From contig MU619240.1 in assembly GCA_025201805.1 (NCBI GenBank), positions 301,690-365,689 on the forward strand: a stretch of DNA of 64,000 bases. Reading direction: 5' to 3'. The position numbers and the translations under genes are program-made. The stretch comes from Parasitella parasitica NRRL 2501. Lineage: Eukaryota > Fungi > Mucoromycota. Under the pieces are notes generated by a model. It made no database searches and had not been told where the DNA came from. It saw nothing but the letters and a program-made list of their open reading frames with translations. Positions 1-64,000 of the stretch are shown here, in pieces; the stretch's first letter is position 1; each line of letters starts with the position of its first letter.

Positions 1-477
1 GGGACTATTGAAGGAGTCGGGAACGAGGACCTATGCTGGCCTAAATGTATTGGTTCCATCCGACTTTCTTTGTATGCTTACAACTACGTAACAGTGTCAT
101 ACTCGGCACACATGTTTATTTGAAAAAAAAAAAAATACACCATCTACAAATTGATTACAAGCATTATGGAATAAACTGATGATGATAGGCTCGACAGATT
201 ATATGTACATATATCAAGGAGAGCGATATTAATATAATGAGGCAATTTACGCGAATGATAACGAAGCCATACGCCCAAACTACCCTTAGTGTATAGAGAC
301 GCACATATATGCCATTTACTAGTAGCAATTGTGGTGTAGAATGTAGCAGGAGTACCGTTCAACGTATAAATTATAAATAAAACATTAATTGGATTCATGA
401 GAGCGCTCTGTACACCATCATATATTTACAATGCGGCCAAGATTTACTGTAGTGTAATGCAGCAAAACCCTTTTTTA

Positions 478-1779
478 TTAATCTTTCTTTGGCTTTAATT
501 GATTCAAACCAAACTTTTTGTTGAATATCATATCTTTGAGAAAGAATGGAAGATAATAAAATAAGAGAAACACCCAAGAATTAGCACCATATGTAATATA
601 TCTAGGAGATATGGGCTGGAGTACCTTCTTGACAACATGCGTGGCGAAAACCTCATTGGGGGTATTTCCAGTACCTGAAAGTTAATTTTGTTTGAGGCTA
701 TTTGCAAGATAGGGATAAAGTAGTATATACCTTGAGACATGTTGGCGCGAGCAATAACAAACTTGGCTACAGAGGTGTAAAGAGAATCTACAAAACAGAA
801 CAGCACAGCACAGCACACATGCCCATAAATAACAACATCAAGGAGAATGAGTTATCGATTATCCTCTATACCTTCAGGGATGTCGACTGTTTTGGCGCCA
901 GCACTGCCAAAGTTTGATTTGATAGAACCCGGCGCAACAACAACAACTTGAATACCAAATGGCTTCAATTCAAGGCGCAAGGTGTCTGACATGGAATGAA
1001 GCGCAGCCTTTGAAAGAGAGTATATGCCAGCCCAAGGGGTGGCAGCATAACCCACAACAGATCCGACATTCACAATTTTACCTGAACCTCTCTTAGCCAT
1101 ATGAAGTGCAACAGCTTTTGACATTGCAAGTGTACCAAATACGTTAGTGTTTACACATTGGTGCGCTACTTGCAAATCAATGTCCATTAATGCGCCTACA
1201 GCACTATATGATACGCCAGCCGTTAAACAAGCATTACACAACCACAGGCAATGAAAACTTACGGTGCACCTGCATTATTGATCAGCACATCTATATTAGA
1301 TAATTATTAAGACGCTTTTGAGTAACGGTGGGGATTGCGTCCTAACTTACCAATATGACCAACTCTATCGATAACTTTCTAATGAGAGATGTAACATGGA
1401 TGAGTCATCTTTTATTCATATGCTGATGTGGTTGCTGACTGTACCCGAACAACTGTGTCGATTGAATTCTGATCATTGATGTCGAGAGCTTCCTTTTCAC
1501 AGCCAAATTCTGCGGTTTATTATTATTAATGCACAGCACTCGGTTCTTGAAATCCCAAATTCACCTTCTAACCCTTCCAATGCGTTGATGTTGCGAGTTG
1601 TTGCAATGACATGACTTCCTTCTTGTGCAAACTTTTGAGAAAGAGCATAGCCTGGTTTAAAAGGAAAAGATATATGGATACGGCCTATTTTTAGAATTAC
1701 GTGTATTATTATATCATCGCTACATACCTATGCCGCCTTTGGAGCAACCAGTGATAAGGACGACTTGTCGCTGTGTCAT
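478..1779 (-). CDS. Short-chain dehydrogenase/reductase, AYR1-like (1-acyl-DHAP reductase family), multi-exon
   Basis: Exon 1 reads MTQRQVVLITGCSKGGIG (Rossmann TGxxxGxG). Later exons give catalytic YSLSK (YxxxK) and LRLELKPFGIQVVVVAPGSIKSNF. GT-AG introns; stop TAA at 478-480. Confidence 0.88.
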
Positions 1780-2060
1780 TGATAGAGAGCGAAATGTGAA
1801 TAAAGGGAAAAAGCGTTTTGGTGTTGGGTCTCGAGAAAAAAGGCATCATCATAAACAAAAACAAATGCCGCCTTCTTGGTCATACAAAGCAGAGGTTACA
1901 TGGAAAGGAAAAAAAAAAAAAGGTATTTATTATTGATAGTATTATTATGGGATGCTAATATTAAATATGGAGATATATATTGTACAGAGCGTGAAGGGAA
2001 GAGCAGGATATACAGCGGGGAGAAGAAAATCAAAAAATGAGGAAGAGAAAGAGCATGTAT

Positions 2061-2318
2061 CTAGCACAAAATGCCGCTGTTTGCAGTTGTTGTGGGTTTG
2101 GCTTTATGGCGATGATCTTGTTGTTGGCCACAGGTACCACTACTATCGATATCCTCTTCTAGTGCTGGAAACGAAAAGTACATTTTTTCGAATGGGCTGT
2201 TGCCTTGGTCCTTGTTGTCGACTTGCTCTTGCTGTTGCTTTGAAGGTAAAACAAGCAGTAAAAGTTGCTTGACAAATGTAGGCATGTTTGATTGTTCGTC
2301 TTGAATTTGCTCGGTCAT
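2061..2318 (-). CDS. Small hypothetical protein (85 aa)
   Basis: ATG-initiated ORF with protein-like composition (Q-rich, FEKMYFSFPALEE core), preceded by a pyrimidine-rich leader. No family recognised. Confidence 0.45.
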   Translation of the reverse strand: MTEQIQDEQSNMPTFVKQLLLLVLPSKQQQEQVDNKDQGNSPFEKMYFSFPALEEDIDSSGTCGQQQDHRHKAKPTTTANSGILC

Positions 2319-4022
2319 GAAGTTGTACGGTTAAATGAATGAATTATGTGGAGAAGCTGATTTGCACCCGAACGCGCTGGATGAGTTGGTATATTGAAGA
2401 GGCAAAAGAGTGAAATTGAAATAATTTGAAAAAGAAGAAAGAAGAGAGTCGAAAAGAGAACTTTTTATATACACAAAGAACATGTTTCCTGTCGTAGCAT
2501 TTCATTGGGATACAAATATATTTATACAGAGAAAGACATGGCATACACAAAGTTTGAAAGGGACATGTGCTTTGAAGTGTCTGATTGAAAGACCTTTTTT
2601 TCCCCTTACCTAGTACCCGATCCTTCAGACCCAAGGAGAGCAAATAAAGTGGTGGTGTAGGGATATGTATTTGCACAAAAAGAAAGGAAAGATTGGCCCA
2701 GAACTTGTTTCCTTTTATGTCTTTTTTTCTTAAAGGGAAGCAACCGAATTGCATGCACCACATTACAAAAGTGCTGAATCTGAGGTTACATTTTTCAATG
2801 GACTGCAACATTCTTATATGTTGTATGCCTGGAAAGAGGTTCTTTCAACAAGATTCCTGAGATACACACTGCACACGGTTAAACTTGGGCTTAAATGTAT
2901 GTGTGCCATTTTCACAGATGATGAACTAAAAAATGACAGAAAAAACGCAGGTATTTATTGTTACACTCGCTCGTTACACATTTTTCTTGGACAACGTCGG
3001 ATTGAAGAGCAAGAACAATGATTGTGTATGTGTATTTGAGCGTGTGTTTGTATATGATGTGAGTGTGCTAAACAACAACAATGCAGGATCGGGTTGAATT
3101 ATTTGTTGTTCAAAGGCATTCGTTTTTGGCTGATTATTCACTAATAATGAAAAAATGCATGAGTTGGAAAATAAAGAAAAAAAACAAACAATATGTGTGG
3201 TTTTTTGCTTTTTTTTTCTCATTGCACTATACTTTTCAAACACTAAGAACATTTTTGTGCGACAGCTGGCATCTATTGAAGAATTCAAAAGTACAAGCAG
3301 AATGAGCCAACATCTTTAGGGAGAGTGATGGCTTCATTCCATTGAATTATGTCTAGTTTTATTGTTGAGGCACTATTAGAATGGCGAGGATAATGAAAAA
3401 AAAAAAAAAAATCTCGCCAAAATAATTTGAGGGTACCTTTTTCGCTACATGTTTGTGAGTTTATGACATTTAAGTGGAATTCTCTTTTAATAGAGCAGAA
3501 AACAAATTTTGCCTATGAAATAAAAGAGCTATGAATCTCGATATAATGAATTAGCCCCACATGTACGCTTGTACGATACACTAAATCATACACAGCCGGT
3601 GAGAATTTCTTTTGTACATAAGCCTGCCTGAATATATGTAATCAGTAGATGTGTCTCATCTAAAATGATCTGAAATGATACGTGTCTCAATTAAAGTATC
3701 TGTGCATCGGATTTATATGTACAAGTTTATCATAAATATTTACAGGGTTTTATCACCATACCAAGTTTTGGTGGGTAAATTTTTATCGTAGTCTTTTGAT
3801 TATATTATGCAGAATTTGTAAAAAAAAGATTATTCGCTAACCGCTGAGAAATCATTGAATGGCGCAATTTTGGCTCAAAGGTTGGTATTTTCCAATGAAT
3901 ATGTTGCAATATCCTACTTATCACGCAATAAGTGTCTTGTACTCATCATAGAATGGCAATTTATAAAGAGTTGTTTAATGAGTTTGTTTGCTTTCTTGGT
4001 TTAACTAATAAAAAACACAGTA

Positions 4023-5162
4023 ATGTCTGCCGCCACTGCAATCCATTCTATCCCTGCTTCTTCCGCTGAAAAAAAATCCAGCAACTGGCGTGGCTTCTCT
4101 CTTGACGGCCAAAATCACACTGCCCAAGCCGAGTACCCTGAGCGCATTTCAGGCCCCTCTGTTTGGGATGGCAAGCAGCTCGAATCTCAACCTGAAAAAT
4201 GGATATACTACTTTACGCCCGCAGATGTCGCAGATATCGACCAAGCAATCAAGCACTTTGCGTCTCTTGATCTTGCTCTCGGCGAAATCAAGCCTGAAAA
4301 CTTCCCCCTCAAGCACTTTCACAAAGTTATCCTCAAGCAGCGTCAAGATCTCTTCCATGGCTTGGGCTTTGGCTTGTTTCGTGGTTTCCCCATCAACGAC
4401 TATGAGCGTAAAGAACAGGCAATTTTTTTTATGGGAATTGGCTCATACATTGGCTCTCGTAAACCACAGAATGGTAAAGGCCACGTTTTGGGACATGTCA
4501 AAGACTTGACTGAGGGCTCTACTACCAAGGCTGTCTACAAGGAGGATGATCCTACTACTCGCATTTACGCTACTCGCAAGGCTCAGCCTTTCCATGTCGA
4601 TGGCACAGATATTGTTGCTCTCTTGTGCTTGAATGAAGGTAATGATGGCGGTTTAAGCTCAATTATCTCGTCCCATACTGTGTACAATCGCTTGAAGGAA
4701 CTGCGTCCTGATATTGTTGAGCTAATGAAGCAGCCTTGGTTATGGGATCGCAAAGGCGAGCACGGCCCTCAAGAGCCTGCCTATTTGGCTGCTTCTCCTT
4801 TGACTTATTTTCAGGAACGTTTATTCACATTCTGGGGCCCTCACTTTTTTGAAACTGTCAATAGATTCCCGGGGGTTACTGTAGAGGAGGAAAAGTTTGA
4901 AGCAATGCGCTATATCCAAGACTTGTGTGAGCGTGAAGCCTTAAATATGAAATTGCAAGTCGGCGATGTGCAATTTGTTGCGAATCATTCTATATTACAT
5001 GCTCGCACTGCGTATACAGACAGACCCAGCCAAACCCGCCATCTTTTGCGCCTCTGGTTTATGGTTAATCAAAAAGATGTGAATGTAGCTATGCCATTCG
5101 TAAAGGCCGATTATAACTATGAATATGCTGGTGAGCAAGTTGTTCCATTGGAGGCGGAATAG
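4023..5162 (+). CDS. TauD/TfdA (clavaminate synthase-like) Fe(II)/2-oxoglutarate dioxygenase
   Basis: Intronless 379-aa ORF with HxD (QPFHVDGTDIVALLCL), distal His (NHSILHARTAY) and RHLLRLW. Confidence 0.9.
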   Translation: MSAATAIHSIPASSAEKKSSNWRGFSLDGQNHTAQAEYPERISGPSVWDGKQLESQPEKWIYYFTPADVADIDQAIKHFASLDLALGEIKPENFPLKHFHKVILKQRQDLFHGLGFGLFRGFPINDYERKEQAIFFMGIGSYIGSRKPQNGKGHVLGHVKDLTEGSTTKAVYKEDDPTTRIYATRKAQPFHVDGTDIVALLCLNEGNDGGLSSIISSHTVYNRLKELRPDIVELMKQPWLWDRKGEHGPQEPAYLAASPLTYFQERLFTFWGPHFFETVNRFPGVTVEEEKFEAMRYIQDLCEREALNMKLQVGDVQFVANHSILHARTAYTDRPSQTRHLLRLWFMVNQKDVNVAMPFVKADYNYEYAGEQVVPLEAE

Positions 5163-5836
5163 GCGTATAGCCCTAGCCCTGTCATGCTTGGATTATTGAC
5201 TAACTGCATATTCTCATATAACACTAATATCTTATATCTATTGGAACAAAAGAAATAAAAACAACCACTTTGCTCATGTAACTGTATGTTTTTTTCAAAA
5301 TCCATACCGTCAATTGCAGCGTTTGCCGAATAAGCCAGCATTCCATCAAGCGCATCCCATAGTTCCGACTTGTATCGGTAGCAATTTATCTAATTCTAAC
5401 TATTAGTTTGTTTTTGGCCTTTGTGCAAGTGTATACATCTTGATTCCGGCAGCTTTTTACAATCTTTTTCGCAGCTACAAACAGTGAACACCCACTGGCA
5501 ATAAAAGACGAGGTATGATAGCAAATTGCACCAAGTCGGATGGCAATGGAGAACTAATATATATATATATATATATACGCGAATTACAGTCAAGTCTTGG
5601 TGAAAAGACATTTGAATAGTAGATACTTTTGGGCTCGACCTGGTCAAGGGTTTTCGTAGCTGCTTGGGATTCAGGATTAGTGATTCCACTTCTTTCCTCC
5701 TTAAAGACGAGTCTCAATCATTTGGTGACGCCCATTTACTCTTTCCAAACGGTCACTGGGAATTGTCAACCTCGGGAAAGCCACTTTCACTTGAAAAAAA
5801 CTTTCGCTATACATCTTTGGTTGCAGTAAACACAAT

Positions 5837-7342
5837 ATGGCAGCAAAGATTAGACAAAAAAAGTTGGACGCAATTGCAGCAGCAGCTATGCCTGTTGGCC
5901 AAAAGATAGTTGCTCAATTCAAGACTGCCGAAGGAGAGACTACTGGCCCTCCACTCAATTTGCCCGGAGATGCCACACCTGAACAGCTTGAATTACTGTT
6001 GAATCAGCTTTTAAACCAAGTAAGTTGATGGAATCAGGATATTAAGCATCCACTGTAACAACTCAACTAGGGCGAGGACCCTCTTCCCTACTCATTCCAT
6101 GTCAACGAGGAAGAAATTATTAAAAATCTTTGGGTTGATCGCAAAGACAAATCAACCGAAGACACACTGGTAATCGTTTATCAGCCTCAAGCTATTTTCA
6201 GAGTGCGAGCAGTATCTCGCTGTACATCGACACTCTCTGGTCATACTGAAGCCATTCTATCTTGCTCATTCAGTCCTGATGGCACTCAATTAGCCACGGG
6301 ATCCGGCGATTGCACCGTTCGTATATGGGATTTGAATACAGAAACACCTCAAAACACACTCAAAGGACATGCTGGGTGGGTTTTATCGATAGCATGGTCT
6401 CCTGATGGCACCACTTTAGCCTCAGGCAGTATGGATAACACAGTTCGCCTATGGAACCCGAAGACTGGTAAACAAATTGGCGATGGTCTCAAAGGTCATC
6501 GCAAATGGATTACTAGTTTGGCTTGGGAGCCTTACCATTTGAACTCACAGGCCAATCGCTTAGCCAGTTCGTCTAAAGATCACACTGTTCGAGTATGGAA
6601 TACCTCGTCACGAAGAATGCTTTTCAACATTGCTCAACATACTGCTGCTGTTACCTGCGTCAAGTGGGGCGGCGAAGGTTTGATATACACAGCCTCGCAA
6701 GATAAAACTATCAAGGTGTGGAATTCATCCGGCATGCTTGTGAAAACGTTAGAAGGTCATGGTCATTGGGTCAATACACTAGCGCTCAGTACAGACTTTG
6801 TACTTCGTACTGGACCTTTTGATCACATGGGAAAGAGGCCTAAAGGAGAACAAGAGGCCCAGACTGCCGCTATTGCAAGATACGACGCATTTAAGAAATC
6901 AAGTTCGGAGAGGCTTGTTTCTGGTTCTGATGATTTTACCATGTTCTTTTGGGAGCCTGAAAAGAGCAAGAATCCTATTACCCGTATGACAGGCCATCAG
7001 AAGCTTGTCAATCATGTCGCCTTTTCACCTGATGGCAGATTGATTGCAAGTGCATCTTTCGATAACTCAGTCAAGCTTTGGGATGGCGCTACTGGTAAAT
7101 TTATAGGCAATCTGAGAGGACACGTTGGTGCTGTATATCAAGTTAGCTGGTCCAGTGATTCTCGTTTGTTGATCAGTTCAAGTAAGGATACTACATTGAA
7201 AATCTGGGATATCAAAAAAATGAAGATCAAGATGGACTTGCCCGGTCATTTGGACGAAGTGTTTGCCGTCGATTGGTCTCCTGGAGGAGATAAAGTCGCA
7301 AGTGGCGGCAAAGACAAGCAGCTCAAGATTTGGAGACATTAG
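5837..7342 (+). CDS. RSA4: Ribosome assembly protein Rsa4/Notchless (NLE domain + WD40 repeats)
   Basis: Exon 1 5837-6019, intron 6020-6070, exon 2 6071-7342. NLE segment (QLELLLNQLL...PLPYSF), YQPQAIFRVRAVSRCTSTLSGHTEAIL, multiple GH...WD repeats. Confidence 0.95.
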
Positions 7343-7449
7343 ATTATATTATATATATTTTTGTACATTTTCAGTAATTATAAGTAAAGGAAAAAAAAAA
7401 CAAAATAGCAATTAAAGAACTAGGCTTTTTTTCTATATCGTTTTATGTT

Positions 7450-8758
7450 TTAGTTGGTATCTACATTATCCTGTTTGGGCTGCTCTTCGTTTATTTCTTG
7501 CTTAGATTTTTTGTTACTCTCGCCTTGTAGAGCTTCCGCTTCTCGTTTTTTATCAGATTTTCCTTGATCATCCTTTGCTTCATCCTTTGCTTTCTCAGAG
7601 CCCTTGACATTGTCTTTGGGGAGCTTGGGTCTAATATATGGTTGACATCTCCAATAGGCATACTTGCGAATGCCATTCTCATCCGCCTGGCCTTGAACAT
7701 CCTCACCTTCTCCTTGTGCCTCGATGTCTTTCCCCACCAAAGTTTCCAACTCATCCAAAACTTCCACGTACTCGTCTAATGACCCGTCTTTGCCAAGGCG
7801 AGCTTTACCAAGGCGAGCTCTCATTTCCGTGTGATGAGGTAATACTGAATGCAATATCTTGAACAAATGACCCTTGATAGAACTCCCGTTGGTTTTCTCG
7901 ACTTTGCAAATTTCTAAATATTCACGAGCCATTTCAATTGCCAAGGGAGGGAACTTGTGATGCTTTGAGAAGATGGCTGGATTGTAAAGACTTCCCTCTG
8001 CGGCCATAACAGCATCGACACCAGTGTAGTCCAGACATCTTTGTATGTCGTCGTGGTATAGTATATTCCCATTTGCAACAACAGGGATGGTCAATACTTC
8101 CTTGACGGCCTTGATCTTTTCCCAATCCGCAATACCTGTATTATGGCCCTTTTGCTCTCTTAATCTACCATGAACAGTCAGCATCTGAGCACCTGCGTTC
8201 TGGATCATCTGGGCATATTCAATTGTCTTTTCTACAGTAGGGAAACAACGAATCTTGACAGTAACAGGGACAGCCAGCTCTTTGTGCAAAAGGCTGACCA
8301 TTTTAGCGATCAGCTCCCACTCGTCTTGCAAAAAAGAGCCGTAATGGCCTCTCTTGGCAATGTGCTGAGGACAGCCAAGGTTGAGATCAACGGCATCACA
8401 GTCGTTTTCCACTAGCTTGGCAGCGCTCAAAAGAATTTCGGGATCATTGGCGCAAAACTAAACGCAGGTTCGACAAGGATTAGTATTGCGCAGCGAAATG
8501 TGTCGGATCAAATCAGTTTACCTGGACAATAAGAGGCCTGTCTTCTTTGTTTGTGGTGAATTGCTCGTCTCTGTACTTTTTACCTTCACTAAACAGCCTG
8601 GCATGGAACATGGGAGTGACACACACATCAGCGCCATATCTTCTGCTAAGGATTCTCCAAGCAAGTTCAGATTGATCAACCATAGGGGCTAAAATTGTCT
8701 TGGGAGCCTTCAACGTTTGGTTGAAAAACTCATAGCCTTCCAGTTTCACAGGTGCCAT
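7450..8758 (-). CDS. DUS1: tRNA-dihydrouridine synthase Dus1
   Basis: [20 protein letters not shown]|FCAND (intron 8521-8458), [32 protein letters not shown] motifs. Confidence 0.93.
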
Positions 8759-9142
8759 TGAATATAACAAAGAGATGAAGCTGAAAATTTTTTTTTCACT
8801 GAATTCCATCAAAACATCGATGTGGGTGTTGTGGTGAATACGGTCACGACTAATCGGAAAAGTCAACTCCAATCAGTTCAGGATGTCCTAGATCAAATCC
8901 AGGAACTTGGGCATTATTTAGCTTATTTAGCAACAAAAACTCATTTCATTAATGTCTTTTGCAAGTCATTTATCATACAAATTCTGAGTCCCAGATAACT
9001 TTTGACAGCTTGAGGATTTGCATTACCATGGTTACATTCTGCTATAATACGCCAATGAAAATTTTTAGTCATATAAAAACACAAGATCTCAAAATAAGGG
9101 ATATAAGAGCTTGGTAAGCAGGTTTTTTTTTTTTTTTTTTTT

Positions 9143-9232
9143 NNNNNNNNNNNNNNNNNNNNNNNNNNNNNNNNNNNNNNNNNNNNNNNNNNNNNNNNNN
9201 NNNNNNNNNNNNNNNNNNNNNNNNNNNNNNNN
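9143..9232. other. Assembly gap (N run) between poly-T and poly-A
   Basis: Run of Ns. Confidence 0.99.
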
Positions 9233-12200
9233 AAAAAAAAAAAAAAAAATAGATATGGCGAATCACCATCTTCTGTCTGTAAAGTTTGAGGGCCAAGAAC
9301 TATCTTGTTATAAAATGTTTTACGCTCTTTGGATGTTGCATAAAAGTTGAATATCATGGGGTTTGAATACCACAAAATCACAACTTGCGCAACTCAATAT
9401 CTTGGCTACTACTTTTTGTCCCCTACTGTTGATTTCTTTACCGCCTAGTCGTGAAGAGCCAAGAGATCTCATGGTCGTCAAGCTAACACTGACTTATCAC
9501 AAGTGTTTTCAAAAATGCACCAGACGGCGGGCTCTGTTTTCTGTATACAAACGACAGCATTCGGGTACTATTTTGGTGTTTCAAAAGCAATGTATAATAG
9601 ATTCATGGGTGTTTGATGCAATACATTTTTGCTCCAAGTCAAAATGTCATTTTAAAGAGAAGACAAGTTTCTGTTTGATGAATCATTGCGGCAGCAAAAC
9701 ATCATATGTACATGAACGTTTCAAACACTGTGTCATGAGACATTAGGTTTGTGCATGCTATACTCCGGCTACAAATTGGTGCCATATTTCTTCTGAATTT
9801 TAATGCTAGTAATACAGTGATGGGCTCAACTACAAAACAAGTATCGCTATAAACTGATCGAGAACGTTTTATCATCTGCTATATATTCAAATCTTGTTGT
9901 ATGTATTTGCTGTTGGCCAGTTAGTATGGTCACACGTTTTTCATTGTCGCCATCATTTGCTAATGTGCTGCTACTTGCTTCTGCTGCTTACTGTTTACGG
10001 CTTGCGGCGTATACTTGGACTTTAATCTAATCTACTTCTCACAGTTTTACACATGTGTATATATATATATATATAAATATATAAATATATACTTCTTGTA
10101 CATATACTCCTGTAAAGTGCATTATTTTAGTCAGGTTTAATAAACGCGAATGTCTAAAGAAGTCGTTTCTATTTTTATGAGCGTAGTGTTTTATGAAAAG
10201 AGTAGGTTTTTGCCATATCAAGTAAACAAGTGTCAATATAAAATTAAAATTGTACGTTTTACCCTGTGAAGGCCAGATCAAGGAGTGTTTATTTAGTTTA
10301 TTTTCAACCTGCTTTGGCTTTAATTATAGAGAGCAAATGATGTAAAACAGACAGCGTACAGCTACATAGCACTTGCGGATGATATACAATAATAGATGAT
10401 GATGACGATGATTACATATCTATTGCCATGTTCCTGATGTTAAGGTCTTGGTGAAATGTTGCATCAAGTTCTCGGTTTAATAGAATGGTTTCATGCGCCT
10501 CCAAGTTTTTTCTAGCTCAACAAGCCTATCGAACGTATCATCATTAGTTTTGATAATCATGAGTTGTAGGTTAGCTCTTGCTGCTGCATATGTAGGCTAT
10601 GTCGTACCTAAATCCAAAAACACATGTTGACATTATGTGTAACCGAGCTTTTTGTTTGTTTGATCAACATGCTACATTTTTATTTAGCTGTGAGATAAAC
10701 GATGCAGATACGTAATATACTAAAGAGGGTCATTCTATAAAAATAAATCTTGTATTTTCTGTCTTTCTGTCGAGTGTTGTGTAATTTCTTTTCCTATTTT
10801 AATTAAATAGATGAAAGAAGGGAGAGAAAAGGTGTGTGTGAGAGAGCGTGTCATCGATTCAAGGGGAGGAGAAAAAAGAGATTAAAAAGCATACTATGTA
10901 GATGAGATTTGCAGGTCATTCAATGAACCATAATAATCATTATATTATTGTGATTCTGCCTCCTATAGAAATAAAACGAATCTATCAGCTTGTGGTACAC
11001 ATAATCAATTATAATGATGACCCCCTTCTTGCATCTACAAAAGGTAAAGTTAGCCAACTCCTAGCTTTATCAATATACGTCCAACTGTTGGGCGATCACT
11101 GTTATTTTGTTTATGTTTATCAACTTTATATATATATATATACATATACCATATACTACAAGAGGCGGATTTAACCTTTCAGAAAGGCGTTTCTAAAGCA
11201 TGTGAATCCGCCTTCTTTGTGTAGTAGGAGCGAATAGGCTTTGTATCTGAATGTAGGGCAGACATGAGACGGACTTGTTTATACGCACGTAGCTCTTTAT
11301 TATGTATTATAATAATGAATTGAAGTAGCTGCATGACGCAAAAGAGTGGAAAAACTATACATTTTATGTATATCGACACGGTTATCTTTCCACATGGAAA
11401 AAAGAAAATCTTTGTGAGCCAAGCTTCTGTACAAAGGGATATGTAATCAATAAGTTAGGACGGAACAAGGAGAATACATGTAACGACGTTATGAAAAACT
11501 ACAGGGTCTAAATTTTCTAATTCATCGTGTATCGCCAGTCTATACATGTCAATATACATTTATATAAAATATCTCCTCGGCAAGATGGATATATATACTA
11601 GAAATTTGACATTTATAGTTTAGTAGATGGTACGCCATTGTTTATTAAATATTTACAAAATACTAGTGCATAATTCATGTTGTTGCTGAAACGGCATTTG
11701 GTCTTGGCGATAATGTCGAATTTTGATTTGAAAACGTAAGGGTTGAATATGCTTAACACATGTAGCACCATAATCTATATATCATCATCATTTACATCAA
11801 TGAATGTATAGAAATAGACGAATAGAAAAAAAATTGAGAAAGGGGGCAAGGAGGATAAGGGGGATAGGAAGAGGAGATCGCATACGAAATAGTAGTGTTT
11901 GGGATTACACTACATAATCTCTACATGATTTTAAATTATATGCTATAATTACTAACTATTTGTGTGGCAAAAAAAAAACGAAAAAAGAAAATCTAATAAT
12001 AATAACAGCAGATCTTGAGAACATCTTCTTCGACAAGACGCTGTTATAACGAAACAAATGGTTTAGATATATACATATTTTCTTGATTTGTACCATTCGC
12101 ACGGTGAAAGGGGGTCTAATGGGATGAAAATGAATGACATTGCGAGGTATTTAGTAATAGACTTAGTGTTCTCTATGGCTAAAGACATTACGCCCTCGTG

Positions 12201-12462
12201 TAATTGTTCGCATTTTGCAACATATTCCGGATTCTTTTTGTCAAACAGCATTTACAATCTTCAAACAGACACACAGCTACACACTCCCCCCCCCCTACTT
12301 TTATTGATGTGCACCTTCCGGCCTAACCAAATCTTGCTCCCCTTGTTTTTCTTGTGTGTATGATCCCCCCATAAAGATGTGCAGCAAAAAGGACATTTTC
12401 TTTCTATTTTTCTTTTCCTCTCGTTCTTTTTGTCACAAATACACATATATAAATAAACATAC

Positions 12463-14180
12463 ATGTCTATAAAACCTTGGTATCAACGCAAGCCGGCTTT
12501 ATTTTCTTCTTCTTCTTCCTCTGCTACTTCTTCACCTTCACTCTTCTTTGGATTACTCAAATTAGCCATGAATGAATCGAGGTTAAAGACCAACTCATCC
12601 TTTGCAAGTGCGGTGACTATTCCCAACAGCCCGTCTGCAGACAGCAACAGAAAGAAGGCGTTGACGCCATCCATTTACACAGAAAAGTCTGCTACAATCG
12701 CTGGATCAGAAAACAAATTCAAAGCATTTGCCCTCTCTGTTAAAACCACATTATGGGCTCTTTTTGTAAAATATTGGTTTCTGCTTGGCTTGCTGGTCGC
12801 CATCATTCTGGCTATTTTCTTTCCAGATGTCGCCAGAAAAGGCGGCTATATCCGAGCCGAATGGACAATTAAATGGGGTATAGTAAATGTGCATTTCAAA
12901 ATAATGGACATGTACACTAACTATAGCACACAGGCGCCGTCGTCGTGATCTTTTTGATCTCTGGATTATCATTACGAACAAAAATATTAGCAGAGACTAT
13001 TTTGCGTGTGCGACTCCATTTATTAATTCAAATCATCAACCTGATCATCATCCCATTCACAGTATTTGGCCTTGTGTTGCTATTCTTCAAGTGCCACATG
13101 AATATCCACTCACTGTTACTAGTGGGTGTCGTTATTGCAGCAAGCACACCAACCACAGTATCGTCAAACGTCGTCATGACAAAAAATGCCAATGGCAACG
13201 AAGCATCAGGTATGTCGTATCCTAGCTTTCTTAATACATGTATAATGTACATCTAACACATTGCTTAGCACTCATGAACGCTGCCTTGGGCAATGTGCTT
13301 GGTATTTTTGTTTCCCCTGCTCTTGTGTCATTGTTTCAGCAGCCATTAATTGCTGCTACACCTGAAGATGAGAGTGTGGCACAGGCTGGCGGTCAAGTTG
13401 ATTTTGCTCAAGTGTTGAAGCAGTTGGGCGCAACTGTATTAGCCCCCCTCATATTGGGCCAGATTATTCAATGGTTCTTTACTGAGGGCGTAGCTAAGAT
13501 AAAGGTCAAATGCAGATTGTCTGATGTCAGTAGTTTCATGCTGTTGACCATGGTCTGGTCTGTCTTTTCTGATGCTGTGTATTCTGGCTCATTTTCAGCT
13601 GTCAAGCCCAAAGATATTGTCGCTGTAGCCGTCATGAATGCAGGATTTTACATTATCTTCTCGTTCCTTTGTCTTGTGCTCGCAAGATTACCTTTGCCTA
13701 GATTCATCCCAACACCTTCCATCGTAAAGAAACTGCGATACTCTCGTGAAGATACAGTTGCCATTATGGTAAGTTTAGCAAAAGCGGAAAAAACTTGTAA
13801 CGTATGTAAGCTAATCCATTTCGCAGTACTGTGGCGCTACAAAGACGGTTGCAATGGGTGTTCCCCTCATCAATGTACTCTACCAAAACGGCGACCCAGG
13901 AACAGTGGGTGTCTTGTCTACACCATTGTTATTATACCATGTTGAGCAGCTTATCCTCGGCAACATTGAAGTTGAGCTCCTCAAAAAGTGGGTCAAACGA
14001 GGAAAAGATAAGCGCGAGGCTCAAGAAGCAGCAACAGCAGCAGCAACACCATCTCCTGCTAGGGATGAAGAAGAGAATGTGCCGTACGACAGCGAAGTTA
14101 CGCAAGTAGCCTCTCAATTTGGCCCTACAAGACACACACCTTCACCACTATCTCAATTGCATTATAATCATGAAAAATAG
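12463..14180 (+). CDS. Bile acid:sodium symporter family protein (SLC10A7/Rch1-like), 4 exons
   Basis: KYWFLLGL, IFLISGLSL, PTTVSSNVVMTKNANGNEA|ALMNAALGNVLGIFVSP, CGATKTVAMGVPLINVLY. The start could alternatively be ATG 12568. Confidence 0.88.
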
Positions 14181-14431
14181 TCCTTTTCTAATAGAGTTTC
14201 TGCTACATTTCATTATTTTTTCTATACCTATTCCATCCTTTTAATTGTGTACAATCAAATTCCTTTTTTATTATAAAAAAAAAAGCTCATTTTTGCCAAT
14301 ATGATGTTCTCTGGACGATGACCCCCTGTTGGTTAGATATCCAATTAAATGTCAGTTTTCCACTGACACCAAGTGGAGGAAGTGGAGCTGTCTCTCTCTT
14401 TCTCTCTCTTGATAAATATACGTATAAAAAA

Positions 14432-14757
14432 ATGACTGATTCTAGCTCAAAGCCTCCTACTCGCCAAGAAAGAAAACATTGCTGGTTTCTTCGTGATCAG
14501 TATTTTGGCTGCCTCGATAAATTAAACATTACTGACCCCACCATTGTTGACAAGAACCCTGAAAAAGCAACTGAATGTTTGGAATTGAAGAAGGGATACG
14601 AAGAAGGATGCATGGCTAGTTGGGTATGTAGCTTGATTTTAGTTGCATCTCTAGTTACACTAATGGCACCTAGGTTGAATACTTTAATAAACGTCGTGTA
14701 CTGGATTTACGGCAGAAACAGTACCTGGAGTTTTCTCAACAGCAATCTGGAAAATAA
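14432..14757 (+). CDS. COA6: Cytochrome c oxidase assembly factor Coa6 (COX6B family)
   Basis: PTRQERKHCWFLRDQYFGCLD...C...CMASW|VEYFNKRR with CX9C-CX10C pattern; intron 14624-14673. Confidence 0.85.
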
Positions 14758-15099
14758 ACTAAATTATTGTACATACCGTATCAAATAAAAGAGTGTGCAA
14801 TGTTGAACGTCATGGCATGTTGGCAATGGAGTAGTTGGTTGCTGACCATCTTGACTTGCATTAATCTGCACTTGATCATGATTGAAACCAACATAATTTA
14901 TGCAGCTCTTAAAAGTAAGCTGTTATCTTTTTGATTCAAGATAGAACTGTGTTTTATTGCTTGATTTTATGGAGCAAACAAGCAATTTAGAATGACATTT
15001 GATTTTGACACTCGTGACCGTAGATTAACGCAAAAAAAACTAAACATGCTTTTTTTTTTTTTTTTTTTCAACACATCTCTCATCGTTATTAGGTTCAAC

Positions 15100-16296
15100 A
15101 TGTCAGACAGTGATACCAACACTCCTGCTCATGGTACAATCGAAAAGAGCATAAACATGGATCAATTATTAGAGAAACAAAAGGAGGAAAGAAATAAATT
15201 AACTGCCAAGATTATTGGTTTGCGTAAAGGTGTGCCTAAAAGCGACAAGAGAAAGAAAAGAGAAGTTGCCTCACGTATTGCAGACTTGGAGTACGATTTA
15301 ACAAAGAAGCACGAGGAGGAAATCAGATCGTTCAAAGCAAAGGAAGCTGGATTGGACCCCAATGCTCCAGAGCCTGAAGTAAGTGATTGTATTTAGAGCT
15401 GGCCCAGCATGGCACACTTATTGTGCTTTTCTAGATGGATGATGGCATCTCGCTAGATCGTCTAGATGAATTGAGCCTGGCAGACGAGCCAAAGAAACCT
15501 GTCAAAGAGAACTCAGTGCAGCAGCCCAAAAAGAAAGTAAACAAAGCTAAATTAAGGATTGAAAAGAGAAACGCTGAAATGGAGCGTATACGCATACAAG
15601 CAGAAGAGGAGGCAGAGAATCAGCCTGATCTGGCGGCCTTGGAGACGGAAGCTATCGGAAAGCTAGTCATTCCTATGAATTTAAGAATCAAGCAAGTGGT
15701 AGCTGATGGGCATTGGTATATTCAGTTGCCGGAAATGCTGTTTTGCATCATTTAATTTCTTTTTCTTTTTTTTTTCTTTTTCACAAATGTAGTTTATATA
15801 ACGCATTTGCAGATCAGTTAAAGGCACGATATGACAGAGATGTTACATACAGGGAACTTCGTAAACTGGCAGCTGAACACATGCGTCAACATCCAGACGA
15901 TTTCAGGCCATTTCTATACTTGGAGGATGGTAATTTTGATAGATATTGTGATGATATTGTGAATACAGCATGCTGGGGAGGTCAGTTGGAGGTAAATGAC
16001 AGAGTTGAAAGTCATTAGTGTTTTACACACAACTGACAAAACAAACCAGGTTTTGGCGTTGGCCAGATCAAGTCAAGTGCCTGTAGATATCATTCAGGAC
16101 GGTGGACCCATTATTAAGATTTGTGATGATGAATATCCAGAAAAACCACCCATTAAACTTGCGTAGGTTGCCAAGAGAAAAATCAAAAAAGAGATGCGGT
16201 TATTTAATAACTCTTGCTTTATGTACTAGATACCATAAGCATCTTTATTCGTTAGGTGCTCATTACAATTCGCTTGTCGACCAATTAAATGCCTAA
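15100..16296 (+). CDS. OTU-domain deubiquitinase (OTUD6B/Otu2-like), multi-exon
   Basis: Charged helical N-terminus. Spliced catalytic motif VADGHC-LYNAF, WGGQLE, YHKHLYSLGAHYNSL. Confidence 0.88.
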
Positions 16297-16457
16297 AAGA
16301 TGAACTTCGCCAGTGGATGATCGTTGTTTTTGCGCAATTTGATGTTTCCAAGATTCAATCTTGACGGAGTTGATCCAAAAACCATACATAATATTGGCAC
16401 ACCTGTCAAAAATTAATAAATTGCCTTTTCTTTCCAGTATTTACATCGACTATTCAT

Positions 16458-17120
16458 ATGCTTGCTGCTGATAATACTAACACTGCTGCTGCTGCAACCA
16501 CCCAAACTGAAAAGGCTACTTTTGGTGCTGGCTGTTTTTGGGGAACAGAACACATTTTCAACAAGCATTTCAAAAAGTCCGGCATCATTAGTACCAAGGT
16601 AGGCTTCATGGGCGGTGAACTGGACAGCCCTATATATAAGCAAGTAAAGACTGGCACTACCAACCATGCTGAAGTGTGCGAAATCGTCTTTGATCCCTCT
16701 CAAGTGTCTTTTGACAGATTGACAGATTTCTTTTACAGTATGCATGGCAAGTAGTATTTAGCTTATGATCAATGCATTGTATTAACAGCAGTATGATAGA
16801 CCCTACTACGGTAAATCAACAGGGCCCTGAGGATATCGGCACGCAATACCGCTCAGTTATCTATTATCACAGTGATGCACAAAAAGCAATTGCTGAAAAA
16901 GTGACTCAACAAGTACAAGAAAAGCGCTTGCCCAATTCACGAATTGTTACCTTGATTGAGCCTGCAACGGTCTTTTTCGATGCCGAGGAATACCATCAAT
17001 TTTACTTGGAAAACAATCCTGATGGGTATGCTGTACGTATCATACCATGTGGCAGGTCATTGACTTGATTATTAACTGCCTTTGTGATAATAGTGTCCCA
17101 CGCATTATCTTCGTTGGTGA
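16458..17120 (+). CDS. msrA: Peptide methionine sulfoxide reductase MsrA
   Basis: GAGCFWG active site, HAEVC, DPTTVNQQGPEDIGTQYRS, AEEYHQFYL; last exon CPTHYLRW-stop. Confidence 0.93.
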
Positions 17121-17200
17121 GCAACAACAATGACAGCAACACAATCACCACACTATATCCAGCATTTTATTATACATTACAGTTGAAACGCATACGATTC

Positions 17201-20012
17201 TTATCTAGAGTTTATCAAACCCGATCCACAATAAAGACATTTACAGCAATTTGTCAATATAAAATTGGACAATGTATCCTGATCTGTTGGTTGTAAACTC
17301 TTGGCATCACACACCAAACACTTGCGAAATTTCGGTGAATGCAAAACAGTTCTTGTCATGCTACAGATTTCCCAGAAATGGCCTGCTTCACATTGCGCAA
17401 GTAAAGAGTAAGAAGTTCCACTATTGAGCAAATTCACAGTTTTCTCGCACACAGGACACTTGTTTCTGCCTTTTCTATCAATGGGTGGGGATTCTGGAGA
17501 AAATGTAGTGGCGTAGGCGATTTCTGTCAATAAGTCGCCAAATTGAGGAAACTTGTCGTGTATTCTGACGTAAACGTTTAATGCTTGCTTTATCAGTGGT
17601 TTGTCGCACAGCGCCAGTGCTGAATCAGAGATTGATACTAGTGCTGCAATATCTTGTTCTGTTAGCTGGCTGAATTCTTTGTCTGGCAGTTGATCAGCGT
17701 GAGATAATATCGAATTCGTATAATTGATTTGCACCGTACGCCTAGCTTTTTGACATGTAGTCTCATATTCTGTTCCGAAATCAAGAGGATCATAATTCTA
17801 CATGAATCGTCAAAAAAAAAAAAAAAAAAAAAAAAATGGCTGTTAGGCTTTGGTTTATGATAGATCCGCGTGGAAGATAACTTGCTTGTAACTCTAATTG
17901 TGCATTGATCATCATCCTTGCAGCAATAGTATCAGTACTGCAATATACCTTCTCTGTAAGAGTACTGCCACTGTGACAAACTGATTAATGTGGACTATTT
18001 ATCTAATAGACACTAGGTAAGTACCTGCTAGCAGTAGGTTCGATATTCAGATCACTCGACAGAGTTGAGATCCACTCAGCCAGTGCTTCATTATCTTCAT
18101 CATCTACCAAGTATTGCAACAATTCTCGTACAAAACCTACAATTGGCTTTACAAATACTACAAGGCAATAAGTATATGATTTTCTTTTTTGTAAAGTTTG
18201 TAATTGTTATTTACCACAATATGGGTCATCTAAATAAGTTTTTGTCAATTGGCAGATGGATTCAATGTCTTGGCCACGTTCTCTATCCAAGATGAATTTC
18301 AAATACATTGAATCGTTACTTTCTCCTCTATAGTGAATATCTACATCTGGCCTCAAACTATCAGAAATGTGTCAGTTTGTTAGAAATACCTGCTACCAGG
18401 CCAACTTACTCAAAAGATAGAGCTGTAAAGATTTGGTTTCTTGTATCGCTTGCTCCCCATAAGAACGGGTGCGCATCAGATGCAGATAATATGTGATCGT
18501 CGTCAGCCTTCAATTGCTCTTCTATCCATTGCTGCTTGTATGTTTGTACTAGCGTTGCGCTCCACATGATAGATAATTGCTTGTCGTATTGCACATCACC
18601 GTTTGATTCAATTTTCAAATAAGTGCATTCACCTTCTACCGTAAAGCCCCTGAAAAGAACGATATTGTTATCATCGCGAACCCAAGTACCGCATGACAAG
18701 CCCAATCCAGACGACAAAAGAGTGTACGCTTGCCAATCTTTCTTTGGTACCAGTTTATCACCCTTTTTCACATCCAAACATATTATTTGAACTCGGACAC
18801 CTTTCGAAATTGCAATCCTGATAATTCCTTTGGCGAAATCGTCAAACATTTTGATTAAAGTGGTGACAGCTCGATCGCCTTCTTCAAACCATACATGTAG
18901 AACCTTCATCTTGATATCCCCGATCCGTGTAGTTCTTGATTTAGAGACAACTGACGTTTTTACTTGAACAGAGGAAATGGCTACTGTTCCATCTGTACAG
19001 GCTGATGCGATGAATGCAATGTACGTGGTGCTGTTGACTTTCTTCCAATCAGTCCATTCAAGTAGGTTGACGAATGATTTATGCGGTGTTATTTTAGTCT
19101 TGTAGTCGAATGAATCGGTATATGCCCAAATGCAGACATCGCCGGCTTTATTGGATGTAGCCAATAATGCAGGCTTGGACGCGAGAGGGTTGGGTATCAA
19201 GCGTTTCGACCAGCTAGCGCCTATATTGACCAAGGTCAGTACACAAAATCAGTAACAGACTACGTCAATGCGTACATAATGTGTGGTGAGGATTGATTCG
19301 GGTTTCATGTTGATGTGAAATTGCATGATCTTTGATCTTGTCTGTCAAATCTACACACTATAGCAAATGAATACGAGTTATATGGCCAAAATTAGAACTA
19401 TTAAGGACCCAACAACGCTTACCAAATTCCAATCGGAATTTGTGGGATCTCTGGATGAAATCTGATACAAAAGTACTCGATGTTTGGTTGTAACAACTGT
19501 CAAAAAACAACTAGATCCACCAAAACCATTAATTCCAATATTCATTGAACGAGACTCTTTCTTTTCTATACCTTTGATTAGGTGAGAGGTTCGGCGGCGA
19601 CCATCTAGCCAAGCGAAACGATTCTTCATTTAAGAAAGATGTTTCCACTTTATCGTTTTCAGCTAGTGCGGATCTCAAGTTAGAAACAAATAGGTGCATT
19701 TTAACTTTCCCTATATGACGGATCGTTGCTACTTACTGATCATGACAGAGTCAGCTATTCTTTCTAAAGGCGGTAAAATGATGCCTACATACTTATACTT
19801 TTCTTTTGTGGATAGCATCCCAACCAAGATTGGTGTCTGTAGAATGAAAGAGTTAGTGAATATGGTTCAGCACTCTATCGTTGACTTTTTTACGATACCA
19901 CAATATAAACACCTTTATCATTGCAGATAACCAATTGGTTGTCTTCACTCCATTGAATGCAGTCTACGAGAAAGGGGTTTCCTTTGAAAGAAATGGCAGG
20001 TTGATTTTCCAT
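17201..20012 (-). CDS. Transcription factor IIIC 90-kDa/delta-like subunit (WD40 N-terminus + C-terminal zinc finger), multi-exon
   Basis: Start MENQPAISFKGNPFLVDCIQWSEDNQL. WD-like middle exons. C-terminal CPVC...CEAGHFWEICSMT...CLVC...CLYCG pattern. Confidence 0.75.
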
Positions 20013-20553
20013 GATAAACAAAAGTATTACGTTACAAACGCGCCGATGCCTGAATTTCTAGCTTTTTGTGCTGTGCTCCTGGTTGTTTCGGAGTCACCCT
20101 GTTTTCGGTTGTTTTACTCGAGTGAATTGAACATTGGGTCTACTAAAGTATCCATGTATTGAACATACGCTCTGGATCTATTCCAGCACTCATCAGTTAT
20201 TGCCTCAAAAGAGTGATTTTAGAATCCCTGTATACTTAAATTGCCTTGTACTGAAGTTCGTAATGCTTGTCCCTTCTTGTAATAATTTAATTTTCTGTCA
20301 ACATTGGGAGGTATCAAAGAAATTGTATCATAATGCACTATATTTGGGCTTATTGTATCGCAAGGAGACGGATCAACGCTCATAGTTATACTCCTCCTCC
20401 GCTTGATAATTGAAACAGGTGCAGGGGTTTACGACAATGTAAAAGACAAAAAATGGGTTTTTATATTAAAAAGAAAGGAGGAAAATTATCAGGAGTAGAC
20501 AGGAAAAAAAAGAAAAGTATAGTATATTTAGCCAAATCCAGGGAGGCAATGGC

Positions 20554-21427
20554 TTACTCGTACTGTATGATGAATTTTTCATCATATTGCTGTTGCTGCT
20601 GCTGCTGTTGCTGCTTCTGCTGGTGGTTCGTATATGGCCAAGCAGAATATATGCTCTGTTTTTCGTCTTTTGAGGAATTTACATGAGCGTATAATGGCAC
20701 AGTGACGAAATCAACAGAAGAGTATCTATTGAATTGCTTGCTTGTGAGTGCGTTATAACGATCATCAAACTCGATAACAATAGACTATGATGAATTTGTT
20801 AAAGCTGTGCATATGTATACCGTGTACATAGAAACTTACATAAATTGTCTTCATGTTGGAATTATTAGCTATATTGATTTGCTTTGTAACATCATTGAGA
20901 TCGGACCCGTTTTTACTGAAGCGATAATTGATGCCTCGAATGTTTTCTGTTGCATTGATACGATTGCAAATAGTAAGAATACCAAGCTCAAACTTGAAAT
21001 ATATATATGCATATTATTTAGTAGAACTTCTTTGTGTAATCAATTATTTTTTCTCACTCTTTGACGCAAGACTCGATGTCTCCAAATAAAAAGCAGAGTA
21101 GTAAGCAGCATGAAGAATGGCAGAATGACTAACCCATATGAACTTTTGGTATATAGCCACAATAAATAGTTTCCAATGATAGCAGCCATCCAGAGAACCC
21201 AAATCAGCACAAACCAAACGTATCTGTTGCCTGGAGGAGGATTCTTACGAATTGACTGATTCAACAGATTAAAAGTGGAGCAGAAGTCTTCCACTGATAA
21301 CTATATATTAATGAGTTGATTAGCATCTATATGACAATATTATTGGTATACTTACATATCCTTGAAGATCAAAAGTGTACTGATCGTCAAATTTCTTGTT
21401 TATGAGCGCGAAACGGGCTGATTTCAT
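20554..21427 (-). CDS. Hypothetical two-TM membrane protein, 4 exons
   Basis: Splices in frame: MKSARFALINKKFDDQYTFDLQGY|LSVEDF...two hydrophobic helices...|FELGILTICNRINATENIRGINYRF...|SIVIEFDDRY...polyQ-stop. Confidence 0.7.
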
Positions 21428-21797
21428 ATTATAAAAAAAAAACGAAAGGAATGATAATGCTGAATGAGTGTAATGGGAGTTTCGTAATGTGTACAATTAA
21501 AAAAGCACTTGATGATAAAAGTGGAAAGAAAATACTTGAGTTAAATGCAAACCTCTCAATTCTAATATATAGCTGTATATAAAGGAAAAAAAAAAATGGT
21601 GCCCATCATTTTGCCTTTTAGCGACTAAAAAGGGAGCAAAGAAATATAATATAAAAAAGTATCTAAACAATGTTGTATCAAGTATAAAAGCGATCGATAA
21701 ATTTTTAGGAGAAACGCAATGAATTTTCTAGCAGGAATTATCCTGAATTTTATTTAAACATGTTGTATAGCATGTACTCATACACAATTAAAAACAC

Positions 21798-23404
21798 TTA
21801 GGCAAATCCAAGGATCCTATTGTGAAGATTCAAAGCTTTCTTCTGACCTTCGGTAGCATCAGAGGAAAGCACTGGGTAGGGGATTAAGCCCATGTTCAAC
21901 TTTTCAGCGTCATTTGTAGTGCTTGGTTTAACTCTGTCGTGGAACGTTTCTTCAAAGTGGTTACCAGGAAAATCAGGAGGAGTCCTATATTGATTAAAGG
22001 CAATAAATAAAACGATAAAGTATATGCATATATTAAAATATACACGCTATACTCACAGGCCTTTTTCAAACGCATCTCTTTGTATTTTGACATATTCTGA
22101 ATTGATACGACAAAGAGGTACAGAAGGAATGTAAAGAACAGAAGAATCAACCTTGGAGTCATTTTTTCGCTCTACTGAATGCACTTGGTCACAGTGCCAA
22201 AATACACAATCACCGGGCTTGACATCAGGCATAGAAACCATAGTATCAATGATATGTGGATAATCAGTCTTCCCGATACTTTGACATAAACCAGGTAAGG
22301 CACCAAGATAATCGCTGTTGAGGCATTTTTTTTAGCAATTACTTTTAAAGTTTCTATATTTCATCTCACTTCTTATCAATGTACTCTTCAATCAAAGGCT
22401 TCATCAAGAAATAGGCAACAGATTGCCGTAAAAGAGGACAAACACGAAGAGTTCCGGCGCCAGTCTTGATGTCAGACATAGCAATCCAGCCTTGGAAGTT
22501 TCTAAAGACTGAGCAGCCACCAGGAGAATTATAATAGTCCATACGTGCTTCGACACGATGTGTAGCATCGAATGAGTCATGTTTCTATATGAAATCGGTG
22601 CTTTAGTAAATCTAACAATCTGAAATGCTACGCCATTTACCTCCCACTCGCCATTAAAGATATTCGTGTAACATTTACGATATTCAGGGTCTTGCCAGCC
22701 TAATGTTAAACTTGGTTATCTTTCCATGTAATGCAGTAAAATATTAAATTTATATTACGTTCAATAGAGCCACTGTCAACATGTTCCTGTAAAGCAAAGC
22801 TATCATCCCCGGGGTTTCGAAGACGAAGACGATCACAATAACCCAAGTTCTTGGTCAAGTCAATGACAGTATTATCCTCAGTATGCCAAAGTTGATTCAA
22901 AGCCAAAGTAGCAGCTTCAAAGCGGGGATGGCTTCTAGCAGCTACTTGTGAATGAGACCAATATACCTCCCACACCTGGGGATCGTTCTTGGGAGATCCT
23001 GCAATCTGGCCAGCATGATTCTCGATATAAGACTTGATCTGCTCCTTGTAACCACGAGCTTCTTGTTCAGGAATAACGTTTTTGATAACGACGCAGCCTC
23101 GGCGGCGGATCTCAGCTTCTATCTTGGGAGGGAAACAGCCATTGTTGGCTTGAATTTCCTGAAAATCAACCTGAGGAACAACAGATGAGCCCTTCCTCTT
23201 GATCTCGAGTGTCTCTTTTTCGAACGATTTCAAAAGTGTTTGGTAAGCCCTGTTGAGAATAGATGGGTCTTTGGGTGCAATCTCTTTCTTCAATTTAAGA
23301 AGGCTGAGATCAAGTTGTGTTTCTTTGCCACCTAAATGGGAAAAGACAGAGCTAATGTCACCTTTTGGCTTGATAGATTGTGGCTGGGAGCTCAAGGCCA
23401 TCAT
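21798..23404 (-). CDS. DUF1479 (YbiU/Gig2-like) putative oxygenase, multi-exon
   Basis: GDISSVFSHL, IRRRGCVVIKNVIP, WEVYWSHSQVAARSHP, YCDRLRLRNPG, HVDSGSIERW, FRNFQGWIAMS, PGDCVFWHCDQVHSVE. Confidence 0.88.
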
Positions 23405-23878
23405 TGTGCGAATATCCAATTGATGAAAAGAAAGACGATACTTTGATAAATCAATCGAAAACATGCCCCTCTATTTATAGTTGCTTTACATTCTAGGTAT
23501 TGGAGGTTAAGCTTGTTGTTTTTTCAATATCAGCGGACCGACAGAGGGCCACGGAAAAATGGCCTTGATCTTAATTGAGCAAAGGATCAGGAAGAAAAAG
23601 GCTCCGGGCAAAATTTTCTTGGGAATCAATGGTTTGGGCCTTTCATGTCGGATGAACTTACTTTGACTATAAAAATCACTTGTGCAATAATTAAATCATA
23701 GGTTCTACCCTATTTGTATGTGGATATTCGGTTGACTTGTGAGATGATCGTCTGCATTGAAAATCCCATCATTGTGTGCACTAAGAAAAATTGCCCTCTT
23801 GCCCTCTTGCCCCTCAATAAGATAAATGTAGCATAAAAAAAAAAATACATCCAGTGAAATATTTATTCTAGGACTCTA

Positions 23879-25011
23879 CAGTCAACGAAAAAAGGTTGGC
23901 CCAATAAAAAAAATAATTGGTCAGCTTGAAATGAAAATGGGCCACCGATTTTGAAAATGGGTCACTAAGACAAAAATGGGTCACTGCTTTGAAAATGGAT
24001 CATTTAATACGAAAATGGGTCACCAATAAAGAAATTTAATGCATGCTTTTTATTTTGCCTCTTATAATCCTTTTTCACAATTCAAGCATCTCTGCCAGAA
24101 CGTCAAAGAATGCTTTATCCAATTCTTGCAGTCTTCTCTGCTGATGTAAAATGATGCATTGCGAATACGATCAGAGATTTTTTCATTCTGCCTGACAGAA
24201 GAGGGATCGTTATTTACAACAGTCTTCAGCTTGGACCAAAACTCTTCGATTGGATTCAAAAAAAGGAGAAAAAAGAGGCAAAAAGAGAAGTTTATAGCCA
24301 CGTTGACCAAGCCAATATTCAATAAGTGCAGCCTTGTGAATTGGATGCATTGTCAAGAACTAGATATTTGTAGCTCATGTTAGCCGTATCAAGTGTATTC
24401 AAGGAAGTCATTGCTGGTAGTACCCTTTTTCTTGAGGGCCTGAGATTTCTCACCAGTTCGAGTTCGCTTTCCACTCCTAGCACCAAGTAAAACTTCTTTT
24501 CTGGATAATGTGATTAAACCACTTTTTACAAATAGCACCCAAGATGCTGACATTTGCTCCCTTCGTTTGAACATCAATTTTGCAAGGTGTTCCAGCCTCA
24601 GACCATCCATATGAGCGATGCATACTCCTATTAAATCCAGCTTCATCCAAGAACACGCATTTCATTCATAAAATCTATGTTCTGGCTAACCCAGTATGCT
24701 ACCGCATCTCGTCTTTTGGCAACAGTCTCATCCGTGTTCCTGCCATAATATCTAGGAATGATACGCTTGTAGGTTAGGCGACACTTCTTCTTCTTCATAT
24801 GATTTTCCACTGATCTAAGGGTGATCTGTATATCTCTAAATTCTTTTGACAGGTTGTCTGTAACAGCTTCGACTGTCAATGTTGGCTCATTAGCCAGCAG
24901 CTCAAAGATAAATACAGTATGTTCGTCTTTGAGTATTGCTGGTCGTCCCTTTCCTACTTTGGTTGCGATAGAATCAGGGAATCCCTTTTCAACTATTTCG
25001 CTTGTCATTTG
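23879..25011 (-). mobile_element. Tc1/mariner (IS630-like DDE) DNA transposon, copy A; decayed, 5' part lost in gap
   Basis: TA at 23877-78 followed by terminal CAGTC... repeat (23879-24035). Frameshifted transposase fragments with FLDEAGF, VLDNAS and NPIEEFWSKLK. Confidence 0.9.
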
Positions 25012-25756
25012 NNNNNNNNNNNNNNNNNNNNNNNNNNNNNNNNNNNNNNNNNNNNNNNNNNNNNNNNNNNNNNNNNNNNNNNNNNNNNNNNNNNNNNNNN
25101 NNNNNNNNNNNNNNNNNNNNNNNNNNNNNNNNNNNNNNNNNNNNNNNNNNNNNNNNNNNNNNNNNNNNNNNNNNNNNNNNNNNNNNNNNNNNNNNNNNNN
25201 NNNNNNNNNNNNNNNNNNNNNNNNNNNNNNNNNNNNNNNNNNNNNNNNNNNNNNNNNNNNNNNNNNNNNNNNNNNNNNNNNNNNNNNNNNNNNNNNNNNN
25301 NNNNNNNNNNNNNNNNNNNNNNNNNNNNNNNNNNNNNNNNNNNNNNNNNNNNNNNNNNNNNNNNNNNNNNNNNNNNNNNNNNNNNNNNNNNNNNNNNNNN
25401 NNNNNNNNNNNNNNNNNNNNNNNNNNNNNNNNNNNNNNNNNNNNNNNNNNNNNNNNNNNNNNNNNNNNNNNNNNNNNNNNNNNNNNNNNNNNNNNNNNNN
25501 NNNNNNNNNNNNNNNNNNNNNNNNNNNNNNNNNNNNNNNNNNNNNNNNNNNNNNNNNNNNNNNNNNNNNNNNNNNNNNNNNNNNNNNNNNNNNNNNNNNN
25601 NNNNNNNNNNNNNNNNNNNNNNNNNNNNNNNNNNNNNNNNNNNNNNNNNNNNNNNNNNNNNNNNNNNNNNNNNNNNNNNNNNNNNNNNNNNNNNNNNNNN
25701 NNNNNNNNNNNNNNNNNNNNNNNNNNNNNNNNNNNNNNNNNNNNNNNNNNNNNNNN
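25012..25756. other. Assembly gap (745 N)
   Basis: Run of Ns inside the left arm of the inverted repeat. Confidence 0.99.
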
Positions 25757-25887
25757 TAAGACTAACTTGTGCTTTCGACTAGACCGTAGTCAAATTCAAC
25801 GTCGCGATCTCATTGCAAATTTACAGCGTCAAGATATGGCTTTGTTACGTTGCAGTGGAATTTAAACGTTACGGTTTTGTTACGGTT
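25757..25887. repeat. Left inner inverted-repeat block (pairs with 30996-31126)
   Basis: 131 bp equal to the reverse complement of 30996-31126 with two visible mismatches. Confidence 0.95.
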
Positions 25888-26271
25888 TTGTTACGGTTAC
25901 GTTACGGTTACGTTACGGTTACGTTACGATTACGTTACGGATTTGTTACGGCTTTGGTACGGTTTTGTTACGGTTACGTTCGGTTTTGTTACGGTTACGT
26001 TACGGTTACGTTACGGTTACGTTACGACTTTGTTACGGTTTTGTTACTGTTACGTTACGGCTTTGTTACGGTTTTGTTACGGTTACGTTCGGTTTTGTTA
26101 CTGTTACGTTACGGTTACGTTACGGTTTTGTTACGGTTACGTTACGGTTTTGTTACTGTTACGTTACGGCTTTGTTACGGTTTTGTTACGGTTACGTTAC
26201 TGTTACGTTACTGTTACGTTACGGATTTGTTACGGTTTTGTTACGGTTACGTTACGGTTTTGTTGCGTTAC
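25868..26271 (+). repeat. 11-bp-period minisatellite (GTTAC+NNNNNN), ~36 units
   Basis: Units GTTACGGTTTT, GTTACGGTTAC, GTTACGGCTTT, GTTACTGTTAC, GTTACGGATTT and similar. Confidence 0.95.
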
Positions 26272-26365
26272 AACCAAATCATGTTATTTTCTCCGGAACT
26301 AATTTCCCCTAAAAAAAAAAAGTTATTTTCTAATTAAAGTTTTATTTATTTCTCTTCTTTTTGTA

Positions 26366-26974
26366 ATGTCTAGCCACCAATTTTCCTCTAACGACTACTT
26401 GAACAATGAGCAGGTTTGCAAGATACTCTCTGAAGATCAAAATATCATCGACATCATAACGGAGAATTTATTGAATGTGTATGAAAATACATACATGTGT
26501 GATTCATTCGAAATTCTCGGGAATGGAGTAAGAATCACATATAAACCACGTTTAGTAAATCATTCTGCTTTGCCTCCTATCATCTTAAATTTTCAGCCAT
26601 ATATTAATCAAGATGCAATGACAAATGCCATTGATCGATGTTACCAAGTTCAGGTACAAAAAAATCAACTTCCGTTGATATTATTCATTTGTTCTGAAAG
26701 ACTCTCGGATCCAATTTTGGACTTGTTTGTACCTTTACAAGGCAATTCGTACTTGTATTATTTACCAGACACTTTCTGGTCACAGAAATGTCTATTAATA
26801 TCTGAACACTCTTTCAAACGAAATATCGGTGACGACAAAAATATTAATGGACTTGCCGTTCTAGCAATGTTTCTTCTCCAAGAAAATCAGGCAATAGCAA
26901 AGATTGGGAAATCGAAAGACACTGCCACTCAGGAACTGTACATTAAATGCAAAAATATTTTTTATTTTGATTAA
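26366..26974 (+). CDS. PD-(D/E)xK/Rpn-like fold protein, apparently catalytically degenerate; paralog of 29886-30956
   Basis: Uninterrupted 202-aa ORF, alignable by eye to the minus-strand protein: IIDIITENLLNV~VKNIITAAILDV, PIILNFQ~PIIVEVQ, FWSQKCLLI~YWARKGYLI, LAVLAMFLLQE~FAAVSNFILQQ. Confidence 0.6.
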   Translation: MSSHQFSSNDYLNNEQVCKILSEDQNIIDIITENLLNVYENTYMCDSFEILGNGVRITYKPRLVNHSALPPIILNFQPYINQDAMTNAIDRCYQVQVQKNQLPLILFICSERLSDPILDLFVPLQGNSYLYYLPDTFWSQKCLLISEHSFKRNIGDDKNINGLAVLAMFLLQENQAIAKIGKSKDTATQELYIKCKNIFYFD

Positions 26975-27105
26975 TCTCCTTGTTAAATATTAACAGGGAT
27001 GACAGTATTTATAAAATAAAATAAAAAAATGAAAAATAAAAACAAAGACTTTAAAAAAAAACAATTATATAACCAGGTTAAATTGTCATGTAAAAGTGTT
27101 TTCTA

Positions 27106-29355
27106 AAGTACATCAACTTTTGCGAGCATTATACTTTTCACAAGACTTCAAGACAGCGCTTTTGGAAACCAAGACAGAGTGGCTTTGGAGGTACTATTGG
27201 CCGTATGTATACCGTTTCGCCAAGAGATATTGAAAAATACCATTTTCGGCTCTTACTCTTGCATGTTCCTGGAGCTAAGTCGTTTACAGATCTTCGCATC
27301 ATTAATGGTCAGTTGCATCCCACTTTTCAAGCTGCCGCACGCGCTCTAGGACTTTTGGCAGATGATACTGAATGGTCTGCAGCTATGACTGAGGCGTCTT
27401 TGTCGCAAACTCCAGCTTCTTTGAGAAAGCTATTCTGCATTCTGATCGCATTCAGTAGTGTAACTGATCCATATCAATTATGGTTGGATCATAAAGAAAG
27501 TATGGCTGAGGATTACCTCTTTGCGTATCAACGAGATCCAAGAAATGTGCATGAGCTTCGCTTCGAAATTTCTATTGAAATGTATGAGCACTGTCTCTTG
27601 GACTTAAATGATATCTTGGCAGACCATTGTTAAGATTTGAAGTCAATGGAAGGGTTCAGCAGCGTATTTACCAATACTGATACCCGAACCGATAGAAGCA
27701 CAAACCACTCCAACACTAATGAGAGAATGCATAGTCTGCTGTATGCTGAATCATTAGATGCATCTGATCCTGATCTTTTGTCTTTCAATGAAAGCCAAGC
27801 TTTAGTTTATGATGCTATTAAAGCATCTGCTTTTCTCGAAAATCCCCAAGGATCCCGCATTTTCTTCGTTGATGGTCCAGGTGGTACTGGTAAGACATCT
27901 GTGTTTAATGCACTCCTTGATCGTGTCAGACGAGAAGGTGATATTGCAATTGCTGTGGCATCAAGTGGAACTGCTGCATTATTGCTCAAAGGCGGACGTA
28001 CTGCTCACTCTACCTTCAAGATACCTTTAGAAGTAGGCAATACTAGCATGTGCGACATTTCGCCCCGCTCTAATATAGCATCATTTATCCAAAGAGCAAA
28101 AATTATTGTTTGGGATGAATGTTCAATGATTAGCAAGGACTTGATAGCAACAGGTGATGGCTAATTTCGTGATATAATGAATGCCGATCTCCCTTTTGGT
28201 GGCCTTCTCATGGTTTTTGGTGGAGATTTTCGTCAGATTTTGCCGATAATCCGTGGTGCCAGCAGATCGGTTATTGTCGGCCAGTGCTTGAACAAAGCAT
28301 GCTTTTGGCCATTGGTGGTCTCAATGAAATTGCGCACAAACATGAGAGTTCAACAGGCTCTTCAAACTGACAATCCAGGTCTTGCCAATGAACTTCAACA
28401 GTTCGCTGATTATCTACTTCAGGTTGGTCAAGGTACTGTTCCTACAATTACTCTGCCCAGAGACATACCTACAGATTTTATCCAAATTCCTGAGGAGATA
28501 CTCATATCTGGAGATAAATTGATTAATTTGATAAGAAGCATATTCTTTGATATTGCGACTGCGGCCAACAGTCTTGATTACTTTGCTGGGAGGGCTATCT
28601 TGGCTGCAAAAAACAGAGATGTCAAGGTGATAAACGATATACTCTTGGAGTGCATTGAAGGGCGCAAAATGTCGTACATCAGTAGTAATCAAGCCTGCGA
28701 AGATGAATCTCAATTGACAATGCCGGTTGAGATGCTTAACACCATCGAAAATGGGTCTTTGCCTCCTCATATTCTTGATTTGAAAATTGGTGCTCCAATT
28801 ATGGCAATCAGAAATATTGATCCTGCGGCTGGCATCTGTAATGGTATGAGAAGATTAATCGTCAATTCACTCATGACGAATGTCATCGAAGCAATCATTG
28901 CTACTAGGCCCAATGCTGGCAACATTGTCCTTATCCCTAAAATCAAATTCATCTCTCTTGCCACTGAAGGCCTCTCACCTTTTGATTTTCAACGAATCCA
29001 GTTTCCCGTAAGACTGGTGGTATTTGCGATGACCATCAACAAGTCGCAAGGGCAAACGCTAAATTCTGTTGGTTTGTACCTGCCAGGCCATTTATTTGGT
29101 CATGGTCAACTGTATGTCGCATTATCACGTGTGAGGACGCCAACTTCTGTCAAAGTAATGATCTCTGATGATATATCCCGAATAGACAATCATACTGGGT
29201 CATATACTCACAATATCGTTTATCAAGAAGTTTTCTACAATGGTAAAACAGGCCTGCGGCAGCACGAGCTGTACACCACTTTAGTGAAGGGTAAATTTAC
29301 CGTAGCGAAGCGAAGGTGAAAATTTAACCGAACGTGGCGGTGTGATACAGCTCGT
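27106..29355 (+). mobile_element. Helitron 3' fragment: PIF1-type helicase pseudogene without the Rep/HUH domain
   Basis: IGRMYTVSP...RLLLLHVPGAKSFTDLR, FFVDGPGGTGK, ASSGTAALLLKGGRTAHSTFKIP, WDECSM, FGGDFRQILP, AMTINKSQGQTL, HGQLYVALSRV, NIVYQEV. One frame with in-frame TAA at 27631 and 28162; terminal hairpin ending CTCGT. Confidence 0.9.
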
Positions 29356-29885
29356 TAATGGTAAAGATGTTAAACTTGACTACTCAGATAACGTCTGTTA
29401 TAATAGTTATTATATATGTAAAAGACCCCTGTATCAACGATGCTAAAATGAAGTTATTATAGATGTGTTTAGAATGAAACTAAATATAGATCATGAATCA
29501 GATCTATAATCTAGCTTTCTAAGCACTGTGAATACAACATCCCTTCATTAACTGCAACTTGTTTCAGTGAATATGGTAACAATGTTTTTTATCTTATCTT
29601 TTTAATTGAAAGAACTTATTTGAAAATAAAAGCACAATCAAAGAACTCTAAAGTTTGGTGAAAACCATTCATAGTAGCAGATAATTTTAATGTTTCTTAC
29701 AGTTCACATCCCAGGTACGAAATATGAACAAATAATACAAGTAAAGAACAAAAGGATTTTTTTTTTGCGTGAATTTTGTTGAATGATAAATACGGTGTTA
29801 TTAAATAAGGAATTGCTATAGGTATCGAGTTTATGACAAACATATTCATAATTATAGTGGATACGATGGTTAAAAAAGACACATT

Positions 29886-30956
29886 TTAACTTTTTGTCTT
29901 GAATCTGTTATACACTGTGCGCAACACTTCTGAGGTTTTGTAATGGATAACGTTGGTTTGTTTCTTTAGCATATCATGACAACCACGCCAGTTCATTCGA
30001 TTTCTAGTTTCTTTGTACCGCTCAACAAAATCCATGGTGTTTTCAAATCTCTCTTCATCTTGGCTAACCAGTTGAGTCTTTTCTGGCTCCTCCTTATCAA
30101 TATTCGCATCGTCAGCTGATCGTTTTACTTGCTTTAACTTTGATATTCCAAGTAGAGCTTCATTTTGAATACAGGGGGAATCATATTGTAAACGTTCCGC
30201 TATCTCTGGGATTTGTCGGTAATGTTTAACTCCCACACCACAAGCACCGTTGATAGCATTAAGTAATTGTTGCTCTCGATCAATATTTTCTTGTAAGACT
30301 TCTGTTGCAATTGAAAATAATTGTCTAATAGTCAGATTTTCCAACGAGTTATTTTCCAATAAACTAGCCTGTTGCTGAAGTATAAAATTTGAAACTGCAG
30401 CAAATGGATCAGTTGAGCTGGTAAGCGTAAAAACATTTTGAAGTCTGATCAAATATCCTTTTCTGGCCCAATATTCACAGTTAAGTGATAAAGCACCATT
30501 AACATTTGATAGGCGCATATTTTCAGTAGGTATTGATACATGTTCGGGAGCGAATACCAGTAGTACAGGGAAGACTTGATAACGACGATAAGCCATTACA
30601 CAATAATGAACAACTCTTGCCATGAAATTGACATCAACTGTTCTCTGAACTTCAACGATTATAGGTGATTGCTTTAGGGATCTATCTAATGGTTCATATA
30701 AAACGTCTGATCTTGATCCGTCAGGCCATTCTGCATCTCCAACTCTGTAATTATCACCATTAACATCCAAAATGGCAGCCGTAATGATGTTCTTTACGAA
30801 AGGATGTTTTAAAATAGTTTTACTGGTCTTGTCAGTACCAGGGCGCTCGACAAATGGGATTCTTGATGTTAACAGGGATTCTATTTAACAGTTAATTAAT
30901 AACTTTTCTAGTTGAAAAGAACTACAAGGTTATATAGACTTACGTTTATCAGTCAT
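29886..30956 (-). CDS. PD-(D/E)xK/Rpn-like nuclease-fold protein with C-terminal Myb/SANT-like segment, 2 exons
   Basis: ATG 30956; 63-nt GT-AG intron 30943-30881 splices in frame (MTDKQSLLTSRIPFVERPGTDKTSK...). Motif WPDGSRSDVLY...PIIVEVQ...FMARVVHYC resembles the D...ExQ...R..xY pattern of PDDEXK_2/Rpn proteins. Confidence 0.7.
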
Positions 30957-30971
30957 TTCAATAAAAAAAAA

Positions 30972-31126
30972 GAAAGCGTAACAAAGCCGTAACGTAACCG
31001 TAACAAAACCGTAACGTTTAAATTCCACTGTAACGTAACAAAGCCATATCTTGACGCTGTAAATTTGCAATGAGATCGCGACGTTGAATTTGACTACGGT
31101 CTAATCGAAAGCACAAGTTAGTCTTA
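30972..31126. repeat. Right inner inverted-repeat block with four GTTAC 11-mers (read on - strand)
   Basis: Reverse complement of 25757-25887, including GTTACGGTTTT/GTTACGGTTAC/GTTACGGCTTT/GTTACGCTTTC. Confidence 0.93.
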
Positions 31127-31222
31127 TTCTATTGATACTTTGAAATAAATGAAAATAAACTAAAGAGAACGATAAGCTACCAAATCCGTACTATAGCAAA
31201 AGGATTCGAGAATTAGTTTCTA

Positions 31223-32683
31223 CAGTCGACAAAGGTTGGCCCAATAAAAAAAATAATTGGTCAGCTTGAAATGAGAATGGGCCACCGATTTTAACAAAAA
31301 TGGGATCATTTAATACGAAAATGGGTCACCAATAAAGAAATGCAATATGAGGACTAGCCAAATTCTCTCTTCTTTTTCTCTTCTTGAATTTTTTATATTG
31401 CTTAACATAAACAAAGAATACAATTTTGACAGTGAGACAGCACCTGTGATGATACAATCATACATGGACTGGGAAGAGACTGCAGCACAAAAAGAAGCTA
31501 AGAGGAAGACCAAACCTCACTCCGAAGAGCCCCCCCCCACCCCTTGATGTAGTAAAAAAGGAAAGGGGATCATACATCACCAAGAACGAAGCAAAGGTAG
31601 TCAATTTGATCAGTTTATTGCAAGAATTTGAGAATATGTCTATCAGTGAAGCGGGTAGAAAGGTAGGGCTCTCCAAGTCAACAGCTATTCGTAAAGTCAA
31701 GCAGTGGAATGCAAATGACAAGCGAAATAGTTGAAAAGGGATTCCCTGATTCTATCGCAACCAAAGTAGGAAAGGGACGACCAGCAATACTCAAAGACGA
31801 ACATACTGTATTTATCTTTGAGCTGCTGGCTAATGAGCCAACATTGACAGTCGAAGCTGTTACAGACAACCTGTCAAAAGAATTTAGAGATATACAGATC
31901 ACCCTTAGATCAGTGGAAAATCATATGAAGAAGAAGAAGTGTCGCCTAACCTACAAGCGTATCATTCCTAGATATTATGGCAGGAACACGGATGAGACTG
32001 TTGCCAAAAGACGAGATGCGGTAGCATACTGGGTTAGCCAGAACATAGATTTTATGAATGAAATGCGTGTTCTTGGATGAAGCTGGATTTAATAGGAGTA
32101 TGCATCGCTCATATGGATGGTCTGAGGCTGGAACACCTTGCAAAATTGATGTTCAAACGAAGGGAGCAAATGTCAGCATCTTGGGTGCTATTTGTAAAAA
32201 GTGGTTTAATCACATTATCCAGAAAAGAAGTTATACTTGGTGCTAGGAGTGGAAAGCGAACTCGAACTGGTGAGAAATCTCAGGCCCTCAAGAAAAAGGG
32301 TACTACCAGCAATGACTTCCTTGAATACACTTGATACGGCTAACATGAGCTACAAATATCTAGTTCTTGACAATGCATCCAATTCACAAGGCTGCACTTA
32401 TTGAAGATTGGCTTGGTCAACGTGGCTATAAACTTCTCTTTTTGCCTCTTTTTTCTCCTTTTTTTGAATCCAATCGAAGAGTTTTGGTCCAAGCTGAAGA
32501 CTGTTGTAAATAACGATCCCTCTTCTGTCAGGCAGAATGAAAAAATCTCTGATCGTATTCGCAATGCATCATTTTACATCAGCAGAAAAGACTGCGAGAA
32601 TTGGATAAAGCATTCTTTGACGTTCTGGGAGAGATGCTTGAATTGTGAAAAAGGATTATAAGAGGCAAAATAAAAAGCATGCA
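31223..32683 (+). mobile_element. Tc1/mariner (IS630-like DDE) DNA transposon, copy B; frameshifted pseudogene, right TIR missing
   Basis: TA at 31221-22 then CAGTCGACAAAGGTTGGCCCAAT TIR (31223-31341). HTH (SISEAGRKVGLSKSTAIR), GRP, FLDEAGF, VLDNAS, NPIEEFW spread over several frames. Identity to copy A stops at 32683. Confidence 0.9.
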
Positions 32684-32975
32684 ATATATATCTTTGAATT
32701 CGCTATCAAATAAAGGTTAAAGAAGATTCTAGCAATAATAACATTTCCTATTTTGTTCTGACGGTCTCGAGAAATTCTTTCGAGAAATTTCTTTCGACCT
32801 AGAACTGAACAATCATCATAATGTTTAAATGTTGATAGATTATTTCAGATTTGTAACCGACAATTAAAAAAAAACCATAGCATATTCAATTCCTATCCTT
32901 ATAACTTCACATTTATCATTTTATGTTACATCTGTTGAGTTAAGTCACCGTATCCAATATCGAGGCAAGAATATA

Positions 32976-34400
32976 CAGTCAGGGCTCGTTATAACGGACA
33001 AAAATATGTTTTGTATAGTGAGTTATCCCCTATTCAGAATTCGATACTCTACAGTACAGCTTCTGGAATTTGAAATCTACCAGAAGCTTATTATGAAGCT
33101 TAGCTTTTGTTAGTAAAATTACCCTCAACCTCAACCCTAATCTCTACTAGAGTTTCTATTCTACATGCTTAGCATTAGCAGCATAAAAAAAGGAGTTCCT
33201 GAGCTGATATTAAGCATTATTATAAGTATCAATGTAATAGGGCTTCTCTGTCATTAGTAATTAGCAACTTATGAACAAATAACTAGGGATTATTACAGCA
33301 AAAGATTGTATTCATTAGTTATCCTCGCCTGCTTCCAATTCGATGAGCCACAACTGTTGTATCATATTACTATGAGGAAAGGTATACTCGTGGCATCAAA
33401 AATACTTACTTTATAGAGCTGTGTCATGTACTAGAATTGACATTGACGTGATATCATCTCCAGATAGATACTTTTTACAGCTTAAAAGCAAGAACTTTAG
33501 CTTTGTATGCCATTTTTTGATTAATTTTCATAATCAAAAGTGCCCTGAAAACACCAAAAATAGTATCCATTGGGAAAAAACAATATTATATATGATTTTG
33601 GTGCAATTTGAGCATGATTTTTTTTTCGATGCAAAATCACGGATTTTTTCTATTTTTTCCTTGTATCCACACATCCAAAATCATTGATTATGCATAATCA
33701 TCGATTTTGACCTCAGAAATGCGACTTTTTACTATAGCATATATTGGAGGAAAATGATCGTAAAAGACCATTCCTTGATCTGAAAAACTAAAAATGCGCT
33801 CTGATTAAGCAAAATATTGACTTTTCCCTCTTGATATGTTTTGAAGTTTTCTCAGCATAATTCCTTTCATAAGCATATGGGGATTATGAAATTATACCAT
33901 CTTGTAAAGCGCCCAAAAATACAGCTATTATCATAGACTGACAGTCGTGGTATGCATAGTATCAAAGAATGATATCTTGTCTTAAAGAAGTAATTTTGTT
34001 TTCTAATTGTACAAATGGAGTTTCTGAAAGAATTTTTCCTTTCTGATTTTGGACGCGTTTAATCTCCGCTATCAATGAAAAATGGTGTTATTTTGAAGAA
34101 AAGCCCTAGCTTTGAGAAGCCCCAGCTTACCCATTTCAAGAGAAAAAAAATTGTAACTTAGTTTAATTTAATGGTGTTTTTGTTGGCTTTCCAATGGTAG
34201 TACTTGCATGTCTTTATCTGGCCTGGCGATCTCACGCTCCGATTTTCATAAATACTTTTCCGAATAAAGCCAGGAAAGTCGCTTCCTTCATTCGATGGCA
34301 ACTTAAAAAAGTACAAAAACTTGCTCCAAACTATGCAAATGTGCAATAAAAAGATGTCTTGTAGTTCAATGCATTACTTTGCATTACTTTTTTTTTTTTT
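32976..34400. mobile_element. Probable non-coding DNA-transposon remnants
   Basis: TA+CAGTCAGGGCTCGTTATAACG at 32974 resembles Tc1/pogo-type termini. AT-rich, gene-free, with short hairpins. No matching second end found. Confidence 0.3.
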
Positions 34401-35401
34401 TTTTTCTGACAATAACACACTGAAGTTCGTGTAGACTAAAAAAAACCAGGCGCCTAAAATCTTCATATCTAGTTTTGCAAAAGGCACACACTTTTGAGCC
34501 ATTCCAATATTATAAAAAATATAGACAAGACCTTTATAATAGAAAACGCCAGATCAACTGAAGGTATAAGCAAATGCCAAAGAAAACGGAACAATCTGCC
34601 ACCAGGATAACACACATATTCATAAAAAAAAAAATATCATTATAGAAATTTATGAAATCCCATGGACGTAAATGTGTTTATCTTCAATCTTGCTCTCCGT
34701 TCCTGAATCCAATTAAAGATTTTTAAACCAAAGTCAACAGACACTCTTACACCCAGAATCACAGAAGTTGTCAATTTACAGCCATAACCTTTTTAAATAC
34801 TACCTTGAACTTAAAGGTATAATGTAGATTGATTATTTCACAACACATTCTCTTAATATTTTCACTACGGATGAAACAAAGCAATTATACTTGAAATCTT
34901 TTTAGAAACTTCTTAGCTTTCATTAGAAATAAACGGTTTTTTAGCCAGAAACCCAAATATTAATTATCACAATCACCATAAACTTTATCATTTACTTGAA
35001 CTTTTTTTTTTGTCAGAAACGATAAACAGACTGAAGTTAAACTCCTAGTACTCAATGTTTGATTTTTTGAATCTAGGCACTCTCTTTGTACATTGTCATT
35101 TGATGGTATACCATCGAAGCATGGACGAATCGGGCTGAAGCCATCAAGCTTTGCTTTAATGAAAGGAAAGGAACATATCAAGTGTAGTGTTATTCCTTGA
35201 GAATATAGGGTACATACAAGAGACATTGCATTGTCTGGATATTCAATAGGAAGATGACGTACAATTGAGATTAAGTGGTACATTTTGTCAAGCGGGCTTG
35301 AAAGAGGGGCGAGCAGCAAAGAAAAAAGACGCGCAATCAGTTGCAACGCTTTCCTCTTTTTTCTTTTTTCGTTTTACTTGAATACATATACTATTACAAC
35401 A

Positions 35402-36748
35402 ATGACTCAGAATATGGAAGTAGATTTCGATGTACCCAAGTTTCTCTATGAAGAGAGACAAAAGGCACCCTCTCAGCTCCAACATTATTACAGTACATTT
35501 GAAGAGCTCTATGAAAGAAAGTAAGAAAACTCCATCAAGCAACTCGCGTAACAGAGCATTTATCAAATTAAATTGTAGGTTATGGCATCAATTGACAACC
35601 AAGGTTCTGGATTTTTACAATGAGCCCGAGTCTGCTCCTTTCCAAATTTCACTTTTCCAAAACTTTGTTGCTGAATGGGAAGACAAAACCAATAAACTAT
35701 CACTTGTCTCCATCGCCCTTCAAGCCGCCAAGCAATTTCCAGGTAATTTCAATATAGAATATGCTCGGATTGGATGGTGTCATTGAAAAAAAAAAAATTC
35801 CCTGTAGATCTGACCGAATCCGTCAACTTTTTGAATGAGATTATCAAAAAGGTCGATGCGCCTGAGACTAAAGATGTTTACGTTCTTGCGCTTATGGAAT
35901 CAGCACAATTCAAATTGAAATTAAATCAAACAGAAGACATAAAGAAGACTATCGAGGAATCAGAAAAAATTTTGGATGGTTTTGATAGTGTAGACACAGT
36001 TATTTATGCTAGCTTCTACCGCGTCAGTGCTGAATATTACAAGGTCAAGGCTAACTATGCGCAATATTACAAGAATGCATTATTGTATTTGGCTTGTGTC
36101 GATGTTGAAAAGTTGAATGTGAATGATAGGATCGAAAGAGCTTACGATCTCTCTCTTTCTGCACTGTTGGGTGATATGATTTATAATTTTGGTGAATTGG
36201 TAAGCGGTGGCTTTGGGATTACTTTTTAAATTTGAAGTGTATTTACAAATGCTGTCTCTTAGTTAATGCATCCTATTCTCGACTCTCTTCACGGCACTCA
36301 ACATGACTGGCTCCGATCTTTATTATTCGCTTTCAATGCTGGCGATATCGGTAAATTCGAATCATTGGTGCCTCATTTCTCAAAGCAGCCTTTACTTGAG
36401 CAGAATCAGGGCGCACTTAGAAGGAAGATCTGCTTGATGTCTTTGATCGAGGCAGTTTTTAAACGTCCCACAGATAAACGCTCCATTCCTTTCTCTGAGA
36501 TTGCCGCTGAAACACTTTTATCGGTAGATGAAGTTGAACATTTAGTCATGAAGGCATTATCTTTGAATTTGATCCGAGGTTCAATTGATCAAGTGGATCA
36601 AATCGTTGTTGTTACTTGGGTTCAACCTCGTGTTCTTGATAAGGAGCAAATTGAAGGCATGAGGCGTAAGCTTACAGAATGGAGCAACCATGTTAAGAAA
36701 ATCAGTGCCTTCGTCGGAGAACAAGGCGGCGAAGTCTTTGCTCAGTAG
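35402..36748 (+). CDS. RPN9: 26S proteasome lid subunit Rpn9 (PSMD13), 4 exons
   Basis: FEELYERK|LWHQLT, YYKNALLYLAC, SALLGDMIYNFGEL|LMHPIL, PCI domain VEHLVMKALSLNLIRGSIDQVD...WVQPRVL. Confidence 0.95.
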
Positions 36749-37682
36749 ATATCATTGCTTAATGCCATTATTTTTTTTTAAATAAAATATTAAAGATGAA
36801 TGTTTATATTTATACCGTATCCGTTGGCTTGAGATAGCTATTTCTAGTTCGAGTCCTTGCGTTTTGTAGAGCGTTCCCTATTTGTTTGCAATATCGGATT
36901 TCGCCACACATCACAATGGTTGAAATTTCAACAAAATGAAAATCTTAAAATTGGTCATGCTAATGAACATGAATTATGAAATCAGGTTTAATTGTTGAAA
37001 CATAGGTTCTTGGGAGTTACTCTCTATAAAGTGAAGCAGATTCATGCAGTACTCGTCCACCTTACCTCTACTCTTCTGTACAATTTGTTGAGGTCTAAGA
37101 GAACATGCTGTAAGGAGAGAAAGAGAGTACTCGATGTCAGCGACAGAGCACAAAGATGAATTTTCAATGTGTACGCCAGAGTTCGGTAACAGCTGCAATG
37201 AGAACGAGTGAGGAAGGAGCCTTCATCATTTGGATTTCGAACAATGGAAGTGTACTTATGACCATCAACCGCCCAAAAAGCTTTCACTGTGCTCATTTAG
37301 AAGAGGCATTGATGTATGTGTGGATGAGACAAATAAAGCAATTAGCAAAAGTGTTGTACTAGCATTTCAGCAGTTTGTCATTACACTAATTGATATAGGA
37401 TATTCCTTTGTATGTATAGTTAACAAATAGTGTCTAGAAATGGTTGAACATTTGGATATCTGGGCCTGTTCGATCCAGGACATCTCACAAGCCACTATAA
37501 AAAAAAAAAAAAAAAGAGACATTTGGAAAAAAAAAGAAAAGCGCATTTGCTGTTTTATTCACTCACTTGCAACACTAAGAGCAGTAGGAATCAAGCTCAA
37601 CTCACATCTGTTTTGTTAATACAACACCGAGCAGATCTTTACGAAATACACAAAGTGAAAACAATCAGATACAATAGCATTA

Positions 37683-40482
37683 ATGGCGAGGTTGCGCGAT
37701 ACAATTGACCGTACACCTGAGTATGTCAATTTCATACAAGAGCTAAAGCAGTTCCATGCTACAAAGGGGTAAATTTACCACCAAACGGTTCAGAAAGAGA
37801 AAACAAAACTGACACTTTTATATCGACAGTACAACACTTCAAGCAGAACCAGTGCTAGGTGGAAGACGATTAGATTTATATAAAATCTTCCAAGTAGTAG
37901 TAAATTCTGGTGGTTTTGACGAGGTGACCAAAAATAGAGGCTGGAAGCAAGTAGGCGATATATTTCAGTTTCCATCTACATGCACCAATAGCGCCTATAT
38001 CTTGAAAGGCGTTTACATCCGTAATTTGGTACGTTGATGTAATGTTTTCTTTGTGCATGTGAATACTGATATCCTCATAGCTGGGGTGGGAGGAAGAGAA
38101 ATTGTGGAGCAAAGATTGGGTTCCTCCAAAGGAACTGCTTGGGCCTCATGCTCACAAATCATCAACATTGGCAGGAAAGGCTTACAAAACAGCAATTAAA
38201 AAGTCGACACCCCCCATTAAATCATCTAATGGAACATTGAGATCACCAAAAGCATCCAAGTTCGATGTTAATGCAAACGTTGCGTCTGCTGTTGCTGCCA
38301 CTGCAGCCGCCGCCGCCGCCGCCGCCGCCACTCTTCTCGGTCCTCTAACTAAACCATCGAAACAATTAGGGAATCCTTTATTAATCGACTTTTCAAAGAA
38401 CACGCAATTGGACCCCACTCTTTTTCCACTGAACCAGCAAAATCAGTCGGAAATGTCAGCACCACAAGCAATTCTCGAATCACAGCAAGGCATTCCGGCA
38501 GTTCATGATAATACTTTCAGCGAAAAGGATCGCATTTTATTCGCATTACAATTTGGACAAAAGTCAGATGTGGAATGGGCTCTTAATGAAATCGTCACCA
38601 TGTCCTTTGAATGCCCCGAAAAGCTCGAGTTGAACGAATTGCCTTTTCTATTACAGCTACTCGTCTCTCTCGCTCAACCTTGTTTGACTAGTCATGCTGC
38701 TGACAACGCTTTGCCAACTTCAGCCAGCGATACATTGAGCATCATGTTGCAGGATGATGCGGTATCTTGCTTAGCTAGCAGTGCTGCTTTCTGTACCGAT
38801 TCCCCTATGAAAGGCTCAAGGAAAAGCGACAGCATTCAAGACGATTTATCCAGTTACACAGACCTGAGTACTCTGAATATCATTGTAAAGGTGCTCCATA
38901 CTCTTCGCAACTTTTCCTTTCTGTCAGCATATATCCCTACTTTATCAGAGCACGAGTCGGTAAAGCATATTCTGGTGCAAGCTTTGGAGACATCAATGAG
39001 CACAGGTGACGTTGAATTAGGACGACATTCGATGGATGTATTGGAGAATATTGCAGCGCATCTAAAGTTGGAATCGGCACAGGACACCTGCTTGCAATGC
39101 ATATACAGAATAGTAGCATCTCACGACCGCTACTTGGTTATTGGAGCTATTCGTACCTTGACATGGCTCTCAATCAACAAGGCCAATCATTTGAGTGTGG
39201 AGTCTAGCCCTGTCATGACCCGTATCTCTCAGATGCTTTTGTCCGATGACGAAGAATTGGTGGGAACTGCACTGGAGTACATTTATCAGCACACCCAAGT
39301 TACAACCCAATGTCGCTCTCAGTTTTTGAGATCACCTTACTCGGGCGCATATATCGGCTTATTGATCTCACTTATGCTGACCAAGTCCAAATACTTTTGC
39401 ACCCGATTTATTCAAGAAGACACAGCCTTGTCTACTCCTCTATTGGCCACATCAACAGCTGGAATCACATCGCATCAACAGCAATCACAGCAGCAGACTG
39501 TCATACCTCGTGTACCAGACCTTACCATGTACCAAAAGCTAGATGAGCCATTTAGATGTTTGGGATGGCTAAAGGACAAGTTTGAAGTGGCTGATAGAAC
39601 TAGTATACTATCGCTTGACGATGTGTATCTGCTTTACGAGGCCAGATTTGGGTTAGAAAAAGCATTGAAAATGAGAGACTTTTACACTGTTATGAAGATT
39701 GCATTTCCCAAGGCATCGACGTCTGAGACGAGCCCAATTCTCGGTAGATCCGGCAAATTTGCCCCAGTGGTGGAAGGGCTGAACATTGTTGGAATTCAGA
39801 TCAAGATGAGCATTCTTCAAGACCGTAAGTTTACGCATTTCACTTTTGCAGCCGCGATATTTACATACAGACGTTAGGCCCGCAAGTTTCTTGCAAATGG
39901 GATCGATGCTCGTTATTTTTCGACGACACCTTTACTCTACAGCGACATGTCCTCTGCGACCATTTGACGCTTACCGCTAACAAAAGCTATGTATGCAGTT
40001 GGTCTCACTGCAACACTGAGCAAAACTTGTTTGAAAATAAGGATGGCTTGATATCGCACTTGCGCACTCACTTTTATAACCAAGTTGGAGAAAGTTGCTG
40101 TAATAGCCCTGTACAAAGTCCAGCGCCATCTCTCTCCTCATCCCCTTCCACGCCTACCTCGAACATATCATTGTCTAGCATGATCACTGACTCCCCTACT
40201 ATCAAATCCATGACTATTGTTGATGACTCTCCAATTCAAGGTATTGCACTTGTTGCTTCTCATTTACTCGATTGGCTTTCGAAAGATCCCCAAAGTACAT
40301 TGTACTTTATTCCCTATGAAAAGGAATTGACAGCAGTTGTGGAACAACGGCCCAAACTAGCTTCTCACATCTGGTCCATTTGCTCCAACTTTCAATCCTC
40401 TTCATCAAAGGCTACAACCGACAATATTGAAAATGCAGCTAATTTTACTTGCTCTACCGCCACCACTGCCAACGGTGACTGA
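37683..40482 (+). CDS. Chromatin-remodelling subunit Rsc9/ARID2-like (ARID + ARM + winged helix + C2H2)
   Basis: ARID: PVLGGRRLDLYKIFQVVVNSGGFDEVTKNRGWKQV...TNSAYILKGVY. RILFALQFG...VEWALN. CLGWLK...VYLLY. C-terminal CQWDRC...H and CSWSHC...HLRTH fingers. Confidence 0.82.
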
Positions 40483-41111
40483 TTCATCCTTATCTTCTTT
40501 GCACTCATTTTCGAACACATTTTATATCTTTTTCTCTTTTCCTGTTAAAAAAACCACATCATTTCATGTTGCTTCCTAATTGTAGATATTATACATATAA
40601 ACTAGACAAAAAATATACGAAACCTAAATATTCAGCTCACTAATACGACACTGACTTGTAGTAGTAGACCGTATTCAATATTTATATTTATTCAAATCTA
40701 TGCCTATTTGTTGTCCTCCCGATAAAATACACTTTAAGAATACTGCTATTTTTGCATCACCCAACTGCTTTTGTGACTCACGATTGTATGTGCTTATAGC
40801 CATATGAGCATGCGGAGATCATGGAATAGAAAGTAACATAATGGCATACATAGTAGTATATTATTGCAAAGTCATTATTGTGATGGCAAAGTACCATATT
40901 TGTTGCACCTTTGCCGAGATGCATTCATCCTGGAAGAACCGTGAGAATGGCTGAACGATTAGCCTTGCACAAGTTCTACCTAAAAGAGGGGTGAAATGTG
41001 ATAAGATAAAAAATATTTTTCCCTTACTTTTTTCATATGATCCTTTAATCAGCACAAATCTCTTTTTCCCCATTGTTTTTTTTTTTTGAATTTATTTATT
41101 TTATTTGTACT

Positions 41112-42688
41112 ATGCTTAGAACTACATTACGAGCAATACCCAAGGGTTACAGGTCGTTATTAGGCAGCAGGCTTGTGTACCCTGCCGTTAACACAGCAGC
41201 TACCTTGGCTCCAAGACGATTACAATCAAGCCTGATGGCCGAGACAGATTACGAAAATGAACCACTGACGCAACAAACAAATGTAAATACAAAGGCACCT
41301 GTAAATACTACACCACTCAACGGTAAGTGTGTATTAACCCCCCCCCCCGCAAGAACGGAAAGCGCTTGTTTTATTTACTTGTCGAGCTTATTTTCTAGTA
41401 TCGCCCCTACGACGCTATGATGAAATTACTAGCAACGGACTGGTTAGATCAGACCTTGATCAAAGAAAAGTGGTCGCCAATTTAGATGATCTGTGGTACG
41501 AGCTTAGACAGTACAAACCCAAGCCATACAAGGAGCAAGGCAAATCCAGATCTGTAAGTAGACGAGTTGTGTGGGTGGTCTTTACTTTTACTTATGCCAA
41601 CATAGTGGGGTAGATGGTTTGGCTATGGAAACCAGGAACACAACCTGATTCCAGTCGACCACAACGTACCCAAATCAATGTATGTATACGGTAATGTCGG
41701 CACAGGGAAGACTATGGTGATGGACCTGTTTTTTGACACTTTGGCCATCACCCGCAAAAGACGAGTGCATTTTCATGCGTTTATGCTGGATGTTCATCAA
41801 CGTATTCACCAAATCAAGACCAAATTCCCTGTGCTGGCCGACCCTTTAGCGCCTATCGCCGATGATTTGGTGCGAGATGCCTATGTGATATGCTTTGACG
41901 AATTTCAAGTAACCGACATCGCAGACGCTATGATTTTGCGCAACCTCTTTGAAGAGCTGTTTCGCCGAGGCGTTGTGCTGGTGACTACATCCAATCGCCA
42001 CCCTACAGAACTTTACAAGAACGGCATTCAACGCTCTTCGTTCTTGCCATGCATTGATTTGTTGATGAACCGATGCGATGTGCTCTGTCTAGATTCAGGC
42101 ACAGATTACCGTAAAGTCGAGCGAGCGCAATCTCATGTATTCTTCCACCCTCTGAACCACGATACCCAGCAAAAAATAGACCAGCTCACTCAACGATTGA
42201 CTCATGGACAGAAGATGACACCCAAAGACCTCCACTTCCTGTCTCGCACCCTGACCATCCCACAACAGGTGAATGGGGTAGCAAAAATGCGATTTTCTGA
42301 TGTCTGTGCTCAACCGCTGAGCGCAGCAGATTATTTGGAGATTGTAAAGAATTTCCACACTGTGATCTTGACGGATATCCCCCGCATGACAATGAAACAT
42401 CGAGCAGAAGCACGTCGATTCATTACATTTATTGATGCCATGTATGAATCACATGTAACGCTAGTGGCAAGCGCAGAAAATAGCATATTAGAGATATTTA
42501 ATGCAGACGAGGGAAAAGAAGATCTAGAAGAAGAGATGCGGGCTATGCGAGATAGTCTAGACGTGGGTGATATTTCATCGCCTTTGTTTACGGGCCAAGA
42601 AGAAGCTTTTGCATTTCAGCGAGCCTTGTCGAGACTGATTCAAATGCAGAGTACCGAATGGGTACGTGATGAAGCCAAAATGGGATGA
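41112..42688 (+). CDS. AFG1: Mitochondrial AFG1-like ATPase (LACE1)
   Basis: Arg-rich targeting-like N-terminus; YVYGNVGTGKTMVMDLF, RVHFHAFM, CFDEFQVTDIADAMIL, TSNRHP, EARRFITFIDAMYE. Confidence 0.93.
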
Positions 42689-42896
42689 TCCCCCTTTCCC
42701 CCCCCCCACCTCCCTCTCCTTGAATTTATATATCATAATTTAAATAAATGATTTCGTGTTACATTTACACTGTCAGGTCAGGAGAGGGAAATGACAAGTT
42801 TAGGGGAGAGAAGAGGCATAGAGCTTTATTGAATTGAAGATATGTATATATGTTGATAGGCATAATCGATATTGGTAGTAAAAAAGAAAGAAAGGG

Positions 42897-43262
42897 TTAT
42901 CTTGAGTGCTGTTGGTACAATTTAGGAGAAAGATCATGCTGCTGAGGATACTTTTCTTCATAATGATGGCGAGATGAAAGTGAAGGAGGTAGAGGAACAA
43001 CAGCAGTTGCAGCCGAGCTCCAGTTTTGATTTGAAGTTTGATTATAATACTGTTGCTGTTGTTGTTGTTGTTGTTGCTGTTGGTATGGAAGAGGTGTACC
43101 TGGTCTAGTATTTGAGCTATTATCATGCTCATGTGAGGAGGATATGTACGAATCAAACGTAGCTGCAGAGTCTGCTCTTTGACGTACAACTTGCTGTTGC
43201 CAGTTTCTTAACGCTCTCTCAATGCCTGCATCGTAATTATCAAACATATCGTCTTGTTGGAC

Positions 43263-43298
<36 letters not shown>

Positions 43299-44999
43299 GT
43301 GGTGGTGATGGTCAACCACAGGCTGATACTTGATGCTATTGCGGTGTCTGGCGAATAGCTCAGAATCATTGGCGCTTTGAGAACGAGCATGAAAATTACT
43401 AAATACTGAATTCATCAAATGTGGCATCAGTTGCTGTTGGTGCTGCTGCTGGTGTGCATGAAAAGGAATAGGTGAGTGGGCAGAATTTGGTACAGAGGAT
43501 GACGAAGAGTTATTGTCAATGCTGGAGGTTCTTTGAGTATCTACAACCAATGAAGGAGGATTATAAACATATTGAGGTGGAGGCAATGTGACCATATGCT
43601 GATAATGCTGCTGCTGAGGAAGAGGAGGTGAAGGTGATGAATTGGTGGCCAAAGTACAGGGTGATGCAGTTGAGGCAATATTGGCGCTTGCACCCATCAC
43701 ACTGGAGGTCGCGGTCAAAGGTGAAGTGGAATCATTGCCGGTGAGTTTCCTTTGCGAAGACGACGATAATGGTGCTTGTGGGGGCGGTGTCAACTTCCTC
43801 TTCTTCCGTACATCACGTTGCGGTTCAGAACTGTAATGACCAGGACTACGACCCCTGACTACCAGTGGCGAAGAATAACACTCAGATACCACATGCTGCG
43901 ATGCATCGTCTAATTGAGCAACGAGCTCAAATATCAGGCGAAAATACTGCTGCGATGCTCTACGTTTTCCGTTATTTGCAGTTGCCACTCTAAATTGCAA
44001 CCGTTCAAATGTAACACAAACTTGCTCGTTGCCAAATCCGCTATCGGAAGGGGTAATTGGCATTGTAGGGGGTTCTCTTTGAGGTCCTTTATCTCGTTTT
44101 GGTGTCATTTGAGTGAGAGCAACAGGTCGAACCATACTATGGTCCTCCAATACAGCGCCAGTGCTTTCGTTCAATTCCGATGAGCTGCTCGACGTAGATG
44201 TGCATGCTTTGAGACGGAGAAAGAATTGCTGGATGGGTTGCATTGAGTTACTGTCTGAATTTAACTGCAATGCATAGTATGTCTGATCTGAGTGGCCAGG
44301 AATTATGAGCGAGGCTGTTACTTGAAAGTAGTTTCTGCGGTAGCATGTCCAATGCGATTGGGAGACAAAAAATCCTCTATCCATCTTGCAATTTAAAACG
44401 ATGGGACAACTATTTGAGATGTGGGATAAACAGGTTATTTTTGCCGACTATTACTATTTATATACAAAAACGACTTACATGCCGGTTTTCTTGTTATACT
44501 CATACAGATTCAAGACGTTCCTTGGTTGACAAAAGAAACGAGGCTCTTGATCTTGGCTATTGTCATGAACCACAGACAATTGACTATGGCTGAATTCTGC
44601 TGAATAGTTCAGGGGAGAAGTGCGGAATTGAGATGTCAGTGATTTTGGTATTGGCAAAGGAAATCCTTCGCTTGTGGTTAGCTGTGTGGAATTGGATGAA
44701 GTGTCTGGTTTCAATGGAGATGATCTACATATGTGCGCTGTTAATTGCTGGCCACTTGGCATCGCAATCTGTCTACCTTTTAAAATCAAATGGTCGATTG
44801 CTATCCATTGCAACTCCACCGTTGCCACCTCCTCCATTCCCATGATTCAATACTGGACTTCCACTACAGGAACACGTAAAATTAGTTTTTTCTTTCCCGA
44901 AAGCAAGGGGGTAACTACCAACTTTATGAAGGAGCGACCGACAGGCATTGAGTGAGATCTTTGATGGAATAAAGGTGTTATCATGACATTTTCAGACAT
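42897..44999 (-). CDS. NDT80/PhoG-family transcription factor, multi-exon, polyQ C-terminus
   Basis: DRGFF...WTCYRRNYFQV, QMTPKRDKGP, FERLQFRVATANNGKRRASQQYF, PLVVRGRSPGHY. Upstream exons splice in frame to ATG 44999 (start less certain). Confidence 0.88.
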
Positions 45000-45025
45000 T
45001 TTCCTTGATTATCTGTGAGAAAAAG

Positions 45026-45095
<70 letters not shown>
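45026..45095. repeat. 70-nt poly(A)/poly(T) homopolymer
   Basis: Directly visible. Confidence 0.95.
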
Positions 45096-45097
<2 letters not shown>

Positions 45098-45753
45098 TTG
45101 GAAAAAAAAAAAGAGAGTTAATGATAAAGAAAATCAAAGCTGCTTTTATATAAATAAACCTGTTAAGGAAACGATTTTATTTTAAGGAGTACTTGTATAT
45201 TTATGAGACAGGCCAACAGAAATAAACGCCATCATCAGCAATAATAATAATAATCGATAAATGATATTCGATCTCACCATTACATAATATTTCTTGACAT
45301 GAAACAGTTTTATACCAAACTAAATGTAAACACACTTTACTAGACAACAGTTGTTGTCAGCAGCCTTTTTTTTTTCTCAAGAAAAGCTGGCATGATATAC
45401 CCAAGCGTTTATAAATATGAAACGAATCGCATTGCTTTTTGAGGATCATCATTCGCTTATTCCCAAAAATACAGCTTATTTCCGCCACAGCAGAGCAATG
45501 GCATGTTTTTGAACAATTTTTTAAGGTACTTCCAAACCAGTTAGAGTTTATCTAGTATGTCCCAAGTATATTCAAGCATGTCAGAATAAGTGTCTAATTT
45601 TTTATCCATATAAACTGGCACTAAGTTGGTCTACTAAAAGGCCTATATTTGCCACAGTCTGTAGATTGCTCTCCTGAATGATGTGACAACATTTTTCTAA
45701 TTCTTCTGTTGTGTTCACTGATTTTTCTTTTTTTTTTCTTTTGCTATTCAATC

Positions 45754-46773
45754 ATGAATATTTTACATCACAAAAGGTAGGCATTTATCTATTCTTATAC
45801 ACGGGATATGCACTAACAGTTTCTTTTCCTATAGTTGGCACGTTTATAATAAGGATAACATTGAGCGAGTTCGTAAAGACGAGGCAGAGGCAGAGACAGA
45901 AGCTAAAAAGAAGCAAGACAGAGTAATACTTGCAGTAAGTACCCTCGACCCTCCCTCCCCCTTTTTTCCTCTCTTTTTTTTTGCACTATTGTTCCATGAA
46001 GTCATTGTTTCTGTTAACTAGGAAAGTGAAGCTAGACTGGAGCTATTGAGAAAACGAGCCAACGCCAGATTGCCGTTAGTCGACGATGCAAAAGAAGTCA
46101 ATCGCATTGAACATGTGAATCTGTTCTCAGATTTAGAAGATAAGCAAAATGTAAACAGCAACAATCCAGATTATGAGGCTGAACAGAAAGCCAAAGATGA
46201 GAAATGGGAAAGGCAAATTACAATGTATTTGAATAAAGGAACCGAGGAAGGTAAAGTTTATGATTGTCTTTAACATGTCAATGCTCCTTCTAAAAGGCCA
46301 ATTCTATAGATCCGTGGTATGCAAAACTGTCTAGTCAAAGCCAAGATAAATACATTGATCAGCATGTTTTCAAGAGAAACACCAAAAAAGACGATAATCC
46401 TCATAGACGTAATCGAAAACGACTTGAAATAAACGATGATCCATTGGATTACATCACAACAACGCTCGAGAAACGGCAGGAAAAGAAGCACGGCAAAAAA
46501 TACAAATCAACATCTGATAAAAACAAGAAAAAGCATAGCCATGGCAAATCAAGCGAGAAACCTAGTACGTCTATCGAAGAACTGCGAGCAAAGAGACTAG
46601 AAAGAGAAAAAAACGAGCAATTTCGATTAAGATCACTGTACTTGCATGATGATCAAGCTCCTAAAGAGACAGTCGAAATGGATGATAGAAAAAGAGGCTA
46701 CAATTCGCAGTTTAACAGAGATGAGACGTTGAAAGCGCAGGATCATCGCAAAAAGAAGCTTCGATTTCAATAA
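45754..46773 (+). CDS. LENG1-like protein (Cir_N domain)
   Basis: MNILHHK|SWHVYNKDNIERVRKDE, ESEARLELLRK, HVNLFSDLE, DDPL, SIEELRAKRLERE, YNSQFN. Confidence 0.82.
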
Positions 46774-46851
46774 ACACAAAGCGGCTTGTAAATATCACTG
46801 TTATAATGTAAATAAAATTTTGCCTTTTTTTTTTTTTTTGCTTTGATAAAT

Positions 46852-48685
46852 ATGCGCGAAATCGTTACATTACAACTTGGTTCCCTGGCAAACCATGTGG
46901 GAACTCATTTCTGGAATTCCCAAGTAATGTTTTCATACAAAATATATAAGCATCGAGTTGTGTAATCTGATGATAGTAATAGGAAGAATACTTTAGTTAC
47001 GGTGACAGCACTCCAGCCAAAACACAAGAGATAAACCATGACGTCCTGTATAGACAGGGGGAGACATCTTCGGTAAGCAGCATATGCTAGTGCATCACAT
47101 ATTCGGCACTGACATGTGCATAGGGTGTCTTGACATATACACCCAGAGCATTGATCTATGATTTAAAAGGAGGATTTGGATCTATGCAGAAATACAATAG
47201 ACTCTTTGGTGGCAGTCAAAGTGTCGATACTAATGTACAACAAGTGCCATGGGAACAAGGTATAAAACGTATCGATAGACACATAACAAAGAACCAGTAT
47301 CAGCAAGAACTGGACCGTATGGAGTCTGAGCATGTCAGCATGGAGGCTGCTATTCATCAATTGGATCAAACAGTGAATAATTGGTCAGATTACAACAGGA
47401 TTTACTATCATCCCCGAACCATCAACCCCATTGTCACTCACCAAATGGATAATGACATTACCCCATTTGATAATTTTACTATAGGAAAGCAATCTTATCA
47501 AGATAACGAAAAAGAAATGGATATTTTTGAAGATAATTTTAGATTTTTTGTGGAAGAATGCGATAATTTACAAGGATTCCAGATATTGACAGATGTAGAT
47601 GATGCATTTGGTGGGTTTTCCGAAGGATTACTTCATAACATTTGCGATGAATTTGGCAAAACCCCCATCATGACTTATGGTATGAGTGATTCGCACGCAC
47701 AGTACAGAACAGATGTAAAAAAAAAAAAAATCTAGTAGACTATGCCGCCATTTTCTTAACAGCACATTTCTGTAGCGTCACAAGCAAAAGATTATTCTGA
47801 ATAGAGCATTGAGCATTACACGTCTTGCTGATCTGTCATCCATTTATGTTCCTATTTATACACCTACGCAATCAGCTACCAAAAAATGCGGATTATCACC
47901 TTATATGCGATTTAACGAATTATCCAGATATCATACAAGTGCCATCATTGCATCCGCTATCGAGAGCAATTCACTGCCGTACAGGTTAAAACACAATTCA
48001 ATGACAATGGCAGACGCTGTCAGTAAATTAAATTGGGTTAGAACCACAAGATTGGCATCTTTATCTATCACTCTACCTTTGCCTATATCAGAAAATGGAT
48101 ATATCGATACATTGGAGAATAGCCAAAAGATGAATCCTGCACTTTCATTATTGGATCGATTCTCAGTACATGATGTAAGATTTAATCAGGGAGCATGTTT
48201 AATCGTGTATATAAATGGGACGTTTATTTTAGAGGAAAGACGTTTACGGTGAAATCTTGGTTACTAGAGGATTACCCAGCAACATGAGAGAGCGAACCGC
48301 ATTTCTAGAGAAATTTTATTCCAACTTCAAAGATAGCAATGACCCACTTCAAGCAAGAGTCAGCCTTGATTGTGCATTCCCTCTTGCAGAAACATATCCT
48401 CGTATTTTCACACCTCGTGTTAACCAAAACGGCTTCATCACTTCGACAGCATCAGCGGAGCCGCCACAATCACTGCCTGTTTTCACTCGACTCGAATCAG
48501 GATCCATTCTGAAAGACACTCTGGACCACAACATAAGCAATCTAAATAAGATTGTCTTTAAAGATTTCCTTGAGTATAATCAAGGAGAAGGCGGCCTATC
48601 CAGAGAAGATTTTCTGGAAACAAAAGAAAGTCTTATATCTTTATCAGACAACTACAGAACCGACGATGATAACATGGTGTTATAA
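46852..48685 (+). CDS. DML1: Dml1/Misato tubulin-like protein
   Basis: MREIVTLQLGSLANHVGTHFWNSQ, TYTPRALIYDLKGGFGS, WSDYNRIYYHP, FRFFVEECDNLQGFQI...DAFGGF. Confidence 0.92.
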
Positions 48686-49652
48686 TAGATAAGATGCCCA
48701 AATAGCGTTTGCCGGCGGTACTGGCGCAACATATGTTGGTGGAACTTTATGTGGAGTGTCATGCTCCTGGTTGTCTAATAAAATGTATTGATCCCACAAT
48801 CGACGAGTATTTAAAAGTGTGTCTAATGATTGATTTGCTCCACACCAATAACTGTATGCTGCTTCATCAATCGCCATATTGTGCCATGTATCTTTAGGAT
48901 GTATCAATCCTTCGTTTCTTACTGCTACTTGTTGTTGATCCTGCTGTGAAGAGTCTGATTGTGTCGACTTATTGTCTTCATGCCATTGTTTGACCTTATT
49001 GAAAAATTTGTCACCTTCATCGGCAAAGAAATGTCCCTTAGCTTCCAGCTTTTTTCTTCGAAGGTTCCGTATATTTGTTAACAATGCCAACTTTTTGGTG
49101 AGAATTTTTATCTGCTTCTTGTCATCCGCCTGTTGTTGAGCTTGTTTGTTATCAGTATATAGAGATGAGAAATTATTAACAGAAGCAGCAGCAACCGTGG
49201 TGGCGTTCACCGAAGAAGACATTGTAACTTTCCATTCAATATCCTTAATCCACTTTTCGTGTTTCTTGGCTTGATGTCTTTTTCTCTGTTGAATACGCTT
49301 TTTATGCTTCTTTTTCCAGATACTATGACGTTTAAGTTTCTGTTGCTTCCGGTTTAGTAGATCTATCAGGTTATCATCAAAATTTCGAGTTGTTTGAATC
49401 AACTGAGCCTATTTACGTATTTTTCGTTAAAGTATTACATTGTATGTTAAAGCTATTTCTTACAGCTTCAAGGCCAAGGTCTTTTAAATGCTTGTGCCAT
49501 TCTTGTTCAGAGTAGAATCCCAGATTGCTCTTGTTATCTAACTCTGTTTTCAAATGCTCAAACTTGGCGATCGCATCTGAAAGTTGCTTTTTAGCTTCGA
49601 TAATGGACATATATGAGATGAAAAGTGGTTTTGAAATGGCCAATTGTGGCAT
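48680..49652 (-). CDS. PDCD7 / U11-U12 snRNP 59-kDa-like protein, 2 exons
   Basis: Basic coiled segments, LTNIRNLRRKKLEAKGH, and C-terminal YW..ANQSLDTLLNTRRLWDQYI...VPPTYVAPVPPANAIWASYL, matching the PDCD7 C-terminal pattern as I recall it. Confidence 0.7.
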
Positions 49653-52090
49653 CTACGTCACATACGCAGCAACCACAATGTTAATCTCATTATCAAATAT
49701 CCAAAAAAGAAAGAGAAAAAACATCAAATTGTTTATATTGTAACTTTCAATGTAAACAACAAATTATTATTAATAACTAGTAGCTGGTGATATCTTGTCT
49801 TTTACCTACACAAAGCTCCTCTCTTATTCTTGTCCAAAGCTATCTAAATGCAAAATATATTATAGGCGCTATGTTATCTATTTAAGATGGTGCTGCATTA
49901 TTACTAAATATTTCATAAAAAGCTTAGTAGAAATTAATCAGGTAAAGATCTGTTTATTATATCTGAAAAAAAAAAAGGGTTTTTATACAAACTGAACGAA
50001 ACGATGTGAGGATAAACGTTTAACTTATGAGAAAACAGAGAAGATTGTATCTTCCTCAAATATCATGTCATGTTCATTTTATCACATTGATAATACTTTA
50101 TTAAATGGCGAGAAGTTTCGCACTTTGCTTTCACAAGTGCATCATATATTGTCATTCGGTTTTAGCATCTACATATATCCACTGTCATCACAGCTTTATA
50201 CTCTTGTCATTCAGATGCAAAAAGTAATAAATTACAACACCGACAAACACATCACGTGATGAATTATTTCAAACTCCGACACGAAAAACGCGAAACTGTT
50301 TTTGTGGATAACTTTTGAGAAACACATTGCCCAGTGGAAGCCAAGTTATGCTCAGATAGCGATGATCATGCTTGTTCTTATGGCGCATAAGACAGTGTTT
50401 ATTTTGCTTTTTAGCAGGTGGTTTTAAGATATGATAAAAAGTGGGAAAATGGTAAATAAGGTTGTGCCAGTGTCAAAGGGCGCAGCGTAATGTTATGTAA
50501 ATAAGATTTGTATAAAGTAATAAAGACTTTCTGAATAAAACCAGATACAAAACTGAAGACTTTTATTGACATAAGATATGATGTCTATTTATACTAAAAT
50601 ATATCCCAATCAATGTTTATCCACATAATATCTGATGTTTGACAAGAAGTGTCAAACCTTATTAAATCACAGCATTTCCAGGACAGACCTATCTTTCTAT
50701 TTTACATTAAAGAGAAGATTGGGTAGAATGTCTTCCCGACATCCCGCGATCTGATCTAGATGTATTCTTTGAATAAGCCTGGAACCTTGCAAGAGGTCCA
50801 ATTACAACTTGTAGCTTATTCCTTATTTGTAAAAGAATTACCAACAATTAATATCATGATCCGTGCATTATGACTAAGTTAGATATGACATATGTAGCCT
50901 TTATATGGATACAACATCATCGAATTTTCCCGTGGTTAAACCATTATGCCAGTAACCACTCGTTAACCTAGCCCACACACTTATTCATTTATTTTATTTT
51001 CTTACAATATGCTACTAAGCCCACCACTCATCTACTTTACTCCTGAAAAATCAGGCAAAAAAAAAAAAAAAATTTTTTTTGCCATGTTCAAAAAGGTTGA
51101 TTTATTGATTTGGATTTTGTTGCAGGGTTTCTGATTTTATGTATGCAAATCAAGTTTCAGATCAAGTTTTTGAAACAATTAGAACACAGTGAGTGAAAAT
51201 ATCTGTAATAGCTACTATAGTTTATTACCATAAACATTTCTCATATACTAGCAAATCTATTATCTAAAAATCATCCTTATCACTGAAAACCTGATCTGTC
51301 ACTACCGATCGTTGTTTACATATAAGTTTATAGTTCATATAAACATCGCCGCATTGCTGTCAATTACTTCTTGTCCAATAATATCTACATATATTATATA
51401 GTAAGTAATAACCCTGATAGCAATGTCAACAATTAGATACACCAACCGTCCATTAACATAGTACATCATTCTACCCTTACTACTAGATAATTGTACTTCA
51501 TCACACTGAGGTTTTATCTAGAGAAAAACATCTTAGTATTTATAGGATTTGAATTGTTGTATATGAGTTCTCATGAATGAAGCATTGATCCTAGAGTCAA
51601 TGCTGCAGCGAAACGCAGTAAAAAAAGTGTAAAAAAGCAAGATACGATTAAAATCCTTCTTTATTTTGAAAGTAGATTGAATGTGCAATAAGCTGTTATT
51701 TTATATCTCTATTTATATTATTTGAGTGTCGTCTTACTAGCAGACAATTGTTTCGTTATTTCTTAACCGTTCCATTATTCTTCATTTGTTGTGTTATGAA
51801 TTCTAATCAGCCGTTCTGGCTTAGTAGTAAACTATCATACTACTTGTTGGGTTGATTAGAGATGGTCATTCATCAGGTCAATAGGATAATTCTATTGTAG
51901 CTATTCTAATCTTACGTGAGTGTGAATATTATTGAGTTGTTTATTGACGTTGTTGATCTAACGATGGATCAAGGACGGCATTTGAAACATAATTCTTATT
52001 CATGCGATTAGGAAGCTTTCATTGTTTGATGAATTGTTCCTTTTCAGGCTTTAGTTTGTGGCACAACATGCTATTTTGACATAATATGTC

Positions 52091-52380
52091 NNNNNNNNNN
52101 NNNNNNNNNNNNNNNNNNNNNNNNNNNNNNNNNNNNNNNNNNNNNNNNNNNNNNNNNNNNNNNNNNNNNNNNNNNNNNNNNNNNNNNNNNNNNNNNNNNN
52201 NNNNNNNNNNNNNNNNNNNNNNNNNNNNNNNNNNNNNNNNNNNNNNNNNNNNNNNNNNNNNNNNNNNNNNNNNNNNNNNNNNNNNNNNNNNNNNNNNNNN
52301 NNNNNNNNNNNNNNNNNNNNNNNNNNNNNNNNNNNNNNNNNNNNNNNNNNNNNNNNNNNNNNNNNNNNNNNNNNNNNNNN
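52091..52380. other. Assembly gap
   Basis: Run of Ns. Confidence 0.99.
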
Positions 52381-55300
52381 ATTGATAAGGTCTTAAATTG
52401 TATTTGTAATTCGATTTGATTTATATGACTTAATATGTTATGCGAACTCGAATGGCACGAATTGACTATGCGTGACATTTGAGTTTTATTTTTTTTTAGA
52501 TACTTGCTTTTAGTTATACCATTCCATTGCAATAATAAAGCTATCATATTATGTCAGGTTAATGTCGGCCTTCCTTTGTACTGCTTGATTCCAAAGATAA
52601 ATAGTTTTCATATTCACTACTTACAAATTCTGGCATCTACTTGGTTTTCATAATGTTTCCTCATGCCTATATTCTTAAGATCGTATCTAGGTTAACAAAT
52701 CAAAATTCTACAGTGGCATTCGACTATACTATATTTTACCGGTAATGATGCCTAATAGCAAAAAATATGATAGAATCCGATTTCTAAAATACTATATTAC
52801 TGTAAAGCTTTGTAGAGTAGAGACCCCTTAATTAAAATAAGTCGGCTGTGAATGACTTTTCATCACGCGATGTCATTGCTTGACCCATGATTCCTACATC
52901 TTTCATTGCAATGACATGCAAAACTATCTAGCCCCCAGTAATAATTTTCTTTTCTTGCTGGCATGGTACAAATTCTTATTGTCACCATCTTCGCCTAAGG
53001 GCTCGTTCTTGTAAATGGAATGAAAAAGGGTGTTCTTCCAAAATTCTATATGGTTTATCAAGTGTGGATCTAACCTGGTTTGACAAAATCTCGGACTTGA
53101 TTATGAGTGATAGTAGCAAAGTTTATTTTTAAGGTTTGCATTGATGCTGTTGATCGATTCGATCGATTTTCATTTATCATACAAAATTTGAAAAAACCGC
53201 CCTTTTTTTTTATCGTACCAATAATATATAATGCTTTTGCTTTAAAAAGTAACCGCAAGTTTTGGCTATTGCATTTGGAAGTTTCTGAGTTCTGAGTGTG
53301 TAATACCCACTATCACTTTAAGAGAAATCCATTGAAGTCACTGATTTTCAAGTGCAATCTGAAGTGAACCACAGAAGTTTTGCGACGGCAATTAGCAGCA
53401 ATGCATTTCAAGAAATTTGATGTTAAGTCCAGGAATAGTATTTGCGTTTGGTTGAAATCAAATACTTTATTCAAGGCTTGGGATTTTTTTTTCGTGGCAT
53501 CAGTCCAAAAATTAAAATCTTTATTGTAAATGAAAGGTATGCAAAAGAAAAGCGTGGCTCAGGTAGCAAATATAAATCAAATGTAGCAAAAATGTAACTG
53601 TGTGAGATTTTTAGAGATTTCGAAAGCAGTGGCAACGTACTGGCCAAGGTTCTCGAAGAATTTAGCCCAAAGAAATGTTGGCCAGAACGGTTTCAGAGCG
53701 ACTGTGGTATAGTATTATTTTAACCTATCTTTAAAGAAGTGGCATTGTCTCCATGATATTATGCGATCGTGATCTATTGATTAATTAGTGTACAAGTGTC
53801 AATCAACTCAACCTTACTTAAAAACAGCTTCACATGAAAGCAGAATAAACGTTACGCTTTTTTGTATGTTTCAGATGTAAGCTGATTATTGACGGGCAAG
53901 TAAATTTTAGTTACAGTATCTAACTTTTCATTTTTGTATTAGCACTCAATGGTAGAAATTCTGTTAGTCAATCGAAACATGAAGAATGTGATATGACTCA
54001 ATCCAAAACTTTAATTCCACTTATTGCCACTTTGTCAGACAACTGAATTTTGTGGCAGGTGCTAAAAATGTCGATCCTTTTCGGTCTGTCTAAATCCAGT
54101 CAACTCCTTTTATTAATCCAAAATAGCATTCCTGCTTACAGAATCGAGACCTGCACACATACCAAAGCATTCTCTTAGAAGATGCTTTTTTAGTCGTCTT
54201 TCTAGTCAAATACATGCCATGAACGTCATCCATTTACCCGATCTCCGCAATTTCTCCTTTAAACAAAGTGAACAAATTATTAATAACGGATCAGCAAGAG
54301 CAAGCATCAATAATACAGTATCATGCACTAACTAGATTTGAAGGTATACATGCACTACAACCGCCGGTCATCCGCCTTATGGGGCCTCCTTTTTTCCATC
54401 TCTTTTTGTCATGGAAAGAGGCCCAAGAAGAGAACATTGCACCTTAAATTTTCCAGAATAAACAATACTCCTTTTAAAGATATTCTTCTTATTTGTCATT
54501 TGTGTATAACTTCCCCTTTTCCAAGATACCAAGCATTGAGCTCTCCTGTCTCACTCATCATTTTCATGTTTAAAAATGACTAGCAGCAGTAGGAGGCCCT
54601 CAGTTTTCTTTTTTAAGATTTTAACAAGTTATGATTGCATAGTAAATTCTGTAACACTATCCAAAAAAACCTTCTTAATTACATTGCATGCCAATCTTTC
54701 TGTGTTACTCTCAAGGTATGCCTCATCGAAACAAATTCTAGGCATATTGCAGTGATTATCACATGAATGGCGATGAGTATTACATGTTTAGATAAAGAAA
54801 GAGCGAAAGAGAAAGGTTCTTCATTTGCTCAGTGTTTTTCCTGATTTATACAAGAATACTGCCACGTTCCTTAGTGAGTAAATAAAGAAAAAAAGAACAA
54901 AAAACGCCACGGATAGGGGAGCATCCCAAGACTTCACATTAGATGATAATATGACCAAGATATGTACATGGTGAACGAAACTTGTATTTTAATACATTAT
55001 CGATATGGCAAGAATGAACTATTTCTGATTCATGTAAGGGATCAAGTTAAGCAAAGAAAGGTGTTTTCAGAGAAAAAAAAAGGGAGAAAGATGTTACCAT
55101 AAATCGGTCAATGTGTGTTTACCAAGGGTCAATGCCATCTCATCACGTTCTTTTTTTTTTGCATCACTTGTGTTCAGTCTATTATTTACAAGAATTCTTA
55201 GATTCTATACGAATTGTGATCGGGCTAAACCACAATGATGCAAAGAATCAAGTTATCCGTGATTGTGCCATGTCAAATTTAGCCATTTTCATAACAGAGC

Positions 55301-55641
55301 TTGTATGCAAACATGCTCAGACGAGGCGCGTGCGTGCGCGGTCTTCTGCAATCGCAATGGCCTCCACCCCAAAAAACTACTGCTGTTAATTTTGCAAAAT
55401 CATTTCAGAAAATACACTTTTATCATATAACTATTTTTATCCTTCTAGGGCAGCATGATGGGATACTAAAGTGAATATAAACTTGACATTTATTCCTCTT
55501 CTCTTTCTCTTTCTCTTCCTCTTTCTTTCTTTCTTTCTTCTCTCTCTTCTTTTCCTTCTTCCTTTTTCTTTTCTTTTCCTGTTAGAAGTTTTGAATACTT
55601 GATTTTTTTCATGCAGAAGACATAATAATTCTTCTCATTAA

Positions 55642-55673
55642 NNNNNNNNNNNNNNNNNNNNNNNNNNNNNNNN
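55642..55673. other. Assembly gap (short) after a CT-rich tract
   Basis: Run of Ns. Confidence 0.99.
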
Positions 55674-55753
55674 CGAGTTGGTAGAAATGTTATCAATCAT
55701 TTGTTTTCTAAAAAAAAAACGGCTGAATATTCTAGAATACAACGCACACACAA

Positions 55754-57516
55754 ATGACTATACAAAGCTCCTGCTTTTGGTCATTGCTATCACTCGACAA
55801 ATTAGAATTTAAATATGTTCCTTTATCGGTTGGAAACATCAAAATATCAGCCGAAAATAACCAAATCACCATACAAGACGTCTTGTTACATCGCTCCGTG
55901 TTTGAGTTCATGCATCCCAGCGAAATCAAAATGGCTAAACAGGACCTGTCAAGCTTTCTAAAGTTGAAAACCTTGGCTGGATCTGTCACAAGGTAATGTA
56001 GGATGCGTCCGGAAGAAATGCTTCAAAACCTTTATTGATACGTAAAGAAGGTGCCGGCTGTTATCTTTTAAAAGCATTGCACACCATGCCTTGTCCAAGG
56101 ATCCTTCTCTATCGTCAAGTTATCAGGTAAAGTTCTGAAAGTCTTCTCTCGTGAATGTCCAATTGATGATCCACCCCACGTTAGGATTGGAATATTATAG
56201 ACCTGGTCATTTATACAGCAACAGATGATACAGTGTTGGCGTTTTTTCACAACACAGGTAGCCTAGTTAATTTTTGTTGGCTGGGTCGACGGACACTAAT
56301 ATGCCTTAGATTTTGCCTCATGCCGTCTGGAAAATGGCCCACTTGTGTCAAATCCAAGCTGTGCCGTACGGTCAGAGAAACCATGTTTTGATTACGAGGT
56401 AGGCTTCTATTAAACAGTAAACACTTATTTTTAATTGATTAATTTATGCTTGTCAGGACGCATTACATCTGTTACAAGTTCTGCATTTGATGCAAACGAC
56501 ACCAACGGTGCCAATTACGGAAGACCATCATCTCATCAGCCCGATACGAATATTTCAAATAGTGGATTCAATATCGTTGAAGCCGCTCTTTTCATGGCCA
56601 CAGTTTTATACATTTGTAGATATGATTCAATCTCTAGCTAAGGAAATCACATTAAAGGAATTCAAAAATCCAAATTTTGGATCGTCTCCTACAACGAATG
56701 CAGCAGAAGTGTCATGTACTCGCTATTTCTATGCAAATAGCAAGATTGAGCTTTTCTTGACAAGAAAAGCTTGCAACTTTCAAAGGATTTTGATACCGTA
56801 TGGCAACATTTTGTTCGAAGCAATCCAAGTATCTCCTATTCTTATCAACACTACCATTACGTCTTCAATTCTTGGAAACCAACCAGCTGGTATGTACATG
56901 AATAACTTTGCCTTCTTTTTCAACGTTAAAAAAGTACTCAAATCTGATAATGAAAAGGAAGAGGCGGATAGAGAACTTGCCCTAACCTTTCAACATGAAT
57001 ACGCAGTGAACACTTTGGATTTGCAAGCAGGCCGAGAAACCTTAGGACTAGAAACTCGGCAAAACCAGATATATCAGGCACACCAACCGTGTACGAGCAA
57101 CTCTACTGTGTATCCTTCTTCATCGAAACTTCAAAAATTCAGGGTACAGCAGCAAGTGCAGCAAGAGCTTACTATAAAACAGCAAAGCTTCGTATCCATC
57201 GAAAAAAAAAGAAGGAATGAAATATTTGGAGCTAATGCTACGATTTCCACCTGGCAAGAACATCGCAAGGCATGCACCCGTTGCCATACAATCAATAGTC
57301 CTGAATGGAGAAGGGGTCCTGACGGCCATAAAACGTAATATTCTTGTGTATATGATACCAGTAGAAACCATTTAAAAACTCATATTTGCAAATAGACTAT
57401 GCAATGCCTGCGGTTTGCGATACTCTAGATTAAGGTCAAAGCAATGGCGCTCAACGGCAACTAATCCATCCTCTTCTTCATCGCTTACAAATTCCTCCTT
57501 TTCAACACCTAAATAA
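55754..57516 (+). CDS. PAS-domain + GATA zinc-finger transcription factor (White collar-2-like architecture), multi-exon
   Basis: PAS-like SVFEFMHPSEIKMAKQDL...GSVTR|CRL. GATA finger CTRCHTINSPEWRRGPDGHKT|LCNACGLRY. The exons I traced splice in frame; stop 57514-57516. Confidence 0.85.
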
Positions 57517-58472
57517 TTTTTTAAAATTATGTATGTCCTCCTGATTTGAACTGGCCCTTTATTCCAAAACGCGAACCTAATCCATACATTAAACAGATAT
57601 ACAATATTTGCACACCAAATTTGTGTTTATACGTATTTGTGTATCTCAAATTTAGGTTTCATCTCTCACTCTATGAATTCATATGCTTTTACTTGATTAC
57701 ATCTACAATATGAAACTGCCGCTTGTTTGGACTTTATATGTTTAATTTACTGTCAATAAACCCTATATTTTCTACCAGACTTTCATATTATCAATGTGCT
57801 TCGAATAGATTGGTATCTACAATAAGGCACAATATACTCTTTATCGAGTGAAAAGCACGATAAAAAACTTTCTCTTGCTGTATGTAAATTCCTTTTTTAC
57901 GCGGAACAATGTTAAGGCTGTTCATGTTGTTGAGAACCCTTGGGGTTCATATTACCAATATTATATGGCCCATAATTTCTCCTAGACAATGAGACTCGAG
58001 AAGATAATAGACGCATGGGCCAATGCCTCTTTTCCCTTCAACAGAGCACAAATTAAACTCTCGTCTAATTTTACATACGGCTGCAGTCGAGTGCATGTTG
58101 AAGCGACGAAATATGGGATGCTTTGCGTGGGTCTGATATGACAAAGGTCGAGTCTTTGAGCCTGGTATCCCAACTCTTCATTTTTATAGTACCCACTTCT
58201 TGTCTTGTGATTTCGCAATTTCATACAATAGTGCACTTGTGCTGTAGCTACCGGATCCTGCGGTCACTTTCAGGTCGAGAAATCTCCTTTTTAAGGCAGA
58301 TCCTTTTCCAACTGATTTGACAGGTTCGTTTTGAACATTCAGCAGCACACTTGATGTGGGCTCCGCCACGCACCTTGCAAAAAATTTTTATAAAGGAATC
58401 CGTTTGATTTCTTTTTTCCTGTTCTCCTTAATCTCTCCTCCCCAGCCCCCCCTTCTTTTTGTTTTATACAAA

Positions 58473-60710
58473 ATGGCGACCTGTGACGCAGTATTAGAAG
58501 CTCTCGGCAAACTTTCTATTACACCAAAGACAGTTTCTCATAATGCTGTCAGTGACAGCAAGGCTTGGACTGAAGCTTTAGGCAATACCAATCAAGATTT
58601 TCATGTTACAAAAACGTTGATTCTCAAACCCAAGACTGCAAAGACCGCTCCTGTTACACCTGTCGTTGTGATTGCCTTGGAATCCACCGAGACTAACACT
58701 ACTGCTCTCGGCAAGAAGCTCTCGTTGAAGGATTGTCGTTTCGCCAGCGAGGATTTACTCAAGGGCACATTTGGTGTCAACAAAGATTCAGTCTCTCCTT
58801 TTGCTTTGTCCAATGTTCAGGATATTTCCTTGGTTCATCTTGTTGTCGACAATGCCATTTTAGCTCTGGATGCCTCTACTTTGTTGGCTTTCCATCCCTC
58901 TGCTGCTGACAAGACAGTTTTCATCACCGTAGATCAATTGAAGAGCTATTTCGCTTCAATCAACAAGGAATTTATTGATACTGATTTCAAGGCTTTGGCT
59001 GCTGCCAAACCTCCTCCCAATGCTGTCAAAAAAGCCCCCAAGGCCACAAAGGAAGGTACGTTACTACACCCTAATTCAGAGAGAAACACAAGTTGGAGTC
59101 AATGCGATTAATTATATTTTTATCACTCTGTAGCTGCTGCTACTGCTGTTGCTAGTGAGGATGCTAGTAATATGGGCCTCGAATACAAAAAGGAAGAGAA
59201 TTTCGCCAAGTGGTACCAACAAGTCTTGACCAAGAGTGAAATGTTGGACTACTATGATGTCTCTGGTTGTTACATCCTTCGTCCATTGGCCTACAACGTC
59301 TGGAAGGAGATTACCAATTTTTTCGATGGAGCCATTACTGAGATGGGTGTAGAGGATACTTATTTCCCCATGTTTGTTTCCAACCGTGTTTTGCAACGTG
59401 AGAAGGATCACATTGAAGGTTTTGCCCCTGAAGTTGCTTGGGTCACGAAGGCCGGTAATAGCGATCTCGAAGAGCCTATTGCTATTCGACCCACCTCAGA
59501 AACCGTCATGTACCCTTACTTTTCCAAATGGATCCGTTCTTATCGTGATTTGCCCTTCCGTATCAATCAATGGTGCTCCGTTGTTCGCTGGGAATTCAAG
59601 AACCCTCAGCCTTTCCTCCGTACTCGCGAGTTCCTTTGGCAAGAGGGCCACACTGCTCATTTAACCTTGGAAGGTGCTGACAAAGAAGTGAGGGAGATTT
59701 TGGACCTTTATGAACAAGTTTATACAGATTATTTGGCCCTGCCTGTGGTAAAGGGGGTCAAGTCTGAGAAGGAAAGATTTGCTGGTGGCTACTATACTAC
59801 TACTGTCGAGGGCTTTATTCCCACTACTGGTCGCGCTATTCAGGGTGGTACCTCTCACTGTCTGGGCCAAAACTTCAGCAAGATGTTCAACATCACGGTC
59901 GAAGATCCCACCGCCCCCGCCAATGCTACTGAGGAAGCCAAGAAGCTTCATGTCTGGCAAAACTCTTGGGGTCTCTCTACCCGTACTATTGGTGTTATGG
60001 TCATGATTCACGGTGATGATAAAGGTTTGGTTTTGCCTCCTCGTGTCGCGCTCATTCAAACTATTATTGTTCCTTGTGGTTTGACAGTAAAGACTTCCAA
60101 GGAAGATGCAGATAAAATCTATGATGCTTGTCAAAATGTTGCCAATCGTCTAAAGAAGGCTGGTTTTAAGAGCAAGGCCGATCTTCGCGACAATTATACC
60201 CCTGGCTACAAGTTCAACCATTGGGAAATCCGTGGTGTTCCTCTTCGTCTTGAAGTTGGTCCCAAAGATTTGGAGAAAAAACAAGTTACTGCTGTTCGTC
60301 GTGACACTGGTGATAAGTTTACTGTATCTCTTGATAATCTTGAAGCAGGCATCAAGGAAGCTCTCGATACTATTCAAAGAAGCATGTATGAAAAAGCCAA
60401 CAAGAAGATGGAGGAGTCTATTGTCCGTGTCTCCGAGTGGAAAGACTTTGTTCCTACCCTCAACCAAAAGAAATTGCTTTTGGTTCCCTGGTGTGATCGT
60501 ATGGAATGTGAGGACGATATAAAGGAGCGTTCTGCCAAGGTCGCTAATGATGGTGAGGAAGAGGATGAGCGTGCTCCTTCCATGGGCGCCAAGTCTCTCT
60601 GTAATCCTTTTAAGCAGCCTACAGAAGATCCTATTATTCCTGGCGTTACAAAGTGTATTGCTTGTGACCATGATGCTAAACATTTCATGCTCTTTGGTAG
60701 AAGCTATTAG
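58473..60710 (+). CDS. Cytosolic prolyl-tRNA synthetase with N-terminal YbaK/ProX-like domain
   Basis: Exon 1 YbaK-like (VTKTLILKPK, RFASEDLL, SVSPFAL, AFHPS). Catalytic core RPTSET, VRWEFK, FLRTREFLWQEGHT, QNSWGLSTR, C-terminal FGRSY. Confidence 0.96.
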
Positions 60711-60926
60711 CTTAAACAGCCTACTGTTTTTAACCTTATTGTTCTTCTTTCTCCCTCCTGCTAACATGTTATTTTCTTGTAACCTGTTTTGTTCCAAAGA
60801 TTGTATAAATGTATATCATTTCTCATTTTGTCTTCCAGTAATGTCTGAGATTCAAACCAGTGTCAACAACACAATTCAACATTGCTTTTTAGTTTTGTTG
60901 CACCCTTTGATTATTTTGCTAATAAC

Positions 60927-61769
60927 ATGGCTTCATCGTCATTCAGATCTTCTAAATGGGACCCTATCCTCATCATAGCGCAGGTAATCTCGTCTTATTT
61001 TATGCACTTGGATTCTTCTGAGTAATATATCCATCAGATTGCCGCATTGCAGTCGCTTTGCTACTTGGTATACAGCATTATTCTTTTTATCGCACTCACA
61101 CTAGAGGGCTCAAGTGTGTCATTAGATCTCATCTTCAACTACAAAGAGATTCGAACAGACACAGGCTTTGGATGGTCGTTAATTATCGTTTGGCTAGTCA
61201 ACGCGTGTCTTAGTATACCCATTCTGACGTTTATTGTTCAACGAGCAAGACAAATCCTCGATTATGTCCTCACTTTTCACTTTTTCCACCTGTTATTCGT
61301 CTGGTATATATCGCAGCAGTTTCCTAAAGGGATTTCATGGTGGCTTCTGCAACTATTTAATACAGCAATCATGACATTCGGTGGAGAATGGGCATGTATG
61401 CATCGAGAAATGAAGCCCATCATGATATCCGGTGGCAGCCAAAAGGTTGCTTCAAATAAGCAACAATCACAACAGCAACAACAAGCGCAACACGGAGAGG
61501 AAGAGGAGGACGATTTAATGGGCCAACAAAGAGGCACACCCTATAATAAATCAAAGAGAAAATCATCCGATACAGAGCCTAAAGAAGGCCAAGGTATGAC
61601 AGATGAAGGTGCATTGTTGGCTGCTGTGGGTAAGGCTAAAAAGGCACTGATGCTTAGCGCGGGTCGTTCAAAACGCAGTGGAAAGCAAAAATATGACCAG
61701 ATACCGATGAAGGATCTAATGGAGAACGAAGAAAACAATAGTATTAGTAGCAATAATAGCCGTCTGTAA
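60927..61769 (+). CDS. SYS1: Golgi membrane protein Sys1
   Basis: FRSSKWDPILIIAQ|IAALQSLCY, IVQRARQILDYVLTFHFFHL, FPKGISWW, GEWACMHREMKPI. Confidence 0.88.
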
Positions 61770-62199
61770 CCGACTCTAATGTAATGAAACGCTTTTGTAT
61801 ATATTCAAATGCTTGTTCTTGGCAATTTTGAAGTAATATATATATTCTATAGCCACCAGTAGATCAGCATCAAGGAGCATGTTATTTACTATACAGACTT
61901 TGTCCTTTTATATTAATCCTCCATATGTGATTAATGCACATTAGAAAATCACTATGTGCACAAAATGTAGAATGATATGAAACAAAGAGTGAGGGGTTCA
62001 TTATCTTATATCCCTATCGTAGTACATATATAAACAGATGATGCATTCATTTGCTTTCAAAACTTATAAATATTGACAATATATTGTTCCTTTTTCTAAT
62101 TCTTGCAATTCACCCTTGTCCAGAACTCCTGTAAGTTAACCATTTTATATAATAGTATCCAATATATTGTATGTTTAATAATCGTAAACAAGCTTTAAA

Positions 62200-62493
62200 A
62201 TGCCACAAGCACTTCGATTTTTTTTTCTACTCTTTTGCTTTATTCAGATATCCTTTGCTGATATTCCTACACTGAAAATCTATGGCAAGACATATCACAA
62301 TCCAAAAGCTGGTAAAATAGTATTCCCACCTTTAACAGGATCACATTGGCCGGCAATTTTTAATGATCTGAAGAGGGATGTTTCTGTTTACAATAATAAC
62401 AAGTGTTCGGGAAAGGCAGTTGACAAAATTCCGAAAGATAGAGCTACAATCGATTTCAAAGGCCAATGGGGAGGTTGTTTGATAGTTCATTAA
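62200..62493 (+). CDS. Small secreted protein (97 aa, signal peptide, two mature-region Cys)
   Basis: AAAATG context; hydrophobic N-terminus FFFLLFCFIQISFA with likely cleavage before DIP. Confidence 0.6.
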   Translation: MPQALRFFFLLFCFIQISFADIPTLKIYGKTYHNPKAGKIVFPPLTGSHWPAIFNDLKRDVSVYNNNKCSGKAVDKIPKDRATIDFKGQWGGCLIVH

Positions 62494-63448
62494 CAATCTT
62501 TTAGTAAAACCTCTGTATGTAAAAAAAAAAAAAAAATACGTATAAAGTCAGCCTAAAGTAAATTCTTGCGTTTGCCTTGTTTTTTCTTGTAAAAATGTAT
62601 CAGTTCGCCATTTTTTATAAATACTGCTTCAAGATAGTCTTGCTCGTTATTCGCCCCACTGCTCAAGATGTTTTGTACCGTATACATAACAGTTTACTGA
62701 CCTTTAATCTGTATTTTAATATTTATTGCCCGACATAGTAATTGGCTAAAAATACCGTTTTTTTACTTTAAATTGGAAAACAAAATAATTATTTTCAGAT
62801 AAAAAGAAACTATTTTAGACGAATCAGAGTTAATTATTGGACCATTATCTTACCTATTGTGGAAAAAGTAAAAATTATTTTCAGATAAAAAGGAAATTAG
62901 TTTGGACAAATCAAAAGCTAATTTCTTTATATCAATGGATATTTTCATCAATAATCATTGTAAATTATTAGAATTAATTCGTGGATTATCTGAAGCAAAA
63001 TTAGTAAATATTCATATGCTGTTTCATACGTGCTCCAACTAATAGTTGGATCCAAACTCTATTCTACTGTTGAGATAGATATATTATAAATAAAACAAAA
63101 CGAAATGAAAAGCCAGTAATAACCAATAATCTTGTTCAATTACAAAAGCTTCTATTCAAACAGTCTGATGCACTAGACATTGTTGTTTTCGAGATGATTA
63201 ATAAAAGACAAGCTGCTTCTTTGCTTAAGATAAACTAATATTGAAAACTGCCTTTATGAGCCCACGTGGTATGTAGACGAAGCCTTTTCTACTTTGGTGA
63301 TGAGGATAATCAATAGTAAATTGTTTTGATTTTGTCAATAAATCAGTCTTTGTAGTTTGAACTAAAGTTTCATCGGTCCGTCGAATTTCTAAAAGAAGAC
63401 CTAGAATATCTTTCAACATTTCTTTTCTCATCTACATTAATAAAAGTT

Positions 63449-64000
63449 ATGAAACGCAAACACGAAGACGAACAATCTGATGATCCAGAAAAAAAGATTC
63501 TAAAGAGTAAGTATCAAACGCTTACCTTACAAAAGAGTGTGTTTCTTACATTGTTTATGTGCAGACCTGGTTAACCAAGAAATATCTACTTTAACATCAT
63601 TTACTCCTTCTCATCATATCGCTTCTACTCATACTGATTCTACTGATATTGCTTCTATTCATATTGCTTCTACTGATCTTAATCCTACTCATATTGTTTC
63701 ATCTCATACCGGCACCAATTCACCTAATGATATGGCATCTTCTTCCAGTACCACTCCTATCATATCAAAGAAAATTCAAAAGAAAATTGATAAGAGTCGT
63801 GCCTTACAAGAGTTCAGGCTGCAACAAAAATCGGACAAACCAAAGCTGTGCCCTTCCTGCAAACAAGATACTCACGCACGGTCCACGAGCAATTTATGCC
63901 CCAATAAAAAGAAGAAAGAGACCAAGTTTGAAGCGGATGAGTTCACAAAACAATTTGTAATCAAAACTTCACTTAAAAACACTTGCAAGAATCAACTATT
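63449..64000 (+). CDS. Transposon-type protein with CCHC-like knuckle; candidate Fanzor1 N-terminus (truncated by window edge)
   Basis: Exon 1 63449-63506, GT-AG intron 63507-63564, exon 2 open to window end: ...CPSCKQDTHARSTSNLCPNKKKKE...KQFVIKTSLKNTCKNQL. Not shown in the ORF track. Confidence 0.55.

Follow-up and report, generated by a model that had tools for sequence, protein, structure and literature searches.

A probable relic of a natural composite Tc1 transposon carrying a nuclease-like gene pair in the fungus Parasitella parasitica

Introduction

Bacteria routinely move genes by means of composite transposons. Long inverted arms with tandem subrepeats characterize the foldback elements (Drosophila FB, Galileo), with the subrepeats of FB forming the arms out to the termini, and in large palindromes such as those of the human Y chromosome and the plastid inverted repeat, gene conversion between the arms preserves their identity. 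In the Sleeping Beauty 'sandwich' vectors, engineered constructs reportedly described by Zayed et al. in Mol Ther in 2004, two complete inverted Tc1-family elements are said to flank the cargo, with the outermost ends being the ones used. The first IS630-based composite transposon, the bacterial Tn630-NC1, was reported in 2024 (PMC11544213), and the fungal transposon ToxhAT is a 14-kb hAT-bounded element carrying ToxA (PMC12506042). In the literature searched, we found no description of a natural eukaryotic composite transposon of the IS630/Tc1 superfamily.

Here we analyse a 64,000-nt stretch of the Parasitella parasitica NRRL 2501 genome (contig MU619240.1; hereafter the window, in which all positions are given) containing a block with mirrored arms, two nuclease-like genes (A and B) and tandem GTTAC arrays (Table 1). 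This block is probably the inactive relic of a composite ('sandwich') Tc1 transposon of natural origin.

Results

Self-comparison of the window identified a 984-nt inverted repeat (24028-25011 versus 31712-32695; 99% complementary, ungapped, 8 mismatches) and a 158-nt inverted repeat (25757-25914 versus 30969-31126; 94%). An initial annotation of this DNA had already seen the core of both. Its longer match (24040-25011 with 31712-32683, at least 5 substitutions) holds 5 of the 8 mismatches, with the other 3 in the terminal 12 nt, where similarity fades, and its shorter match (25757-25887 with 30996-31126) indeed differs at exactly two positions, 31031 and 31104. The latter, singled out there as a 131-bp block, is real but is merely the gap-side visible part of a mirrored non-Tc1 segment of ~200 bp. 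Symmetry does continue past the Tc1 end, as had been claimed: 30969-31220, inward of the right Tc1 start (TA followed by CAGTCGAC, 31221/31223), is mirrored non-Tc1 DNA, and a genome search placed the mirrored segment at only two sites, both in the composite. The TA insertion point of Tc1 is identical in the two arms. The geometry also agrees with the earlier placement of the gap (745 N at 25012-25756, the length being an estimate) at the expected position of the 585-bp mirror of 31127-31711. Contig depths, together with the M. velutinosus copy (locus L057, 0 N), both arms of which are free of gaps, lead us to infer continuity across it.

Table 1. Features of the composite block, in window coordinates
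Feature	Position	Strand	Evidence
TA dinucleotide (Tc1/mariner target) next to the left outer end	23877-23878		Sequence; TA abutting CAGTC, with unrelated flanks, in L057, L058, L068 and L069
Outer (3') TIR of left Tc1, with 19-20-bp GAAAATGGGTCAC subrepeats; left end of composite	23879-24040	-	Repeat search; matches L057 and L058 outer ends
Visible part of left Tc1 copy, with the 3' two thirds of the transposase gene in three open pieces	23879-25011	-	99% inverted repeat with right copy
Assembly gap, 745 N (estimated); expected to contain the Tc1 5' third with inner TIR, plus non-Tc1 flank (95 bp)	25012-25756		Content inferred from geometry, depth ~2x in 2 of 3 samples and complete L057 arms
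Left mirrored non-Tc1 segment, part visible beside gap	25757-25865	+	Inverted repeat with right arm
GTTAC array, 11-bp unit ACGTTACGGTT, ~36 units; its end lies 95 bp before gene A	25866-26271	+	Tandem-repeat search
Gene A, 202 aa, paralogue of B; catalytic-type residues replaced (ILNFQ instead of IVEVQ)	26366-26974	+	ORF, alignment, complex model
5'-truncated Helitron-like fragment, Pif1 helicase in three broken frames; secondary insertion replacing 59 bp of A-B spacer	27111-29354	+	Pfam, cross-genome comparison
Gene B, ~335 aa, two exons (exon 1 at 30950-30962; the long one spanning 29886 to ~30885)	29886-30962	-	Gene model, alignment, fold prediction
Short GTTAC array, ~4 units, 7 bp upstream of B start codon	30969-31017	-	Repeat search
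Right mirrored non-Tc1 segment, 203 bp	31018-31220	-	Inverted repeat; in both L057 arms
Inner (5') TIR of right Tc1, with TA at 31221-31222 before it	31223-31346	+	Repeat search, TA junction
Right Tc1 copy, transposase gene broken, stopping at 32695 without outer TIR	31223-32695	+	Inverted repeat, frames, profile search

On sequence grounds, the same DD34E Tc1 element (Tc1/mariner, IS630-Tc1-mariner) occurs in both arms, in inverted orientation. TA followed by CAGTCRACGAAAAAAGG stands at 23877-79 on the outer side of the left arm, at 31221-23 on the inner side of the right Tc1 copy and at the outer ends of four further copies of the block (L057, L058, L068 and L069). An arm of the Backusella copy retains an intact 455-codon frame with a DDE_3 domain (PF13358, 4.2e-27) and the transposase motifs FLDETG, LVLDNASIHK and NPIEEFW, with a spacing counted as DD34E. 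The transposase genes of the two arms in the window read outward, both Tc1 copies are split into three pieces in which profile search gave only a weak HTH_32 match, and no remnant of the right outer TIR was found in the window. With this TIR missing and both transposase genes broken, the window copy is dead and can no longer move.

Tc1 copies are common in this genome. Solo copies of the family elsewhere are 85-92% identical (full-length copies at most 92%), compared with 99% between the arms. The abundance of Tc1 would be in keeping with two independent insertions that flank the gene pair by chance, but ~200 bp of non-Tc1 DNA is mirrored inside each inner TIR next to the same TA point, the arms resemble each other more closely than any full-length copy elsewhere, and the frame breaks are common to both copies. 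The view that independent insertions fail to explain the symmetry is thus upheld, and we give such an origin next to no credence.

Read depth was checked in Logan contigs of three public samples (depths in the same sample order throughout). A unique contig (29328-30809) had depths of 112.7, 32.8 and 32.1, close to those of the right-arm-specific junction (30780-31016; 107, 26.2 and 28.7) and of the alternative junction, from the block into the longer array (94.9, 28 and 34.2), compared with 219.7, 48.6 and 60.1 for the shared contig 30996-31260 and 211, 34 and 55.6 for the contig 31494-31656. The arm-specific junctions were therefore at 1x and the shared inner segment was at ~2x in two samples (1.9x in each) and lower, at 1.5x (range 1-1.5x), in the remaining one, from which we conclude that both arms are real. 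An assembly or scaffolding artefact, with one arm mirrored across the gap, would accord with the N run inside the left arm and with the likewise gapped arm of the Backusella assembly; it conflicts, however, with the junction and shared-segment depths in independent samples, with the 8 substitutions that separate the arms and with the M. velutinosus copy, which has both arms gap-free. We consider it extremely improbable, and the initial annotation had also argued against a simple assembly mirror. As a counterpoint to the composite reading, the left arm is interrupted by the gap, and the inner Tc1 part lies nearer 1-1.5x than 2x in one of the three samples.

The same block was found in other Mucorales, keeping the order Tc1, flank, array, gene pair, array, flank and Tc1, with TA-flanked ends and at unrelated chromosomal sites. 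The M. velutinosus copy (L057) has arms of 2,069 nt at 97.8%, no N, both genes and both arrays; the Backusella circina copy (L058) has arms of 1,210 nt at 98.7%, one of them interrupted by 1,127 N, and its centre is rearranged, features that mis-assembly could partly explain; and cut-down or fragmentary forms occur in Helicostylum, Parasitella (848-nt arms at 99.1%, with the same internal deletions in both) and Sporodiniella. Two inverted copies of the same element thus bracket unrelated DNA in the window, L057 and L058, and the whole unit lies, with the same internal order, at different genomic sites. Both outer ends of L057 and L058 abut TA, a 2-bp signature that is expected of any Tc1 insertion and cannot alone prove that the whole block inserted in one step. 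A search for an empty site of the window copy gave none at nucleotide resolution: this copy has lost its right end, and the DNA between the genes of the available relatives could not be aligned.

Neighbouring genes differ among the window, L057, L058, L068 and L069 (for example, Gig2-like/DUF1479 and RPN9 in the window, and Lipase_GDSL and UGGT at L057, with counterparts on contig C93 of this genome), and no flank homology was found between copies of the block. In this genome the block is missing from the orthologous Lipase-UGGT interval, and the inner segment and B are present on contig C4 only. Composite DNA is 92-98% identical among the closest three copies, with a dS of about 0.02 for gene B relative to L057, whereas host genes beside the composite share only 74% and 69% (M. 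velutinosus) or ~69-72% (Backusella) DNA identity, and the DUF1479 protein is 59% identical to its Backusella counterpart. This disparity between the block and its adjacent host genes indicates that the block moves as a unit and has undergone horizontal transfer, and its recurrence with TA-flanked ends in other genera supports the earlier proposal of a composite mobile element with ~1.7-2-kb arms carrying a cargo. Inverted duplications with gene conversion are common, and the composite sits at a breakpoint of a Gig2-to-OTU segment inversion relative to a JGI relative, so a static inverted segmental duplication, inherited vertically and given different neighbours by later rearrangements, was also considered; the same disparity, together with the block-free orthologous interval, makes it very unlikely. 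The arms are 99.2, 100 and 99.2% identical within genomes but 95.8-97.9% identical between them, which indicates concerted evolution of the arms, and the ORF breaks are common to the two arms of one genome and differ between genomes.

Genes A and B are convergent and homologous, and alignment and modelling suggest that they are Rpn-like nuclease-fold genes, of which B keeps the catalytic-type D...ExQ residues that A has lost. B is predicted to combine an N-terminal PD-(D/E)xK-like core, in which D...ExQ lies, with a long hairpin of helices and, at the C terminus, a module of three helices; the motif SDVLY ... IIVEVQ is conserved among B-type members. The predicted structure of B (mean pLDDT 73) gave weak Foldseek matches to NucS/EndoMS (prob 0.91 and 0.87), Hjc, TnsA and NucC, covering ~75 residues and all with E > 0.1. 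None of 18 family members matched PF04754 or PF11103 above the curated thresholds; sub-threshold matches were to DUF2887 in 4 of the 18 (best E 0.0032) and Transposase_31 in 3 (0.0057), and Atlas leads scored 0.85 for an Rpn/YhgA-like assignment. A is modelled to pair with B (ipSAE 0.66, versus 0.00 for the best control).

The Helitron helicase between these genes had been taken as part of the cargo, but it is instead a later, 5'-truncated insertion in this genome only, absent from the L057, L058 and L068 copies and from run X8. It matches PIF1 (PF05970; 4.6e-37 and 6.7e-20) and Pif1_2B (PF21530) and belongs to a family of ~40 or more copies (more than 40 matches), many ending at the same 3' base. 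Profile search of the window copy, which is apparently 5'-truncated, found no Rep (HUH) domain, and its 3' end reads ...CAGCTCGT followed by T; it is therefore a 'Helitron-like fragment' at most.

The GTTAC arrays (the left one delimited by tandem-repeat search at 25866-26259, period 11, 36 copies) belong to the nuclease-gene module and are a family-wide feature. A/B paralogues across the genome have their own short CG-containing arrays in inverted orientation, with 21 arrays in 43 kb of family loci, whereas neither the control loci (63 kb) nor the rest of the window (55 kb) contain any. In M. saturninus and Circinella, B occurs alone with its array and without Tc1, and a paralogue on contig C45 (L040) is enclosed by mirrored arms of 1 kb whose Tc1-like transposase is a different one and faces inward. 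The initial annotation's other alternative, a TIR element with arms homogenised after a Tc1 insertion, was right about arrays that belong to something other than Tc1 and about homogenisation, which occurs per genome; as the main reading, it gives way to the composite.

These arrays and paralogues would also fit a foldback-like element in which the nuclease module, rather than Tc1, is the mobile agent, with Tc1 captured in mirrored arms and the Rpn-like A/B nuclease moving or copying the element via the inverted arrays, by homing or recombination. Where outer ends are intact, however, homology between genomes stops exactly at the tip of the Tc1 TIR beside the TA, the arrays lie at the inner rather than the outer arm ends, and A/B constitute a putative nuclease with a putative target only. 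We therefore judge a module-driven origin to be quite unlikely and retain the composite Tc1 transposon as our reading.

Discussion

We propose that each ~2-kb arm comprises Tc1 followed inward by ~200 bp of mirrored non-Tc1 DNA and the 11-bp GTTAC array, and that the mirrored DNA and arrays would be the inverted upstream regions of a two-gene convergent module. A Tc1 transposase acting on the two outermost TIRs would cut and paste the whole block at TA, and the block would have spread horizontally among Mucorales, while the mirror arms would be created and maintained either by gene conversion between them or by fold-back copying for which the inverted arrays serve as priming sites. Decay in the window would then have left both transposase genes with the same breaks and removed the right outer TIR, and the Helitron-like fragment would have landed between A and B.

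More speculatively, and with a probability that we put low, A/B may be the core of an undescribed selfish module, in which an active-type/inactive-type heterodimer recognises its own locus-specific, inverted tandem arrays, and cutting or recombining there builds and homogenises mirrored arms from an adjoining transposon; if so, the module would manufacture its own composite vehicles in which to ride between species. The locus also draws attention to a large and as yet uncharacterised family of nuclease-like fungal genes whose flanking arrays co-vary with them, and the part that this family plays in recombination, or in spreading these elements, can now be addressed. The closest described relatives of A/B are probably the E. 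coli Rpn/YhgA-like recombination-promoting nucleases (Pfam Transposase_31, DUF2887), which are alike in the PD-(D/E)xK-like core and D...ExQ motif, although the profile matches are weak and all below curated thresholds (best E 0.003-0.006), and A/B differ in being eukaryotic, in forming an active-type/inactive-type couple and in their extra helical and C-terminal modules.

Among known mobile architectures, foldback elements share the long inverted arms and a subrepeat copy number that differs between arms (36 versus 4 units here). The foldback class was rejected for this block: in contrast to FB, its arrays occupy only the inner arm ends (25866-26271 and 30969-31017) and its termini are ordinary Tc1 TIRs. 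As in human Y palindromes and the plastid inverted repeat, the arms are more alike within than between genomes, but here the palindrome, of about 8 kb, would itself be the mobile unit. ToxhAT is likewise a fungal cut-and-paste-type element with a host-relevant or foreign gene, shared horizontally between species, and differs in its hAT superfamily, in lacking a pair of complete elements as arms and in carrying an effector rather than a nuclease pair (PMC12506042). Tn5, Tn10 and Tn630-NC1 (PMC11544213) are alike in having inverted copies of one element that bracket cargo, with the outer ends of these copies serving as the ends of the unit, and a further likeness to Tn630-NC1 lies in the shared IS630/Tc1 superfamily; the transposase genes of Tn630-NC1 are also transcribed from the body outward, and its ends also carry TA (PMC11544213). 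Differences from these bacterial composites are the eukaryotic host, the mirrored non-transposon DNA and tandem arrays in the arms, the nuclease-like gene pair as cargo, the homogenised arms and the spread across fungal genera. Together, the locus and its copies suggest that a eukaryotic Tc1 pair can transport foreign genes as a single unit from one genus to another within the Mucorales, which include opportunistic pathogens and industrial moulds. The window element would be the natural equivalent of the Sleeping Beauty sandwich vectors, which have the same two-element layout but are man-made, whereas the element described here is natural and has probably spread through the Mucorales.

Recurrence of the composite in other Mucorales

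The initial annotation was right to read the block as a composite mobile element, as the whole of it recurs at different sites in other genera. The close relatives of gene B found in several Mucorales revealed the entire structure, very probably a natural "sandwich" in which two inverted Tc1 copies with mirrored flank and GTTAC arrays enclose genes A and B (Table). The Mucor velutinosus copy (L057) contains no N, and its arms (7145-9195 and 12608-14663) are 97.8% identical over 2,069 nt; the 205-bp flank and arrays stand beside A and B there too, the mirrored segment lying in both arms. In Backusella circina (L058), the arms are 98.7% identical over 1,210 nt and the left copy keeps an open transposase frame (455 codons; DDE_3, 4.2e-27; DD34E by count), with the centre rearranged and A split, part of which may be mis-assembly. 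Shorter or older copies comprised a cut-down one in Helicostylum pulchrum (93-96% DNA identity), a 2.6-kb miniature in Parasitella parasitica (L069; arms of 848 nt, 99.1%, with internal deletions common to both) and older fragments in Sporodiniella (80-87%); M. saturninus and Circinella retain B and the GTTAC array, with Tc1 absent. Every intact outer end reads TA then CAGTCRACGAAAAAAGG, beside unrelated flanks. Metagenome contigs scanned with a 32-nt pattern for the inner junction gave no match.

Features of the window composite, the M. velutinosus copy and paralogue arrays, with Logan contig depths (X1/X2/X3).
Source	Feature	Positions	Strand	Details
Window	Left Tc1 copy, 3' TIR	23879-24040	-	adjoins TA at 23877-78
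Window	Long array	25866-26259		11-bp unit ACGTTACGGTT, 36 units
Window	Gene A	26366-26974	+	202 aa
Window	Helitron piece	27111-29354		replaces 59 bp of A-B spacer that M. velutinosus retains
Window	Pif1-helicase fragment	27205-29319		three broken frames; PF05970, 4.6e-37 and 6.7e-20
Window	Gene B, long exon	29886-30770 and beyond	-	
Window	Gene B, exon 1	30950-30962	-	ATGACTGATAAAC; 7 bp from array
Window	Short array	30969-31017		~4 units
Window	Right Tc1 copy	31223-32695	+	starts TA at 31221, then CAGTCGAC; 5' TIR with GAAAATGGGTCAC subrepeats
Logan	Unique contig	29328-30809		112.7/32.8/32.1
Logan	Right-arm-specific junction (gene B, short array, block)	30780-31016		107/26.2/28.7
Logan	Alternative junction (block into longer array, 27 extra array letters)			94.9/28/34.2
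Logan	Contig common to both arms (block, 95 bp, Tc1 TIR start)	30996-31260		219.7/48.6/60.1
Logan	Inner Tc1 contig	31494-31656		211/34/55.6
L057	Outer TIR	1418-1603		
L057	Retroelement (RVT_1) insertion	1604-7143		
L057	First-side inner TIR	8566-8709		after Tc1 body
L057	205-bp flank, then GTTAC arrays	after 8566-8709		
L057	Gene B	10001-11071		
L057	Gene A	12403-11798		one stop
L057	Second inner TIR	13099-13242		after array and flank
L057	Second outer TIR	14648-14848		beyond Tc1
C68, C45	Array unit			GTAGCG/GTATCG
C150	Array unit			GACACC x30
C60	Array unit			TACGGA/CCGTATCGTAT
C39	Array unit			TATGATACGGA x26
C10	Array unit			ATCGGCAAC
C153	Array unit			TGTCGA/GGTGTC
C73	Array unit			AACCGTAACAA

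Mirrored arms and the scaffold gap

An inverted-repeat comparison recovered both mirror pairs that had been described: 24028-25011 with 31712-32695 (984 nt, 99% complementary, ungapped) and 25757-25914 with 30969-31126 (158 nt, 94% complementary). Compared base by base, the longer pair has eight mismatches, five within the interval for which at least five substitutions had been claimed and three in the final 12 nt, over which similarity fades; the two mismatches reported for the 131-bp block (25757-25887 and 30996-31126) were reproduced exactly, at 31031 and 31104. The 745-N gap (25012-25756) sits, as had been noted, where the mirror of 31127-31711 (585 bp) is expected, and the symmetry does pass beyond the Tc1 end, as a non-Tc1 stretch of 203 bp between inner TIR and array (31018-31220) recurs in the left arm and, in a search of the 32.8-Mb assembly (450 contigs; window, C4:301690-365689), was found nowhere else in the genome. 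The 131-bp block is merely the gap-side visible portion of this segment.

An assembly mirror was ruled out by contig depths and by the gap-free copy in M. velutinosus. Depths were taken from Logan contigs of three independent samples (X1, X2 and X3), and those of the two junctions and of the shared segments (Table) show that both arms therefore exist. In at least two samples, the stretch concealed by the gap occurs in two copies, with the inner Tc1 part in X2 nearer 1-1.5x, and we infer continuity across 25012-25756. Backusella likewise has a scaffold gap inside one composite arm (1,127 N, 12902-14028), and the mirrored arms of such composites seem regularly to break short-read assemblies. Elsewhere in the window, 45020-45095 is a run of 76 A (97% pure).

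With the left Tc1 copy on the minus and the right on the plus strand, both transposase genes read outward. The same breaks divide each into three open pieces (broken frames were read as separate pieces, unmended), and the right copy stops at 32695 without a 3' TIR; the window copy of the composite is dead. Other long Tc1 copies of the same family in this genome are 85-92% identical to the arms, which are mutually 99% identical. Directly right of the truncated Tc1 (32816-33500 and beyond) lies a high-copy repeat (at least 40 copies, 77-86% identity, depth 13-28x in runs); the absence of the right outer TIR may be linked to this repeat.

The Helitron piece, whose helicase had been listed among the enclosed contents, is missing from every other composite copy compared and from a related organism (run X8), in which a single 2,590-bp contig links an inverted array, ~900 bp and gene B without it. 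Its relatives in the genome number at least 40, many with a common 3' end and varied 5' truncation points. The piece is a late passenger, not cargo.

Arm homogenization

Over a shared 984 nt, identity between the two arms of a genome is 99.2% in the window, 100% in M. velutinosus and 99.2% in Backusella, and between arms of different genomes it is 95.8-97.9%; breaks in the transposase frame are the same in both arms of one genome and different between genomes. Arm-to-arm gene conversion, which would homogenize the arms of each genome, can explain this within-genome likeness, and so can fold-back copying primed at the inverted arrays, which would account for the unequal array lengths too. By either of these processes the non-Tc1 DNA could have become mirrored: one Tc1 copy may have entered an upstream region that was already inverted and then been copied across, or fold-back synthesis may have been at work.

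Insertion sites and probable horizontal transfer

The composite lies between Gig2-like/DUF1479 (1.8e-53) and RPN9 (PSD13_N, PCI, Rpn9_C) genes in the window and between Lipase_GDSL and UGGT genes in M. velutinosus, and the two loci showed no alignment outside it. The M. velutinosus flanks map to another contig of the window's genome (C93; 105309-105795, 69%, and 115671-119415, 74%), where a genome search found neither B nor the inner segment. Backusella host genes match at ~69-72%, in short conserved stretches only, and the DUF1479 protein is 59% identical between Backusella and the window's genome, whereas composite DNA is 92-98% identical between genomes and B has a dS of 0.02 relative to M. 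velutinosus. That the composite is so much closer between genomes than host genes are indicates that it is far younger in these genomes than their divergence, pointing to horizontal transfer. Between recent copies, dN/dS of B was ~1 or above (1.45, 1.2-2.0), and relative to the older M. saturninus copy it was 0.21 (dS 0.28), as expected where a gene is under selection during its spread and evolves neutrally after settling in a genome.

A search for an empty site near DUF1479 covered L062, from a JGI relative, and L064, a Logan contig, and none was obtained; both share gene order with the window, but their intergenic sequences could not be aligned to it, and L064 breaks off 772 bp from the gene. 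The Parasitella DUF1479 protein is no more than 68-91% identical to the window's. Relative to L062, the window's DUF1479-to-OTU segment (15201-23375) is inverted; the composite occupies one junction of this inversion (DUF1479/RPN9), and the closer relative, L064, has the other junction in common.

A family of paired nuclease-like genes

Genes A and B are members of a single large gene family of this genome (37 and 26 matches), in which a long and a short member often form a convergent pair (C68, C60, C153, C73 and C39 hold examples; architecture drawn from loci of ~3.5 kb). They are not plain duplicates within the mirror, direct BLASTP being insignificant (E 1.4); their homology is visible only via the wider family. 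B-type members, and not A-type, conserve SDVLY...P-I-I-V-E-V-Q. A structural model of B (long exon only, exon 1 not joined; mean pLDDT 73) shows an alpha/beta core at the N terminus, whose Foldseek matches, weak and every one at E >0.1, are all PD-(D/E)xK nucleases: NucS/EndoMS (prob 0.91 and 0.87), Hjc, TnsA and NucC. Pfam gave DUF2887 and Transposase_31 (sub-threshold only), Atlas leads stood at 0.85, and the family profile had no match among solved structures at E ≤1. "Rpn-like nuclease fold" thus seems a reasonable description, with membership not proven. A wide VIA-align search was uninformative, its matches dominated by the helical hairpin. The C-terminal 65 residues, folded alone, reached pLDDT 61, too poor for structure search; that this module binds DNA in the manner of a Myb/HTH domain is no more than a guess.

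Modelled together, A and B gave an ipSAE of 0.66 (0.65-0.66 over three runs) versus 0.00 for the best of three controls, with partner pLDDT of at least 78 and run-to-run contact agreement of at least 66%; in the tool's calibration, 51 of 78 solved complexes attained the complex-score mark, as did 2 of 108 mismatched pairs. The modelled interface joins homologous helices (B 47-62 and A 82-100), and since A and B are paralogues, this pairing may reflect an ancestral homodimer interface.

Private arrays and Tc1-type vehicles

The immediate upstream regions of paralogues hold CG-containing tandem arrays, short in period (5-12) and inverted on the two sides, each locus with its own unit (Table). 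The family loci, 43 kb in all, yielded 21 such arrays, spread over 8 of the 12 loci; none turned up in control loci (63 kb), in the window's remaining 55 kb or in housekeeping loci of relatives (32 kb).

A second, unrelated sandwich was observed on C45 (G000:C45:31456-35265), with 1-kb mirrored arms (1-983 and 2531-3528, 96.8%) that enclose a B-type nuclease gene, hold an inward-facing Tc1-like transposase (23-33% identical to the window's) and carry GTATCG/GTAGCG arrays at their inner ends. Among paralogous A/B pairs, the closest (54-56% aa; G000:C73:130952-134260) lies between 55-nt TIRs (161-215 and 2874-2928) that start TACAGTGAGAACGG (TACAGTG...), with an AACCGTAACAA array inside, and looks like a non-autonomous Tc1/mariner-type element. 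These two cases make the association of the nuclease module with Tc1-type vehicles a recurrent one.

Two further loci were noted. In M. saturninus (L059), the B orthologue has two GTTAC arrays upstream, and a 570-nt inverted repeat (98.2%; 3518-4087 and 4355-4924) inserted between them probably represents a small element of foldback or MITE-like type. In Rhizopus arrhizus (L060, 5178-7122), a 512-aa annotated protein (P0009) joins a DDE_3 transposase tail and a B-type nuclease (52% aa), with a TATGTTACGGC array between them; the annotation has probably merged a Tc1 fragment and its passenger into one gene model.

Comparison with known systems

The composite is of the same basic kind as a bacterial composite transposon and an engineered Tc1-family sandwich vector. 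Its own features are mirrored non-transposon DNA, arm homogenization, spread among several genera and a cargo made up of a nuclease pair with private arrays. Among published systems, the nearest analogue that we found, Tn630-NC1, is bacterial (PMC11544213).
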